Shown: positions 1-64,000 of the stretch, in pieces
Layout: every line of letters starts with the position of its first letter
Position numbering within the stretch: position 1 is the first letter of the stretch
Assembly (NCBI GenBank): GCA_001662655.1
Contig: KV460211.1
Reading direction: 5' to 3' (one strand)
Source of the DNA: Pseudogymnoascus verrucosus
Lineage: Eukaryota
Length of the DNA stretch: 64,000 nt
Made by a program: the position numbers and the translations under genes
Notes under the pieces: model-generated
What the model was told of the DNA's origin: nothing
The model's input: the letters and a program-made list of their open reading frames with translations, nothing else
Database searches by the model: none

Positions 1-286
1 GACGCCGTAGAGCCGCGAAGCCGAGGCTGGTTTTTGGAGATAAGAGGGTGAGAAGGTATATATTTGTACGGTTCTCCGGTTGTTGGATGGGAATTGAAAG
101 TTGCAGAAGTTGGATCAAATCTTTCAACGGAATCGTCGGTCGTCAAACTTCACCGAACACATAAGTCAAACTTAATCGTCAAACCTCACATCACACCATA
201 CCAACCACCACGCCACCATCCACAAATCTCACTTCACACTCACACCACCTCACACCATCTCCCATCAACTACCCACCACCGCAAAA

Positions 287-508
287 ATGCCACACAGCTA
301 CAACACCCGCTCCACCACCCACTCCTCCCCCACCTCCCCCACCTCCTCTCCCAACTCCTCGCCCGCCTCCTTCCTGCCCCCCACCCCACCGCCCTCCCGC
401 ACGAACGACGCGCTCCCGCTCCTAAGCAGCGCGACGCTATTAGCGGAGGCGGCGAAGAGGGCGCAGATGGCGTGTTTGTTGCGGGATATGGAGGGGTGTG
501 GGATTTAG
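287..508 (+). CDS. Small hypothetical protein (73 aa), S/P-rich N-terminus and helical C-terminal motif LAEAAKRAQMACLLRDMEG
   Basis: ATG in good context (gcaaaaATGc) after a C/A-rich leader. The C-terminal AEAAKRAQMA..RD motif resembles small conserved fungal hypothetical proteins (recollection, not searched). Confidence 0.5.
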   Translation: MPHSYNTRSTTHSSPTSPTSSPNSSPASFLPPTPPPSRTNDALPLLSSATLLAEAAKRAQMACLLRDMEGCGI

Positions 509-2406
509 GAGGGCTGCAGAGTTGAGAGAAGAGAGGGACCACGAAGGACTATTATCGAAGACGTTGAACGAAGAAGAAGAAGAAGTTCGAGAAGGAAGAT
601 GGACAGACGAAGTTGTCGTTCGTACCGGCGACGGAGCTGAAAGCAGCGCCACTACACTGTCCGTGTCATCGATACGGTTTTGAAGATGGATAGAAGAGGA
701 ACGGGAATCACAACCCATATCGCAATCGATGGGTTGTTGGCAGGCAGGACTAGCTCTACGGGGATTTGAGTCCCTGATAATGCCGAGCAAGAAGAACGGA
801 GCCAGCTAGTACAAAGCTGAGTAGGGAATCCAAGTATGAGATCGAAGGGGAAATAGGAGATAGTGCTTGGGGAAGAGGAAAGGGAGGAGGGGGACGAGGG
901 GAGATAATTTTTAATAATATGTGTATAATATATATAACGATATAAAATAATACTCAACTTCACACCCCAGCCATCACCGTGTCGCCATACCCCAGCGTCA
1001 TCGTAGTGTCTTGAGAAGAAGAAAAAGCGTAGGTCCCACCTAACAATTTCACCCTTATCACCGCGCAAATCAGACACCCCCCCACCCCCCCTTTCCTCCT
1101 GCCAAAAACGACGACTGGAGACCAGGGAGGCCGGGCCAGAGGTCATTGCATTCCCAGGGAAGCTTGAAGAAGAAGCGATTCTCGTTTGTGTAGGAGAGGC
1201 GGTGGGATAGTCTGCCGTTGAGGGGGATGGGGGTGCTGTGGTGGTGGAATTTGTAGTCAGTTGTGAAGTGGATACATTTATCGCATAGATCACGTGGGGT
1301 GGAAGTTAAGGGAGTAGTTTCTAACTTCTTGATATCTGTGGTATTTGACATCTAAGCGGGCTGGCTTTGTTGTGGTAGTTGATGATGGACGGAGTGCACA
1401 TCATAGAGTGAGTATGGCGGTGAGTGAGAACAACCACAGACCAAGCAAGCTCTCGCGCAGATCCGCACCGAGTATACTAAAAATGGCACACACAACACAC
1501 AACACACAACGTTACCTCTGCCCTATACGTAGCTTTCTCCGTGTGCCCTTCGGACCTTTTGTCTCCCTCTAAGAAAGGTATGAAGCTAACAAAGCTCCTT
1601 CTGCTCGCTGAGTCGGGCCGTTGTAGAGCGAGCTTACGTATGGAGGGGAGAAACGTGTTTGTCGTCATCGTGTGTGTTCAGCCACAGTTTACGCCACACA
1701 CGCAACTGACTGTCATCGTTCTTTGTATCAGCCACAATTTGTACCAGCGATTGGGATGGGGAGTGACAGATGACATCGCTTATCGCCGGTAGATCGCTCG
1801 CTCGCTGCCGAGTATTGGAGAACTCGATTACTGTGTAATAAAACACCGTGAGCTGGCTGGCTGATGATCTTCACATCTAAGTCGAAACGATCACATCGCA
1901 CAAACCATAAATAAACAGTGCTCCCTACGCCATAAACCTTCATTTTTCTGCAACTAACCCTACTTACCATCCCATCCATCCCACCCATACCGAGAAATTC
2001 CCCCACCTACTTTTCCTTCCTTCCCAGTTTGTTTACAGTACTTAACCCCCCCACCCAACCTGTCAAAACCCCCCAGCCAAGCCTGCACCTCTCCACGGAG
2101 ATCATCATCGCTAGGTGTCCCGTGAGTCGCTCCATTTTTGCGGAATACGAGGTACAACACGCACTTGTATGCGTCTTGGCGGAGGAACGAGAGAGGCACA
2201 CGCACGCCCGATACGAGGAGGAAGCACTGGCACCACAATTGCGGACCAAGGAAGTAGTCGCAAAAGTCGCACCTTAGGTCTGTTGGGTCTAATAGCAGTT
2301 TACCACAGCTGGAGTGGGACGATGAGATACGATGTAGTACTCGATGATACGTTATGCACAAGCTACGAACGACGACGGGTCCTCGATCCGGGAGACATGA
2401 GTCGGC

Positions 2407-2446
2407 TGTTGTTGTTGTTGTTGTTGTAGCTGTAGTTGTAGTTGTA
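2407..2446. repeat. (GTT)n / (GTAGTT)n microsatellite
   Basis: tgttgttgttgttgttgttgtagctgtagttgtagttgtag read directly. Confidence 0.85.
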
Positions 2447-3185
2447 GGGGTCTTGTGGGGGAGGTTGGGGCTGGAGAGCGATACGAAGAGTGGCGCTTGT
2501 TGTGGCGATGGGATGGGACCAGTGTAGAGAGGTTGGGGAGTGAGGCGGTAAAGGCCCTTATCCGGCAGTTTAATGTCGCATGGTTACCTGGTGAAGGAAG
2601 GGGATAAATCGATATTCGATATTTAGTCAGGAAGGAAGAAAGAGAGAAGGAAGGGGATTTTGCAGGCCACATACGGACGATGAATGCACCTGAAACACGG
2701 ACGAGGAGGTGGGATGAAGGAGAGGTTACCAAGGGGAGAGATGAGGAGGTTACCAGGGAGATGTGAAGCAAGATGAAGTTGCTCAAGGGCAGGTTACTCA
2801 TTGTTAGTTGCCACGGCGGCGAGGTGGGTGAGGTACCGTACGCATAGCAACGGCAGCCATACTATTGTTGTGGCCATATTGTTGGTTGAGGGCGGGAGAG
2901 TCAGACACATTCATTCATTCATTCACAGCCACAGCCACAGAAACGGCAGCAGAAAACAATAAACAGACGCAGAAGCACACAGAAAAACTACAGGTAAACC
3001 ACAGCCAGTGGCTTGCCTGCTTGCTTCGTATTGAGATATTGACATATCCCTTGGCATAACCACCAACGAATTACGCCTCTCTCGTATACTGCCGATTGGA
3101 TACCAGGGCTGTACTAACTGTGCTCTGTACTGCACTACACGGTGCACTTGTTCCTGTAGTACGACGGGCAACGGGATGCGGGTAA

Positions 3186-3223
3186 GGTAAGGGAAGTAAG
3201 GGAAGTAAGGGAAGTAAGGGAAG
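3186..3223. repeat. (GTAAGGGAA)x4 short tandem repeat
   Basis: Direct reading of ggtaagggaagtaagggaagtaagggaagtaagggaag. Confidence 0.85.
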
Positions 3224-3956
3224 AGATATAACGGATATCTGCCAGCGGATTTGTGCGAGTTGAGTTGAGTTGAACTGGGGAGGGAGGGGAGTGTACATGA
3301 TGACTATAGCAAGTCTACATTCTATCCTGTAGTATGCCATATACTCTAGCAAGTACACTTTCTATAAACACCAAGTACCCATCCCACCCATCCCCCACCC
3401 CAGCAGATCCCGTACTCCCGCCCTGTGCTCCACCGCCCCTCCATAAACGACGTCAACCCGCACACACTCAACCACGAACTCAACCCCTGCCCCTGCCAGC
3501 CCTCCTCTATTTCCGTCCCGTACTAATTCCCCAATCCGCACATACGCCCACTCAACTCCGGTTCATCACCAGGAATTCCCTTTTCTCCAAAGAGTGACAT
3601 GTCCTTGGTGACGACGGCTTGGCAATTCCTACCTTCTATCGTATGCATCAAAGTATCCTGCACAGGCGATGCACCGTGCAGTGACTGCTGGGCTTTGTAT
3701 ATAACCTCCCCCTCCCACTCGATATTCGCCCCCCCTCTCCTTCCCTTTGTCTCATACACACTCACACGCACACGCACTCGTAACTATCACTCTCGCTGAT
3801 ATTGTTTGTTGACTTGACCTCACATTCGCTGTTTATCTGACGTTCGTTACCTACTGTCGTTCAATCTACGTGAAGGAGAAGAAGGAAGTGTTATCATAAT
3901 CGATATATATACCCACCACACACGACCAACCATCACCAACAACCACAACCGACACG

Positions 3957-4952
3957 ATGAAGCTTTCCACTGCTCTTCTCATCTCTGCCTCTGCTGCTCT
4001 CACCAGCGCTACTGGTCCAGATTAGTATGTCTTCCCACACTCATCCACTTCATCCAACTCACAGACAACACATACTAACCCCCTCCCAGCGACCCAGCAA
4101 CTGGAAAATGGACCTGCCACGTCCCAGACGCCGTCTACTGCGCCGGCGACTCCCTCAAGACAAACATCATCATCCGCTGCACCGGTCTCGTCGGACAGCC
4201 CGGGAATTGCAATGATAACCTTGCTGGCGAGCCGCCTGTGGGCGTGCAGCCCACGCTCTGTTATGCGCCGCAGCTGCACAGCGCTGCTTGTGTGAAGAAG
4301 TAAGTCTTCCCCGTCCCCCCAGCATCATTCTGTCTATTTCCAAGTCATCAGTATTTGTGGACAGAGTCGAGAGAGAGAGGAAAGTGAGAAGAACCAAAGC
4401 TAACGCACCCCAGCTGCATCGTCTACGGCGGGTCCGGTAACCTCGACGGCACATTCCCTCTCCCAAAAGACGTCTGCACACCAACCCCTGAGCCAACCAC
4501 AGTCACGGACACCGCTGAGCCTACTACCACCACGGATGNNNNNNNNNNNNNNNNNNNNNNNNNNNNNNNNNNNNNNNNNNNNNNNNNNNNNNNNNNNNNN
4601 NNNNNCGGATGAGCCAACTGCCACCACAATCACTGACACCGCTGAGCCTACAACCACCACGGAAGAGCCAACTGCCACCACAATCACGCACACCGCTGAG
4701 CCCACCGAACCTACCGATGAGGCGACTGTCACGGTGACGATCTTTACGTGTGATAATGTCACCCCGCTCCCACCATCGACCGTCGTGACCCACACGAACG
4801 GGACTGGTATCGTGCACCCGACTGGTGGAGACACCAACACGCCTGTTGGTCCTACGTCGACTAACATCCCACCCATTCCTAACGCTGGTGGCGCGAATTC
4901 GGCGAGCTTGGGAATGGTGGTGTTGGCGGCTGCTTTTGCTTTCATGGTTTGA
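3957..4952 (+). CDS. Secreted, probably GPI-anchored cell-wall protein with a Cys-rich N-terminal domain and Thr/Glu/Pro-rich stalk; exons 3957-4024, 4090-4299, 4414-4952
   Basis: Signal peptide MKLSTALLISASAALTSA. Introns GTATGT..TACTAAC..CAG and GTAAGT..GCTAAC..CAG keep frame. Cys domain WTCHVPDAVYCAGDSLKTNIIIRC..GNCNDNLAG, EPTATTITDTAEPTTTT repeats and hydrophobic C-terminus NAGGANSASLGMVVLAAAFAFMV. An assembly gap lies inside the repeats. Confidence 0.85.
4539..4605. other. Assembly gap (N run) inside a coding tandem repeat
   Basis: Run of N flanked on both sides by copies of the accgctgagcctac(t/a)accaccacgga unit. Confidence 0.95.
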
Positions 4953-5774
4953 GGGGGGGGTAGTTGATGGGATGAGTGTTTGAGGAGGGGAGTTGATGGA
5001 TGAGAGTTTGAGATGACGTGTTGCGTGCCTGGTGCCTGGTACCTGGTGCCTGGTATCTAGTGCCGCGGGGAAATGGGGTGATGAAATGGGACGAGAATGT
5101 GATGATCTGACGATGACGAGGCCTGGCGTTGGAGTCTTGTAACTAATTTGCCGATATTTGCGTAATATCCTAATATTCTAGCGCTTTCGCAACCGGATTC
5201 CCAATAAAGTGAAGAACAAAGTAAAAAAAGTCTGCCACTTAGCACTCGTTTCCCACACGTCCCCCCCCGCCTTTGTTAGCTCCCATCTGGTAAAAAAAAT
5301 CCACGCCGTTCCAAATCAATCACCCCATCCCATTCCAGCCTCCGCTTCCCCTGGAACAGCCGTGTCGCCGCGTGTCGCCGGCGTGGACTCTAAATCCACC
5401 TAACACCTCTAGCTCCCGCATGTGCCTGACATCCATCCACTCACATCGCTTTCCCCCCTTTTTCCACCCACGTTTCGACAGCGGGAATCACATCACCACC
5501 CGCTGTCAAAACATGGCACTTCCCCAACATCGTGTGATGATGGGGGTGGGTTACCAGGAACCAGGTACTGGTTCGGCTGGTGTGGAAGCTAGAAGGTGGT
5601 TTTTTTTAGTAGATAGATAGATAGATGGGTGTAATGGGATTTTTTTCGTCTCTCTCTCTTTTCTGTTTCTCTTCCTTTGTGAAATCATCACTTTATTCTA
5701 ATTGTCGATTTATCGACAATACCCTCCGTCGGATTTTATCAACTTGCTCCCTCTGTCGATACGCTCAAGTCCCA

Positions 5775-6334
5775 TAGCATCTATCAACTCCTGTCGACAG
5801 TACGGTGACTATCTACTATTATAAGAAGGATAGCAACTATTACTCGTTCCTACGAGGACAGTTACTGTCACATACAGTTATTACGACAGTGTCCATCTCC
5901 CTCTGCACACACCATATCACCTCATAACTATCATAACGAGCATAGTGCCTGTCGCCTTTTATAATAACGACAACACCTCACAATTCTCATAAAGAGCACA
6001 ACGCCTCACAACAATCATAAAGAGCACAGTGCCCATCACCCTCTATAAAATTTACAACGCCTCATAATTATCATAAGAACGACAGCACCCATTGCCTTTT
6101 ATATCCACAACAACACCTCACAACTCCTACAAAGAGAACAACGCCTCACAACCATCTAAAAGAGCACAGCACACATCACCTTCTACAAAACTCATAGCGC
6201 CTCACAACTCCTTTAAAGAGAACACCACCCATCGCCTTCCGCAAACCCAACAGCGCCTTACAACTCTTACAAAGAGTAGAGCGCCTTACAACAATCACAA
6301 AGCGCACAGCGCCCCTTATCAACTCCACACACGA
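5775..6334. repeat. Degenerate 28-bp tandem array organised as a 140-bp (5x28) higher-order repeat
   Basis: Units start every 28 nt without indels, e.g. 5971 caacacctcacaattctcataaagagca, 5999 caacgcctcacaacaatcataaagagca, 6111 caacacctcacaactcctacaaagagaa, 6139 caacgcctcacaaccatctaaaagagca. Confidence 0.85.
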
Positions 6335-6342
6335 CAACCACC

Positions 6343-8049
6343 ATGTCAACCCCCCAACCGCCACCGCCGCCTTCCGGCTCCCCAACCTCCTCCGACACTC
6401 TCCCCCGCACTCCCTCCCCAAAGTCGCCTTCCATCTCCGCGCCACCACAGACCCTCAACTTCCAACCGCCCGGCATAATCATCACCTCCGCCCCTGAGGA
6501 ACCTTTCATCCGCTCTGCCGCCCCCTCGCCATCCTCTTCGCGCTTCGCTGCTGAGGAACGAAGTCGTCGATCTGCGGCGCCGTCGCCGGAGGAACGGTCT
6601 CTGAAGACGCCGTCGCCGTCGCCGTCGCCGTCGTTGACTGGGGCTGTTGTTGCTGGCCCAAGTCAGGGCAGTCGGTCACGGTCGTCGTCTATTCTCGGCG
6701 CCGGTGTGCCGCCCCTGATACCAGGGGCTGGTAATGGATATTCTGCTGCCGGTGTTAGTGGCAGCATGCCGCCTCCGCCGGCACCGACATTGATACCCGA
6801 CCCCCCCGGCTCCACGCGCTTAGCAGCGTTCCCGAGAACAAGATTTTCCTCGCACCATGTCGAATTCGAAGGGCGCCCCCCGCAGCAGCCCGAACTGCTG
6901 GCAACCCCGCTGTCCTCCTACTTCGAGGGCAGACACACCGTGGACCCGGCATCGATCGCGGATTCGGGACGCAGCAGCAGCAGCAGCAGTCGCCCATACA
7001 GCAGAAACGCAGCGATGGTGATCCCGCAATTATCCGGTCCGGCATCGCAACACGGCGGCGATCCGTCGAGCTCGGGTTTCCAGCGCTCTGGCCCGGTTGT
7101 TGGCACGGGGACTGGGCAGAATGAAGATGCGGTGCCGAGACGGCGTGGGAGGTCCGCTTTTGAGCGGGTTCAGGATTTCATGCGAGGCGCTTGCATGCCT
7201 ATTGCAGGGCGGAAGAGGGGGCATGAGGAGATGGAGGACGGCTGGGCGTTGACGGGTATGGTTGGGGACGGGGTTGGAAATGGGTTTGGAAATGGGCTCG
7301 GAAATGGGAATGCGAATGGGTTTGGAAATGAGAATGGGTTTGTAAATGCGAATGGGTTTGGGAATGGGTTTGGAAATGGGAATGAGAATGGGAATGAGAA
7401 TGGGGTTGACGGGTATTTCCATGAGGAAGATGGAGACGTCGACATGGATGGGGCCAATGCCATGGCCACCGACGATGCTGTGCATGGGGATGATGCCATG
7501 GATGGGGCCAATGCCATGGCCACCGACGATGCTGTGCATGGGGATGATGCCATGGATGGAGACGCCACTATCCACGGGGCTACCATGGATGCCGTAGAAA
7601 CCGGCACCGAACACACCGAACCCCAAAACGGCTACGAAGACCACGACGAAGCCCTTGCAACCGCACCAGTATGGCCCCCTTCCATGCACACCACCCACCA
7701 TCCCACCCCTTACACTCCGCACAGGTCTGCCCCCCTGCCGGACCCCCATCAAATGGTTCCGCCAACCATCCATTCCGCTGCAACCCGCGTCAAGACCCGC
7801 GATTATAGCGGGTCGATACAACTCCCCCGGCCGGAAGCAGTGAGTAGGGAGAGAGAAGGACGGTATGGGAGCTTGGGAGAGACGCTTCCGTGCGGGTGTT
7901 CTTACGGGGAGTCGTTGGGAGAAGAGGGGTGCAGCTGGAAGTATTGTGAGGAGCATCAGTGTATTAGGCAGGAGGAAGAGGATGGGGATGAGGAGGATGG
8001 GGGAGAACCAGAGGAGGAGAGAGGGAGAAGTAGGTATAGAGATTGCTAG
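6343..8049 (+). CDS. Hypothetical low-complexity protein (568 aa): P/S-rich, G/N-rich tract, 18-aa tandem duplication, C-terminal Cys/His cluster
   Basis: Long uninterrupted ORF with accaccATG context; no recognisable domain; C-terminal PCGC..GCSWKYCEEHQC. Confidence 0.65.
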   Translation: MSTPQPPPPPSGSPTSSDTLPRTPSPKSPSISAPPQTLNFQPPGIIITSAPEEPFIRSAAPSPSSSRFAAEERSRRSAAPSPEERSLKTPSPSPSPSLTGAVVAGPSQGSRSRSSSILGAGVPPLIPGAGNGYSAAGVSGSMPPPPAPTLIPDPPGSTRLAAFPRTRFSSHHVEFEGRPPQQPELLATPLSSYFEGRHTVDPASIADSGRSSSSSSRPYSRNAAMVIPQLSGPASQHGGDPSSSGFQRSGPVVGTGTGQNEDAVPRRRGRSAFERVQDFMRGACMPIAGRKRGHEEMEDGWALTGMVGDGVGNGFGNGLGNGNANGFGNENGFVNANGFGNGFGNGNENGNENGVDGYFHEEDGDVDMDGANAMATDDAVHGDDAMDGANAMATDDAVHGDDAMDGDATIHGATMDAVETGTEHTEPQNGYEDHDEALATAPVWPPSMHTTHHPTPYTPHRSAPLPDPHQMVPPTIHSAATRVKTRDYSGSIQLPRPEAVSREREGRYGSLGETLPCGCSYGESLGEEGCSWKYCEEHQCIRQEEEDGDEEDGGEPEEERGRSRYRDC

Positions 8050-8825
8050 GGGGTGAGTTGCGGGGTATGGTTTGGGGTTACGATTGATTCAGTTACGAAT
8101 ATGGTGGGATTTCTTAATATATATGGTAAGAGGGTTCCAGTACGATTTGGAACACGGAAGTTGAAGTTTTGGGGTTGATGGTGTCGAAAGGTTTTGTTGA
8201 CGTTATTTATCGTCCTGCATTTTTGGTTCATATGGTGGGGTTATATTAGGATATGGAGCAGGGAAGTTGGAGTTTTGAGGTTGATGGTGTTGAAAGGATT
8301 TGATGAAGTTATTTATCGTCCTGCATTTTTGGATTATATTTAGATCATACTGCGCTTCGACGTGCGGATCTTACATTTATTTTTCAAATATAACTACCAC
8401 TTCAAGAAAGAAAAAGGTTCGTTTGCAAACTCGTTCTCGCCTTATCCTCGGTCACGAAGTTTAGCGATAGCCTCCTTCTTGCGGGCGTGCATCTCTCATA
8501 TGATATAACGGACGTTGCTCAGCTGCGCGCCCCTGACTTTATCTTCTCCCTTGTCGTCGTCAGACTACCAGCGACTCCAAACACCCCAGTCGCCGTCATA
8601 AACAGGGGTGTGACAGGAGTAGCGCGGGAAGCGACCCGACCCGCCTGACAGGGCACCCCTGAAGCCAAGAAACCCGCAGCCCTGCAGCGGTCAGCTCGGG
8701 CTCCGCAACGACGACGCCCACCATGCCGTCTACAGCTCCCAGCTCCGTTTTCGACGTCGCCGACGAAGGCGCAAGGAATTTCCGTAGCTGACGGACTGCA
8801 GAGGCAGCTCGCGGATCCGATCACG

Positions 8826-9976
8826 ATGTCGCGGAGGAATGCGAGCACGCAGGGAAGCTCGCCAGCTGAAAGGTCGCAGACGAGCGTAGTCGTCAGCAGT
8901 GAAGCGCCTACATTGAAGGGTTTTGCTCGTCTTGCTCATCGTGCTCGTATTAGTCGTCTTGCTCAACTTATTCGCATTGATCGTCTTTCTCGCCTTGCTC
9001 GTGCTGCTCTTTGTATGTACCCCCCCCCCCCTCCAGGGGTTTGCGTGGCTGAGATGAGTTGCTAATGAGCTATCTCTAACAGATTGGTTGCCGTTCTTCG
9101 GCATTCACCATGTCTTCATGATCACCATATCCATCTCTATCATCTTCCTCTGTACCTGCCCCCTCTTCTCTCCCCCCCGGTCCCCCACTAACCTCATCAC
9201 CACCCAGCCATCCTTGTCGCCGGGTGCACAACTACAGGCCTCAAAGATGTATACCTTCTCTCCCTCTCTTACCAACCCGCCCCTCCGTCCTCCCCCCCCG
9301 CATCGCAGCTGAGCCCATCCCTCTCCACCACCTTCGCCAACCTAGCTGGCAACTCCACAACACTCCAGGTCCGCGCCGGCTACATTGGGATGTGCATCAG
9401 CGCCGCGCCAGGGAACTGGACTTGTTCGCGCGACGCCGATGCACTGGCTCGCGCCCTGAATGGGACCCGGAGTGGAAGCAGCCCGGACCCACTGAACATC
9501 CTCTGGATCGCCAAGACCTTCCGCGACACCATCGTCTTCGATGGGCTCATGTTTGCCCCCCCTCACACCCCCACTTTAACCGCCTGCTAACTATCATCTA
9601 CAGATTTGCCTCCATCGCGCTCATGGTCATCAGCCTCATCCTACTAGTGACCTATCCTCAATGGCATACTAGTGAGGACGACGACGGGTCTGAGGTCGAA
9701 GTGCGACCTTTTCCGTCGCGCGCTGTGTCGAAGATAACGCTTGTAGCGATTTTAATCGCGGCAATCCTCATGATGATCTCGATACTCTGGCAGCACGTGG
9801 CGACGGCAACGGCGTCGAGTATGGGCGGGAGCTTGGCGTATGGAGCCGTGAGGGGCGGGGTGGGCGCGGCGGCTATGGTGCTGGGATGGGGGGGGGGATT
9901 TCTGGTTGTCGTTGCGATGTTGGGGATCTTGGTTATGGTTTTGAGTATTCAGACTATTCAAGCCATAGAATATTGA
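8826..9976 (+). CDS. FIG1: Fig1-family (Ca2+ influx / membrane fusion, claudin-like) membrane protein; exons about 8826-9012, 9083-9151, 9208-9550, 9604-9976
   Basis: Spliced product WLPFFGIHHVFMITISISIIFLSILVAGC..VYLLSLSY..VRAGYIGMC..WTCS..DPLNILWIAKTFRDTIVF..EVRPFPSRAVS..WQHVA with four TM segments. Three canonical introns keep frame. Start codon uncertain. Confidence 0.75.
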
Positions 9977-10114
9977 TGACGTGGTGCCAGGCAAAGCGCT
10001 GTAAAAATGGGCGTAAAAGGCTAATAGACCGTGTAGTGTAGAATATTATTCTATACATAGCGTATTATGGTATTCTTGTTTTAGAGCTCGCCTTGGCATC
10101 TCTTTTCCGTAGAC

Positions 10115-12915
10115 CTAAAGGGAACCCGAACCCGAGCCCGAGCCAGAGGCATGAGTATAAGTAGTACTACCATATCTATCATTTGAACCCCTCGCTGCTG
10201 ACACAATCCTCCACATAACATTGAGTACGACCGTAGTCACGACAAGCAACACGATAACCGCAGTTATCGCTGCCCTTATTCCCGGTGCCAGCGGCCTTGT
10301 CCATATAACGGCGAGAGGTACCACGATGAAAGAAACTAGACTAGCACCAACGATAATCCTACCAGGACGCGACGAACTGATCCACGTAACCATTGCTCTG
10401 TGGTTGGCAGCTAGTCCATGGGCTACCATATGTCCCGCCCATCGCACAAACATGGATGCTGGTACGTTTCCTTGTTTGAGGGGCTGGCGCTTGCTCTGGG
10501 CGTATATCGCAATGCTCTCTTTGTAAGCCTTGATCAACCGATGTAGCCAGGCACTCCTAATGGTGAGTCGAACAAGATATGAGAGAGCGATAAACCCAGT
10601 GCCCAAGACAAGAAAGATCCAAATCGGCGCTGGGGTGGCCAGTTGCTCGACTTGCATCCCAAACAGTGTGGCAGTAAATGATAAGGGGATGAAGAAGAAG
10701 GCTAGCTCTGTTAATTTTGTAACGGCCTGAGCTTCGGCAATAGATCGTCTGCTATCAAGTAAGGCCATATTTGAGGTTAGTGACGAGGACGCTATTTGAA
10801 GTCTTTGGATCATATCGTCAATCCCAGTTGATAGGTCTTTAAACTGGCCCTGAATGTCAGATCCTCCTTTCACACCGAGTAATTGGGTGAAAGTAAAGAA
10901 TGATGTTATAGAACGTTTGAGTTCTGGCAACTCAAGCTGGGCCCGAGCTATAATCTGACGCCACATGACTACTCGATCCTCCATCTTCGCGTCACTTAGC
11001 ATATCGAGGTTTATCTCGTCAAGAGTCTTGTGCAAGTGACTAAGTAGGTTTATCGAATCTTGTTGTATGATGTGATATAATGGCGTAGTTAACGCAAAAT
11101 GATGGTCGTCTCTTCCCGGAGGCATTGAATCTAGCCATTGGCAGAACTCGTCCTTCGTAGACGTGGTATTAAACAGCTGGCGGCCCAGTTCATCTAAAAG
11201 TGGTGCGTGGCGAAACGCTTCATCGATACCAACTGCTATGTGCGCTCGCGGGACAATCTGTTGGAACACAGGATGTAGGCGTACTAGGTTAAGCACCTTC
11301 ACCTTCACCTTCTCAAATGCCTGACTCAGTACAGAGGCGGCCTCATCGTCCTGCTTCCTATCCTTGCCACTTGGGTTCAACATTTTCTGTAGCTGTGTAG
11401 TACGTTTTTTAGAAGCACGTTGGGTTTGAAGCTTTTCAGCTAGCTTCCACAAATGTTCGGCGTCTTCCGCAGGATCAACAAAAGAATCATCAGAGTCAGA
11501 GCCGTCTTTGTCCGGGCGATAGACTCGCGCTGCTTCTACGACTTGCTCAACTCCTTCTTCTATGACTGGCAGTGGATCAAGGACTAGGATCACTATCATG
11601 GGGTAAGCAGTAGTTCTTCTTCTTCGGTTATTAGTCACCTACCAATATAACAATCTCTGCCATCAAGCTTTTGGCTCCAGATAGTAGCTCTCTCTTCCCA
11701 TCCACAGATCCTATCATCTTCAGCTGTTATCGTTGGGTCAGTCCACATCTCCCATTCAGACCGAAATATATTCGACTGGGTTTGATATACAAGGCCATCT
11801 CTGTCGTAGTCTTCGCTGCGCTTCAAGCGACCCTGTGTCGGATCAAGGAGGACCTCCCGGTCCCGAGTAGAGTATGGAGGTACGGGACGTCTCTGTACGG
11901 GTCGATACCACTTAATAGATGCGTGTGATTTTTTCATCTTTGCTGTAGACCAGGTGTGTGCCGGCTTATCATCATAGTTCGCTCCCTCGTATCCTGAATT
12001 TATTAGGTGCTCCTCAAAAACTTCTGGGCTGAGTCCAAAGAGGTTCCCAAGAAGGTTGATAATCTGTGGCGCTAAATCCGGTACTATGAGTAGCCTTTGT
12101 TTGACGTTCTCTGGAATCTGACCAATTGCCCCAAGCCTACGTATATTATGGCTGTCGTTGCTACCAACAATAAACTCAGTTGGAGAATCTCGGAAATTGT
12201 CGGAAAAGTCAATAGATGTTATGTTTGCGACATTATTGTTGCGTGACGGTACGCCATCGAGGACCTTATAAAAGTGTCTGAAGACTGGAGACGCGCGGAT
12301 AATCATATCCGAATACTTAAAATGGCGAAGGGTAGGCTCCATAATTGTCGGGAGAGCCTTGGAATTACGAGATGTATTTCCCTCTCTAATAATGGCGTCT
12401 AGAGATGATCTATCTTTCCATTTGATGTTTTGTGGATGTGATTGCCCACTTTCATCCCCGCTTAAACTATCAGAGTCGGAGTCTGGGAGTCGGATATTAG
12501 CTTCCGGGAGATCCAAAACCGATCCATTGACGCCATTTCGTCGTATTGCATCTATAGCATATTGATTCATTGATTTTCTTCGTTTCTTTTTTGGCTTTAA
12601 TATCTTGAATGTAGAGGCTTTCAGGATCGGCCTGATTTCAATCCTTTCAAGGGGTCCCAAACGATATTCTGGGTGTTTCTTGGGATCTGAGACAATGAAG
12701 AAAGATTGTTCCCGTCGCCCCCCCGCCCCCGCCTCTCGTCTGTATACAGACATAGACTCATCTCCATCAGAATCCGAATCCGAATCGCTAGGATAGCCTG
12801 TGAAGTTTTCGCTGGCCTCCCTGCTGGATCTAGACATTGAAGCATTTCCTTGCAGCGCACCAGACATCTCAGGTGGTTCTGACCCCCTCATCCTCATAAC
12901 GTGGCTAGGGAACAA
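10115..12915 (-). CDS. Fungal CorA-like Mg2+-transporter-domain protein, two or more exons (intron about 11593-11642)
   Basis: C-terminal SRRSIAEAQAVTKLTELAFFFIPLSFTATLFGMQV plus TM helices; N-terminal part with EVFEEHL motif; GTAGGT..ATAG intron joins the two ORFs. Start uncertain. Confidence 0.75.
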
Positions 12916-14184
12916 TAAGATGTTTCACACTCTCACTCAAATAACGAATGGTAGCTGACGATCTGGTGTGCCTCCGTTTCCCTAAGCTTGGGCAGTCGTC
13001 GTCTGGGCCATATTAACAGGTGGTGCTAGCCGCTGTAGTCTCCCTCGGCCACCAAGAACCAGAATTTATAACGTACCTCCTTTCCTAGGCGGGTGAACGA
13101 AAGGCATATCGGAGTCGTGGGGATTTTGAGGTTCAGCTGAGCTATCCCAATGAAGCTGCGCGTAATTTCCTTGACAGGGGTGTACGCCACCAAAACGGCA
13201 ATCACGGGGGATTAGGTAGTTGCACGACGTTGCAAAATATCTTAGTGATAAAAGCCACAGTCTTTTTATCCATAACTACCTTTCTCTCATCCAGTGTTTA
13301 GTATGGATAAGTAGAAAGCACGATTGGTTGATATACACCGAAGAATACAACTGCCTCTTTTGTTTATCTTACGCGGGTACCTTCCCGGAGTTTGGGTTAG
13401 GCACAGGGGTGCGGGAAGGCACGGTCCGCTTGGCGCTATAACAAAAGATATCTCTACGAGAACCTCTAGTGAATAGAAATTATTTGCGAAATGCCTTGAT
13501 TTATTTACAATGTTATTTTTATCAGGGGAGCCGCAGGAAAAAATGGCGGGTATGATGTGTATACTAGAGGGTATATGCTATGCATATGTATACTCGCGTG
13601 TAGTTGACTACTTGTAAATAAAATATTAAATGTCGACTGAATAATGTTAACTATAATACTACATGTAAATTATAATTGGGTTATAAGTCATCGTAACAGA
13701 AGGCGAGTAGCTTCAAAATTATCTTTCACAACAGAATCTACTAGACGACCTCGATTGAAGGACAGTAGGACAAGAGAGAGAAAGTTGAGATACTGCCTAT
13801 CTTAAAAGCCTATAGAGAGGCTACGTATATATCTAAGAATTTAAATTGACAATTTAAACTGATACCTATCTTTTCTGTCCCATTTGTTAGTAGCTAGCTT
13901 ATTTATTGTAGCCTTGAATAACCGAACACCTTTACCTAAATTGTAGTTGCTGTAATCGCTGTTGCTTTGCAACGCTCCTGTTTAAACTTGTAAGCATCAC
14001 ATGTGATGGGTAGGCACTATGAGGATTGAATGAGAATCGGATCTAGATTGATTTTGATTGAGCTGAATTACAAATATGCGGGTCTCAGCATCAAAATAAG
14101 CGTCTTGTTTGTGAATTGGCAAATACTTTACTTCATTGTTTCTGCTACATCCGAAATTGCTCAAATTGGTATTGCTTGCTTGAC

Positions 14185-15252
14185 TTACTGACCCTCCACC
14201 ACGCCCTTCGGCTCTCCAACCAGCACACCACTACCCCCCTCATTCAAACTCCCCATCGCACTCAACCCAGTTCCCTTCCTCTCCGTCACAGCCTTCATCC
14301 ACCTCTTCGCGTTATCCCCCGGCACCCCCAACCCATCCAGCCCCAACACCTCCCTCAACTCCGGCACCTCTGCATGATCCCTCGTATTCTTCATCCGATG
14401 ACACCAAACCACCTTCTTCTCCTCCTCCCCTCCTACCTTTGGCGTCACCGGGCTCGCCGCCAGCTCACCCACCGGTTCAAATAAGAACTCACCACCAACC
14501 TGCTGCATATCTCCGCCCACCAGCGCCCGTCCCACTGGAATCTGCTTTATTCCTTGCACAATACTGGCAAGGGTGCTGGCCACCATGCTGCGGCGCAGAT
14601 ACTCGGGCCGCGCGCCCAGAGCGAGCGTCCGGGTCATACCTAGCTCGGAGTATAGCTTCGCCGTTGGGTCGGAGTAGATGGGGAATTGGCACTCGCTAGC
14701 GTCGGCGTACATCTGGATTAGCGAGGGGGCACCGCAGCCGATGACGGCAATGAAGGTTGGGACGGGGAGTCGGAGGAGGTCATCGGGGGTGATGGAGGCG
14801 GAGAGGGCCTTGAGGTATTGTTGGCAGTTCTGGGGGGTGTTAGTGGGAATGGCGCAAGAAAGGGGAGGGGGACGTACGCCGCAGTAGAAGTGTCGGACAA
14901 ATATCAAGAGCACACGGCGTGGGACGTTGGGGCCGGTGTATAGGGATTTGAAGGGGATGCTCTTCCCGTCGCGGTCGAGGACCGGGTAGTCCTCGATTTT
15001 CGAGAGGGTGGCTTGGGTGGGGAGGATGTTGTTGGTGTCGACGTCGCCGGCGAAGTCGAGGGCGGGCTCGGAGTTATGGCTCGAGGTGTCGAGGGAGATC
15101 TTCGGAGGGGGGGTTGATGTTGCTGGCGGGGCAGTTGTGGTTGTTGGTGCAGCGGCGGCGGTGAGAGCTGCTGGAGCGGAGTCTGTCGCTGCTGGGCTGG
15201 AGCCTGTTTGCGCTTCAGCTGGTGCTGGGATATGGGCGTCCGTGGTAGACAT
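14185..15252 (-). CDS. AhpC/TSA-like (thioredoxin-fold, peroxiredoxin-like 2 family) protein; intron 14830-14877
   Basis: LLIFVRHFYCG|NCQQY after splicing (CxxC), IAVIGCG, FPIYSDPT, QQVGGEFLF, WCHRMKNTRDHAE. Confidence 0.85.
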   Translation of the reverse strand: MSTTDAHIPAPAEAQTGSSPAATDSAPAALTAAAAPTTTTAPPATSTPPPKISLDTSSHNSEPALDFAGDVDTNNILPTQATLSKIEDYPVLDRDGKSIPFKSLYTGPNVPRRVLLIFVRHFYCGVRPPPLSCAIPTNTPQNCQQYLKALSASITPDDLLRLPVPTFIAVIGCGAPSLIQMYADASECQFPIYSDPTAKLYSELGMTRTLALGARPEYLRRSMVASTLASIVQGIKQIPVGRALVGGDMQQVGGEFLFEPVGELAASPVTPKVGGEEEKKVVWCHRMKNTRDHAEVPELREVLGLDGLGVPGDNAKRWMKAVTERKGTGLSAMGSLNEGGSGVLVGEPKGVVEGQ

Positions 15253-16471
15253 TGTTGGAGTTCGTGTGGTGTTGTTGCCAGGTCAGAGAGGGGGGGATGA
15301 AGTGCGATCTCAGATGATATGGGGAAACTCGCTATAAACTTCGAAACACACACTAACGAAGATCCAAGATGCAAGTCGCGAACAAGAGAAGATATACCTT
15401 AAAAGCTGCTCTTTTATTAGCACTTATAAAGGTAAAAGCCTAGTTTACTCTTTGTCCTTATTGGCGCGGAGAGATGGGATCGGGGTAGATCTCAAGGTCA
15501 CAGATTCGTTTCATGTCATGACGTTGTGGCTGAGCAGTGCCTCCATACGCAAGTGGGACAAGGGACCAAGATACCCAGATGTTTGCCTGGGAGATCAACA
15601 TCCAAGACATCGTCTCTCCGCCATCCCATTCCTTACAACCGCTCGTATAGCGGCTATATTGTTCATATATATAGATTCATTTCTAGGCGCTTACTGGCTT
15701 TGTGGAACGCGACGCGTCGACGAGGAAAGGCAGCACTTTGATTGTGCTTATGTAATCCTCTGGGCGTCGTCACTGATGCTTCTCGGCGGGCCGCAGCATG
15801 TGGGGATACAGCAATTGAGGCGTAGGTGTGGCAAATATTCCATTAAAAATAGGTGCTTATATTGAATAGTATCTAAACTATTTAATTAAGCATATATGTC
15901 TTCATAAAGATACTTTTAGCTCTACTTCAACCTGATATTTCGTCCCATTTCTCACATTTGGTGTACGGCGGCGGAATATTACTCCACCCCGTGATAGATC
16001 AGGATCGACACAGCCCTCACTTTTCGTGGGAACGAGTGGCTAGTTTCCTTGTAAGCGCCGAACAGAGGTTGACATGTGGCGGCGCCTGGTAAAACATGAG
16101 CGTCTGGATATAACTAGGAAAGGTAACCAATCCGAGTTTTTTTTGTAAATATAGCCCGAAATATAAGTAAGTACCTGATATACAGAGTCCAGAGACTCGT
16201 CCGAACATTCCGTACCTGAATTCCCCCCGCTCTCAAAGGAACCATACAGTATTGGATTGGACCCCACTCGGCTACAATAAGCAGCCACTCTAATAGTGGG
16301 GTACCCGTCGGATTTCTGAGAGGCCTTTATGTACGCCCCCTCTTGACTTCGCCCGCTCAATGACTGCCGCGCCGCCCTGCATACGTATAGTACATAAATA
16401 ACTCCATAAATACAGTGCACAGAGTGCCGCCTAGGTTTCCTGATCTAAGTTCATCAGACGATAAACCCAAA

Positions 16472-17506
16472 ATGACGGAGGCAGAAACAGTAACAGAGGA
16501 GAAGCGCTCCTCGTCACGCAGTAAGCTAAGCGGGTACCTGTAAGCACCCGCCTCCATCGCACCCGGCGCAAGTAGGAAATCTTACGCGATATCCAGAAAA
16601 GAAGGTCTCGAAAAAGGCAAGGAGGGAGCGCTGAAGGGCAAGATCGTGCTCGAACAGTCCCTCGGCCTTGGCCACAAGCCTAACGTGGTACCTCCCGGAG
16701 AGGCTAATATCAACGGGGAACTGCGCACCGTCCAGATCGGATGGCATCCCGTTGGGGGTCTGGGAGGCAAGTGGTTTGCGGAGAAGACGGGGCTGGGTAA
16801 GAAGATCACGGAGAAGATCAATAAGTATCCTGATCCGACGCAGCACTGGGCGGTGCTGGTGGGTGGATTCTGTCATGAGCTTTGGATGGTATGTTTAGTA
16901 GCCCCAACTGTAAATTTGGTTCTGGAATTGAAGTGTTTCATAGGACGAGCATTTGGATGTCATCTACATCAATGAGGTCGTCGTCAAAGATGAGTGGCAC
17001 ACGTATGAAGTCGGAACCACGAGATTCAACGACGAGGCGCTCAGACAAGCCGGTTAGTCTCCCCTCTGATATGGCTCCTATTGCCCAAGCCTCTAACACG
17101 CAGCTAAGGCGAGATGGTCATCCACAATATGAGAGCAACCAGACCAGCCTACAACATCATCAGCAACAACTGCCAAAATTTCGCCGTCCTCCTACTCGAC
17201 GCCATCAAGATCGGCGCGCACAAAGAGTTCGCCACCAGCTTCGCCGTGTACCAGGCCGCCACTGGCGCGGGTCAGATCAAAGACCTATTCGTCGATCAGC
17301 ATCCCGAGGAGCAGCAGGACCAGCAGCGTCCGACGTTGCATCATCAGGATACGACGCAGAATGCGCAGCAGGTCATGGAGGATAATACGACGAAGTTGGA
17401 TAATCACCAGTCGTCGTTCTTCTCTAGTGTCAAGGATAGAGGGACATCCCTTAAGGATAGAGGGCTGTCGATGTTTTCCAAGGGGGACAGTCCGAAGGAT
17501 GCCTAG
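16472..17506 (+). CDS. PPPDE-like (permuted papain-fold) putative peptidase; exons about 16472-16539, 16595-16888, 16944-17052, 17109-17506
   Basis: Spliced product contains QHWAVLVGGFCHEL and YNIISNNCQNFA (His and Asn-Cys motifs); introns GTAAGC, GTATGT and GTTAGT keep frame. Confidence 0.7.
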
Positions 17507-17872
17507 AGCGACTAGATGGTGTAGGTGAACATGGGAGTATCCCGCTGGTGCGAGGCCTAATGAGGAGTAAAGGTGGTGGTTGAGCATTCTGAGGTTCTGC
17601 TCGGATGCGAGATAGGGGAGATGGACAAGAGACGGCGTGCTTGGCAGCGAGAAGTTGCCATATGATAAGATACCCATGTTCGAAATGAATAAAATATTGA
17701 ACGATATTGACGCCCCCTTGGTTCGTGTTCCGACATAATAGTGCATTGCAAGATGGCGTAAAGAGGGAAGCAGCTTGTTCGCGATCATCAGTTAAATCAT
17801 ATATTCTATGTTTAGCACATAACCAACGCCAAAAATCAATGCCCCATCACCCCAACCCCAACCTGACCCCTA

Positions 17873-19227
17873 TCAATCCGAATGCCCCGGCTTCCCCGTG
17901 AGCACTCCATCACTCTGCCTCTTCCTCCTCTTCCCCAGGACCTCAACAAAGTACTCGCTGAGCGTAAAGCACCAGTGCCCCGCGACCAGCACGCCGCTCA
18001 GGATATTCACGACCTTGATAGTGAAGCGGAGGAAGCTGTCACGACGCTCCTCGATCGTCAGCATCAGCGGCTCGATGTCGTACTTGAAGAAGATGCCGGG
18101 CACGGTGCGCTCGTCGATCTTGCGGTCCTCGTGTGTGACGGCGTACTGGTTCGTGAAGATGGTGCGTTTTGAGGAGAGGGGGTTGGGTGACGAGACGGTG
18201 TAGATGGTGGGGACGACGGACATGAAGTATTGAGACTTGTGGAATTGGTTGGCGGTCGTGATAACGGTTTGATCGAGGGGGTTGACGAGCTTAGGGTAGA
18301 AGGCTCCGAAGGAGAATTCGGAGACGATGTGTGAGAAGTTGAAGCCTGGTAATGAGTCAGTAAGAACCTGGGTGTAGCAGGTGTGAAAGCCTCATTGCCT
18401 CCCCATACTTACTGCTGTGCTCCAAATGTTTCGTCCCAAACGCTTCCTGGTATCCGTGTCCTCGAGCCGTGACATGGAAGTCGCCCTGCACTTTGTTGAG
18501 CATCATGCTTCCAAATATCCTGCAGCTATCTCCGTCCCGAGGATGGCCCTTAATCTTTGGCGTCTTGGCCCACTTGTTCGACCGCATCGCCGTGTAGATA
18601 ATATCGTGGACATGCTCCTCTCCGAAACCCTCATCATGTCCATCTTCCTCCCACCCCTCATCAGTTATAATACTCCCATCCGCATTGTGTCCTAGCTGAT
18701 GCTGCCCCTTCACGTTGACCCACTGCAGCCAGTTCGTGAGATCCGTCTTGAGCACCTTCGACGCCAGGATTCGGTCACCCGACGCATCCTGCACGTTGAT
18801 ATGGATATCAGGACAGCGCATCGCAACCACCATGTCCAAGTTGACCTGCAGGTCACGGCTGACGAACTTCTCGACCTCGAAGGTGTGGTCCTCGTTCCCG
18901 CGCCACCAGCGCCCCAGCTCAGAGAACGTGAGCAGCGCCGAGATGATCAGCATCAAGACCGTCCACTTCCCGCCTCCAGAGGTTTTCGTGACATATTCCG
19001 GTTTGGATTTCGCTGTAAAGGGTTACAGTAAGCAAGGTGTTTCCCTGAGCAGCCAATTCGCCGCGCGGCTCGAGGTGTGCGAGCCCAGTAATTGGATAGA
19101 AGGGCCGGAAGTGCCGTTTGTATGACAATGGAGGAGAAAACTCACGGAATGCATCGAATGCTGAGACTATGCTCCCCTTCTCCGCAAACCTGTCCTCATC
19201 CAGACCGTGACTCGCGAAGCCGTTCAT
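17873..19227 (-). CDS. ERV41: ER-Golgi vesicle protein (ERGIC/Erv41 family), multi-exon
   Basis: AFDAF|PKSKP, VAMRCPDIHINVQDASGD, CRIFGSMMLNKVQGDFHVTARGHGY, NFSHIVSEFSFG, PGIFFKYDIEP, C-terminal TM. ERV41 versus ERV46 assigned from memory of the family. Confidence 0.8.
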
Positions 19228-19774
19228 CGGGGGCGACGTTCGTTGCTTCTTGGGCGCATGCGCTTCGTTGAAACGCTGCCCTGAAAATCTTTATGCCTGT
19301 TCCCCCTTCTGCGAAAATTTCATCGTCAATTGGAAAAGAGGCGCAAAAGGGTATTGGTCTCGGGGACTTTTACTGGTATCATATTTCGAAGAGGACAGCT
19401 TTGGGGAAAGAGGGTAGATGGTCTGTGCGTTATATTATCCCGACAAGGCTGAGGGGACACAGCACGGCATCGACGCCAGCCACTCCGCCTCAGAAATAGA
19501 TGGACGAAATAAGAATTTCTCTAGTATGCTTATATTCGACTAACTATGATATTATGACTATTATTAAAGTAACTTGCGCGCTTTTTCAACACCTACAAGC
19601 CTAGATTCGAGAACATGGATTCCTGGATCCTCGAATATCTCAAACCCATCCACGAGTAACTCACAGACATATACCACCCTACTCTTTCCATTAAACACGT
19701 AACCATAACCACATAACCGCGTAACCACATAACCCAACCCATCACTTCCGCCAAGCCACAACTGCTCAATGTTG

Positions 19775-20810
19775 TTAGGTCGCATTCTGTGCCTTGTTTT
19801 TCGTTGAACTAGCCAGGCCAACCCCAAGACCAACGCCAAGGGCGATAGCCAGCACAATAAGAACGCAAATGAAGAAGCACCACCACTTGAGCTTGTTGCG
19901 GTTTTTGGCATGGACAATAGCCTTACCGACCTGCACGTTCCCACTCTCGAGGTCCTGTGTCGCATGCTCAGCATTTGCCTCTGTGCGCTCAACGAGAGGC
20001 TCCTGCGCGACAACGAGCTGGTCCATTTCATTGAAGAGAACGGCCAGCTCAGTGATCGTGCGCTCAATGCGCTGGAGCTCGTCGTGGCGGGCCTTGACAG
20101 CGCCTAGAGCCGATTGTGCTTGACCGCGGCGGTTGTTGAGCTGAATTATCGTTAGTCTCATGAGTTACTAGCGGATCGCGAATACTTACCGCCATCTGGA
20201 ACACATTCTGGCTGTTTGGGTCATTGGACGCATCGGCGACCGCGGCAAGTTCGGTGTCGGTAGCATCTGGGTTCACAATGAGGTATTGTCTCCGGATCTG
20301 CTCCTGTCTCCTTGTCCTGTAGTCGCGCTCCACACCCTGATACTTCGTGAGCTTCAACTGAAACTCCTTCTTCAGCGGCGCGATCTGGGTGAACTTCATG
20401 TTCTGCGTATCATTCCTCGTGTTGGCCGCATCTTGCTCTAGGTTCTTGATCAACCTCTTGAGCTGCTCGTTTCGCGACAGCGTTTCCGACTCAAGCTGCT
20501 GGAGGCCTGGCCCGAGCTCTGCTGCCGACGCGGTGTCTGTTGCATCGAGTAGGCGCTGATGAAACCTGGCGACTTCGGCCATGGAGGTATCGAAGCCTCT
20601 GAGAAGGTCTCTAATGACCGCGACCTGGTCGAGGAACTCGCGCTGAGTACGAGGCTCGACGTATGTACCACCCTGGGTCGCCTGGACAGGCGCGACCGAC
20701 ATATTCCTCAGTTCGGTAGATTCGCCTTGCGTGTATGGGTCCTGTGATAATGGTCAGCGAATGCGAAAATCTGGCATGGTAGCTGGATCATACACCTAGA
20801 GATACATCAT
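19775..20810 (-). CDS. SSO1: Plasma-membrane syntaxin (Sso-type Qa t-SNARE), three exons
   Basis: Habc helices, IRRQYLIVNPDAT, SNARE motif VKARHDELQRIERTITELAVLFNEMDQLVVAQ, C-terminal TM KWWCFFICVLIVLAIALG. Looks like a divergent Sso paralog. Confidence 0.8.
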
Positions 20811-22283
20811 ATCCTGGCGTCGAGCCACCGTGTGGGTTTCCTCCAAATTGGTCGTACTGTGCATAAGACATTACTTTGCGCCTTTGAGAACCTTTTTCTC
20901 CTATTCAATGGCAGATGCTGTTGGATTTATTATCGTTGCGCGACAAACGATCAGCTTCGAACGTCAGACGAAGCGTAAGCTTGGGGGCGTAGTAATAACG
21001 CCGGGCCTCCGGATAATTGGGATCGTAATACGGCGAGACGAAGGTTTGCGGATTGCGATTGACTAATGGAGGTATTTAAAAAGATGGTGAAGATGCGATT
21101 ATATACGATTTAAATGTATATTAATGATGAAGATCGAAGATTGAAGATGGCTTTTCTATCCTCTGAATCGCACTCTAGGTAACAATGTTTCTCTCGTTAC
21201 GATTGGCCTTATCATAACGTCACGTTGCGACGATCATCGTGGAAAGTGGCTCAAAAGGGTTCAGCCGCCACTAAAGGTTAAAACTTGCGTCACCCAGCCA
21301 CAGCCCGCCCACGACACGAATACACGAGTAAGGATCTGATGCGGCGAATAAAAATTAAAATAGTCGTGAGTCCCAAATACCGATTTTGAAAATTGGATTG
21401 GAAATAAACAGATTTAAACATGAAACCCTAATGTACAGCTTCAATTGAGGCAAATCCTAGAGCTGTAGTATGCACTTCAACCCCACACTTTGTTCCACCA
21501 CATCACGTGCGGAGGGACATTAGCACACAGACAGTGGAGGCTGGCGGCCCAGACCACTAACTTGGCATGCAAGGCTACGACAAACCGTGGGGTTTCACGA
21601 AATACTATATGAAGGTTACAAATTATTGTCCCAATGGATGTAGAAGCTGAATATCGGCACATAATGTTCTTCATAGCTGCATTCCGTACATGGTACTGTC
21701 TATGTAATCCTTGATTTACCACCCAACAGCGTAGCGCAGTCGTGCTATGCACAACGAAGGCCTGTCACTGCCAAACTATGCAGCCTTCCGCAGAGGACGG
21801 AAAGCATGGCAGAGGCAATTCGCTCCATTGTGTCTCAGTCCAACGGTGTATAAGCTTCTGCGTTGACCTCTTTGAGGCCACTTCGGAATCGCGTTTTGCA
21901 GTATGCCCGATATGCATACAGGAGGGTTTCTCCTGAGACTACCACGCAGCGTTGGCTCAAAGGACGCCCAGGGAGCTGGCACTTATATCAAGATGAAGTG
22001 CCGCCATATGCTCTCAAATTCGCCATCAAGCCAGCCTTTTATATGCACTGCCGATTGCCCCTACCGTCGCCATGCCCTTCACCGTATACGCTCCGGTTGT
22101 GGTCGACGAGGCAAGCAGGATTGCAGCAACAATTTGGGCGTTTCCCTGGATAGTTGACACTGTACGCGGCTGGGCGCTTCTTATCATGACGGTGAGGGGG
22201 TTGTAGTGAGAAATTTCCGTTTTCATTCGTAAGTTGTCCTACCGATTCCCCAACGCCGCGCTATGTAGGTCCATCACCCTTCC

Positions 22284-23244
22284 TCACAGATAATCTTTCT
22301 TCTTACTCGTCCTAGTGTATTGGTTCATCCTCCACTCGACGTCGCCATCCTTATTCTCCAATGTGCCGCCGCGGATCTCGAAGCACCTCATGCTCATACG
22401 CGGGCCAACCTCTGCCAACTCCACACTCTGGTATCCGGTCTTGACGAACACATGATGTCGCACCTCGATCGTATCTTCGATGTTCTTGAAGGTTACAACC
22501 CTGCTTCCGAGTTTTGTCCTGTTTGTCACCGCCTCACGGGGAGGGAAGATATGCTTCAAGATCTTAACAATGCGCTGTCCGAGACGAGATGTGAACCCCT
22601 CGAAGATGAGGTGGGGGTATGACTCGCTGACGGTTCCACGAGAGCTGTTTGGGATATCATGGCGCAAGACGACGTTATGTAAAGAGAACGAAATTGTTGG
22701 GCCGTGAGGGAAGTGCGACAGTGTCATGGCTGTGGGCGTTCCGCGATGTTCGTGGAGCAGGATCATGTCGGAAAGTCCAGAGGCCTGGGCGGACTGGATC
22801 AGATTCCCCAAAACCAAATTTCCTCTGTTTAGACGAATGGATGTAGGGAGAAGTAATCTAATCTCTTTGGCAAAGGACGATAGGCGCGAGGAGGGATCTC
22901 TTGACGTTGTGACTAGAACTCGTGGATCGACAATTCCGGAGAGTTGCGCATACTCGTCGTCCAAGTCCAGCTCCTCATTTGCCGTCAAATCAGCCCGGGA
23001 CTCATCGTACTTGTAATCCTCTCGTAATTTCTTGTCGTTTGCAATCTCGGGAGCAAGCGGTTTGCCTGTGGCGAGTGATGCCCTTAACTTCGAGCGTTTT
23101 TCTGAGGTTTCTGCATCGCGAAGAGTTATCGCGCGGCGATACAAATAGTCTCGCCTTTGTCGGGCTTGTTTGCGCTATAGAAGTGATTAGCCTCAATACC
23201 GACATGATTAGAGATCTATAAGGAGGTTAAGTACGTACCAGCAT
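22284..23244 (-). CDS. IMP4: U3 snoRNP protein Imp4 (Brix domain); exons 23239-23244 and 22284-23174
   Basis: ML|RKQARQRRDYLYRRA, DPRVLVTTSRDPSSRL, HEHRGTP, ELAEVGPR Brix motif. Confidence 0.95.
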
Positions 23245-23685
23245 GGTGGATGTTGTTGTCGAAAGTTTTTTTGATGTGAGAAGTTCGCCAACAATATAAA
23301 TTCTTAGCTCAAGCCTTTCATGCGGCTGGATGTCATTTTTGCCGAGCACTATCGCGCCGCTACTGTAATCTGCATTTGGCCTTTCCCTCGAAATCTTAGA
23401 ACAGCTTTGATTCCGCCACAATTCCCACTCGAAGCTCGTCAAAACTTCCGTCACGTCTGAGGAAGTTTAAAATCACTATCAGGTTCACGAGCATGACTTG
23501 AGACGCAACGCGCTTCTGGACCCTATATTCCCCGCGGTTACGCCACAAGGCTGATCAGTGAGTATTCTGACCACTACCGCGACTCGCGGCAACCACGAGC
23601 AAGCCTTTGAGGACAGAGGCTAACTTTTGTTGTGTCTGCAGGCGCCTTATAAAATTTGCACTCCTCAGATACAAGCCCGACAAGT

Positions 23686-26600
23686 ATGGAGGGCGCCTTT
23701 ACCCATCTGGGAAACCACCTCATCTCAGACTCCGCCGCTGCGATTAATGCTGGAGACGATTTGTCGGCTATCGACCCCGAAGAGAGCCTCCTCTACGGCC
23801 AGTATGGAGGCGCGGGAGGCCTCGGACCTACTCGCCGCAGAAATGACGATGATGACAACGAGACCGAAGTCTACGACGACGACGATGTAGAGAGCCTCGC
23901 AAGCATGGCCGTCGACGGCATGAAATCTCTCGGACTCAGAGGCGTCGAAGACGAGAAGGAACTTCCGGCTCATGCATGTGCCTACTGCGGTATCCATTCG
24001 CCCAGCAGCGTTGTTAAGTGCTTGGGTTGCACCAAATGGTTCTGCAGCGCCCGTGGCAACGCCTCCTCATCGCACATTGTCAACCATTTAGTTCGAGCTC
24101 GCCACAAGGAAGTTCAGCTGCATCCTCAATCAACACTGGGCGACACTGTTCTCGAATGCTACAACTGTGGGACTAAGAATGTCTTCCTTCTTGGGTTTAT
24201 TCCGGCGAAATCCGACACCGTGGTTGTGCTGCTCTGCAGACAGCCCTGTGCGTCTACACCTTCGTCTAAAGACATGAGCTGGGATATCTCTAGATGGCAG
24301 CCTTTGATTGAAGACAGATCCTTCCTTCCGTGGCTCGTGGCTGTGCCCAGCGATGCTGAGCAGCTCCGTGCTCGCCACTTGACCCCGCCAATGATCGCAA
24401 AACTAGAGGAAATGTGGAAGGATAACGCCGCGGCAACCATTGCAGACTTGGAAAAGGCAGCAGGAATCGACGATGAACCAGCTCCCGTACTTCTGAAGTA
24501 CGACGACGCTTACCAGTATCAAAACGTCTTTGGACCGCTTGTGAAGATTGAGGCAGACTACGACCGCAAGCTGAAGGAGGCCCAATCCGAGGACGGACTT
24601 GTCATTCGCTGGGACTATGGTCTTAACAACAAGCATCTTGCCAGCTTCGTGCTTCCTAAAATTGAGCTCGGAGATGTCAAGTTGGCTGTTGGCGACGAGA
24701 TGCGTCTCAAATACAAGGGAGAGTTGCGCCCTGTCTGGGAAGGCGTTGGATACGTTGTCAAGATTCCAAACAACCAGTCTGACGAAGTCACGATCGAGTT
24801 GCGAAAAATCGGAAACGATAAATCCGTGCCAACTGAGTGCACCCACAACTTCTCCGCTGACTACGTCTGGAAGGCTACTTCTTACGATCGTATGCAACTG
24901 GCCATGAAGACCTTTGCAGTTGACGAAATGAGTGTCTCTGGTTATATCTTCCACAAGCTACTTGGCCACGAAGTTGCTGCGGCGCCAATGAAGATTCAAA
25001 TGCCAAAGAAATTCAGCGTTCCCGGCCTTCCCGAGCTGAACGGCAGCCAAATCAATGCCGTCAAGAGCGTCCTTCAGAAGCCCTTGAGTCTTATTCAGGG
25101 ACCTCCAGGAACTGGAAAGACAGTCACATCTGCAACAGTCATCTACCATCTATCTAAAGTCAATGGTGGCCAAGTTCTCGTCTGTGCTCCTTCCAACGTC
25201 GCAGTTGACCAGCTCTGCGAGAGAATCCACAGAACCGGATTGAAGGTTGTGCGTCTTACTGCCAAGTCCCGTGAAGATGTCGAATCTTCGGTTGGCTTCT
25301 TGTCTCTGCACGAGCAGGTACGAATGAACGATAGCAACCTCGAATTGACCAAGCTCTCGCAACTTAAAAGCGAATTGGGTGAATTGTCCAGCCAGGATGA
25401 GAAGAAGTTCAAGTCTCTTACCCGGGCCGCTGAGCGCGAGATCCTGAACAACGCCGATGTTATCTGCTGTACTTGCGTTGGTGCCGGAGACCCCCGTCTG
25501 TCTAAGATGAAGTTCCGAACTGTGCTTATCGACGAGTCCACCCAATCTGCCGAGCCTGAGTGTATGATTCCATTGGTTCTGGGCTGTAAGCAGGTTGTTC
25601 TTGTGGGTGATCACCAACAGTTGGGCCCAGTCATCATGAACAAGAAGGCAGCAAAGGCTGGCCTGAACCAATCGCTCTTTGAGCGTCTTGTCATTCTTGG
25701 ACTTGCTCCTATCAGACTTAACGTGCAGTATCGTATGCATCCTTGCTTGTCTGAGTTCCCTTCAAACATGTTTTACGAAGGCTCTCTTCAGAACGGTGTC
25801 ACGATGCAACAGAGACTCCGTCGCGACGTCGACTTCCCTTGGCCTGTTGGTGACACCCCAATGATGTTCTGGTCCAACCTGGGTAACGAAGAAATTTCTG
25901 CTTCCGGTACTTCTTACCTTAACCGAACTGAGGCGTCCAATGTCGAGAAAATTGTCACGCGCTTCTTCAAGGCTGGAGTTCAGCCTGCTGATATCGGTGT
26001 CATCACACCCTACGAGGGACAGCGCAGCTACGTCGTCAGTTCTATGCAGAACACGGGCACTTTCAAGAAGGAGAACTACAAGGAGATCGAGGTTGCATCC
26101 GTCGATGCTTTCCAAGGCAGAGAGAAGGATTTCATCGTGCTTTCTTGCGTTAGATCCAACGACCACCAAGGCATTGGTTTCTTGAGTGATCCTCGCCGTC
26201 TTAACGTGGCTCTTACCCGTGCCAAGTACGGCCTTGTCATTCTGGGCAACCCCAAGGTTCTGTCCAAGCACCCTCTTTGGCATTACCTCCTCCAGCATTT
26301 CAAGGAACGCAATTGCCTGGTTGAGGGGCCACTCACCAACCTGCAAACCTCGCTTCTGCAGTTCAGCCGCCCTAAGACCACCTACCGCGGACCTCAACGC
26401 TACCAGATGTCTTACTCTACCGGACTACCAAGCAATGCACGCCCTCCTAATGGCAAGACTGGCAACGATTACAGCGACGCCGGTTCTATGCTAGGCTACA
26501 TTCCCGATGACGTCTCGTCCGTCCACTCCTCCGCCCTCGGAGGAGTCGGCGTCGGCTCAGCCTACCCGCAGATGTTCTCCAGCTTCGCAGCTGACAACAG

Positions 26601-26985
26601 CTGGCCCGGCCTAGACCCCCGCAACCGCGCCAACGGCCAAAAGGGCCGCAACCGCCCCGCCGAAAGCGTAACCGGTGAATCCGTTGCCGCCAGCGAGATG
26701 ACGGACACCACTAGCAGCGTACTTGACGGTAAAGGCGCAAGCCAAGGCGGCGTTAGCCTCGGGCCCGCAGTCCACGACCAGAAGCAGACGAGCCTGAGCC
26801 AGTCGGACCGCCTGAAGCGGTACGTCGAGTCTGGCGGACGCCTGCCCGACTACAAGACCGGCGACGCTGGGAGCGTGTTCGGCGGCAGCTCGCTGCTGAG
26901 CGGCGCTGGACGACGCACCCTGGACGACGATGAGAAGAGCGTGTCCACTGCGTTTGCGAGCCAGGTCGGCGGGGGCTACGACTGA
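23686..26985 (+). CDS. UPF1: Nonsense-mediated decay RNA helicase Upf1/Nam7
   Basis: CH zinc domain ([15 protein letters not shown]), SF1 helicase motifs [32 protein letters not shown] at 23686; the track start at 23656 is a TTG. Confidence 0.97.
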
Positions 26986-29900
26986 TTGGGCGGGGAGCGG
27001 TCGAATGGACCTTTTAAACCTTTTGTCTTCGGAAACACGTAGCACCCATCTATCCAATCGATGCAGCGTCTCGACGCAGCCTAGCTGGACGACAGCCAGT
27101 GCCCTGCGGGCCCTCGCGGGCCCGGAGAGGAGCTGAGGAGCGTGGTGGCCACATTTGCTGAGCCGACTCGTGGCGATCTTGGAAGGAGGGCTGGAATGGG
27201 GCGGGGACGATATACGGGAGGGGGACGATGCGAGGGGGTGTGTGTGCAATGTGTGCAGAGTTGATTTTACGATGTATGTGCTTGTTGGAGGGAAAACGGT
27301 GGGATGTGTTCCACGCATGCTTTGCGCTGCCTAGGGATAAGTGACAGTTGAGGCCTAGGCCTGTCCGGATCACTGTCTAGGGCGCGGCGTGGGTGCAATT
27401 TCTCGCGATGGGAGGATCTAAAGGACGCCTTAGAGATAGACAATACACATGTTCCACCAGCTTTGGTATTGGTCTTTGGTTGAATTGTTTGTTTTGTAGA
27501 TCGAAGTCAGATGCAAGTGAGACACACTCTCTCTGACCGAGGAGCTGTATTGTATGATATGTACATCACGACGCAAGGGACAAATTGCAGGTGGATTTAA
27601 TATGATCGGATGGGGTAACCGACGACCATCTTGGATAGGATATCAGATTACATCAATCCGCCCTTCCCTTTCGAGACTGCAAGGGGGAACGCCTACAGCA
27701 GAATACGTGAACTCATTTTACCAAATTAATCTTACCTGTATAATCTTTTTGCCGCATGTAGTCCTACAAACACCAGCACAGACAACATCAAAGTCTTCCA
27801 CTTGTATCCCACGGTACCTGACTGATCGGAACATCAAGTCACGATACCCTCACCTCTCAATCACCGACCCGCACCCAACTAACCCATCTCTCACCAGCTA
27901 ACGCCTCCCTTCATCAGCCCAGGCGTCTTCTAGCGCCAGGCACAGCATCGCTCGCCACGTGCTAACTGCATCCACATCTCCCTCCGCTATCTGACCGCGC
28001 ATCGCTTCCCTGCGTCCTCGCCGTCGCGAACCCCGGAGTACCACCGAGGTCCCCCTCAGACCCTCAGCCCTTGCGTGCCCAGGTACTACTGTACGGTACA
28101 TACCGGGCATGTTCTACTCGCCCTCACCTCAGCGTAGCAGCGCGCACACGCCCTCCGCAAATCCGCAGCCAAGGTCGCAGCGCCATGCACGCAACCCACC
28201 CGTTCGCTCCGTCTAATATATATTCCCCGGAACACGAGATGGGGTCTGGCCGCGGGGTGGGGATGGAGGGATGGATGGAGGGGGTAGGGTAAGGTAAAGT
28301 TCGAAACGCAGCGCCGCGGACCGGGGGATTTTTGGGTAAGGAATTGCTTGGAGGCTTGCGACTGGATGCGTTGGGGATAAGCAAATACTATATACTACTA
28401 TATACTACTATACCGTGGTGCTGGGGATGGAGCGGCGGTATTGCGAGTTGCGGCGTGGGAGGGCTGCGAGGGGATGCAACCTCTTGTCTCATGATCCCGG
28501 CTCGGTGCGCTGTAGAGATGCAAGGGTGGATTTCGATATTGTACCTGTCGTCTTGGTGATGAGTGGTTTTGGGGATTTTTTGCACGGCACGGGAGACCGT
28601 GCGAGATGGGAGATTTTTTGGGGAGATTTTTGCAATGCGAGGCTCTTGGAGCTGTGGTGAAGGTAGCTAGAACGGTGGGGCATTTACGAGAAGGGCTAGG
28701 GGACTACTGAAGGGTTTGCTTTTTTGTTCCTTCTGGATTGGATGGCTATGGCTACAGACTAGAAGGAATTGTTGAGCGAGTTAGCTAGGAGTTTAGGGCA
28801 GAATGCAAGGGGTCCGAGGCTCGTGAGAAAAAGCAAGGAGAGTTGCTTCTTCTCGAAGGACCCCACACGATTCCTTCCATCGTGCCCACGAACCATGAGG
28901 CGCAACGGCGACGTTCTGGTGCGGAGTTGTTCGGTCGGACAGACAAGGCTGGGCAGATCCACCACATCCCGATTACCTTAAGCTCGACCCCCCAGCCTCG
29001 CTGAGCGGTAACGCCGTTCGCGCTGCTGATCGTCATGAGGCGATCAGCCATCAGACTGGGCAATTAAATCTGCCGATCGCGGGCGCATGAGACATTGATT
29101 GGACGATCAGCAGGGACCGCCGTCTTGTCTCTCCAACATGTGGAATGGGAGTGACTCTGGAAGCCTGGCAGGATCGAGGGATCTGGGACAGCGGATCTGC
29201 GCGCCGCGAAGGGGACGCTGGAAGCGAGAGAGTCCGAGACACACAGTAGCTAGGCCGAGGGAGTCGGTCGCCAGGGCGCTGAAGGGAAGGTGTCGTGGAG
29301 GGTCCAAGTCCCGGACGAATAGGGGCGCGGGGTGGCGGGCTATAGAGTGGCGACTAGCCCGAGACACGGCGGATGGCGTAAGGAGAGAGCGATCGATTGG
29401 ACAGGGGATGTTTGCCGCAGGTTCGGCGAGGGGCGTGGGAGGGGGAGAGGGGGTCTTGATGGGGAAGTGCTCAGCTTGTCCGGCTGCAGGTCCTTTCTGA
29501 GTTTGGAATTACAGTTTCTCAAATCGGGTCGGTGGGAGGAGGCTAAGGGGATTATTGACTGTTGGAGTGGGCTTGATTTGGAGAGTGGCGCTGACATGAG
29601 CCTGTGAGGCTGGGAATCAGTCGTGTGTGCTGTAACTACCGTGTGTAGTACAGTACCATAGCGGTATTGTTGTACCACAGTTCGGCGCTGTTTCCTGTAC
29701 TACTTAGCACGGTAATCAAGCTGTGTTGAGTGCACGTGGAGCGGAATGGCGCACTTGTGTTGCATCCCACGATGGCAGACCTGTGGTTCGTTCTTGGTCG
29801 GAAAGCCGCAGCGCCGCTGCAAGCGCAGAGAGCAGAACGAAGTGGGTTTTTCCTCCGATCCAGTAATATGGGCTGGATGCGACTTTATATCGCAACCTTG

Positions 29901-31735
29901 AGTTGAAACATTTGACGTCCCCGGGGGTCAATTGCTGTGGGCGAGTCAGTGTTGTGTTTCATGCTCGTCCGTGGATGGTGGGACGACGGAGTGGTGTGTG
30001 GGTAATATGGGTAATATCGTAAGTAGTGCAGATTTGGCCCGACGCCTACGGAATGTGGTCCCCCTATTTCACTTCCCCTTTGGGACGACATGAGACCCGA
30101 TAAGACACAGATGAGCAGGAGGGAGGAGCAGACGGCAGTTTGGATATGCAGATATGAGGATCTGAGTGGCTCTATTAGGAAGTGAGTAGTACTGGCCCAT
30201 GTGCCCATATGGGTCAGGTTTGTATGAATATCGCCGTGTGGTTGATGCCCTTATAGGTTTGACTTGTTCGATTTGGTATGGTTTTTATGGTTTTTATGGT
30301 TTCTGGTATGTGTTATTACTCCGTCTAGCAAGGTATAAGGGATGAGAGGGGGAGGGAAGGGACGGGAAGGGGTGGAAATGGTGGAAGGGGGACAGACCAA
30401 AATGCTAGGTTCGACAGAGGTACCTTGGTGTGTATGCTCCACACGCCTGTGCCGCATGTACCTTTGTCCTATATTCCACACCACCGGCATGATATCAACC
30501 AGGTCAACCAGGTCAGGCCAACCAGGAGATATTGCTTGATGCAGGTGAGGCCATTGAACGGGGAGTCTGTGCCCCTCCGAGTGACCTGGCGATCTTGTAC
30601 AGTAAGGAGTAGTTCTATGTATCTGTCAGTAGTCTATTCAGTAGTATTCAGTAGTTTGTCAGTAGTAGAATGAGTAGAGAGACACAGTCTCGGAGAAAGA
30701 CCCAGACAGACCCTGATCAAATGTCACTTTGCTACATATTCCCTGAATCGAATCAAGACAAGCCCGACAAGACACAGGTGGTCCCCAAGAGTTCCAGTTA
30801 AGAGGGTCTGTAGTCCCTCAATTAATTCTTCTTGACGACGTTTGGCCTCAACTCCCTTTCGCAACTTCACTTCCTCTTCACCACAACAAACACAGTGTGC
30901 GCGCGCAGCACATCCACCGCTAATTCCTTGGGTGTCGCGCCAAATAACGACTTCACCTTGCACAAATAATGGCTTTCCCGATCTGAGAGTCGCATTTTAA
31001 TTATACGCACATAACAAACATTACACACATAACACAACATTCTCGCCGTTCATTCACTCGCAACGGTAGCTTTATACGGTACGTTCGCCCTCTTTTTTCC
31101 TTTCATTCACAGTCCGGCGCGAAGGACCCTAGCCACCCATTGGCCGCGACGCGAGCACTCGCCTGCATTATCACAAAACTCCAGCGAAATCCAAGGTCCA
31201 ATCTGGTGCCAGAGGAGCATAATTTGCTTGGAGTGGTTGGGATCGCCGATTCTCTCAGAGGGCCTCTAAATCAGTCGTGTGTTCACGGTGTTTACGCTGT
31301 TTACGAAGCACTCGCTGTGCAAGCAGCGCAAAACACAAATTCACTTCCCTCCTAACCCCCACTCCCTCAATTGATGCTGGCAGCGCATCAAACACAGGAA
31401 GTTTGCTCAGTCGGCACTCTGACTGCACTTGGTCACTGCACCGGGACGGCACCTGGGGGCGATCATACAGCGGTCTCTCAATAGTGAAATTGGGTTACCC
31501 CAGATCAGTGGAGCAAAAGTGGCTAACTCTGGACACCTCCATGCAGACTTGCGATTCTTCCTTATATTGACTCTCTTACCTTCAATCGAAACAACCTCAC
31601 GACTTATACAACTTGCAACTTTGCTTGATCAAAGTTCAAGATAACTCGGAATACGACTGCTCCTTCTATAAACGAGGGAGGCGGCGCAATTGACGTCCTG
31701 GCGCCCCACTGTAGTGCCGATCCTCATTTCTCGAT

Positions 31736-34700
31736 ATGGCTTTCTCAGGATTTACCTCGCCTACAGGGCTCGACAATAGTAGTGTCACATCCTCGACTCT
31801 GAATAGAGCGAGGTCTCACAGCATCTCCAGTGATCAACCCTCTGCAAACGGGTACAGCGCGATGCTTTCACCACCAACACTCGTTCAACCGCAGCCGCTC
31901 TTTCTTGCCATTTCTGCGGCCTCACAGATCGTGACAAACGACCATGATAGCCATTCCGAAGCCTGGTTTGATCAGCATGGCCTCGAACCTTCAGGAGAGA
32001 CCGCCTTGGTCAACCCAGGGGCCCTGAAGCTCGTAAACAACTTTCTCGATCAATTACTCTTCAACTTTCTCGCCATCTCGAAATCAACATCTCTTGCTTC
32101 GCTTAGACCCGCCGTTGTCGAAACCCTAAAGCCAAAACTTGCAAAGGAGGCAATTCACCAAGCCGACCAAGAATTGGAGGAATACTTGGGCGGTGGTGAC
32201 GACGAAGAGCTTATCTCATTTCACAATGGCATTGAGCCGAGTGGAGACTGGGATTTAGAGCTGGTATGGAAACGCACACGTCTACGCTGCATGGTGTATT
32301 CATCACTGGGCGATATGGAAGAGGAGGATGAAGATCACTACACAGAGCTGGAACACTTGGATGGCCCTCCAGGATCTACCAACAGATACTCTAACTCGTT
32401 AGGCGTGGTCTCACCTGCAGTTGCCATTTTCCTGACTTCAATTCTCGAATTTATGGGCGAGCAGGCATTGACCGTAGCAGGACAGGCCGCGTACCACCGC
32501 ATGCGCTCAAAGCAGCAAAAAGATGAGAGAGATGGAAGCAGCGTCCCCAAGCATGTGGCGGATCGTGTTATTGTCGAGGATGTCGATATGGAGCGTGTTG
32601 CCCTGGATAGGACACTTGGTAGACTTTGGAGAGGCTGGAAGAAACGCATACGCTCCCCAAACGCATCTATTTCACACAGCGTTCGCCGATCTTACTCTAG
32701 AGACTCGATGCAATCACGTCCTCACAGCCGAAGAGGCAGCCTCGCCCCAGAGCAACAAGTTCCCGAAATCAACCATAGATTCCAGGACACTCCGATCAAC
32801 GAGCCCGAAGAGGAAGACGAGAACCACCCACAACCGACGGCAAACGACGAGGAACCCGTCCTTTTCGAAGCGACCATCCCACTTCCAATGGGCGAGGATG
32901 ATGTTAGAGAAATCGAGATACCCGGAGTTGCAGAGCAGAGTGGAGATGAGGCAGATGATGAGGTGGACGAGCCCAAGCAATCTCGCCGCAAGAGCATGAT
33001 GATCTTCACAGCCAATACCAAAGGTCTTCCTACACCGATCAACTCACAACCCGCAACACCCGGTTTCCTTTCTCCCAAGTCGAGAAAGCGATCCCACTCG
33101 ATGCCATCTCCAGCGGCCTTGGCTTTTGCTTCGCCAATGAAGAGACGCAAGTCAACCGACGAGGACGAAGAACCAGCCGTGGAACAAGACACGGAATCCG
33201 AAATCCCAGCACTTTCTGAAAACGTGTCGCAAGACTCCGAGGATACCTATGTCTTGGCCACCAAGGAGCCTTCCAAGGAGTCGAAGATCGTATCTCAAAC
33301 CCCGAGAGAATTGGAGCCTGAGAAGCCATCTAAATCAGAGACCGTCCCACACTCTAGAAATGCGTCACAGAGTTCTCACAAGGGTGGATTGATTGCCGGA
33401 GTTGCTGCTGGCGCTGCTGCAATCGGAGCTGCCGCTGTGGCAGGAATTGCCGCAGTTAAACACCACGACAAAACCTCGAAAGTTACGAAAGAAGACGAAG
33501 ATGACATTGATCTGACAGAGTCAGCCGAAGAACCACAAATCATGACTTCATCTCGTGTATCGATCGGCGATATCCTTGCTCTCGACACGAGTCGAACCCG
33601 ATCTTGCGACTCCAGTGCCCGTTCCGCGAGCGTTCGTTCTAAGCGATCCGCCAGCGTGCACTCGATCCGCTTGATTGAGGTGAATTCGCCTCGCAGCCCA
33701 AGCTCACGTCACGCATCTGGTGATCTTACTTCACGTCCTCCGAATGTAAAGGGCGCTGAGGGTACAGATGCAGCAGCTTCGCGTGGTACCAGCCCTGTCC
33801 AGAAGACACCATCAGGCAGCCCCATACTCAAGGCCCCATCTCCTTTGATCAACCAGGTCAGCAAGGACTCGGAGGCTTCTCTACCAGAAGTTGTTGAGCC
33901 TGAAAACCTGGGACTGGGATTAGATGGCGTCACCGTTCCTCGATCTCTCCCGGTGCCAGTCCGCTCTCCCCTGCGCGAAAGCCCGAAGACCAAACTTACC
34001 TCGGAAGCATTATCTGTCCAGGATACTCAGTTTGCTGCCACATCACAGGGTTCTTATGGTAACTCGGAATTTGTTCTCGGCTCAGCACCTCGTCCAAAAT
34101 CTACACGCGACGCTGATTCTCTCGCTGCCCCTAGCACACCAGCATCTCTTCAACCACTATGGACAAATCAGGTGGGCTCGCCAGGCAGTGGAACTTCTTC
34201 CGCCCCACCCCTTACTCCTCTCCGTGAGATGATGGAAAACGCACCAGACACCTCGGACGAAGCTTCTTCTATTGCTCCAAGCTATTCCGATGCCTCGGTT
34301 TTCCAGTCAGATCTCCCGGCGGGAAGCTATTCGGGACCAGGCAGGAAAGACGCCCACACCCGAAACCGAACGAATGCATCCGATCGATCGGTCGCCAGGT
34401 CCTCGCCACCACGCTCCCACCGTGAAGAAGACATGGGCCCCAAGCCAGAGTTCCTCAACAAGTCAGCTCGACAGGGCTCGTCAAGCTCCTCCATCAAGTC
34501 TTACAAGGTCCGACCTATTCGCACGTCAGAGGAGAGCACTAGCGCCATTGAGGACAAGGGACAGACTTTCGAGCAACTCATCCGCAGCGAGACGACCCTT
34601 CAGTACACCCTGACCCCTTCCAATATGCGCGGTATCGATGTAAGTTAAATCTAGCCTTCCTTAAAAGACACGTGCTAACCTATATAGGACATCCCTGAGA

Positions 34701-36094
34701 GCCCATTGCTTCCAAGGCAAAGCAGCTTCGGACCACGATCCACGCCACTTGGCTCGCCCATGGTTGCCAGCTTCTTAGGTAGCAATTCTGCAAGCTCGCC
34801 TAAAGTCTCAACATTCCTTGGCAATGGTAAAGAGGCCTCTGATATCCCGAAGTCACCTGTGGGCGGTACTCGTTTTGCTCCGAAGCCTGCTGTGAGATCT
34901 GCTCCTCCTCCAAAGTCTGGGGCACGTGTCAGGCCAAACGCGCCACAGGCGAGAGATGCCAAGATTACGAGCGAGTCGATCAGCGATTTTGCGGACTTCA
35001 TTAGATCTACTGGGCCGCCCCAGAGCCGTGATGGCTACGCTGCTCAGCCACCACCGCGTCAAGCTAATATCTCGGCTCATCGAATCAGCGCCGCGTCTGT
35101 GCCAATTGTCGTGGCCAAGTCTGTGGCTTCAACCGGAAACCGCAATCGCCTTCAAGCTCGCGATGCCGTGGTCCAAAGTGACAATCTGTCGTCTTCAGAG
35201 CTGATTGACTTCATTCGTCAGGGACCACCGAGTGACAAAAGCCATGACAACCCCAGGATCCCTCGCACAGTCGCTCCATTCCGCAGCACTATGGACTCGG
35301 ACCAAATGTCAACGGCACTCTCTGGCAATCGCCTCTCGACCCTCCCAGAGGGCCGCGACCCCCAGATGAATTTCTCCATGGGCACATCTATGCACACCTC
35401 AACCACGGCCAATTCTGGCTCCGCAATGAAGAAGCCCTCCCTGCCACAGGCCCATCTACCTGCATTCGATGAAGAGGACATGATGCCGAAGCGCAAGACT
35501 CACCGTGTCAAGGACCCCTATGCTATTGATTACAGCGATGATGAGGATGATGACGACGAGTTCACCCTCCCCAAGGGTCCTCCCAAGCGCGTTGAAGAGT
35601 CGCTCATCGACTTTCTGAATAGCGTCCCTCCACCTGACACCTCCACCATGAGCTCCATCTTCGATGAGCCTGCGCCTCCCCCGAAGAAGACAATCATGGC
35701 GCGCTTCTCGCGCTCCAACTCCACCGCCTCATCCTCCTCCGCTTCAACTCGCAGCTCAGTGCTCACGCGCAACAACGCCCTCCCGCGCAACTCGTCCCTC
35801 CCGCAGCACCCCACCTCCTCCCCCAAGAAACACACCCCCATCACTCCCTCCTACTCGACCACCCCGCCCCGCCCCCGCTCCAACTACGCCGCTCAGGTCA
35901 CCCAGCAGCGCAAGCCGGGATCGCGTGCCAGCCAGAAGCCATCTCCTCGTGAGGCCACGCACTCTCGCAACACTCCTTCTTCTGACCTCGCGGACTTCCT
36001 CATGAACACCCCGCCTCCACCAAGCTCGCAGCCTATTGCGAAGGAGCAGGGCGGATTCTCGCGTATGTTCGGACGCAGGAACAAGGCTATCTAA
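31736..36094 (+). CDS. Large hypothetical protein, N-terminal histone-fold-like region and long disordered S/P-rich tail; intron about 34640-34689
   Basis: Two long ORFs joined by GTAAGT..GCTAAC..TAG. VSPAVAIFLTSILEFMGEQALTVAG resembles the H2A-type histone fold; four (L/F)xDF(I/L)xxxxP motifs near the C-terminus. Confidence 0.75.
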
Positions 36095-37602
36095 ACAGCC
36101 AAGACAGGCATGGGAATACGAGCCGACGCCTTCAAACATCTGCGGTGCTATTGTTCTACTCACTATTCTGATTTTTTGTTTATTACGACGCCTTCACTCA
36201 CTACGGCGTTTTCTCTCTCATATTTGGGCCGGCGGCACGGGGCGAAAAAAACACAAAATATCCGCTCAGTGTTTTCGAGTCCTGGTCAAAACTGGCTACA
36301 CTACTACTGCTACTACTATTTTTACTGGACTTTCCTCGTACTCCGTTTTATCGGCGCCTAAACTACTTGCTGCATCCCCCCTGACGACTGGGACGAAACC
36401 AAAAAACTGGCTTGGCGTACTGAGAAAAACCTGCAAATCGCAATCGCTATCGTTGTCTTATTTTACTTTTTTTGCTACTACGACTACTACTTCTGCTATC
36501 CTGCGTCTGTACTTTGCTAGATACCGGACCCAGCTTGCTTCTGCTGTTATTTGTTTTGCAGCTGGGCCTTACTTGCTTTTTTTGTTCGCGCTGTTTGGAT
36601 TCGATTGGGGGTGGGTGGCATGGAAGCGTTGGGTTTTTTTACTTTTTGTGTTTTTTGACTTCGGCTTTTGGCTTCGGCTTTTGGCTTTGGCTTTGGGAAA
36701 GTAATACGGGGGGTGTACTTTTTGAGAAGATGGGATGGGGGGAGTGTGGAGGCGGATGATGGGGGAAGAGATCATTTGTGAACGATGTTTTGAGTCTTGT
36801 TGGTGTGTGGATACGAATGTATATATGAAAATAATGCAGTCAAGAAATGGGGGAGTAGCGAATAGCGACGATTAATTTGACACCACGATTCTTATATCTT
36901 GACTCTTTCTGAAATGTGACTTTAATCCGCCGTCTAGTGTCCAGGTAGCTCCTGAAATAACAGCGTTGTAAAACAAGTCCCCTAATAGGTGGTAAAACCC
37001 AACCAAAATCCTGTCAGCCGAAACACCCAAACGAACGCTCCTCCCCTGCCCGAAAATTAACCTACAACCCAAGCCCACAAAGTGTCTCAACTCTAAATCA
37101 CCCCCTTTAGCCTCAACGGCTCGGATGTTCTTCCGTGCGACCCCCCACCCCGCGCCCTTTATCCTAAACCCCGCCAAAGCTTGCATTTATTGATTAACTC
37201 GGCCTCGCCGCAGCAACCGCGCGCAATCTGGAACAACACTCTTACAGACGCTCTGCCCTGACGGCGGCGTTGCATTGGGGGTATGCGGCTTACCTACCTC
37301 TATTATCCCTCGTTTGTTACCCCGCGTTCTGGGAGGGGCAATCTATCAGTTGCGCGTTGATATATTTGTATATATTGTGCGCGATGCAGTCAGCAATTGA
37401 GGTCCCATGATTCTATCAGACGATAATGAATGAGTTTCTTCTCATTCCGATGTCCGACGGAAGAGAAGCGGTTGCGCTCCTCTCCCAATTCCTCGGCCCA
37501 GGACAATGAGGTGTATATGTAAGTGAGAATCCGCCATGAATCATGGTAAGCATCAAGACCAATCTTTCCTCCCCTATTCCTTTCCTCTCCACCACAGCCA
37601 AA

Positions 37603-38324
37603 ATGCGCTCCCTATCTCTCCTCCCCCTCCTCGCCCTCTCCGCATCAGCACAGCTATGTTCGTCCCCCCTCCTCCCCCCAAACACACCCACCCTAACATC
37701 CCTCAGGCGCCGATAACCCCTCCATCTGCCCCGCCTCCACCGTCTGCCAAGACCGCGGCGACGGCTCCCCCTCCTGCGTCGGCGGCTTCTCCGCTCCCTG
37801 TGCCGCCGGCAATGGCGGAGCCGCGAACTGGGGTCAATGTAAGATTGCCCTCTCCCCCCCATCAGGGAGTAGTAAGAGACAGTAGACAGTACTGATAACC
37901 ACAGGCGGCGGACAGGGTTTCGCAGGCCCGACTTGCTGCGCTGGCGCGCCGGACTGGCTTTGTTTCTATGCGAATCAGTTCCATTCGCAGTGTTTGAGGG
38001 TTATTTACCCTGCACCTGCTGAGACGACAGCGGCGCCGACGACGATGGCTACTTCAACCACTACAGCAGCACCGGCGACGTCGACGGTGGCGAGGGTGTG
38101 TACGGCGCATTGGGGACAGTGTGAGTGAATTTCTCTTTTGTTTGTGGGTTGAGAGTGGATTTAGGGTGTGTGGATGTGGACTGGGACTGATTGTTGGTGA
38201 TATAGGTGGAGGACAGGGATGGACGGGACCGACGTGTTGTCAGGATGATGAGACCTGGTTTTGTGAGGTTGCTAATAACTGGTTCTCGATGTGTCATCCG
38301 AGACCTGTGGTGTCCTCGGTGTAA
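37603..38324 (+). CDS. Small secreted protein (173 aa) with two CBM1 cellulose-binding modules and no catalytic domain; exons 37603-37657, 37707-37838, 37905-38120, 38206-38324
   Basis: Signal peptide MRSLSLLPLLALSASA; WGQCGGQGFAGPTCC..NQFHSQCL and WGQCGGQGWTGPTCC..NNWFSMC separated by a T/A linker; three canonical phase-1 introns. Confidence 0.85.
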
Positions 38325-38631
38325 TCGAGCGCGGTGGCTATGCCGTCTGCGTGGAAGGGTTAGAGGGAGTTGTGGGTTGGTGCTCAGGGGGTTGGAGTTG
38401 GAGATGTCAGGAGGGGAACAGCTTGGATGAAGTAGTACATATGATAGGGACAAAGTATATATGTTATTGGAAAGTCTTTGCTACTACGAGATATATGATA
38501 GTGGCTAGATATATGCCAGTATATGGATACATTCCTTGCAATATAGCCTTTGCGCTCAGCAACCCCCCCATTATCTTCTCATGCCAGTCAGCCATAAGCC
38601 AATACCTAGCACATCTCCAAACCACCCTTCA

Positions 38632-40324
38632 TCACATCCTCACCCCCAAAACACATAACCTCCCCACCTCTCCCGCCCATCCCATCAAAAAACTAAACCT
38701 CAACCCCGTAATCCACTCTTGCAACTCTCTCACCCCATTTATATCCACCGTATCCCCAACCCCTTTCTTGGAGCTTAGTACCCCCACTGCCCCAGCCTCC
38801 CCAAGAAGTTCTTTCCACGCTTTTGGCGTCCATTGTAGCTTCTCTGCTTCGAGTGCGCGGGTCTCGTCGAGCAATGATCCTATTACGGCTGGGTTGATGG
38901 ATAGGGTTTGGACGGTGCCGCAGGTGAGGCATGGGGTAGTGGGTTCGAGGGAGTATATCGGGATGCCGCAACTATGGCGATAGTTAGTTTACCAATCCAC
39001 AGAAACGTATGCAACAACAAAGGGACACAGTGAGGAAAGACATAATATGCCTTACCATTCCCCAACCGCCGCCATACCCCTCCACACAACCCTCACAAGA
39101 TTCACCTGCCCAACCACCAAACTCAACCACATCGTCCACACCCCTTCCTCCTCCCGCACCCTCTCCTCCAACTCAGCAAGAGTATACAAACCTGCCTCCC
39201 CAACCGTCTTCTCGAACATTTCCATCACTTTGTCCGGAACCTCCTGCCTCTTGGTACTCACCCTCCTCTCCCTCTCCGCCCACCTCCTCAACCCCTCCAC
39301 CCCCCCAACCTCCGGCTCCGCATCCACCAAACTCTCTTGTCCAAGTGAAATACATGCCTTCTCTCCCCCTCTCTTCATCGTCGCCCCCGTAATCAACAGC
39401 ACAGTCCCAACCTTAAACGGCACCGTCGCGTGGTCAAAAAGGGTTAATTTGCACTCCCCCGTCCGATCCGCCAATACCAGTTCCGAGACCACGAAGTCGG
39501 TCATCCGCGCTGGGTGTTCAGGGCTGGAAGGGTCCTTCTTCTGGACTTTCCGCGAGGGGTGGATGGCTGTTAAGACGAGGAGGAGGCGCGCGGTGGGGAG
39601 CTCGTGGCCGCTGGCGAGGAAGGAGGAGAGGGTCATGAGGTCGGAGGGGGAGGAGAGGGGTGTGCGGTAGAGAGAGGGGGAGAAGGTGGGGGGGTGGAGG
39701 ATGAGGTGGGCGCCGGAGTCGCGGCCGGAGAAGATGGAGGTTCCGAGGGGGGTAGAGAGGTGGAGGGGAATGGTGGTGGGGGTGGGTGGGGAGAGGGGAG
39801 GAGAGGGGGTGAAGAGGAGGGAGGAGGCGCGGACGAGGTGGGGGGTGTAGATTGTGATGAGTTGGGTGAGGTGGAGGGGTGGCGGGAGGGGGGAGAAGTA
39901 GAGTTTTACCTATATTATGGTCTGGTTAGCTGGGCTTGTCTCTGTATTCCTTTCGATGGCAATACCACGGGATGAAAAGGAGAGATCGGGAAAGGGGTAG
40001 ACCAACATAAATCCCACCCGTGCCATCATGCACCACCATGCCCACCCATCCTTTCGCTGCACTCACGCGTTTGCTCTTCCCATATGTTACCCTGAAGTTG
40101 GCGATTCGGCCTTGGAAACGGACTGGTCGTGAGCCAGCGGTGAGAGCGACAATAGCGTGTTGTGTGTATGTTCGTGTAGGGGCGAAAGGGGTATAAAGCG
40201 GGTCTGTGGATGAGTCGATGGATGGGTCGGTGGGAATGAAACCGTCGCCTGGGTAGGAGGGTGTGGTGTTGTTGGGTGGAGAGATGGGTTTGAAGAAGGA
40301 GTGGATGGTGGGTGAGGATGGCAT
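38632..40324 (-). CDS. Multi-OB-fold nucleic-acid-binding protein (RPA1/MEIOB-like); introns about 39910-40006 and 38972-39056
   Basis: Spliced product VRFQGRIAN..VHDGTGGIY|VKLY..LITIYTP, LVLADRTGECKLTLFD, ECCGIPIY..PCLTCG zinc-ribbon, LLDETR. Confidence 0.65.
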
Positions 40325-40776
40325 TGTGTGGTCTGTGATAAAAATGCTCCTTTGTTTGTAGGATAGATAGGATATATTTGAGCTTCAGACAAGGTTGAAA
40401 ACAAGAATAAGAAGAAGAAGATGCAAACGGATGGTAAGAGGATAAAGACGCTTGCTGAGGGAAGACTTGTACGTCTTATGGAATAAGTGAGATACTGGGA
40501 CAAGTGAGAGAGTGTCTGACAAACGTGAACTGAAACATATAATACCCTAGACCTTATACCATCATTGGTAGAATATAGAACCTAATCTCGTAGTCTAGAC
40601 GTTTATAGGTGATGATTGAGGAGGAGGAGGAAAGAAGGTGAAGAAGGAGAGAACGGGAAGACGGTAAGACGTCCACATAAGCTGCATCCAACTCCCATCC
40701 CCCTCCCATCCCCTCCTCCCCTTCCCCCCCTCCATCCTCAGGCCAACACCCACAACCATTCAACCCAACACAGCCA

Positions 40777-41020
40777 TATAAAGCCCCTTAACTCTTCAAA
40801 ACCCAAGCGGCACAGTGGCGCAGTGGAAGTACCACTGTCAGGACAATCTGGCCAGGGGTGGATAAATAGGAGGTAAGCGGTTCGATTCCCCGCTATCCAA
40901 AAAAAGACAAAACCCAATCCTCGCGTTCCATCAACTCCAACTCCCAATTAAAGTAAAATCAAGTGATTTTCTACATCAGATCTCAGCCCACCACGAGATC
41001 TGATGGTCTTTTGCATTTTT
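40777..41020 (+). ncRNA. Candidate Pol III (type 2 promoter) ncRNA or tRNA-derived element
   Basis: TATAAA 40777-40782, A box TGGCGCAGTGG 40816-40826, B box GGTTCGATTCC 40879-40889, 11-bp hairpin 40974-41005, T4/T5 at 41009-41020. Does not fold into a full cloverleaf. Confidence 0.4.
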
Positions 41021-41719
41021 GATCTTTAAATCCTCCTTTTGGCGAGCTGGGGGGTGGTAGAGAGAGACGTCTGTTTGCATCAGATTCGCCTAGCCAAGGA
41101 GGCGGACGCGTTTGTTTGCTTCCCTTACTTCGTTTGAGAGCCTCATAACAGCAACGAAGATCTTTCTACAGGCATATCTCCCCTATTAGCCTTCTACGAT
41201 GTTCATGATATGATGGTATACTTTTATATCTTTTCGTCATTGTGGAATACACGTCGAGTAATGCTGAACGGACTCGTGATGGCGAATTAATTCAACCCCT
41301 CCACCACACGGACGGGAACAGACTGCCACTCAGCAAACGCAGAACCAGGCATTCTGATGGCAGCAATGATCCGACCTCAATGCTGGGAATGGTCAGTTCG
41401 TAGACCAAACCCACCAAGCTTCTACTATTCATGAGCAGCCTTCACTATGAGTATCACCATGATCAGAGAAAGTGAGAAACAAACGCAGTGAGTAGCAACC
41501 AGCACCTCGTGCCTCATATCGATTATTGATTATATGTACTTCAGATCCCATCATCCATCCATCCACAAACACATTAACTAATCTCCCCTCGCAATGCCAA
41601 ACAGCACCGGCCAAAACCCGCGAAACCATCCAACCCACCCGCACAAAACCTGCGAAAACAAAAGTAAGAATCGGGGTATACGCCACACACAACACACAAA
41701 ACCACAACCCTATCCCCGC

Positions 41720-44029
41720 TCAAATCATCATCAACCTCGTCGTCCTGCGCTCCATCCTCCCCATCCCTCCACCAACCCCAAGCATGCCTCCAGGGCCACC
41801 TCTCCCCCTCCCTCCCCGGCCCCTCGCCCTCATCTGCGCCCTCCTCATCGCATCCCTCTCACAATACACCCTCCCCCCCAGCTCAAAATACCCATCACTA
41901 ACCGGCCCCCTACAATCACTACAAACCAAACACCCAGGATGAAACTTCCTCCCCCCCATCCCCCCCCCTTTCGCCGTCTCCAAACACGGCCCCTCAATCC
42001 CGCCTCCACACCCACCACAACAACTCCCATTCAACCTATGATAATCCCGCGCGCAATACGGCGCATCATCCAGGACATAGAACGACGCCGTCGCAAACGG
42101 CGCCCGGCACGTCGTGCACGTAAAACACGCTTTGTGATAGTGCCCCGTCAGCCGCCCATCAGACGACGACAGCGACTTCCCCGTGATCGGCAGCTGGCAC
42201 GCCTTACACGCCCCCTTCGCCGTTGACGGGCGACGCGCGGGTGGTCCCGTGTGGGGGTTCATGGTGTCGGATGCTGCGGTGGAAGGACGGCGCGCGGGCG
42301 AGAAGGAGGGAGAGTGCGGTTGCGAGGGGTGGCGGAGGGAGGGGTTGGGTTGTTCGAGGCGCGGGGCGGATGGGCGGCGGGGGGAGTGGCCTTGTTGCGG
42401 GTTGTAGCGGCTGCCACTGCTGCTTTCGCGCGGGAGGCCGGGGGAGCGGAGTCCGGATTGGATTGCTGGGTCTGCGAACTCGGGGGAGAGGAGGGAGGGG
42501 TCTAGGTTCCTCCTTCCTCTCGCGTCTTGCACAGCGGGTTGTTGTTGTGGCTGTGGCTGCGGTACTGGCACCTCAGCGATGGCTTGCTCGAGGTCCTGCA
42601 TTAACCCGTCAAAACCGCCCATAGCGCTCTTCTCCTGCCTTCGTCGCGGCGGTTCGACCGATGACGGTGGGCTGGAGCGCGAGCTCGTCTTGCTGCGTGG
42701 GGAGTGGCTCGAGTCGCTGGAGGACTGCGAGACGGAGGGTGTGTGGAAGGGGTTTTGTGCACCGAACTCGGCGTCGAGGTTTATACCCGCTACGCTGCCT
42801 TGGCGTGCTAGCGGAGCTCCACGGGGTGGTGGAGGAGGTGTGATGGAGGGCAGGCGCGTGTGCGAGTCGCGCGGGGGGGAGGTGCGGACGAAGGTTGGGC
42901 CGTCGAAGGTGGTGGATGCGACGGTGGATGTTGAGGGGTGACGAGGGCGCGCGGACTCGGATGGTCGTCTCGGGAGGCCGACGAAGTTGCTTCCGCCTGG
43001 CGTGGCTTTTGGGAAGGTGTTGCTCCTGTTTGTGGGTGTGAGGGGCGGAGGCGCATCGAGTGATGACGATGATGAAGGTGGTGGCCCGAAGCCGCCATAG
43101 CCACCGGGGCGCTCGGTTCGGATAGGAATTGGAGGGATTTCGGAGCGCGGGGGTGAGCGCGAGGACATGGAAGACCCCGACGAGGTGCTACGGCCGTGGG
43201 CGCGGCCGTCGGTGGATTTCGCCCGCATATGATTCGGCTCTTCGTCTACCGCTTCCTCTGTACCCTCACGCTTGCCTCGACGTCCCTTGATATCAAACGG
43301 GCCGGGGGCAATGGTGTTCATCCTCTTCAACACCCCGCCGCCCTGGCCCAACCTCGGGCTCACCGGCGCATATCTCGGGTCCGCTTCAGCGTACTGCTGC
43401 GGCCTCGCGAGGTACGGGCTTTTCGGCGGCGGGAAGGGCGGGAACGAGCTATCGGCGTTTGTGGCGAGGAAGTCGGGGGAGGAGCGGTCGTTGATCTGTG
43501 TGCGAGCGGCGCCGAGGGCACGTGGGTAGGGCGAGCGTAGACCGTCGCTAGGGGTCATGGGGGAGGCGCTGCGGGACTCGCTGGAGGCTGAGACGGGGGT
43601 GAGTTGGTCGGGGCGGGTGAAGGGGCGGTCTGGGGAGGATGGTTAGCTTGTGTGTTTTCTGTGGTTGTGGAGATGGAGACGTACTGGCTGCTCTGGTGTC
43701 TACACGCGGCGGTGGTAGACGGGTGGATTTATATGCGCCGCTGTTGTCGGGCGGCGGGAGAGGTTTGCTATCGTATGGGGAGTATGTGGAATAGCCTTTT
43801 GAAGAAGGCTCTAGCGGCGGCGTGGCTATGGAGTTGTCAGTTACTGTCCTTCCCCCTTTCTCCGATGTCTTTGTTTCTCTCGCGTCCTGGAGCTTGGTGG
43901 TGGAATGGGAAGCTTACGCTCAGCAGGGCCGCAGACATGCTCGCCCATCATGGAGATCTCGATCTCCTGCGCACACATAGAGCACTTTATCGTCGGCAGG
44001 AAGCCTGACATCCTGCTGGTGTCCGCCAT
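41720..44029 (-). CDS. PXL1: Paxillin-like LIM-domain protein; exons 43918-44029, 43685-43825, 41720-43629
   Basis: N-terminal LPTIKCSMC..EHVC; two C-terminal LIM domains CKACQLPI..YHKACFTCTTC..YCARDY and CCGGCGGGI..FHPGCLVCSDC..YCERD; both introns canonical and in frame. Symbol tentative. Confidence 0.75.
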
Positions 44030-47000
44030 GGTCCTGCGCTCTCAGGTCTCCTATTCTGGATATTGCAACATGCGGCAGCGCTCCAGGCTAATAGTCCAGA
44101 TGCGCGGTGTGGGTTGTGAGCGAGCAGATTCGGAGAAGGCTACCTGCGCCTTTTGTTGTTGTTGTCGACTCTGTTGGTTGAGGTCTCCTTGGTAGGTTAG
44201 GGAGATACGAAGGAAACCAAGCACGATTATTGAAGCAAGGACGAAGAAATGTCTTGGTTTCCGGCACTTCAAGCAGAGGGTATGTACAGAAAAGTCTTTA
44301 ACAGCGGCAGTGGAATGCGCGACGGCGAGGTGCAGCTTAAACAATTGTTTGGAAACGTGGAGAGGGAGGTGGGTGTTACAGAGGTGTGTCGGGTGTGCAA
44401 CAGAAGGACGGTTCGACGGTCGACGGGCCTCTGGCGGTCCATATGCACGGAGGGTCTATGCACGGGAGAGACATATGCAGGTACCAGGTACCACACCACG
44501 GTGACACCCACAAGGTGCACGGATCACATGCTCAGTGCAGCGAGTAGGAGTTGAGGATTGGAGGAAGTTGAGGGGAGGGGCGAGAGGGAGAGAGGGGGAT
44601 TGGCGGTTGATGACAATCTGCGGTGTGTTGCTCTCGATGCTTGTAACTTCACGGGTTGCACTCTGTCGACCTCCTTTTTCGTTGTTCTCATATTAGGGAC
44701 AGTTAGAAAATCATCAGGAGTAACTCGACGAACACACAACGCCATTCTCATGCACATCATCAATATCACATCCCCATCTCCCACGCTCTAGAACTCTAGA
44801 ACTCTAGAACTCATCTCATCACACCAGCCCGCCGCCGTGCCAACGGTGGATGGTCGATGGTCCCATCTGCACGACATGGCATCCCCCATACAAAGGAGTC
44901 CATGGTGTAGTAATGACGCTCCCCTCCAGCCGTGATCACTTCCCCTTTCAGCCGCCCCAGGACCAGCCGGGTTAGCAGTGGGTCAGGATGGTGCGCATCA
45001 CCCGCCACCTCCGTCGCATCCAGACTGGTCCCCCGATGGGTCGCTATGGGGATTACAGTTGAGGGTTTACGAGATTAGGCCAGGATCCAATCCAGCTGGG
45101 GTGCTGACTGTAGATGGTGGTGGTGCGGCGAGGGCGATGGGGGTTGGGTGGGACGGTCCAGGGTAAGCGCTGTCATCTCCAGGGCTGGCTGTTCCTGGCC
45201 ACACGCTGTATGTTTCAGAGCGCCACAAGGGCAGGCAGGGTCCTGATTTGGACGGTGGTGAAGGCTGATGTTGAATGAGGAAATTGCTATGGTGGTGTGC
45301 AGTAAGTAAGCAGGTTATCGTGTTGTACCCGACTTCACGCACGACAGAAATATCCCTCTCTGTACCGGATTGACCGGACGGATGAGATACTCAAAAGAAC
45401 TCGAGTCCCTCTCGTTCATTAGCCGTCGTCTTTTTCGGAGATTTGATCTGTGCATCCCTTCCGCATTGGGACGACGCCACGATGGGTGGGATCGAGAAGG
45501 GGGGTGTGCTTCGGCTAGGACCGGGGGGGTCTTGTAACAACCCCCTATTGTTTGTTGGTCAGGGCGGCTATTTGGGATATTATGGGATGAAAGAGTAGAG
45601 TTATATATAATTGTGGGATTCCTGCATTATGGGTGCTATGGTTAAAATGTCACACGTGTGTTGGCAGGAATGAGAGAGCGGTGGATGAAGAAAAAATAAG
45701 TATGTAAGGGCAGGAAAAGAAGAGGTGTGAAGAATTTGGCTTCGGTTAGGTGCAGCACGGTCGCAGTGCAGGTACTGTGCAGCACCACTGCGAACCCCTT
45801 TTTTCACGTGTTTGCTCCATTCAGGGTCCTTGCTCGCGTGTGTAAACGGGGTACGGCATACATCGTACTTGCGTAATCCAGAAAGATAGAGATAAGAAGG
45901 AACGAACCAAGGAACGCCCGGATGCCGGAAGAGAAGAGAGGGCTTTCATAAACAGATGCCGCCATTAATCCCCTAGATCCAGTTTGCTGCACCAGACAAC
46001 ACAGCACAACACCGCACACGATATCAACACCGCACGCACACTGGATAAGGAATTATGGAGCCCCGGCGATCAACATATGCCGGTGTTTCTTGGAACCGCA
46101 ACGTTGCGCCCTCACCGCTCCTTCAACGCTGTTATTCCTCCGCTCTGGCCTCCTGCGGTTTCGCTGTAGCCTTGCTGGTGGTGCAGAATCTAACCCCTCG
46201 AACTTGCGGAATCTGGTACAAGATCTCTTCATGACAGCAGGCACTATTCCCGCTCAAGTAATCCGTGCACAACTGATCGGCTTTCCCCTCAATCCTCTCA
46301 ATAGGTGGGGGGGTGTTGTTGTCTGGCGATCAGTGCTCCGTTGTTGCTCCGTTTGCTCCTGATTGCTGCTGATTGTTGTGCTGGTCGTGTGTGTGATTTG
46401 GTGTGGTTTGGTGGTATTTTGGCGGTGTTTTTGTTGCTCTGAGCTGAGACAATTATCCGTCCCCCGCTGTTGTAATCATGATCACGTGACCACCACACAT
46501 GAAATTTTTGACAAGTTGGCGGAGGTGGGGGTGACCGCGGGGCTTTCCCCTCCTCAACCACCGGAACACCTGGAGATACTTTCAACAAACTCCACCATAG
46601 CCATTCTGCCTCCTAATGGACCAAATTAATATGAGAAAATTGTATAAAATCGTATAAAAAATAACAAAAAATACCATCACAACCGGAAAATGTTTAATAA
46701 AATGTCTTGGACGTACGCCAATTCACCCTTTCCGCGCGTCTTCTATACGTACACCTCTTTTGCTGCGTTACGTACTCTTCCATTTCCCTACTTTCCTGCC
46801 CCGCCAAATATGCACCACCACTTAGAGCCCAGCATGCTCCAATGACGCCTGCACTTTCCCGCCGATAGTGGAACAAAACCCACCATCCCACCTCACCAAA
46901 CCACCTGCTAGCTCCTCCGAACTTTCCCTGGGCTCCCGTACAACCGCACATTCCCAAAAACACACATAAACACCCCTCCTTCCCCTCTTCCGCTCTTCTT

Positions 47001-47163
47001 TCTCCTGTCTTCACCCACAAACACTTCTTCGATATAACCCAAAGCTTCAAAACTTCCAAACATTCTGATACACTTCAACCCTTACCTCAAAAACACCCAA
47101 TACCCGTCTTAAACCTGTTCTAGATCGTCGCTCCTGAGTGTCGATCTTCCTCAAGTCTTCAAG

Positions 47164-47344
47164 ACGTTTTCTAATCTCCTTAACTCGTACGTTCCCTTTC
47201 CTCTCGGAAGAATATGAAGAAGATGAAGAAGATGGAAGAAGAAGAAGAGCTCCAAACTGACTCCCTCACAGTATCCACCACCCGTTTGCTGGAGGCCGCA
47301 AGAGTGCTCCTGGTAGTTCATCGGATTTACCACACGTCAAATAA
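47164..47344 (+). promoter_or_regulatory. Spliced, ACG-initiated 31-codon uORF in the INO1 5' leader; exons 47164-47186 and 47272-47344
   Basis: ttcaagACG strong initiation context; intron GTACGT..AACTGAC..CACAG; peptide (M)FSNLLNSIHHPFAGGRKSAPGSSSDLPHVK; stop 79 nt upstream of the INO1 ATG. Confidence 0.7.
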
Positions 47345-47423
47345 TTAATCCAATACAACCAAGAACAACCAAACTCAAACCTCCACATATTTTAGTAGCT
47401 TACTACTTTTAACATACTAAAAT

Positions 47424-49016
47424 ATGGCACCACACGCTGACAATGGCACTGGTGTTGCAAACGGGAACGGTGCTTCCCCCGTCAAGGACCTTTTCACGGT
47501 CAACAGCCCAAACGTCGTGTACACCGACGAGACTATCAAGTCTAAGTACACGTACTGCACCACCTCTGTCTCTAAGGATGAGGCTGGCAAGTACGTTGCT
47601 ACCCCCAAGGAGACCGTCTACGACTTCAAGGTCGAGCGTGCCATCCCCAAGACCGGTATGATGCTGGTCGGTCTCGGTGGTAACAACGGTTCCACCGTCA
47701 CCGCTGGTATCATTGCCAACCGCCGCAACCTCACCTGGCCCACACGTGAGGGAAACCGTACTGCCAACTACTACGGTTCCGTCACCATGGCCTCCACCAT
47801 GAAGCTCGGTACGGATGCAAAGACCGCCAAGGATGTCAACATCCCCTTCCATGACGTTCTCCCCATGGTCCACCCCAACGACCTTGTCGTCGGCGGATGG
47901 GATATCAGCTCCATGAACCTGGCTGATGCCATGGACCGTGCTGCTGTCCTTGAGCCCACCCTCAAGGCCATGGTCAGCAAGGAGATGGCTGCCATGACCC
48001 CGCTCCCATCCATCTACTACCCGGATTTCATTGCCGCCAACCAGGAGGACCGTGCCGATAACCTCATTGCCGGCTCCAAGGCCTGCAACGAGCACGTCGA
48101 GAAGATCCGCAAGGACATTGCCGACTTCAAGGCCGCCAACAACCTTGACAAGGTCATTGTCATGTGGACTGCCAACACTGAGCGCTTTGCTGAGCTCATT
48201 CCTGGCATCAACGACACTGCCGACAACCTGTTGAAGGCCATCGCTGACGGACACGAGGAGGTTGCTCCTTCCACCGTCTTCGCTGTTGCCTGTATCCTCG
48301 ACAACGTGCCATTCATCAACGGCTCCCCCCAGAACACCTTCGTTCCGGGTGCCATTGACCTTGCCGAGAGACACGGTGCGTTCATCGGCGGTGACGACTT
48401 CAAGTCCGGGCAGACCAAGATGAAGTCCGCCCTCGTCGATTTCCTGATCAGCGCCGGTATCAAGCTCACCTCCATCGCCTCGTACAACCATCTTGGTAAC
48501 AACGACGGCAAGAACCTGAGCTCCCAGCGCCAGTTCCGCTCCAAGGAGATCTCCAAGTCCAACGTCGTCGACGACATGGTCGAGGCCAACCACATCCTGT
48601 ACAAGGAGGGTGAGCACCCCGACCACACCGTCGTGATCAAGTACATGCCCGCTGTTGGTGACAACAAGCGTGCCCTCGACGAGTACTACGCCGAGATCTT
48701 CATGGGCGGCCACCAGACCATCTCCCTCTTCAACGTGTGCGAGGACTCCCTCCTCGCCTCCCCGCTCATCATCGATCTCGTACTCATCGCCGAGCTCATG
48801 ACCCGTGTCTCCTGGAAGGCTGAGGGTGGCGAGTACAAGGGTTTCCACTCTGTTCTCAGCATCCTGTCCTACATGCTCAAGGCCCCGCTTGTGCCCAACG
48901 GAACCCCAGTTGTCAACGCCCTCGCTAAGCAGCGTGGTGCCTTGACCAACATCTTCCGTGCCTGCGTCGGTCTCCAGCCCGAGTCTGACATGACTCTTGA
49001 GCACAAGCTTTTCTAA
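47424..49016 (+). CDS. INO1: Inositol-3-phosphate synthase
   Basis: [55 protein letters not shown] signature motifs; strong codon bias. Confidence 0.98.
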
Positions 49017-50299
49017 GCTTGTTGTCCTGTCTTGACAATACGAGGTTGATATGCACAGCACCTGAGAAGGGATTTTTAATTCTGGGACCCCCTCTTTCTC
49101 CGCTTTTTGATGGACTGGATGGGTAGGCTTGAAAGGGCTTGCTTGTCCTTTTTGTCATGGGTGGTGATAGGGGAGTCGGTATGGAGATATGTTATAGCGA
49201 TGCCATGAGCCTGCTGTTCAGCAACGGTGTCTGGTGGTAGTTGCAGCCGCTCGTTTGTAGGTCCCTTTAGTAGGGGCTGAAAATTGAAGGTTGTGCGTTT
49301 GCAAAACATTTTGGTTTTTGATGATTGTGATATGATGTGATGTGATGTGAAGTCTTTTGTATGTGCTGTTGTAGTATTGTAAACCTGATCTGTTGTCTCA
49401 TGCTGGCTAAAATTGTAGGAGATTCTAAGAGGGACTGTCCGTAATATCAGTGCGTACAGCAACTGTAGTTTTGGTAAAGGTGTTCGGTCACTCAGGGTTA
49501 CAGTCAATAAGCCAGTTGCTCAAGACATGTTAAGTTAAGAGAGAAGTTAGATCCTATTAGCGCAAATTGCTGGTATGATACCTCATCCTTACGATCCGCT
49601 AGAGCATAGATATACGGTACGTATTTGCTTTGCTGTATGCCTCTTCCCTATGTACATTGTAGTAGATTTGTGGGAATGAGTTGAGACGGTTGGTAGGGTG
49701 TTGTATAATTCTTGTTTTATCATATTTGCATTTTAGGAATTTATATATATATACATGCAATTTAATTAAACCATATGTCCCCGCCACAAACCACACACTA
49801 TTTATCCTTTCATTATCTACTACCTTTCTTAGACCCTGTTTCATATTTGATTTACATCCTCTACTCACTAGGCCGAGGGGCAGTGGTTTCGCATCACGCC
49901 ACTCTAAGACCACAGCGTCCCTGTTCCTGACATGGCGCGACGAAAACCAAAATAGCCTCATCTGAAAGAGTGACTCTTAAACTAACTAAACAAACCACCC
50001 ATTAGCTCCCACATCGGGTAACTGACTAGTAGTGTAGTCTAAATTCTCATTCTGTCTATTCCAAAATGCCTTTATATAAACATCCCCATCCATCCAAGCA
50101 TCCTATTCTCCATCATCAAAGTCTCATCCGTCCTTGCTTGCCGCAACTTCTTTATTTATTTATTTTCCCTCGACCTGTTCGGAGCTGGTTTTACTCGACT
50201 CGACTAGATCAGGGATTATTATTATCAAAATACATCGCCTTGATCGGCCTGTAAGGTGAGATTGTGAGGCTTTGCAAGAGCCGCGAGCGACGCTTTTTC

Positions 50300-50923
50300 A
50301 TGATGCCCGCCTGGAGCTGTCACATGGGGGAGTCGTCCATAGAATCGCACCTCGCAGAATTGCAAATAGCAGAACTGCCCTCTGTAGAACTACTGTCCGC
50401 AGAGTCGCTTTTCGAAGAACCACCCTCCGAAGAATTGTCCTCTGAAGAATCGTCCTTTGTCGTCCACACTACGTCCTCGTTGCTGAATCCGGCTCTATCC
50501 TCGTCACCAAATCGCACTACAAGCCCCTATTTAGATAGAGCTGAACCGCAGCCACAGCTCAGTAGCCCTTGCTATTCGCCATTCGACCATCTACCTATGG
50601 AACTATTCCAACTCATAATCTCATTTCTCCCTCCTCTAGCCGCCGCTTCACTTAGCCTGACATGCCGGTCAGCCCAGTCTATCATCCGAACCAAATACTT
50701 CGATCAGCTCCAAGGAAAAGATTGGCGTAAGAGAAGACTTGAGTTCTTACATCTCCTAGCGAGAGGTCTGCCTGCCCACATCGTGTGCATTGCATGCGAA
50801 ACCCTCCACAGCCGTACACAGAAGCAACTCCACAAAGCGACGCCCTGCAAGAAAGAAGAGCGGACGGGGTGCCCAATTCTCTTCAGTCTATGGTCGTATG
50901 TGAAAGATACACGTGTAGTCTAA
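50300..50923 (+). pseudogene. Truncated F-box protein gene (left paralog)
   Basis: SPFDHLPMELFQLIISFLPPLAAASLSLTCR..LARGLPAHIVCIACETLH aligns with the 58.6-59.9 kb paralog, but similarity stops at the 47-bp repeat (50857) and the ORF ends shortly after. Confidence 0.65.
50857..50903 (+). repeat. 47-bp direct repeat, left copy
   Basis: agagcggacggggtgcccaattctcttcagtctatggtcgtatgtga, 45/47 identical to 57625-57671. Confidence 0.9.
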
Positions 50924-51294
50924 TTTAAGTAGGTTGATGTGACATGAAACCACTAAGCACTCTTCTCCGCTGTTCGCGTCCCTGTAACTCGGATCATGCC
51001 TAGGATCTTGTGCTAGTGTTACTGGTTCCTGCTTCGGGGTGGCGAGAAGTGGTGGTTGCTTGGATGACCCACCCCCCTCCTTTGACCTCACTCCTTACGA
51101 GGTAGACAAATTTTAGGAAATTTTAATCGATGTTTAAGGAATTTTAATTGATTAAGGAAAGTCCGGCAATTTTTGGGCTATACACACGCGTTTGAGACAT
51201 GGTAGAAAAACATTAGTTTTTTGCGCTCCTACTAGCTGTCTATTCGACGGTTCATGGGATAGACAACTGCTCTCTACCTACGAGCCCCTGATAG

Positions 51295-52259
51295 CTATGT
51301 AGACTTGAAGAAATTTCTCATGTCAACATTCTTGTCAAAAACTCCCACCGCTGCAGCAGATCGACTCTTTGTGGCTACGTCTTTGATCCGTTGGTTGACT
51401 TCTCCAACAACACTCTCCGGCATTCCTACCAAAACCTTTGAATCATCGGAAGTTATGACGTTACTGATATCCTGACGGGTCCGTTTAGGCTGCACTTGTG
51501 AGAAGATGACTACAGAGGAAACTTCGTCAGCCTCCAATAGGCCTTTCTGCTTCTCGACCTCTTGTGTGGCTAGGGCTCGCTGAGCACCGCCATCTTCTTC
51601 GTCCTCTAGCTCCTCCTGCAGATCTTGCATACGTCTTTGTGCTTCATCCTGCTGCTTCTTAGCGAGATCTATATGTTCTTGGATCTGTGTCTCGAGAGCC
51701 TGCAATTGGGTCTTTAGTTTCTTGCGATCAGTCCCTGACGTTCGTTCAGAGCGGAGTTGAACGATTCTTTCCAGGGCGTCAGCATGCATTCGTGATCATG
51801 ATGTCAAGGGCTCACCTACAACTGGGTACTTGTAATTGCAAACTGAACTGTGTCCTGGCAAGACTGAACCTGCATTCTAAAAGTCCGGATTTTCTCCTTG
51901 TTCCAAACGCCGACTGAAAATCGGTCTCTAAGTGAGATTTTTGTACTGGTAGAATGTTTCGTCCACCGCTTTAGATTGTCTGCAAAGTCGGCACATGCCT
52001 GCCCACAGTTGTTAACAGCTTCGACGATACCGGTTTTCTCCAGATCCACTTTCGCTGCGACATAAATCGTGGGGTCTGAAATGGTGAGTTTTTCCAGAGC
52101 TGCCAACGGGCGCTGTACGCCTTCTAAGGTCAAGGCAATATCTCGTGCGACTTCTTCAGCCTCGGCAAGATCGTTAATATTATCATAGAGTTGGGCAATG
52201 CTGGACATAGCAAACTGTGTGATGCCTATGGCGCCTGCGGTGATGCTGAGGGGATCCAT
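51295..52259 (-). CDS. HeLo-like cell-death effector (303 aa) with C-terminal two-repeat HET-s-related amyloid motif; exons 51820-52259 and 51295-51766
   Basis: N-terminal MDPLSITAGAIGITQFA hydrophobic helix typical of HeLo-like domains; GTAGGT..GCTGAC..AAG intron gives STQL|IVQLR; coiled coil; R1 QDISNVITSDDSKVLVGMP, R2 QRIKDVATKSRSAAAVGVF, aromatic tail MRNFFKST. Confidence 0.85.
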
Positions 52260-52674
52260 AAGCTCTGCACTTCGGATTTATTCTAAGATTTGGTAAATGA
52301 CTGCCATATAGAACCAGAGGAACGGCTACAGAGGAGGCAGGATATTCGTTTGATAGATGACTATTTACGAATGAATTCTGAGGAAACAAGAAAAAGATGA
52401 CCGTTGGGGGACAGCAATGAACTTTATTTGGCCTCCCCCCAGCTAAAGGCAACACTGCGGGGTTGTAGCGAATCATCGTGTCTAACTTACTGTAGCTGGA
52501 AAATGAGCCTAACGAGGCATTTTCTTTCAACTGAGACCCAGCTTGAATTGATAATGATACAGTCTTTGCCAAACATTCCTGGAGATCTTGATACACTATT
52601 AGCGTGACGGCACTACAAGGACTGACTCTCGCACGACTAGCAAAGGCGGGGCTGTTATCGTCGCGCCAAAGCCG

Positions 52675-55600
52675 ATGGCAGGCATCACTCAAGACATTAG
52701 CAGCGTATTCATCGACCACCATTCACGGGGCGCTGTGGGTACCTTTCACGCACCAGTGTATTTTGGGAACAAAGAAAGTGAGTAAATGTAGTTTTACGCA
52801 AATGACAAGGCTAACCAGTAGTTTAGACTTTTATGATGTGCTCAACACCCTTCCTAATGCCGTGAACGCGCGATTCAACGCATATCAGCGACAACATGAC
52901 CCGACCTGTCTCCCCAATACCCGCGTCGACCTTCTTCAAGATATATACAGCTGGGCTGACGGCCAAGATGAGCGATATATCTTCTGGCTAAACGGTCTGG
53001 CCGGCACGGGGAAGTCGACAATTGCGCGTACCGTGGCCCGTAGATACCACGAGCAGAAGCGCCTCGGAGCCAGCTTCTTCTTCTCGCGAGGCGGTGGAGA
53101 TGTGGGCCACGCAGGCATCTTCGTCACAAGCATTGCGTTGCAGCTGGCGAGCAGCGTGCCCTCTCTCGACCAGTACATTTGCGATGCAATCAAAGAGCGG
53201 CGCGACATCGCGAGCCAGTCTCTCCGCGATCAGTGGCAGCAACTCGTCGTACGTCCCCTGTCGAAGCTTAGCGGAAGTGGAAGTGGTGGCCCGTTCCCAT
53301 ACATTCTCGTGGTTGATGCGCTCGATGAGTGCGACAATGACAAGGACATTCGCACCATCGTTAACCTCTTGACTGAAGCTCGATCGCTCAACGCCGCGTG
53401 TTTGCGGGTCTGTCTAACGAGCCGATCTGAGGTTCCAATTCGAAACGGATTTGGTGAAGTGCCAGACGTTGAGCACCGGGACTTTGTACTTCACACCATA
53501 TCGCCACAGATCGTAGACCGCGATATCTCTCTTTTCCTACAGCACAACCTCAAGCTCATCGGAAAGGAACAATCTCTAGGCATCGACTGGCCCGGCGCAA
53601 AAGTTATCGAACAATTTGTTCAGATCGCCGGAAGTTTGTTCATTTGGGCAGCAACAGCATGTCGATACATTCAAGATGGCCTATGCGCAGGCGAGAATCT
53701 GCAAATTTTGCTAGGAGGCAGCACATGTACCACTGCACCAGAAGAGCACCTGAATGAGCTCTATACTACTGTACTCAGAAGGTCTGTTCATCAGCATTAC
53801 TCAGTAATAGAGAAGAAAGCACTATACAGCATGCTACAGCGCATTCTTGGGAGCATTGTTGTTCTCTTCTCCCCGCTCACTGCCAGTTCGCTTCGCAGGC
53901 TACTTGATATCGATAAAGACAAGATTAACCAGGCGTTAAAGGATCTTCATGCAATTCTGGATATCCCTAGGGACGATGCTCACCCACTTTGCCTGCATCA
54001 TCCTTCATTTCGCGACTTCCTGCTCGACCCTAAAAGATGCGCAGATAAAGATTTCTGGGTGGACGAGGAGCAAGCGCATCAAATCTTAGCCGACAGATGT
54101 ATACAGCTCATGTCGATATCGCTCAAGCAAGACATCTGTGGTGTAGGTGATCCCGGCATACTTGTAGCCGATGTCGAGAGAAGTTTCATTAAGCAAGGTG
54201 TTTCTCCCGAAGTTCAGTACGCCTGTTGCTACTGGATGGATCATGTTCAGAAGAGCGGCACTCAACTCCGCGACAACGATCAAGTACATGTTTTCTTGCA
54301 AGAGCATCTTCTTCACTGGCTGGAGGCTCTTGGATGGATAGGAAAAATCTCAGATGGTGTTCATGCCATGGCATCTTTAGAGTCATTTGTTTCAGTCAGT
54401 AATATATGCTACAACTTAGGGAAAGGTCTCGCTAACAGTGTAGATAGACTAGTGAATGCCCAGGACTCTGGAGCTTCGTTCACGATGCGAAGCGGTTCGT
54501 GCTGTATAATCGAGTAGGGATCGAGCAGTCTCCGCTCCAGACGTACGGTAGTGCACTTGTATTCGCACCAGCATCGAGCATAGTAAGAAAGAATTTCGAG
54601 TATTGCATACCTAAATGGATACAAAAGCTTCCAAGAGTAGAGAATGAATGGAATACCTTGCTGCAGGTGCTTGAAGGCCACATGCAGTCCGTCAACGCCG
54701 TGACTTTCTCGCCGGACGGCAAGATGATCGCGTCGGCATCGGACGACAAGACCGTCAAGTTGTGGGACCCTGCTTCGGGCGCGCTGCTGCAGACGCTCGT
54801 GGGCCATTCGGCCTCAGTCCACGAATGTACGTTCTTACCCAACTCCAAGAGCCTGATATCGATATCGCTAGATGGGGAGGTCAACGTCTGGAATAGTGGC
54901 ACAGGAGATTTGCTCCTTAAGCTTAGTGATTCGACAGCAGTCAACTCCGCCGTTTCTCATAACAAGGAAGTGGTACCGCTGTCTGGTACCTTGCAAAAAC
55001 CAGCAATTGTACAGCACGTGAGCTTTTCTAGCACAGTTTATGCCAACTTAATATCACCTAACGGCAAGCTGCGTGCGTCATGGTCAAACAGAAACGTCAC
55101 GCTACGGGATACCAACTCGGGAGCAGAAATTTGCACGCTTAATCAGAGCCCCTTTTTTCCAGTTAAGGCTATAGGCTTCTCGCAGGACAACAAGATGCTA
55201 GCGCTAGTGTCTAGCAACGAAGTCACGCTATGGGATACTAAATTGGGAGCAGAAATTTGCACGCTTAATCCGACCCTTTGGGACCCAGTTAAGACTATAA
55301 GCTTCTTGTGGGACAACAAGATGCTAGTGTTATTGTCAAACAGAGAAGTTACACTATGGGATACTGAATCAGGAACACAGCGTTGTATGCTTAAGGACCT
55401 TTGCTGCGAACTAGTTGAGGCTATAGGCTTCTCGCAGGACAGCAAGATGCTAGTGTTAGTGTCAAGTAGAGAAGTTACGCTATGGGATACGGAATCAGGA
55501 GCGCGACTTTGCAGGCTTAGGGACCTTTTCAACCTAGTTGAGGCTATAGGCTTCTTGCAGGACAGCAAAATGCTAGTGTTAGTGTTAAACAGAGAAGTTA

Positions 55601-57063
55601 TGCTATGGGATATCAAATTAGGAGCAGAACTCTGCAGGCTTAAGGACCTTCAGTACCTAGTCGAGGCTATGGTCTTGTCACAGGACAGTAAAATGGTAGC
55701 GTTGGTGTCAAACAGAGAAGTTACTCTATGGGATACCAACTTAGGAGCAGAACTTTGCAGGCTTAAGGGCGTTCAGGGCCTAGTTAAGGCTATAGCATTC
55801 TCACAGGACAACAAAATAGTAGCATTAGTGTTTGACAGAGAAGTCACGCTACAGTATACCAACTCAGGAGCAGAAGTTCGCAGGCTCAGGGGCGTTCAGG
55901 GCCCAGTCAAGGCTATGGGCTTCTCGCACGACAGAAAAATGCTAGCGTTGGCTTCTAGTACGACGGTTATACTGTGGGAGATTAGCACAGGAAAGGTAAT
56001 TCAGACATTTGAACGCTATGCAGGGGTAAAGTTTGCCAAAGCTACTTCTTTAGACGGCAAGCTACGAGCAGAGGTATCGGGCTCTAGGGTAGTCAGGCTC
56101 CGGAATGATGTTTCGGGAGAGGGATTTCGATCGCTTGAAGGCCATTCTAATCAGATTATAGCCCTTGACTTCTCTCCAGATACCAAGTTGCTGGCATCGG
56201 CATCGAGGGACAGAACGGTCAGGCTATGGGACACCGGCATAAAGCCAGCTCTCCCTTCACTTGATGCACACTGGGATTACGTCACTGCGTTGACTTTCTC
56301 GCCAGATGGCAAGTTTTTGGCGTCCGCAGCGAATGACTGCAGAGCGAAGGTGTGGGACACTGACAAAATAGCACTACTCAGAAATTTTACCGTTCATTTG
56401 GGTCACGTTAATAACATGATCTTCTCGCCAGATAGTAAGCTGCTGGCGTTAGCATCGACTGACGGTACAATCTCTCTACGAAAGGCCGCTGAGGGAACAG
56501 TTGTTGAGACTCTAAAAGGCCATTCAACATGCATCATTGCAATGGCTTTCTCACCAGATGGTAAGAGACTGGCGTCGGCATCAGGCGATAAAGCAGTTAA
56601 GCTGTGGGATGCAGCAATGGGAAAGGAGCTTAAGACGCTCCAGGATCCTTCGGACCGGGTCAACGCCGTTGGCACCGTTGGCTTCTCACCGGACGGCAAG
56701 ACGGTCGCGTTGGCATCGAGCAACAAGACCGTCAAGCTGTGGGACACCGCCTCGGGCGTCCTGCTACAGACGCTCAAGGGCTATTCTGGCCCCATCAATG
56801 CTGTGGCCTTTTTGCCAGACGACAAGATACTCCACACGAACAGAGAAACCCTACTTATTTCCTTATCTTCTTCTGGCACGTCTGAAGCCCAAACACTGCC
56901 TCCGCCTTCCATTTCCATCGAAGGACATTGGGTGCTTCGCCGTACCAAACGGATCCTTTGGCTTCCTCCCGACCATCGACCAAGGGTCACCACTATTCAT
57001 GGAAGCACCATTGGTTTTGGGTACACATCTGGGAGAGTTGCAATAATTAAGTTGGCTCCATGA
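52675..57063 (+). CDS. NACHT-WD40 NLR (HET-E/NWD-like, 1428 aa) with N-terminal single amyloid motif; exons 52675-52777, 52827-54394, 54448-57063
   Basis: Exon 1 MAGITQDISSVFIDHHSRGAVGTFHAPVYFGNKE; introns GTGAGT..GCTAAC..TAG and GTCAGT..GCTAAC..TAG keep frame; TCLPNTRVDLL, Walker A GLAGTGKS, Walker B VVDALDEC, LHHPSFRDFL, HDAKRF, WD40 repeats. Confidence 0.9.
55087..55980 (+). repeat. Seven tandem 120-123 bp atypical WD repeat units within the NLR
   Basis: Recurring V(K/E)AIGFSQD(N/S)KML.LVS.REVTLWDT..GA..C.L units with obvious nucleotide-level similarity. Confidence 0.9.
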
Positions 57064-57624
57064 AACTATTTCGTTAGCCTCCTACTACAACGACATTTCG
57101 CTGATTTTACTCAAGATCTCGACCGCGATGTCGATCTTTCCTCTGGTGTTGACTCTACTATCCCTATTATAGCCTTCTGCGAATGTCAAATTGACATGTC
57201 TATGAGAAGTCCGAATGTTGTTAGTTTTATAGATATAGTTCCTTCTTCAAGTCTCTAAATCACGTGAACTTCACTACAGTTACCCGCTTTAGCTTTTTGT
57301 GGTTCCAATGTAGTACCTCTACACCATTAGGGCTCAGATTGAGTGGCTCACATATGGCGGACCATGAAATAATAGAGCAGAGTACCTAAAAGAGGCACGC
57401 AAGCTCAGACGGCTAAGCTAAGACGGCCAAAGTTCGGTGTTGATACGAAATTGACCTGAAATTGACGGCAAACCTACACCAAAATGTTGCTTCGCCTCAC
57501 TCACCCTGCTTACCCTGCTCACCCCTGGCCTCACCCTTTAGGTGGCAAGGGGCAGCGATTCTACGCTATGCCTATTGGCACGATTGAGACTATTAGCCAG
57601 AGGATACGCAAGCTTGTGTATGGC

Positions 57625-57671
57625 AGAGCGGACGGGATGCCCAATTCTCTTGAGTCTATGGTCGTATGTGA
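57625..57671 (+). repeat. 47-bp direct repeat, right copy
   Basis: agagcggacgggatgcccaattctcttgagtctatggtcgtatgtga, 45/47 identical to 50857-50903. Confidence 0.9.
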
Positions 57672-58647
57672 TTGTTATGCGTGTGTCGGGGACTAAATAC
57701 TGATGTTCTGTGTGTGGAGGTAGGGCCGCACAGATTCTAGACCGATCGGATCGGTTATCAGAACCCGATCTCTGCATCGGATCTGCATGCATATCGGATC
57801 ACAAACCTATTTTCGTAAGGCAGGTTGTCACTTGGCTCTCATGTAACATGGTTAGCCAAATAATGTTGAGATCAGATGCAAGCCACGTCAGCACTACATA
57901 GCGATAATTTGCTCAGATTAATTAATATGTTACCTTGGGAGGAAATAACCTGGCAAGCGTCCTGAAATTCTCCGTCTTCTTGTTTCACGGTTCGGAGATT
58001 TTACAATGCCCCCTATAGGTAGTCTCAGACTAAATGCCTATCATGCATAGGTGAGTTCTTGGCTCTCAACTCGGCTGGACGACCCATGTGATACTGATTC
58101 CGCCATAACCATCAACGAGATGGCCAGCTTTTTCCAAGACAAAAACCTTCACTATCTCCTCAACAGCGACAAATTAAAGCAGATCATCACCACCTTTCGC
58201 CACAGAGTCGACGCCAAAGAAATCCTCCTTGGCGGAAGCATCCCCCCGTCATGCAAAGAGACGAACGTTCTCACACAGCGATATGATCCCCTTAGCAAGC
58301 AAGAGGAAGGGGACGGGGTTGAGTGCGATTACAGGCTTGAAGGAGGGGAGTAGGGTGCTGGTTGGAGAGCCGCAGGGAGCGGTAGAGGAACAGTAAGTCA
58401 AGCAAGCAATACCAATTTGAGTAATTTCGGATAAAACGATGAATTGAAATCTGTTCCAATTCACAAAAAATAAGACAGCCATGATGATGCTACAGCTAAT
58501 AAGCTAGTTACTCAGCTAATACCCACCCTTCATGGTCTCCAACGCGGCCTGGAGTCGTCATGGGCCCTAGTCTGGGCCGCAGCCGCCGCCCTTCTCCCAC
58601 TCGCGCTGACGACCCTGCTAAATGCAAAATGAATACTGTTTTTATAG

Positions 58648-59857
58648 TCATTGCAGTTTAAGCCTAAACATGTCTGCTTTATATTTAGGGGTTAACAAGC
58701 TAGCTATATCAGCATCTGCTCCTTCATGCCCAGCTTTAATAAACCCTGCCTTAAATGGCAGCATCACGTCGTTTTCATTGTGACGAAGATGGCTTCTATA
58801 TTTGCTGTCTAGTAGATTCCAGCCTTCACCCAAGTCTAACCAACGCGTCAGTATTAACGCTACACCATGTTCAAAAGTTCATGGCGTCAATCTGGAACTC
58901 CGTAGGGCAGTCCATGCATTGGAAAAGGCCTGAGCAATTTAGGCATCCGGAATTGAGCTGTGCATTATCCCAGTGGCTTGCACGACAGGACATTTTTGTT
59001 CTAAGCTCCATCGAATGTGGCGTTATGAAATACCAATGAGAACAAACACATGCGTATGTCCTATCAGGGACCTCTATCTTCCTCCCAACTGGGAAGAGAA
59101 GCCAGGTTTGGTGCCGTAGCAAGAAATGACCATTTGCAATCCGCGGGGCGAACTTTTTGTGAAATATATGCTGAACGTCGGAAGCTCTGCGAAAGGGAAT
59201 CGAGCGGAATCCGGATAGTGAAGAGAGCTGGTCGTCGCAATTAAGGCCGCTATGGTGAAGCTTCATAGCTAAGAGAAATGCAACAGAGTTGAATTTTTCG
59301 TGGATATACCAAGTAACAGATGACGCACGATCTGCTAACGTACACCGCATCGGCTTGCTCTGTAATCTCAAGTATTCTAGCTGGGGCCGACTATGGAGTA
59401 CCTCGCACTCGAGGCATAATATGTGCCTTGGCAGATCTCTCTGCAGGAGATCTAAGAAAACAGCTCTGTCAACCCCATCAGCCACCCGAAGCTGATCGAG
59501 GTATTGGCTCCCTAGGATAAACCAGATTGGCCGGCAGGTGAGAGTAAATGAAGCGGCGGCTGAGAGGGGAAGAAATTCGGCTATAGACCCAATGAGCTCT
59601 GCTGGTAGTCGATTGAAAGGTGAGTTCTCAAGACTGCTTGGCTGAGATTGCGATTCAACAGTATCTGGTGATGGGGATATTGTGTGGGCGTGCGAGGAGG
59701 ATCTTCTCCGAATGAACGAGAGGTATTTCAATAGCCCTATCGGATGCTTGAAGAGCTCCATTTTGATAACACTTGATTTAGTCGAGTGCAGAATATGTGG
59801 CCGTGAGAAAGGATGGGCGAGGGTTAAGATTTCATGGGACAACGATCCTTGAACCAT
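58648..59857 (-). pseudogene. F-box protein gene (right paralog) with apparent frameshift near 58873
   Basis: SPFNRLPAELIGSIAEFLPLSAAASFTLTCR..CMDCPTEFQIDAMNF stop. The shifted frame continues EHGVALILTRWLDLGEGWNLLDSKYRSHL to 58648. Confidence 0.7.
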
Positions 59858-61362
59858 GTAGATATTTATATATTTGCGATTTGAGAATGGGGGGGATAAG
59901 TAATAGTTGCAGTAATTAGTTTAACTAGATTTTTAAGAGTCATCTTTCGATGAGGCTATTTTGGTTTTATCACACCACTCTAGAAACATAGCGTCCCTAG
60001 CTTGCAGTATACACCCTTCTCTGGTGGCCCAACCTTTTGGCTCTTAAATATAGTAAGTAAATTATATAGACGAAGATAAAATAAATTGCAAGGCATGACA
60101 TAAGGAAGGATTGGCGGTGGGAGAGAGTAGTGTAATTAAAAAAAACTTGTATAAATGAGAAAACCATAACAAATTACGTACCTCTGCACCTACCAACCCA
60201 ACCCATCTCTATAAACACTAAACACCCCTCAACAGGACATAAAATGTAGTATACGCATATAGCATGGTAAATATGTGCGTACTTCCCATGCTCGTGCTCT
60301 AAAGGGGGTTCGTACGAATGAGGTATCATACTGTAGTAGTCCTAAACTACACAACGCCAACACCAGGATATACCGCCATTTCTCGCCAGTACATCCACAG
60401 TTAGCGACATATACATCAATACACACATCATAGTACTCATATATCTCAGGCAGAATCCACAGTTCATTCCATCCTGTCAAATTTACACTACCCTCCCCTC
60501 CCACCATCATCATGCCCTCCCTCAATAGTCCAGCCATATCAGAGTCCAGTCCCCTTTCCCTCATGCAACCCCAAACCCAAAGCCAAGCCCAACAGCCAGC
60601 TTCACCACCGGCCCTCAGCCAAATATGTATGCAGCCTATCCATGCAAAAGTAATCCATCCCGGCTGCCTTTCTAACAGCCCCCCCCAAATCCCAAACCCA
60701 ATCCCGATCCCAATTCCCAAATTCCCATAATCCCGGTATTTCCCAGTATTCCCAAATTCCCCATGGTGGGAGGAGCAAATCCCTGTCTCCATCCCCCAAA
60801 TATCCGTTTGTAATTCGCCAGATAAACATCAAAAACAGAAGCAGAAGACAAAAGAAAAAAACAGAACAAACGATTTCGATCAGATGCCAGATCATGGACA
60901 AGACAAAAAAGGAAATTGGTATGTCGTTAAGAGGTGCGGTCGTTGGGGACACACAATGCAGACCTGCTGCGAAAGCGCCAGGGAGTGTATATATGTGGGG
61001 GGTTTCCTGCCCCCCAGTTCTCCTCCCGTTTGAAACCGGTAAAAAATGGGTAAATAAAAACTCATAGCTATAGGGGTATGTCTCGGTGTGCTCAAAAACA
61101 AAAAGGACGAAATATGTGCAAGGTTTTGCCCAGATGGGCGGTGTGTGTGGTTTGTGGTATCGTATCATCGAGATAGTATAGTGGTATAGTGTAGTTTGTG
61201 AGTGTGGTTGATCTCGTTGTTGCTTTGAGAGAGTAGTAGTTGATGTGTAATTTGAGGTTGAGCGGGTATTATGATGATCAGATAAGTGATGTGTTGTCGA
61301 AACAAGCCCCGAAAGGGGTGGTATAATACAAGTAAACAAGACGTCCTCCACGGCGTGCGCGT

Positions 61363-64000
61363 CTACGCACTATCCAGCGTCTTCGGCGTCACCGGCGTGC
61401 TCTGCGCACGCCCAATGATAGAGCGACCAAGACTCTTCAGCTTCCCGACTGCCTCAGGCGGGCCATCGACATAAATGCTCGTGGCCTCCTTAACCTTGAC
61501 CTTACAGCACAAAGTCGAGAAGAGAAACTGGTCACCATTCGCGTCCATCAGCGGCAACGTGCGGTATCCCTGCTTCAAGCTCCCCAACTTCGCCGTATAC
61601 GTCGCCAGCGGCGTGCCGCGGTCGTCGTAGCTATGTCCATCGCGCGACGCGCGCACCGTCCAGCGCACGAACACGAGGTCGGGGTACTTAGTCGTCAGCG
61701 CGAACTTGAATTTCTGGTTGAAGAGCGGATTGAAACCGTTCTCAGGCACGATCTGGGTGCGCAGGCGGCGCGGGGCGCCGAGACCAGAGGAACCGCCGCG
61801 GCCGGCGGCGTCGGGTCCGCCTTCGCCTACTACGCCTGCGACGTCTTTGGCTTTGTCGTCGGCGTGGAAGACTTCGACTTCGACGTAGGGGTCGACGGTG
61901 CGGGTGGCGGGGAGGTTCTTGGGTCGCATGAGCTGCTGCGCGGAGATAACCTCGATGCTGAAGGTGACCAGCTTGCGCTCTCGCTTGACGTAGCCCTCGC
62001 CAGCGGCCTCGGGGACATTGGGGAGCATGGTGATCTCGCGCAGGCCGCTGGGCTTGAGAACGTAGCCGGAAACATCGGTGCCGCCTTCGAACATGGCATC
62101 GTTGATCTGCATGCCAAGATCGTAGGTCTGCCAGTTAAGCGCGGCCATCTGCACGCCACGGCGCCAGTAGGTCAGCGGATCGAAGTTGGTCGAGGCGACG
62201 CGCCACCCGTTGGGGTACACGCGCATCATGTGGCGCATGTTGTGGCGCACGAGCGCGCGCTTGGTGTCGGGCGTCTTGCTGTTCTTCGTGAATGTCGCTT
62301 CCATGAAGGAGTAGATGTGGTTGTAGGTCTTGCTCTCTGGCGTGTCGAAGCCGTGGAACTTGACGCCTGCGGTGTACACCCCTAGGTCGCCGAGAACCTT
62401 GACAATGTTGCTCTGCTGCTTGCGCTTCTCGGAACCGTCGTCGTTCATGCTCTCGCTCTCGCTCGTGCTGTTGCTCAGGCTGTCCTGGCTCTCGCCGGCA
62501 TGTTGGGGGGATCGTATGCTTGTAGTCTGACTGCGGGTGATGCCCATGGTGGGACGTTGGCGAGGGCTCATCGGTGGGCTTTGCAGGATCGACGCGTTTG
62601 GGATCATGGTGTTGTCAAGCACGATCGGTCGCACGTACGGAGAGTTGACGCTGGCTCCGCGTCTCCGGCCAGCTGTCACCTCGGCGTTGAAGGCCGGCTC
62701 ATCACAAGGCATCTTGACCTTGATCAGGATGCGATTCATCAGCTGTGACGGGCTTGGCAGCTGCTGGGAGTTCGGGTCCAGTGGCTCAGTGACGAGTTTC
62801 GATCCGCAGGTCGCCTTGATGATCTCCGCCATCATGATTTGCTGCTGTCGGCTGCAGTGGACTTCGAGAGAGATCAACAGCGGGAACTGAGAGCTGACGA
62901 AAGCATACTTGCTGATCGTAGTCATGACATCGGCGAACGAGACTTGGCTCGTCAGTGTCCTGCCGTGCATGACGACAGGACCCTCGCTGCCATCCCAGCA
63001 GTCGACCTCGACGCAGCGACAACCCTTCGACAGTGCTGAGATATAGGCCTCGACGCTCGATTGGCCTGCAACCTGCCTTCCTAGAAGGTACGTGTTATGA
63101 GAGCTTGATATATAGTACTCGTGAAGTGGTCGGTCGAGGGTGAAGTTTGCTGGAACATCTTTAATCGGAACATTATATGTAGAGGTAAGGTAGCTCGCCA
63201 GAGCGGACTCGTTCATCAATGGAGTCTCGCCGTTTTGGAGGTCTTGCTGGGCTTGCTCCTTGGTCTTCGATCTCCGGACAAACTTGCTGAACACAGTCGT
63301 CCAGTGAGTGCGACGGCCCTCGACATCCTCACCTTGCGTGTCCTTCAAGAACACCAGGAAGTCCTCGAGGGTAATGCCCTTCTTATCCGGCACGGTGAGC
63401 TCGTTATACAGAGCCCGCACGTCCTCGCGCCTCTTCATGAGATTGATGAGCTCCTGGAACTGGCCATATGTAAGTAGCCCGCACTTCAGCTCATCGACCT
63501 GGGCAAATTTGGCACGCAAATGATTGTTGACACCATGGATGTGTAAGCTCCGGCAAAGGCGCTCAACGCCTGTGATATCAATCATCTCCTCGTCCTCGGA
63601 GTGCGCCCTGTCGCCAAACTGCTTATTCATCTCACGACGCCAGTACGCGCGGACCGCCTTGTCGTTGAAGGACGACAGCGACGCCATCAACTCGTGTCGA
63701 TGTTTCGAGATGGCATCGAGGGTAGTCGTCCATAGCTCAAAGGTCCTGTCATCACCGGCAATTAAATGCATCAATTTCTGCGATCGGCCTTTCGATTTAT
63801 CAGATATCACGTAGAGGATTGAGAAAAAGCGGCGTTCGTCACAGGCCGGCACGCCAAACTCTGAGCGATAATTCCGCGCGTCTGACCCCGAGCGAATTTC
63901 TTTGATGTCGTCAATGTAGAAAGCCTTTGACGGTCTGTTCTTGTCCCATGAGACCTTTGCGGCATCGATATCGAGAGCAAATGTAAGCAGCTTCCTCTTC
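61363..64000 (-). CDS. PLC1: Phosphoinositide-specific phospholipase C (5' end beyond the window)
   Basis: PH and EF regions, X domain YYISSSHNTYL..GCRCVEVDCWDG..HGRTLT, Y domain RVYP..NFDP..GVQMAALNWQTYD, C2 domain DPYVEVE..NGFNP. Confidence 0.95.
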   Translation of the reverse strand, partial: KRKLLTFALDIDAAKVSWDKNRPSKAFYIDDIKEIRSGSDARNYRSEFGVPACDERRFFSILYVISDKSKGRSQKLMHLIAGDDRTFELWTTTLDAISKHRHELMASLSSFNDKAVRAYWRREMNKQFGDRAHSEDEEMIDITGVERLCRSLHIHGVNNHLRAKFAQVDELKCGLLTYGQFQELINLMKRREDVRALYNELTVPDKKGITLEDFLVFLKDTQGEDVEGRRTHWTTVFSKFVRRSKTKEQAQQDLQNGETPLMNESALASYLTSTYNVPIKDVPANFTLDRPLHEYYISSSHNTYLLGRQVAGQSSVEAYISALSKGCRCVEVDCWDGSEGPVVMHGRTLTSQVSFADVMTTISKYAFVSSQFPLLISLEVHCSRQQQIMMAEIIKATCGSKLVTEPLDPNSQQLPSPSQLMNRILIKVKMPCDEPAFNAEVTAGRRRGASVNSPYVRPIVLDNTMIPNASILQSPPMSPRQRPTMGITRSQTTSIRSPQHAGESQDSLSNSTSESESMNDDGSEKRKQQSNIVKVLGDLGVYTAGVKFHGFDTPESKTYNHIYSFMEATFTKNSKTPDTKRALVRHNMRHMMRVYPNGWRVASTNFDPLTYWRRGVQMAALNWQTYDLGMQINDAMFEGGTDVSGYVLKPSGLREITMLPNVPEAAGEGYVKRERKLVTFSIEVISAQQLMRPKNLPATRTVDPYVEVEVFHADDKAKDVAGVVGEGGPDAAGRGGSSGLGAPRRLRTQIVPENGFNPLFNQKFKFALTTKYPDLVFVRWTVRASRDGHSYDDRGTPLATYTAKLGSLKQGYRTLPLMDANGDQFLFSTLCCKVKVKEATSIYVDGPPEAVGKLKSLGRSIIGRAQSTPVTPKTLDSA

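Follow-up and report, generated by a model that had tools for sequence, protein, structure and literature searches.

The INO1 locus and its spliced leader

The window, by which we mean the whole 64-kb stretch of DNA that was analysed, carries on its plus strand the INO1 gene for myo-inositol-1-phosphate synthase as an intronless main ORF of 530 aa (47424..49016). This assignment is based on the ORF and on Pfam, in which the product matched PF07994 (E 6.6e-144, 479.7 bits) and PF01658 (E 2.1e-36, 124.8 bits) and exceeded the gathering cut-offs of both families (25 and 27, respectively). The features upstream of this ORF are on the same strand. They begin with a 5' leader without ATG, which spans at least 47027..47163 according to the starts of spliced RNA contigs, and the last nine bases of which (gtcttcaag, 47155..47163, positions -9 to -1, with A at -3) form a start context that was found to be conserved in the alignment of relatives. 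An upstream ORF (uORF) follows, whose start codon is ACG at 47164..47166, as recognized from the sequence and from the homologous codon in relatives. Exon 1 of the uORF (47164..47186, from sequence and blastn) consists of the start codon and 20 nt, encodes the motif FSNLLNS and ends within the codon of Ser8. It is followed by a 5'UTR intron of 85 nt (47187..47271, from RNA joints), which opens with GTACGT, contains a branch-point-like site, CTGAC, at 47257-61, holds 3 ATGs and is closed by CAG at 47271. Exon 2 (47272..47344, from sequence and profile) encodes HHPFAG..R.S and then ..G..SD.P.., ending with the stop codon TAA at 47342-47344. Between this stop and the INO1 ATG at 47424 there is a spacer of 79 nt (47345..47423) that has no ATG and is not conserved in sequence. 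The frame of the uORF differs from that of INO1.

The original prediction had placed in the INO1 leader a spliced, ACG-initiated uORF with a canonical intron, and this structural reading is supported. The ACG at 47164 and the 85-nt intron at 47187-47271 match the letters of the window exactly, the computed spliced translation is identical to the 31-aa product that had been claimed (start codon counted), and the uORF does stop 79 nt before the INO1 ATG. The start context had also been called optimal, which is correct for the A at -3 and incorrect for position +4, where there is a T and not a G.

For the splice, Logan contigs of four public runs (X1, X2, X4 and X19) were aligned to 46500-49400. 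X4 is registered as metatranscriptome RNA, whereas X1 and X2 carry an RNA label that was guessed; all the records are contigs. The joint 47186->47272, by which 85 nt bounded by GT..AG are skipped, was present in one contig each of X1, X2 and X4, representing 3 studies, with shorter flanks of 108, 49 and 160 nt, respectively, and the DNA-like run X19 includes the intron sequence. Spliced contigs extend 5' to 47027 in X4 (160 nt without differences) and to 47079 in X1, cover 47027-47186 and 47272-47432, and are colinear from 47272 into the INO1 CDS. Because they reach back to 47027, the ACG lies inside the mRNA. An INO1 transcription start site downstream of 47164, which the original prediction had named as an argument against itself, is contradicted by these contigs, since they indicate a transcript beginning upstream of that position. 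The uORF is thus located in the 5' leader of the mature mRNA and is separate from the main ORF, as in the class of conserved-peptide uORFs (CPuORFs). Position 47027 is only the minimum extent of the leader, as contigs cannot reveal a true 5' end, and for the same reason the absence of X1, X2 and X4 cover 5' of it is no evidence of a transcription start.

The depth of X4 over the intron, which is itself GAA-rich, was 72.4 in the bin 47179-47275 and 156.9 at 47241, though the X4 contig listed is spliced. This could be due to a retained intron, to DNA, or to unrelated GAA-rich low-complexity contigs. If the intron were retained, its three ATGs and an ATG-initiated ORF of 44 aa (47214-47348) would become part of the leader.

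In the spliced leader of the window, a hairpin (47105-47166) is formed between 47105-47110 and the stretch whose last bases are the ACG, and the minimum free energy of the whole leader was -53.1 (z -3.1 against mononucleotide shuffles). The hairpin was absent from the consensus fold of the relatives, which spanned only 30 nt 5' of the start. About 920 nt upstream of the INO1 ATG, a CACGTG E-box (46483-46488) and CACATGAAAT (46496-46505) may be transcriptional control sites; the latter, we presume, resembles the core of the yeast inositol-responsive UAS with its E-box half reversed.

Conservation of the uORF among fungal INO1 loci

With nine near-cognate codons to choose from, some 'non-AUG ORF' is almost inevitable in any leader; the letters alone therefore prove nothing, and conservation has to decide. 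Residues 1-220 of INO1 were used as the query against metagenome contigs, which yielded 80 fungal loci with 61-86% protein identity, most of them with 2.5 kb of upstream sequence. These loci are contigs picked by patterns that included the N-terminal MAPHADNG, and many of them are near-duplicates, so that the 70 uORF models obtained (69 loci and the window) represent 47 unique CDS and 38 unique peptides. When the leader of the window was compared with the upstream regions of the relatives by blastn, one main shared block emerged, 47153-47197, which runs from the start context through exon 1 to the 5' splice site. The only other recurrent block was weaker (47266-47298) and covers the 3' splice site together with the beginning of exon 2. 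A tblastn search with the spliced peptide showed that both halves are conserved at the amino-acid level.

The model by which the uORF was scored requires a start codon, then 20 nt and a GT exactly within the Ser8 codon, and further an AG exactly 4 nt before the His-His codons. The complete model was found in 69 of the 80 loci, distributed over about seven deep clades of the INO1 tree (59 rows, with L060, L063, L065, L068 and identical rows left out). Five more loci are truncated contigs (L002, L010, L032, L049 and L076), the visible part of which carries the exon-2 peptide, and another three (L020, L060 and L065) have at most 53 nt of upstream sequence, too little for a verdict. As read from the sequences of the metagenome loci, the putative span of the uORF is the filamentous ascomycetes.

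The uORF was absent from three loci with at least 1066 nt upstream each (L044, L079 and L080), and a profile search of their upstream sequences (2500, 1066 and 2500 nt, respectively) returned nothing better than E 0.2. In L044, exon 1 survives as a degraded remnant 88 nt upstream of the INO1 ATG (in the region of about -100 to -60), in which the start codon is altered, 3 nt are deleted, and the intron and exon 2 are gone; its INO1 has an atypical N-terminus (MVAYAE...). Because L044 is nested within an ACG clade, its uORF was lost secondarily. L079 and L080 are the two most divergent INO1 loci and are sisters of L066, which carries the uORF; their lack of it is either a lineage loss or the edge of the range of the uORF.

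The intron has the same position in all 66 of the 69 loci that bear one. The introns are 52-576 nt long and unalignable, and their lengths show no bias modulo 3 (17/17/16 among 50 unique intron-bearing leaders). The three intronless uORFs (L012, L022 and L042) are on contigs of ~2 kb that resemble assembled transcripts, and when two of these cDNA-like contigs were compared with genomic relatives, the gap was exactly the predicted intron (175 nt for L042 against L039; 152 nt for L012 against L063). In one clade (L069, L071 and L073-L075), the intron has grown to 443-576 nt with 5-8 ATGs, and that of L069 gives simple Pro/Ser-like repeats on translation; the exon boundaries and the peptide are unchanged despite the larger intron. 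The reading frame of INO1 ends early in L063 and L068, after 99 and 48 codons, respectively, which is probably caused by an intron in the coding region; INO1 has none in the window.

Variation within the uORF is concentrated at third codon positions. The mean column entropy was 0.81, 0.65 and 1.33 for codon positions 1, 2 and 3, respectively. The invariant Ser8 is encoded by TCC in 13 sequences, TCA in 12, TCG in 12 and TCT in 8, four codons each are used for the invariant Leu6 and the near-invariant Pro12, and many synonymous codons occur for Leu5 as well. We calculated substitution rates by the method of Nei and Gojobori (NG86) with sums over all pairs. In frame, pS was 0.66 and pN was 0.29, corresponding to a dN/dS of 0.23, with 0.13 in columns 2-16 and 0.38 in the C-terminal part. 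Shifting the reading frame of this alignment to +1 and +2 gave 1.41 and 1.64, respectively. In the 48 close pairs (pS < 0.35), pN/pS was 0.28. The comparison of INO1 leaders proposed with the original prediction has thus revealed strong conservation of the peptide, in favor of the prediction, and the amino-acid conservation under purifying selection, seen in 69 of 80 loci, is that of the CPuORF class.

The length of the product is also maintained, with 25 of the 47 unique CDS encoding 32 aa, 21 encoding 31 aa and one encoding 28 aa, and the indels in the alignment are of whole codons only. The conserved core occupies the N-terminal two thirds (FSNLLNS.HHP[FYH].G.R.S) and includes two His and often one Cys. 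The C-terminal third is the least conserved, with the last 6 alignment columns being the most variable, and Pro-Pro-Trp does not occur in the alignment. A profile built from 46 other fungi, with the window excluded, recognized the spliced uORF of the window with E 4.9e-22. When all six frames of the 64 kb were scanned with this profile, the top two matches were exon 2 (47270-47341, E 6e-10) and exon 1 (47164-47187, E 0.075).

Start codon and scanning of the leader

The homologous start codon is ACG in 54, CTG in 6 and ATG in 9 of the 69 loci (41, 4 and 2 of the 47 unique CDS, respectively). On the INO1 tree, ACG is spread over all deep clades, ATG is restricted to one nested clade (support 98/90) and CTG needs two changes. 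A is found at -3 in all 45 unique sequences that start with ACG or CTG, and T in both unique sequences that start with ATG; the start therefore stays weak whichever codon is used. The bases at -4 and -6 are C in 44 and G in 43 of the 47 unique CDS, and among the nine bases 5' of the start, -7, -4 and -3 are nearly fixed and -8 and -5 are free. Since third-position-like sites in this upstream stretch are more conserved than second positions, the conservation there is that of a nucleotide context and not of coding sequence. The loci of the ATG-start clade are L021, L023, L025-L028, L030, L033 and L036, with the context ..ctgcATGt or ..ctgaATGt.

A start further upstream was considered and rejected. 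The upstream conservation is not codon-like, in-frame stops are found 1, 4 and 7 codons upstream of the start in L036, L018 and L045, respectively, and in L053 and L054 the frame holds no further near-cognate codon between the start and the stop at -12.

The spliced leader of the window contains no ATG from 47027 to that of INO1, and there is none within 150 nt before the uORF start. Counted in 53 unique leaders, the uORF exons had 0.00 ATGs per 100 nt, the spacer had 0.09 and the 150 nt preceding the start had 0.12. The introns had 1.68, and base composition would predict 1.05-1.15. An exonic leader so nearly free of ATG appears to have been under selection for scanning. The spacer between the uORF and INO1 measures 32-202 nt in these leaders, with a median of 53 nt, and the INO1 ATG that comes next is preceded by A at -3 in 40 of 47 relatives and followed by G at +4 in every one. 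In the cDNA-like L012, the spacer is 202 nt, compared to 99 nt in its close relative L063, and includes an extra block of ~150 nt.

A possible brake on inositol synthesis and its known counterparts

Taking these results together, we consider it highly probable that the spliced INO1 leader contains a genuine, translated CPuORF of the non-AUG, 'uCC-like' kind. By analogy, the weak start that has been kept, the ATG-free approach, the selected peptide (residues 2-17), the fixed length, the short spacer and the strong main ATG would be the hallmarks of regulatory non-AUG uORFs such as those of plant GGP and of AZIN1/ODC, and they would equally suit arrest peptides such as the fungal arginine attenuator. 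From such features we infer that the uORF is translated, that ribosomes are arrested by it and that INO1 is repressed as a consequence, so that the uORF would serve as a built-in translational brake on inositol production. Scanning 40S subunits would cross the ATG-free leader and meet the ACG in its conserved context with A at -3, where a minority of them would initiate while most would leak on to the strong ATG of INO1. The peptide of 31 codons, conserved in its N-terminal two thirds, would then act in cis within the exit tunnel, and the nascent chain would slow or arrest the ribosome within the uORF or at its end. An arrested ribosome would block the scanners behind it, and if these queue as far as the weak start, the ACG may be used more often. 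With reinitiation limited by the short spacer, INO1 synthesis would fall.

As to the signal, inositol or a close derivative, acting by end-product feedback, is quite possible, if somewhat short of probable. It is our guess for the ligand because INO1 catalyses the committed step; the identity of the downstream gene is all that ties the uORF to inositol. The inositol-dependent ribosome stalling that the original prediction saw feeding back on INO1 would be a mechanism of this type. We also offer, more tentatively, a specific version of it, in which the ribosome is stalled by an arrest peptide acting jointly with a ligand in the tunnel, either free inositol or an inositol phosphate, and the 31-32 codons, amounting to about three ribosome footprints, phase the queue. 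The idea is that a queued ribosome, the trailing 43S, would thereby be placed on the ACG, and a small rise in inositol might then result in a switch-like shut-off of the synthase. If this were true, it would be the first inositol-sensing nascent peptide, and filamentous ascomycetes would have a widely conserved translational counterpart of the yeast Opi1 circuit.

A uORF that is translated and depends on its peptide does not need to sense inositol. It might be a constitutive damper and a trigger of nonsense-mediated decay (NMD), or the sensor of something else, for which start stringency (the balance of eIF1 and eIF5), polyamines or eIF5A acting at Pro-containing motifs, and a lipid precursor are candidates. 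We regard this explanation as rather unlikely, and it has several points in its favor. A weak start with a compensating context would be sensitive to the stringency of initiation, and the conserved His-His-Pro and Asp-x-Pro positions could be eIF5A-dependent. Nothing in our data connects the uORF with inositol itself. However, a plain damper needs no conserved peptide, and the dN/dS of 0.13 over residues 2-16 argues for a specific function of the peptide. Moreover, the known conserved-peptide uORFs that precede committed biosynthetic enzymes mostly report the product of their own pathway. Control by NMD would fit a preprint on Cryptococcus neoformans, a member of a different phylum, in which INO1 is up in the upf1-delta mutant; the part of it available makes no claim of a uORF (PMC12934609). 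Transcription of ino1 in Aspergillus niger, according to the accessible part of another report, depends on a bHLH factor that binds Opi1 (PMC6962311), and inositol control could therefore be wholly transcriptional.

It is very unlikely that the 31-aa product is a free micropeptide that acts in trans (e.g., on membranes or the synthase) and is co-transcribed with INO1 for the sake of co-expression, without any translational control. Selection at the peptide level would be equally expected for a trans-acting peptide, and the motif does contain two His and often Cys. However, a near-cognate start kept for so long implies a very low yield, and the ATG starts, where they arose, took a weak context, which is the opposite of what is expected for a product needed in quantity. 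The fixed position just 5' of INO1, the ATG-free leader and the short spacer fit a role in cis. Searches for relatives of such a micropeptide were negative: hmmscan of the uORF peptides of L012, L042 and L022 against Pfam-A (E<=10) gave 0 families, and the best score in the ESM Atlas was 0.80, which is at chance level by the calibration of the tool, with no relative above it.

An extremely improbable explanation is that the conservation is non-coding, i.e. that an element of the DNA or RNA is maintained, be it a promoter motif, a leader motif, a splice enhancer or a structured RNA, and the frame is incidental. The conserved block includes the 5' splice site, and exon 1 and the 9-nt upstream context are conserved as nucleotides too. 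Against this stand the variation at third positions, with Ser, Leu and Pro codons fully variable among synonyms, the dN/dS of 0.23 in frame compared to more than 1.4 in the other frames, the restriction of indels to whole codons, and a frame that is kept across introns of 52-576 nt without bias of their length modulo 3. In addition, there were 0 matches to Rfam in 46800-47500 of the window (E<=1), and the RNAalifold consensus of 46 spliced sequences (-30 to stop) was empty and no better than that of column shuffles. The third-position variation, the empty consensus and the lack of Rfam matches place the conservation at the peptide level. The remaining explanation, that the uORF serves INO1 as a first coding exon or as an alternative extension of its N-terminus, joined by readthrough or a second splice, has the same mRNA and a distance of only 79 nt to recommend it and can be dismissed as practically negligible, since a stop codon is present in 70 of 70 models (TAA in 40, TAG in 6 and TGA in one of the 47 unique CDS), the RNA contigs are colinear from 47272 into the CDS with the uORF of the window out of frame, and the spacer has no fixed frame relative to INO1 (length modulo 3 of 27/15/11 in 53 unique leaders).

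A conserved-peptide uORF in the INO1 leader, which we favor, would be of interest for several reasons. To our knowledge, only a handful of metabolite-sensing uORF peptides exist in eukaryotes (those for arginine, polyamines, ascorbate, sucrose, SAM and phosphocholine), and each of them is a model for the reading of small molecules by the ribosome. Yeast INO1 is the textbook case of transcriptional control by a lipid precursor, and how the gene is tuned in filamentous fungi is much less clear. Inositol synthesis matters to membrane and cell-wall biology and to the growth of many fungi, and the unusually clean evolutionary signature of the uORF makes its post-transcriptional control a directly testable hypothesis. 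Annotation based on ATG is blind to this uORF, and intron-split non-AUG uORFs can be discovered by combining sequence and comparative data. The weak start and the peptide could also be used as a compact natural cassette for engineering the flux of the inositol pathway in production fungi.

In the main texts of the largely open-access literature that was searched, no uORF has been described for INO1, inl or MIPS of fungi; nor did the same literature contain the published non-AUG uORF of fungal INO1/inl leaders to which the original prediction had referred. Neither 'inositol' nor 'inl' appears in the accessible text of Ivanov et al. 2017 (PMC5487733), and the ACG codon described there, NCC8, belongs to cpc-1 and is preceded by GTCTTC as at the INO1 uORF. 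The available part of a 2024 review of microbial uORFs (PMC11550727) has 0 occurrences of 'inositol', and that of Li and Breaker 2017 (PMC5640933) has 0 of 'inositol', 'INO1' and 'synthase', with the uORF-linked fungal motifs in it concerning other genes only.

The INO1 uORF would join the conserved-peptide non-AUG regulatory uORFs, and it shares its most obvious features with one from plants. Laing et al. in 2015 reportedly described an ACG-initiated conserved uORF of GDP-L-galactose phosphorylase (GGP/VTC2) and proposed that it mediates feedback by ascorbate. In both cases, an ACG start and a conserved peptide precede a committed biosynthetic enzyme, and feedback of the end product on translation is presumed. 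The likeness is one of features, and kingdom, pathway and peptide all differ. With 31-32 aa, the INO1 uORF is also short, an intron interrupts it at a constant codon, and it is the N-terminal part that is conserved.

A second counterpart is the uCC, the upstream conserved coding region of antizyme inhibitor (AZIN1) and ODC homologues, which is said to have been reported by Ivanov et al. in 2008 and 2018. Like the INO1 uORF, it combines a conserved non-AUG start in a favorable context with a conserved peptide and leaky scanning, and the ribosome-queuing model developed for it would explain why the weak start has been kept. The uCC of AZIN1 has a C-terminal Pro-Pro-Trp pause motif, and its signal is polyamines via eIF5A. 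In contrast, the INO1 uORF has no Pro-Pro-Trp, its C-terminal third is the least conserved part and holds no recognizable stall motif, and it has no known link to polyamines.

Among fungal systems, the arginine attenuator peptide (AAP), the product of the arg-2/CPA1 uORF, is mentioned in the accessible part of PMC5640933. It seems similar in that a conserved-peptide uORF of about 24-32 aa precedes a biosynthetic enzyme, the conserved core is internal rather than C-terminal, and arrest blocks scanning. However, the AAP starts at AUG and senses arginine. The INO1 uORF peptides, three of which were compared with Pfam-A and matched no family at E<=10, are therefore not relatives of the AAP, and with the absence of Pro-Pro-Trp they are outside the sequence families of both the AAP and the uCC. 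The nearest chemical analogue to inositol sensing would be the sucrose-control uORF of plant bZIP11, whose nascent peptide, as far as the available part of the preprint goes, makes the ribosome stall when a neutral, sugar-like metabolite is present (bioRxiv 10.1101/2023.08.27.554957). That uORF differs in that it starts at AUG, its conserved region is C-terminal, the ribosome stalls at its stop codon and the main ORF encodes a transcription factor; a stall on the INO1 uORF is a proposal. Finally, control of yeast INO1 by Ino2/Ino4/Opi1 through UAS_INO and its counterpart in A. niger, as far as the latter is covered by the part of PMC6962311 available, concern the same gene and the same presumed inositol-responsive repression. 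That control is transcriptional, whereas the INO1 uORF, if active, would work on the mRNA and would thus be an added layer.

Follow-up and report, generated by a model that had tools for sequence, protein, structure and literature searches.

The question raised by this locus of Pseudogymnoascus verrucosus is whether two head-to-head genes on contig KV460211.1 form a complete amyloid signalling pair and, if so, of which type. The evidence from the window (the whole stretch of 64,000 nucleotides that was analysed) makes it very probable that the two together make up a fungal NLR signalling module belonging to the HET-s-related amyloid motif (HRAM) class, type HRAM2. The effector (303 aa, two exons, ATG at 52259) lies on the minus strand and the NLR, a NACHT-WD40 protein (1428 aa, three exons, ATG at 52675), on the plus strand, in keeping with the 415-bp spacing given in an earlier note on this DNA; the region between them is presumably a shared promoter. 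Truncated F-box gene fragments surround the locus. The features are the following.

51295..51766, minus strand: effector exon 2, aa 147-303 and stop, with the helical C-terminal part of the HeLo-like domain, the helical linker and the putative prion-forming region
51298..51336, minus strand: C-terminal tail past R2, DKNVDMRNFFKST, with aromatic residues, conserved in closer homologues
51337..51399, minus strand: R2, 21-residue HRAM repeat, VNQRIKDVATKSRSAAAVGVF, effector aa 270-290, with Q3, I5, V8, T10, S14, A16, V18 and G19
51400..51417, minus strand: 6-residue loop ESVVGE between R1 and R2
51418..51480, minus strand: R1, 21-residue HRAM repeat, TRQDISNVITSDDSKVLVGMP, effector aa 243-263, with Q3, I5, V8, T10, S14, K15, V16, V18 and G19
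51767..51819, minus strand: effector intron, 53 nt, GTAGGT donor, CTGAC branch, AG acceptor
51820..52259, minus strand: effector exon 1, aa 1-146 and two bases of codon 147, N-terminal part of the HeLo-like domain
52260..52674, no strand: divergent intergenic region, 415 bp
52675..52777, plus strand: NLR exon 1, 103 nt, aa 1-34 and one base, followed by a GTGAGT donor
52684..52746, plus strand: R0, single HRAM repeat, ITQDISSVFIDHHSRGAVGTF, NLR aa 4-24
52778..52826, plus strand: NLR intron 1, 49 nt, GTGAGT donor, CTAAC branch, AG acceptor, junction 52777/52827
52827..54394, plus strand: NLR exon 2, NACHT NTPase module
54395..54447, plus strand: NLR intron 2, 53 nt, GTCAGT donor, CTAAC branch, AG acceptor
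54448..57063, plus strand: NLR exon 3, WD40 repeat domain (about 16 units) and stop

The three introns of the two genes are all of the form GT..CTRAC..AG, with lengths of 49-53 nt. The effector junction (...TSTQL/IVQLRSE) aligned without gaps to 18 of 20 homologues, the exceptions being a deletion in P0010 and an insertion in P0020. From residue 1 onwards the spliced NLR was colinear with the annotated homologues P0022 (67% over 640 aa), P0023 and P0032, and neither the 52777/52827 junction nor that of intron 2 (...LESFVS/TSECPGLW...) showed a gap. The gene models are thus supported by canonical splice signals together with colinear alignment to annotated homologues, which also favours the earlier proposal that R0 is encoded in a 103-nt exon. 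The same note had remarked that the list of open reading frames places this exon in the wrong frame; indeed, the long ORF at 52592-54517 covers the region in a different frame, and R0 is found in the ORF at 52603-52785.

The N-terminal domain of the effector was identified as HeLo-like (Pfam PF17111, E = 7.8e-18, residues 1-144), as had been suggested, whereas its Pfam hits at E values up to 0.1 included no HeLo family and no HET-s prion-domain family. A search with the exon 2 product returned 21 homologues (E from 1e-69 to 1e-22), the best protein match being from Mollisia scopiformis (84%), while P0004 from Capronia epimyces was 71% identical; the N-terminus, MDP..GIT, was nearly invariant in 20 homologues. 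Since PF17111 extends to about aa 200 in full-length homologues, which have about 305 aa, roughly half of the helical stretch described earlier as a long coiled-coil linker belongs to the HeLo-like domain.

The earlier placement of R1 and R2, 27 residues apart, was reproduced: its 20-mers correspond to effector aa 244-263 (R1) and 271-290 (R2) and to NLR aa 5-24 (R0), and its nucleotide ranges begin at the Q, a trivial shift of one codon past the 20-mer start. The spacing is nevertheless not the distinguishing feature for which it had been taken, for the loop is 6 residues long in 67 of the 69 effector family members carrying both repeats, lies at the low end of the published HRAM range of 6-18 residues (PMC4518210) and has the same length in HELLF in an ungapped alignment. 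The repeats themselves were strongly conserved in 70 effector family sequences, with Q3 in both repeats of 56 and, for R1 and R2, respectively, I5 in 70 and 60, T10 in 62 and 63, S14 in 65 and 60, V18 in 62 and 65 and G19 in 66 and 67. When charges at outward positions were compared between R1 and R2 across these sequences, opposite charges outnumbered like ones at positions 4 (39 to 0), 12 (25 to 0) and 13 (14 to 1); charges that are complementary and almost never alike count in favour of a predicted in-register stacking of R1 on R2. As for the tail, HRAM effectors are described as ending in a short segment after r2, often with aromatic residues (PMC4518210).

Structural comparison pointed in the same direction, with modest scores. 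When the effector family profile was compared with 177,635 PDB sequences, the top match was 6EKA, the prion domain of HELLF (E = 0.043), ungapped over R1, loop and R2. An AF2 model of the last 71 aa of the effector, built on a 70-sequence alignment (mean pLDDT 82.6), presented strands that were alike in both repeats (11-16, 19-20 and 25-31; 38-43, 46-47 and 52-58), though AF2 may be reproducing a HET-s fold that it met in training. Foldseek returned 51 weak hits with this model, only three of them with a VIA Z of at least 2, namely 6EKA (Z = 4.8, rmsd 4.8 Å, 51 residues aligned), 2LBU (3.0) and 2RNM (2.8); the HET-s and HELLF matches were below any significance mark (Foldseek E values of 3.1 and 6.1, Z < 5).

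Taken at the level of motifs and domains, the pair appears to be an intact effector/NLR module of the HET-S/NWD2 class, a reading that the earlier note had reached and that is supported by a PF17111 effector with two repeats and a NACHT-WD40 NLR with a single matching one. All three repeats fit the HRAM rules (Q3, G19, and hydrophobic residues or T at positions 5, 8, 10 and 18), with R or K at position 15 in R0 and R1 and a hydrophobic residue or T also at position 16 in R1 and R2. The subfamily, considered unassignable before, can be assigned by the published rules and table, rather than by re-clustering, to HRAM2 (Q3, with Q absent from positions 16 and 18), a type defined by Daskalov, Dyrka and Saupe in 2015 that merges with HRAM5 into one supergroup at PAM130 (PMC4518210). 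The motif variant is likewise not new, contrary to an earlier supposition, because its repeats, 6-residue loop and matching NLR r0 are all present in file S1 of that paper: 8 of 155 proteins share the [EA][SA]VVGK loop, all 8 with an r0 from the neighbouring NLR, and the 80-residue C-terminus of row 34 equals that of P0004. Corynespora cassiicola, recorded in PMC4518210 with HRAM2 only, has a file S1 row in the same family as the effector. The 2015 HRAM2-type pairs resemble the present one in having a PF17111 protein of about 300 aa, Q3, I5, V8, T10, S14, V18 and G19 in the repeats, a 6-residue [EA][SA]VVG[KE] loop, a tail containing aromatic residues and a neighbouring NLR whose r0 reads xxQxIxxV....S....G.F. 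They differ in species, in the K that ends their loop where the present effector (and P0001) has E, and in position 16 of R0, which is G here; these differences leave the type unchanged. The locus is therefore an ordinary, well-formed further example of a signalling system catalogued in 2015. Among the papers listed by a literature search on the term HRAM2, none was an experimental study of this type.

Two systems of Podospora anserina stand closest among those with solved structures. HELLF/FNT1 (HRAM5) shares the HeLo-like effector, the two-repeat C-terminus with 27-residue spacing and the adjacent one-repeat NLR, and HELLF is the closest solved structure to the effector (solid-state NMR, 6EKA); the HRAM5 hallmarks QxFG (positions 1-4) and QG(QI) (positions 16-18) are absent here, where R1 has TRQD and VLV and R2 has VNQR and AAV. 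FNT1 is an NB-ARC/TPR receptor, not a NACHT/WD40 one. HET-S/NWD2 (HRAM1; 2RNM, 2KJ3) shares the divergent arrangement, the NACHT-WD40 NLR with one N-terminal repeat and an effector with two 21-residue repeats of the same hydrophobic/G19 pattern. In contrast, HET-S has a HeLo domain, whereas exon 1 of the present effector matches the HeLo-like PF17111; HRAM1 carries N at position 3 where Q stands here, HET-s has a 15-residue loop (file S1, rows 2-4) compared with 6 residues here, and the structural match to HET-s was weak (Z of 2.8-3.0).

The mechanistic model for such pairs comes from HET-S/NWD2 (PMC4518210), and prion behaviour and cell death have been shown by experiment for HELLF (bioRxiv 10.1101/2020.07.06.188508). 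By analogy with these two relatives, from which we infer oligomerisation, templating, a prion-like fold and cell death, a ligand at the WD40 domain would cause the receptor to oligomerise, bringing together the 21-residue R0 segments as a cross-beta template. The unfolded effector C-terminus would then convert to a two-rung beta-solenoid, with R1 in register on R2, and this conversion would free the helix at the N-terminus of the HeLo-like domain for membrane attack and cell death.

A relic, decaying or inactive, with open frames but lost signalling (for instance through an R0 that no longer templates or a degenerated WD40 sensor), is an unlikely reading of the pair. R0 does carry G at core position 16, which is expected to be hydrophobic (PMC4518210) and is A or I in the r0 motifs seen in file S1. 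Exon 3 matched WD40 (PF00400, E = 1.4e-79) and contains an internal tandem array (55083-55949, period 123, 7 copies, 78% matches); the central seven WD units are without the usual GH signature, one of them ending in LQYT instead of LWDT, and the surrounding truncated F-box fragments would also suit a relic. However, the reading frames of both genes (303 and 1428 codons) are unbroken and their splice signals intact, a Walker A motif (GLAGTGKS) and a Walker B-like motif (ILVVDALDEC) are present, every diagnostic motif position except R0 position 16 is retained, and the closest homologue shares 83% identity with the 71 aa that comprise R1, R2 and the tail. The NTPase module was recognised in exon 2 by matches to NPHP3_N (E = 3.1e-30) and NACHT (28.8 bits, cut-off 26.7), and exon 2 has 2255 homologues at E ≤ 1e-20.

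An intact module further presupposes that R0 is part of the NLR, and the alternative is that the receptor is made without it, by starting at the ATG at 52802 or leaving exon 1 unspliced, so that no amyloid motif would link receptor and HeLo-like protein in this genome. That ATG lies within intron 1 in the NACHT frame (ORF ...FTQMTRLTSSLDFYDVL), and several of the listed homologues (P0025, P0038, P0043 and P0069, for example) are annotated to start near the same point, although such short N-termini are equally well explained by missed small exons. Against it, the 49-nt intron combines a GTGAGT donor with a CTAAC branch 10 nt ahead of the AG, exon 1 stays open after its ATG and can be aligned from the first residue to the three annotated homologues (end to end with aa 1-33 of P0022, 13/34 identical, E = 0.004), and R0 carries a family pattern found elsewhere in the window only in R1 and R2. 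An R0-less receptor is accordingly a distinctly improbable reading, and the HRAM2 module with a spliced exon 1 is preferred.

The match of R0 to the effector repeats, claimed earlier, is supported more strongly by a family pattern than by pairwise scores. Ungapped BLOSUM62 scores were 27 for R0-R1 (8/20 identical), 29 for R0-R2 (8/20) and 23 for R1-R2 (7/20); shuffled NLR aa 1-34 reached at least 27 against the whole effector in 77 of 5000 trials and at least 29 in 36, and eighty further unshuffled 34-aa segments taken from this NLR scored up to 30, so that the pairwise scores by themselves are not exceptional. An HMM of the R1 and R2 repeats from 20 homologues placed NLR exon 1 ahead of 1766 other six-frame ORFs, though with a weak score (7.9 bits, E = 0.27; next ORF 7.6 bits). 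The pattern Q-x-[IVL]-x2-[VIML]-x-[TAIV]-x3-[SA]-x3-[VIAL]-G, derived from effector family repeats only, matched exactly three times in the 101,070 six-frame residues of the window, at R0, R1 and R2, compared with a mean of 0.085 hits per whole shuffled set (17 of 200 sets gave one hit or more). Chance similarity, with the C-terminal repeats serving a role unrelated to the NLR, would suit those pairwise scores and the HMM E value but is very unlikely, to the point of being negligible, given that the third hit falls exactly within residues 1-34 of the neighbouring NLR, that R0 is identical at 14 of 21 positions (counted by eye) to the r0 listed for the neighbouring NLR of the Capronia orthologue (file S1, PMC4518210), and that 98 of 155 such effectors in PMC4518210 have an adjacent motif-bearing NLR. 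In composition, R0 (3 S, 2 H, no K or E, few charged residues) resembles the r0 motifs that PMC4518210 describes as S- and H-rich with few charged residues.

The effector and the NLR share one short motif, found once at the N-terminus of the receptor (R0) and twice at the C-terminus of the effector (R1 and R2):

R0: NLR aa 4-24, plus strand, single motif copy
R1: effector aa 243-263, minus strand, spacing to R2 of 27 residues
R2: effector aa 270-290, minus strand, 21-residue repeat

Taken alone, the pairwise similarity of the three motifs is modest. Ungapped BLOSUM62 scores were 27 for R0-R1 (8/20 identical), 29 for R0-R2 (8/20) and 23 for R1-R2 (7/20), and shuffled NLR N-termini reached 27 in 77 and 29 in 36 of 5000 trials, while other real 34-residue windows of the NLR scored up to 30. 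A profile of R1+R2 built from 20 homologues, with the window excluded, ranked the NLR exon-1 ORF above the 1766 other six-frame ORFs, though weakly, at 7.9 bits and E 0.27; the runner-up scored 7.6 bits across eight profile positions. The positional pattern was more telling of the kinship of R0, R1 and R2 than the pairwise scores. Derived from the repeats of the effector family as Q-x-[IVL]-x2-[VIML]-x-[TAIV]-x3-[SA]-x3-[VIAL]-G, it was matched three times in the 101,070 six-frame ORF residues of the window, by R0, R1 and R2, against 0.085 matches per whole set in the shuffled control. The shared-motif pair proposed in the earlier note was confirmed. R0 is short of D, E and K and abundant in S and H, the same composition as that reported for r0 motifs in the available text of the HRAM catalogue (PMC4518210).

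The motifs fit the HRAM2 subfamily, as judged by the position rules and a table of the catalogue. As given in the available text, an HRAM carries G19, hydrophobic residues at 5, 8, 10, 16 and 18 (with T allowed at 10) and R/K at 15 (PMC4518210), and both R1 (I5, V8, T10, V16, V18, G19) and R2 (I5, V8, T10, A16, V18, G19) follow the rules for G19 and the hydrophobic positions. The subfamilies are split there according to the residue at position 3, which is N in HRAM1, Q in HRAM2 and H in HRAM3, with Q at 18 marking HRAM4 and Q at 16 HRAM5 (PMC4518210). Q3 is present in all three motifs, core position 16 is V in R1, A in R2 and G in R0, and position 18 is V throughout, so that the marks of HRAM4 and HRAM5 are absent. 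Where the earlier note had held that the subfamily could not be assigned, Q3 without Q16 or Q18 places the motifs in HRAM2. The R1-R2 loop is ESVVGE, whose 6 residues lie within the HRAM range of 6-18 recorded for 154 of 155 proteins in the accessible part of the catalogue, where the tail after r2 is described as often containing aromatics (PMC4518210); the effector tail after R2 reads DKNVDMRNFFKST.

The same source links this effector family to HRAM2. In the portion available of its file S1, the loop [EA][SA]VVGK is found in 8 of 155 rows, all eight with an r0 from the adjoining NLR (PMC4518210). Row 34 has an 80-residue C-terminus the same as that of P0004, an effector homologue of Capronia epimyces, and its r0, SNQDISGVSITDHSRAAVGTF, is alike to R0 at 14 of 21 positions in a by-eye count (PMC4518210). 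Corynespora cassiicola has two proteins in Table 1, as far as the table is available, assigned to HRAM2 only, and its row in file S1, with the loop EAVVGK, falls in the present family, which provides an independent though indirect tie of the family to HRAM2 (PMC4518210). The earlier suggestion of an undescribed motif variant therefore falls away, the family being already catalogued (8/155 rows of file S1, HRAM2). On sequence grounds, the locus is a member of the catalogued HRAM2 group, and knowledge of the HRAM pair class is unchanged by it. HRAMs on HeLo and HeLo-like effectors are treated as an established class in the accessible sections of a 2022 survey, which also mentions HRAM2-resembling motifs (PMC9815663), and a Penicillium roqueforti pair is given as the HRAM2 example in those of a 2017 review (PMC5485727). 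None of the papers listed by a literature search for the term HRAM2 is an experimental study of this subfamily; in the sources available, HRAM1 (HET-s) and HRAM5 (HELLF), unlike HRAM2, have been studied structurally. The locus has wider value only in that it could serve to test HRAM2.

The gene models of the pair were read as follows:

52259, minus strand, effector start ATG
51767-51819, minus strand, effector intron of 53 nt with GTAGGT donor, CTGAC branch and AG acceptor
51295-51297, minus strand, effector stop, with 303 residues encoded
52675-52777, plus strand, NLR exon 1 of 103 nt, starting 415 bp from the effector gene
52778-52826, plus strand, NLR intron 1 with GTGAGT donor, CTAAC branch and AG acceptor
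52827-54394, plus strand, NLR exon 2, carrying NPHP3_N/NACHT
54395-54447, plus strand, NLR intron 2, between exons 2 and 3
54448-57063, plus strand, NLR exon 3, carrying WD40

The head-to-head arrangement at 415 bp and the R0 motif on a 103-nt exon were found in the sequence as the earlier note had described them, as was the long ORF (52592-54517) that crosses the exon-1 region in a different frame. The effector junction (...TSTQL|IVQLRSE...) is gapless in 18 of 20 homologues, the others being P0010, with a deletion there, and P0020, with an insertion. The three NLR exons join into 1428 residues. From its first residue on, the conceptual protein aligned with the homologues P0022 (67% over 640 aa), P0023 and P0032, all three of them annotated, and both exon junctions are gapless against each. 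Exon 1 alone aligned end-to-end with residues 1-33 of P0022, an annotated WD40-repeat NLR (13/34 identical, E 0.004). The predicted position of R0 at the receptor N-terminus requires the splicing of exon 1 to exon 2, for which the signals and the homologues give support. A simpler gene model, in which the motif is absent, starts at the ATG at 52802-52804, within NLR intron 1 and in frame with the NACHT exon, so that a gene caller could yield a plausible NLR without R0; short N-termini of that kind are annotated in several of the listed NLR homologues. In the spliced model the receptor motif lies on a small first exon that an ORF-based reading misses, and such an exon may be missed too in some annotated homologues with short N-termini. 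So modelled, the locus is a clean and apparently intact addition to the catalogued fungal amyloid-signalling pairs.

The domains of both proteins agree with this assignment. Effector exon 1 matched PF17111 (E 7.8e-18, 65.1 bits, cut-off 27.2), today named PigL_N and used as the accession of the HeLo-like domain in the available text of the 2022 survey (PMC9815663); up to E 0.1, the effector exons otherwise matched only three unrelated sub-threshold families. With 303 aa and a HeLo-like N-terminal domain, the effector is under the 310-aa limit of HRAM effectors. PF17111 spans residues 1 to ~200 of ~305 in P0001 and P0004, which are full-length homologues. AF2 modelling of P0001 (18-sequence alignment, mean pLDDT 80.1) placed helices as far as residue 245, two of them long (160-200 and 206-245), with four strands after these. 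The long coiled-coil linker described earlier holds as a helical stretch, but the extent of PF17111 and the helices of the P0001 model assign about half of it to the HeLo-like domain. Foldseek with the full-length P0001 model gave no match at E <=0.001, with designed helical repeats on top, and a wide VIA search reached Z values up to 9.7 with generic helical bundles, the guide value for helical proteins being ~13.

The NLR matched NPHP3_N (E 3.1e-30), NACHT (28.8 bits, cut-off 26.7) and WD40 (E 1.4e-79) and has the make-up of the NACHT-WD40 fungal NLRs (NWD type), in that WD40 repeats come after a NACHT NTPase in which a Walker A motif (GLAGTGKS) and a Walker B-like one (ILVVDALDEC) are present. 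Within the WD40 domain in exon 3, 55083-55949 consists of seven tandem units of 123-126 nt (78% matches), encoding 41-42-residue repeats that end in ...EVTLWDT without the usual GH signature; ordinary WD40 units flank these seven, giving ~16 units in all. Internally similar WD repeats are typical of fungal NLR sensors. The class assignment made earlier, a HET-S/NWD2-type amyloid-signalling pair, proved right in its domains, its two repeats and the adjoining NLR with the motif.

The repeats are conserved across the effector family. The exon-2 product had 21 homologues at E <=0.01 among longer proteins (53-84% identical), all ~300-aa PF17111 proteins except one 1289-aa fusion, drawn from Mollisia, Eremomyces, Capronia, Fonsecaea, Monosporascus, Cladophialophora, Leptodophora, Alternaria, Stemphylium, Pyrenophora and others. 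Cluster representatives at E <=0.001 numbered 99, and 68 reached <=1e-10. In an alignment of 70 sequences, the counts for R1/R2 were 56/56 for Q3, 70/60 for I5, 62/63 for T10, 65/60 for S14, 62/65 for V18 and 66/67 for G19, and the 6-residue loop was present in 67 of 69 members. Outward charges in R1 and R2 were opposite rather than the same in 39 against 0 sequences at position 4, 25 against 0 at position 12 and 14 against 1 at position 13, which is what in-register stacking predicts; the pairs in the window are D4/R4 and D13/R13. Two tandem proteins with ~58-residue units, P0206 (1041 aa) and P0234 (703 aa), each with 11 stretches weakly matching R1-loop-R2, at first looked like poly-HRAM arrays. 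This reading was dropped on the similarity (27% over 63 aa) and on position 19 of R1, which is not G; the likeness is probably compositional.

The effector family was also compared with solved structures. Against 177,635 PDB sequences, the best hit of the full-length family profile was 6eka_A (E 0.043), which structure searches showed to be the HELLF prion amyloid. R1, the loop and R2 align with it ungapped, so the repeat spacing of HELLF is also 27 residues, a feature common to HELLF and the effector. HELLF belongs to HRAM5, and its prion behaviour and cell death have been shown, according to the available text (bioRxiv 10.1101/2020.07.06.188508). The HRAM5 hallmarks given there, QxFG at 1-4 and QG(QI) at 16-18 (bioRxiv 10.1101/2020.07.06.188508), are nevertheless absent from the effector, which has TRQD and VLV in R1 and VNQR and AAV in R2. 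HRAM1, the canonical HET-s type, differs by N at position 3, where the motifs here have Q, and neither the HET-s prion-domain family nor the HeLo family of Pfam came up when both effector exons were searched to E 0.1. For the last 71 residues of the effector, AF2 modelling (70-sequence alignment, mean pLDDT 82.6) gave three strands arranged alike in the two repeats. Foldseek with this prion-region model gave no match at E <=0.001 (HET-s/HELLF at E 3.1-6.1), and when its 51 weak matches were re-aligned with VIA only three reached Z >=2, namely 6EKA (Z 4.8, rmsd 4.8 A, 51 residues), 2LBU (3.0) and 2RNM (2.8). The structural matches of the predicted model are on target but weak, and its likeness to the HET-s/HELLF fold may stem from the AF2 training set. 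A complex prediction of the last 71 aa of the effector with NLR exon 1, run without controls, scored 0.00 (mark 0.34) and gave no answer.

By analogy, the pair most likely works as HET-S/NWD2 and HELLF/FNT1 do, the parts being present at the locus and every dynamic step being carried over from those systems. Ligand-driven oligomerisation of the NACHT-WD40 receptor would gather R0 segments, which would form a cross-beta template. This template would convert the R1/R2 region of the effector into a two-rung solenoid, and the solenoid would in turn activate the membrane-targeting HeLo-like domain, leading to cell death.

The surroundings of the pair contain the following features:

50857-50916 and 57625-57684, 60-nt direct repeat bracketing the effector/NLR block, 88% identical, 6768 nt start to start
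50255-50923, plus strand, left F-box ORF (F-box E 2e-07)
58871-59920, minus strand, right F-box ORF, in opposite orientation to the left one
46700-46892, minus strand, weak third F-box fragment, an F-box gene copy
10115-11638, CorA-like transporter
14185-15282, AhpC/TSA_2 protein
23653-26985, UPF1 helicase
41720-43642, LIM-domain protein
61363-63999, PI-specific phospholipase C

The ordinary eukaryotic genes in the rest of the window indicate that the pair lies in a normal chromosomal region. The 60-nt repeat has no further copy in the window, its 19-nt core occurs at these two places only (0 expected), and beyond the 60 nt no similarity was found between the two flanking regions. The F-box gene copies around the pair suggest a rearranged region. 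The left and right F-box ORFs are 51% identical over 108 aa, with similarity lost after ~50821; the further ~170 residues of the paralogue have no counterpart in the left ORF, whose missing C-terminal half was sought past the right repeat and in the rest of the window, with no match. The 6.8-kb block bracketed by the repeat starts ~35 nt past the point at which the truncated left F-box gene ceases to resemble its paralogue, and the repeat and this break point together raise the idea that the pair may have arrived as a cassette, which would mean that amyloid-linked NLR pairs move as units. That receptor and effector came as one inserted cassette, and separately that HRAM2 would be a third HET-s-like channel having its own cross-seeding barrier, is nonetheless regarded as quite improbable.

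The N-termini of the 120 NACHT-WD40 homologues listed (P0022-P0141) are highly varied and include HET-like (MRLL...), PNP_UDP-type and lipase-like types. At least two further short motif types occur among these listed homologues, e.g., ...GNQYQNIRINEGAKAQLGDIYHIG... and ...FGDANSGFQAGIVNGSVH.... The Q-type regular expression matched 3 of the 120 (P0022, P0042 and P0048), and the N-termini of P0023 and P0032 are similar to the Q-type by eye.
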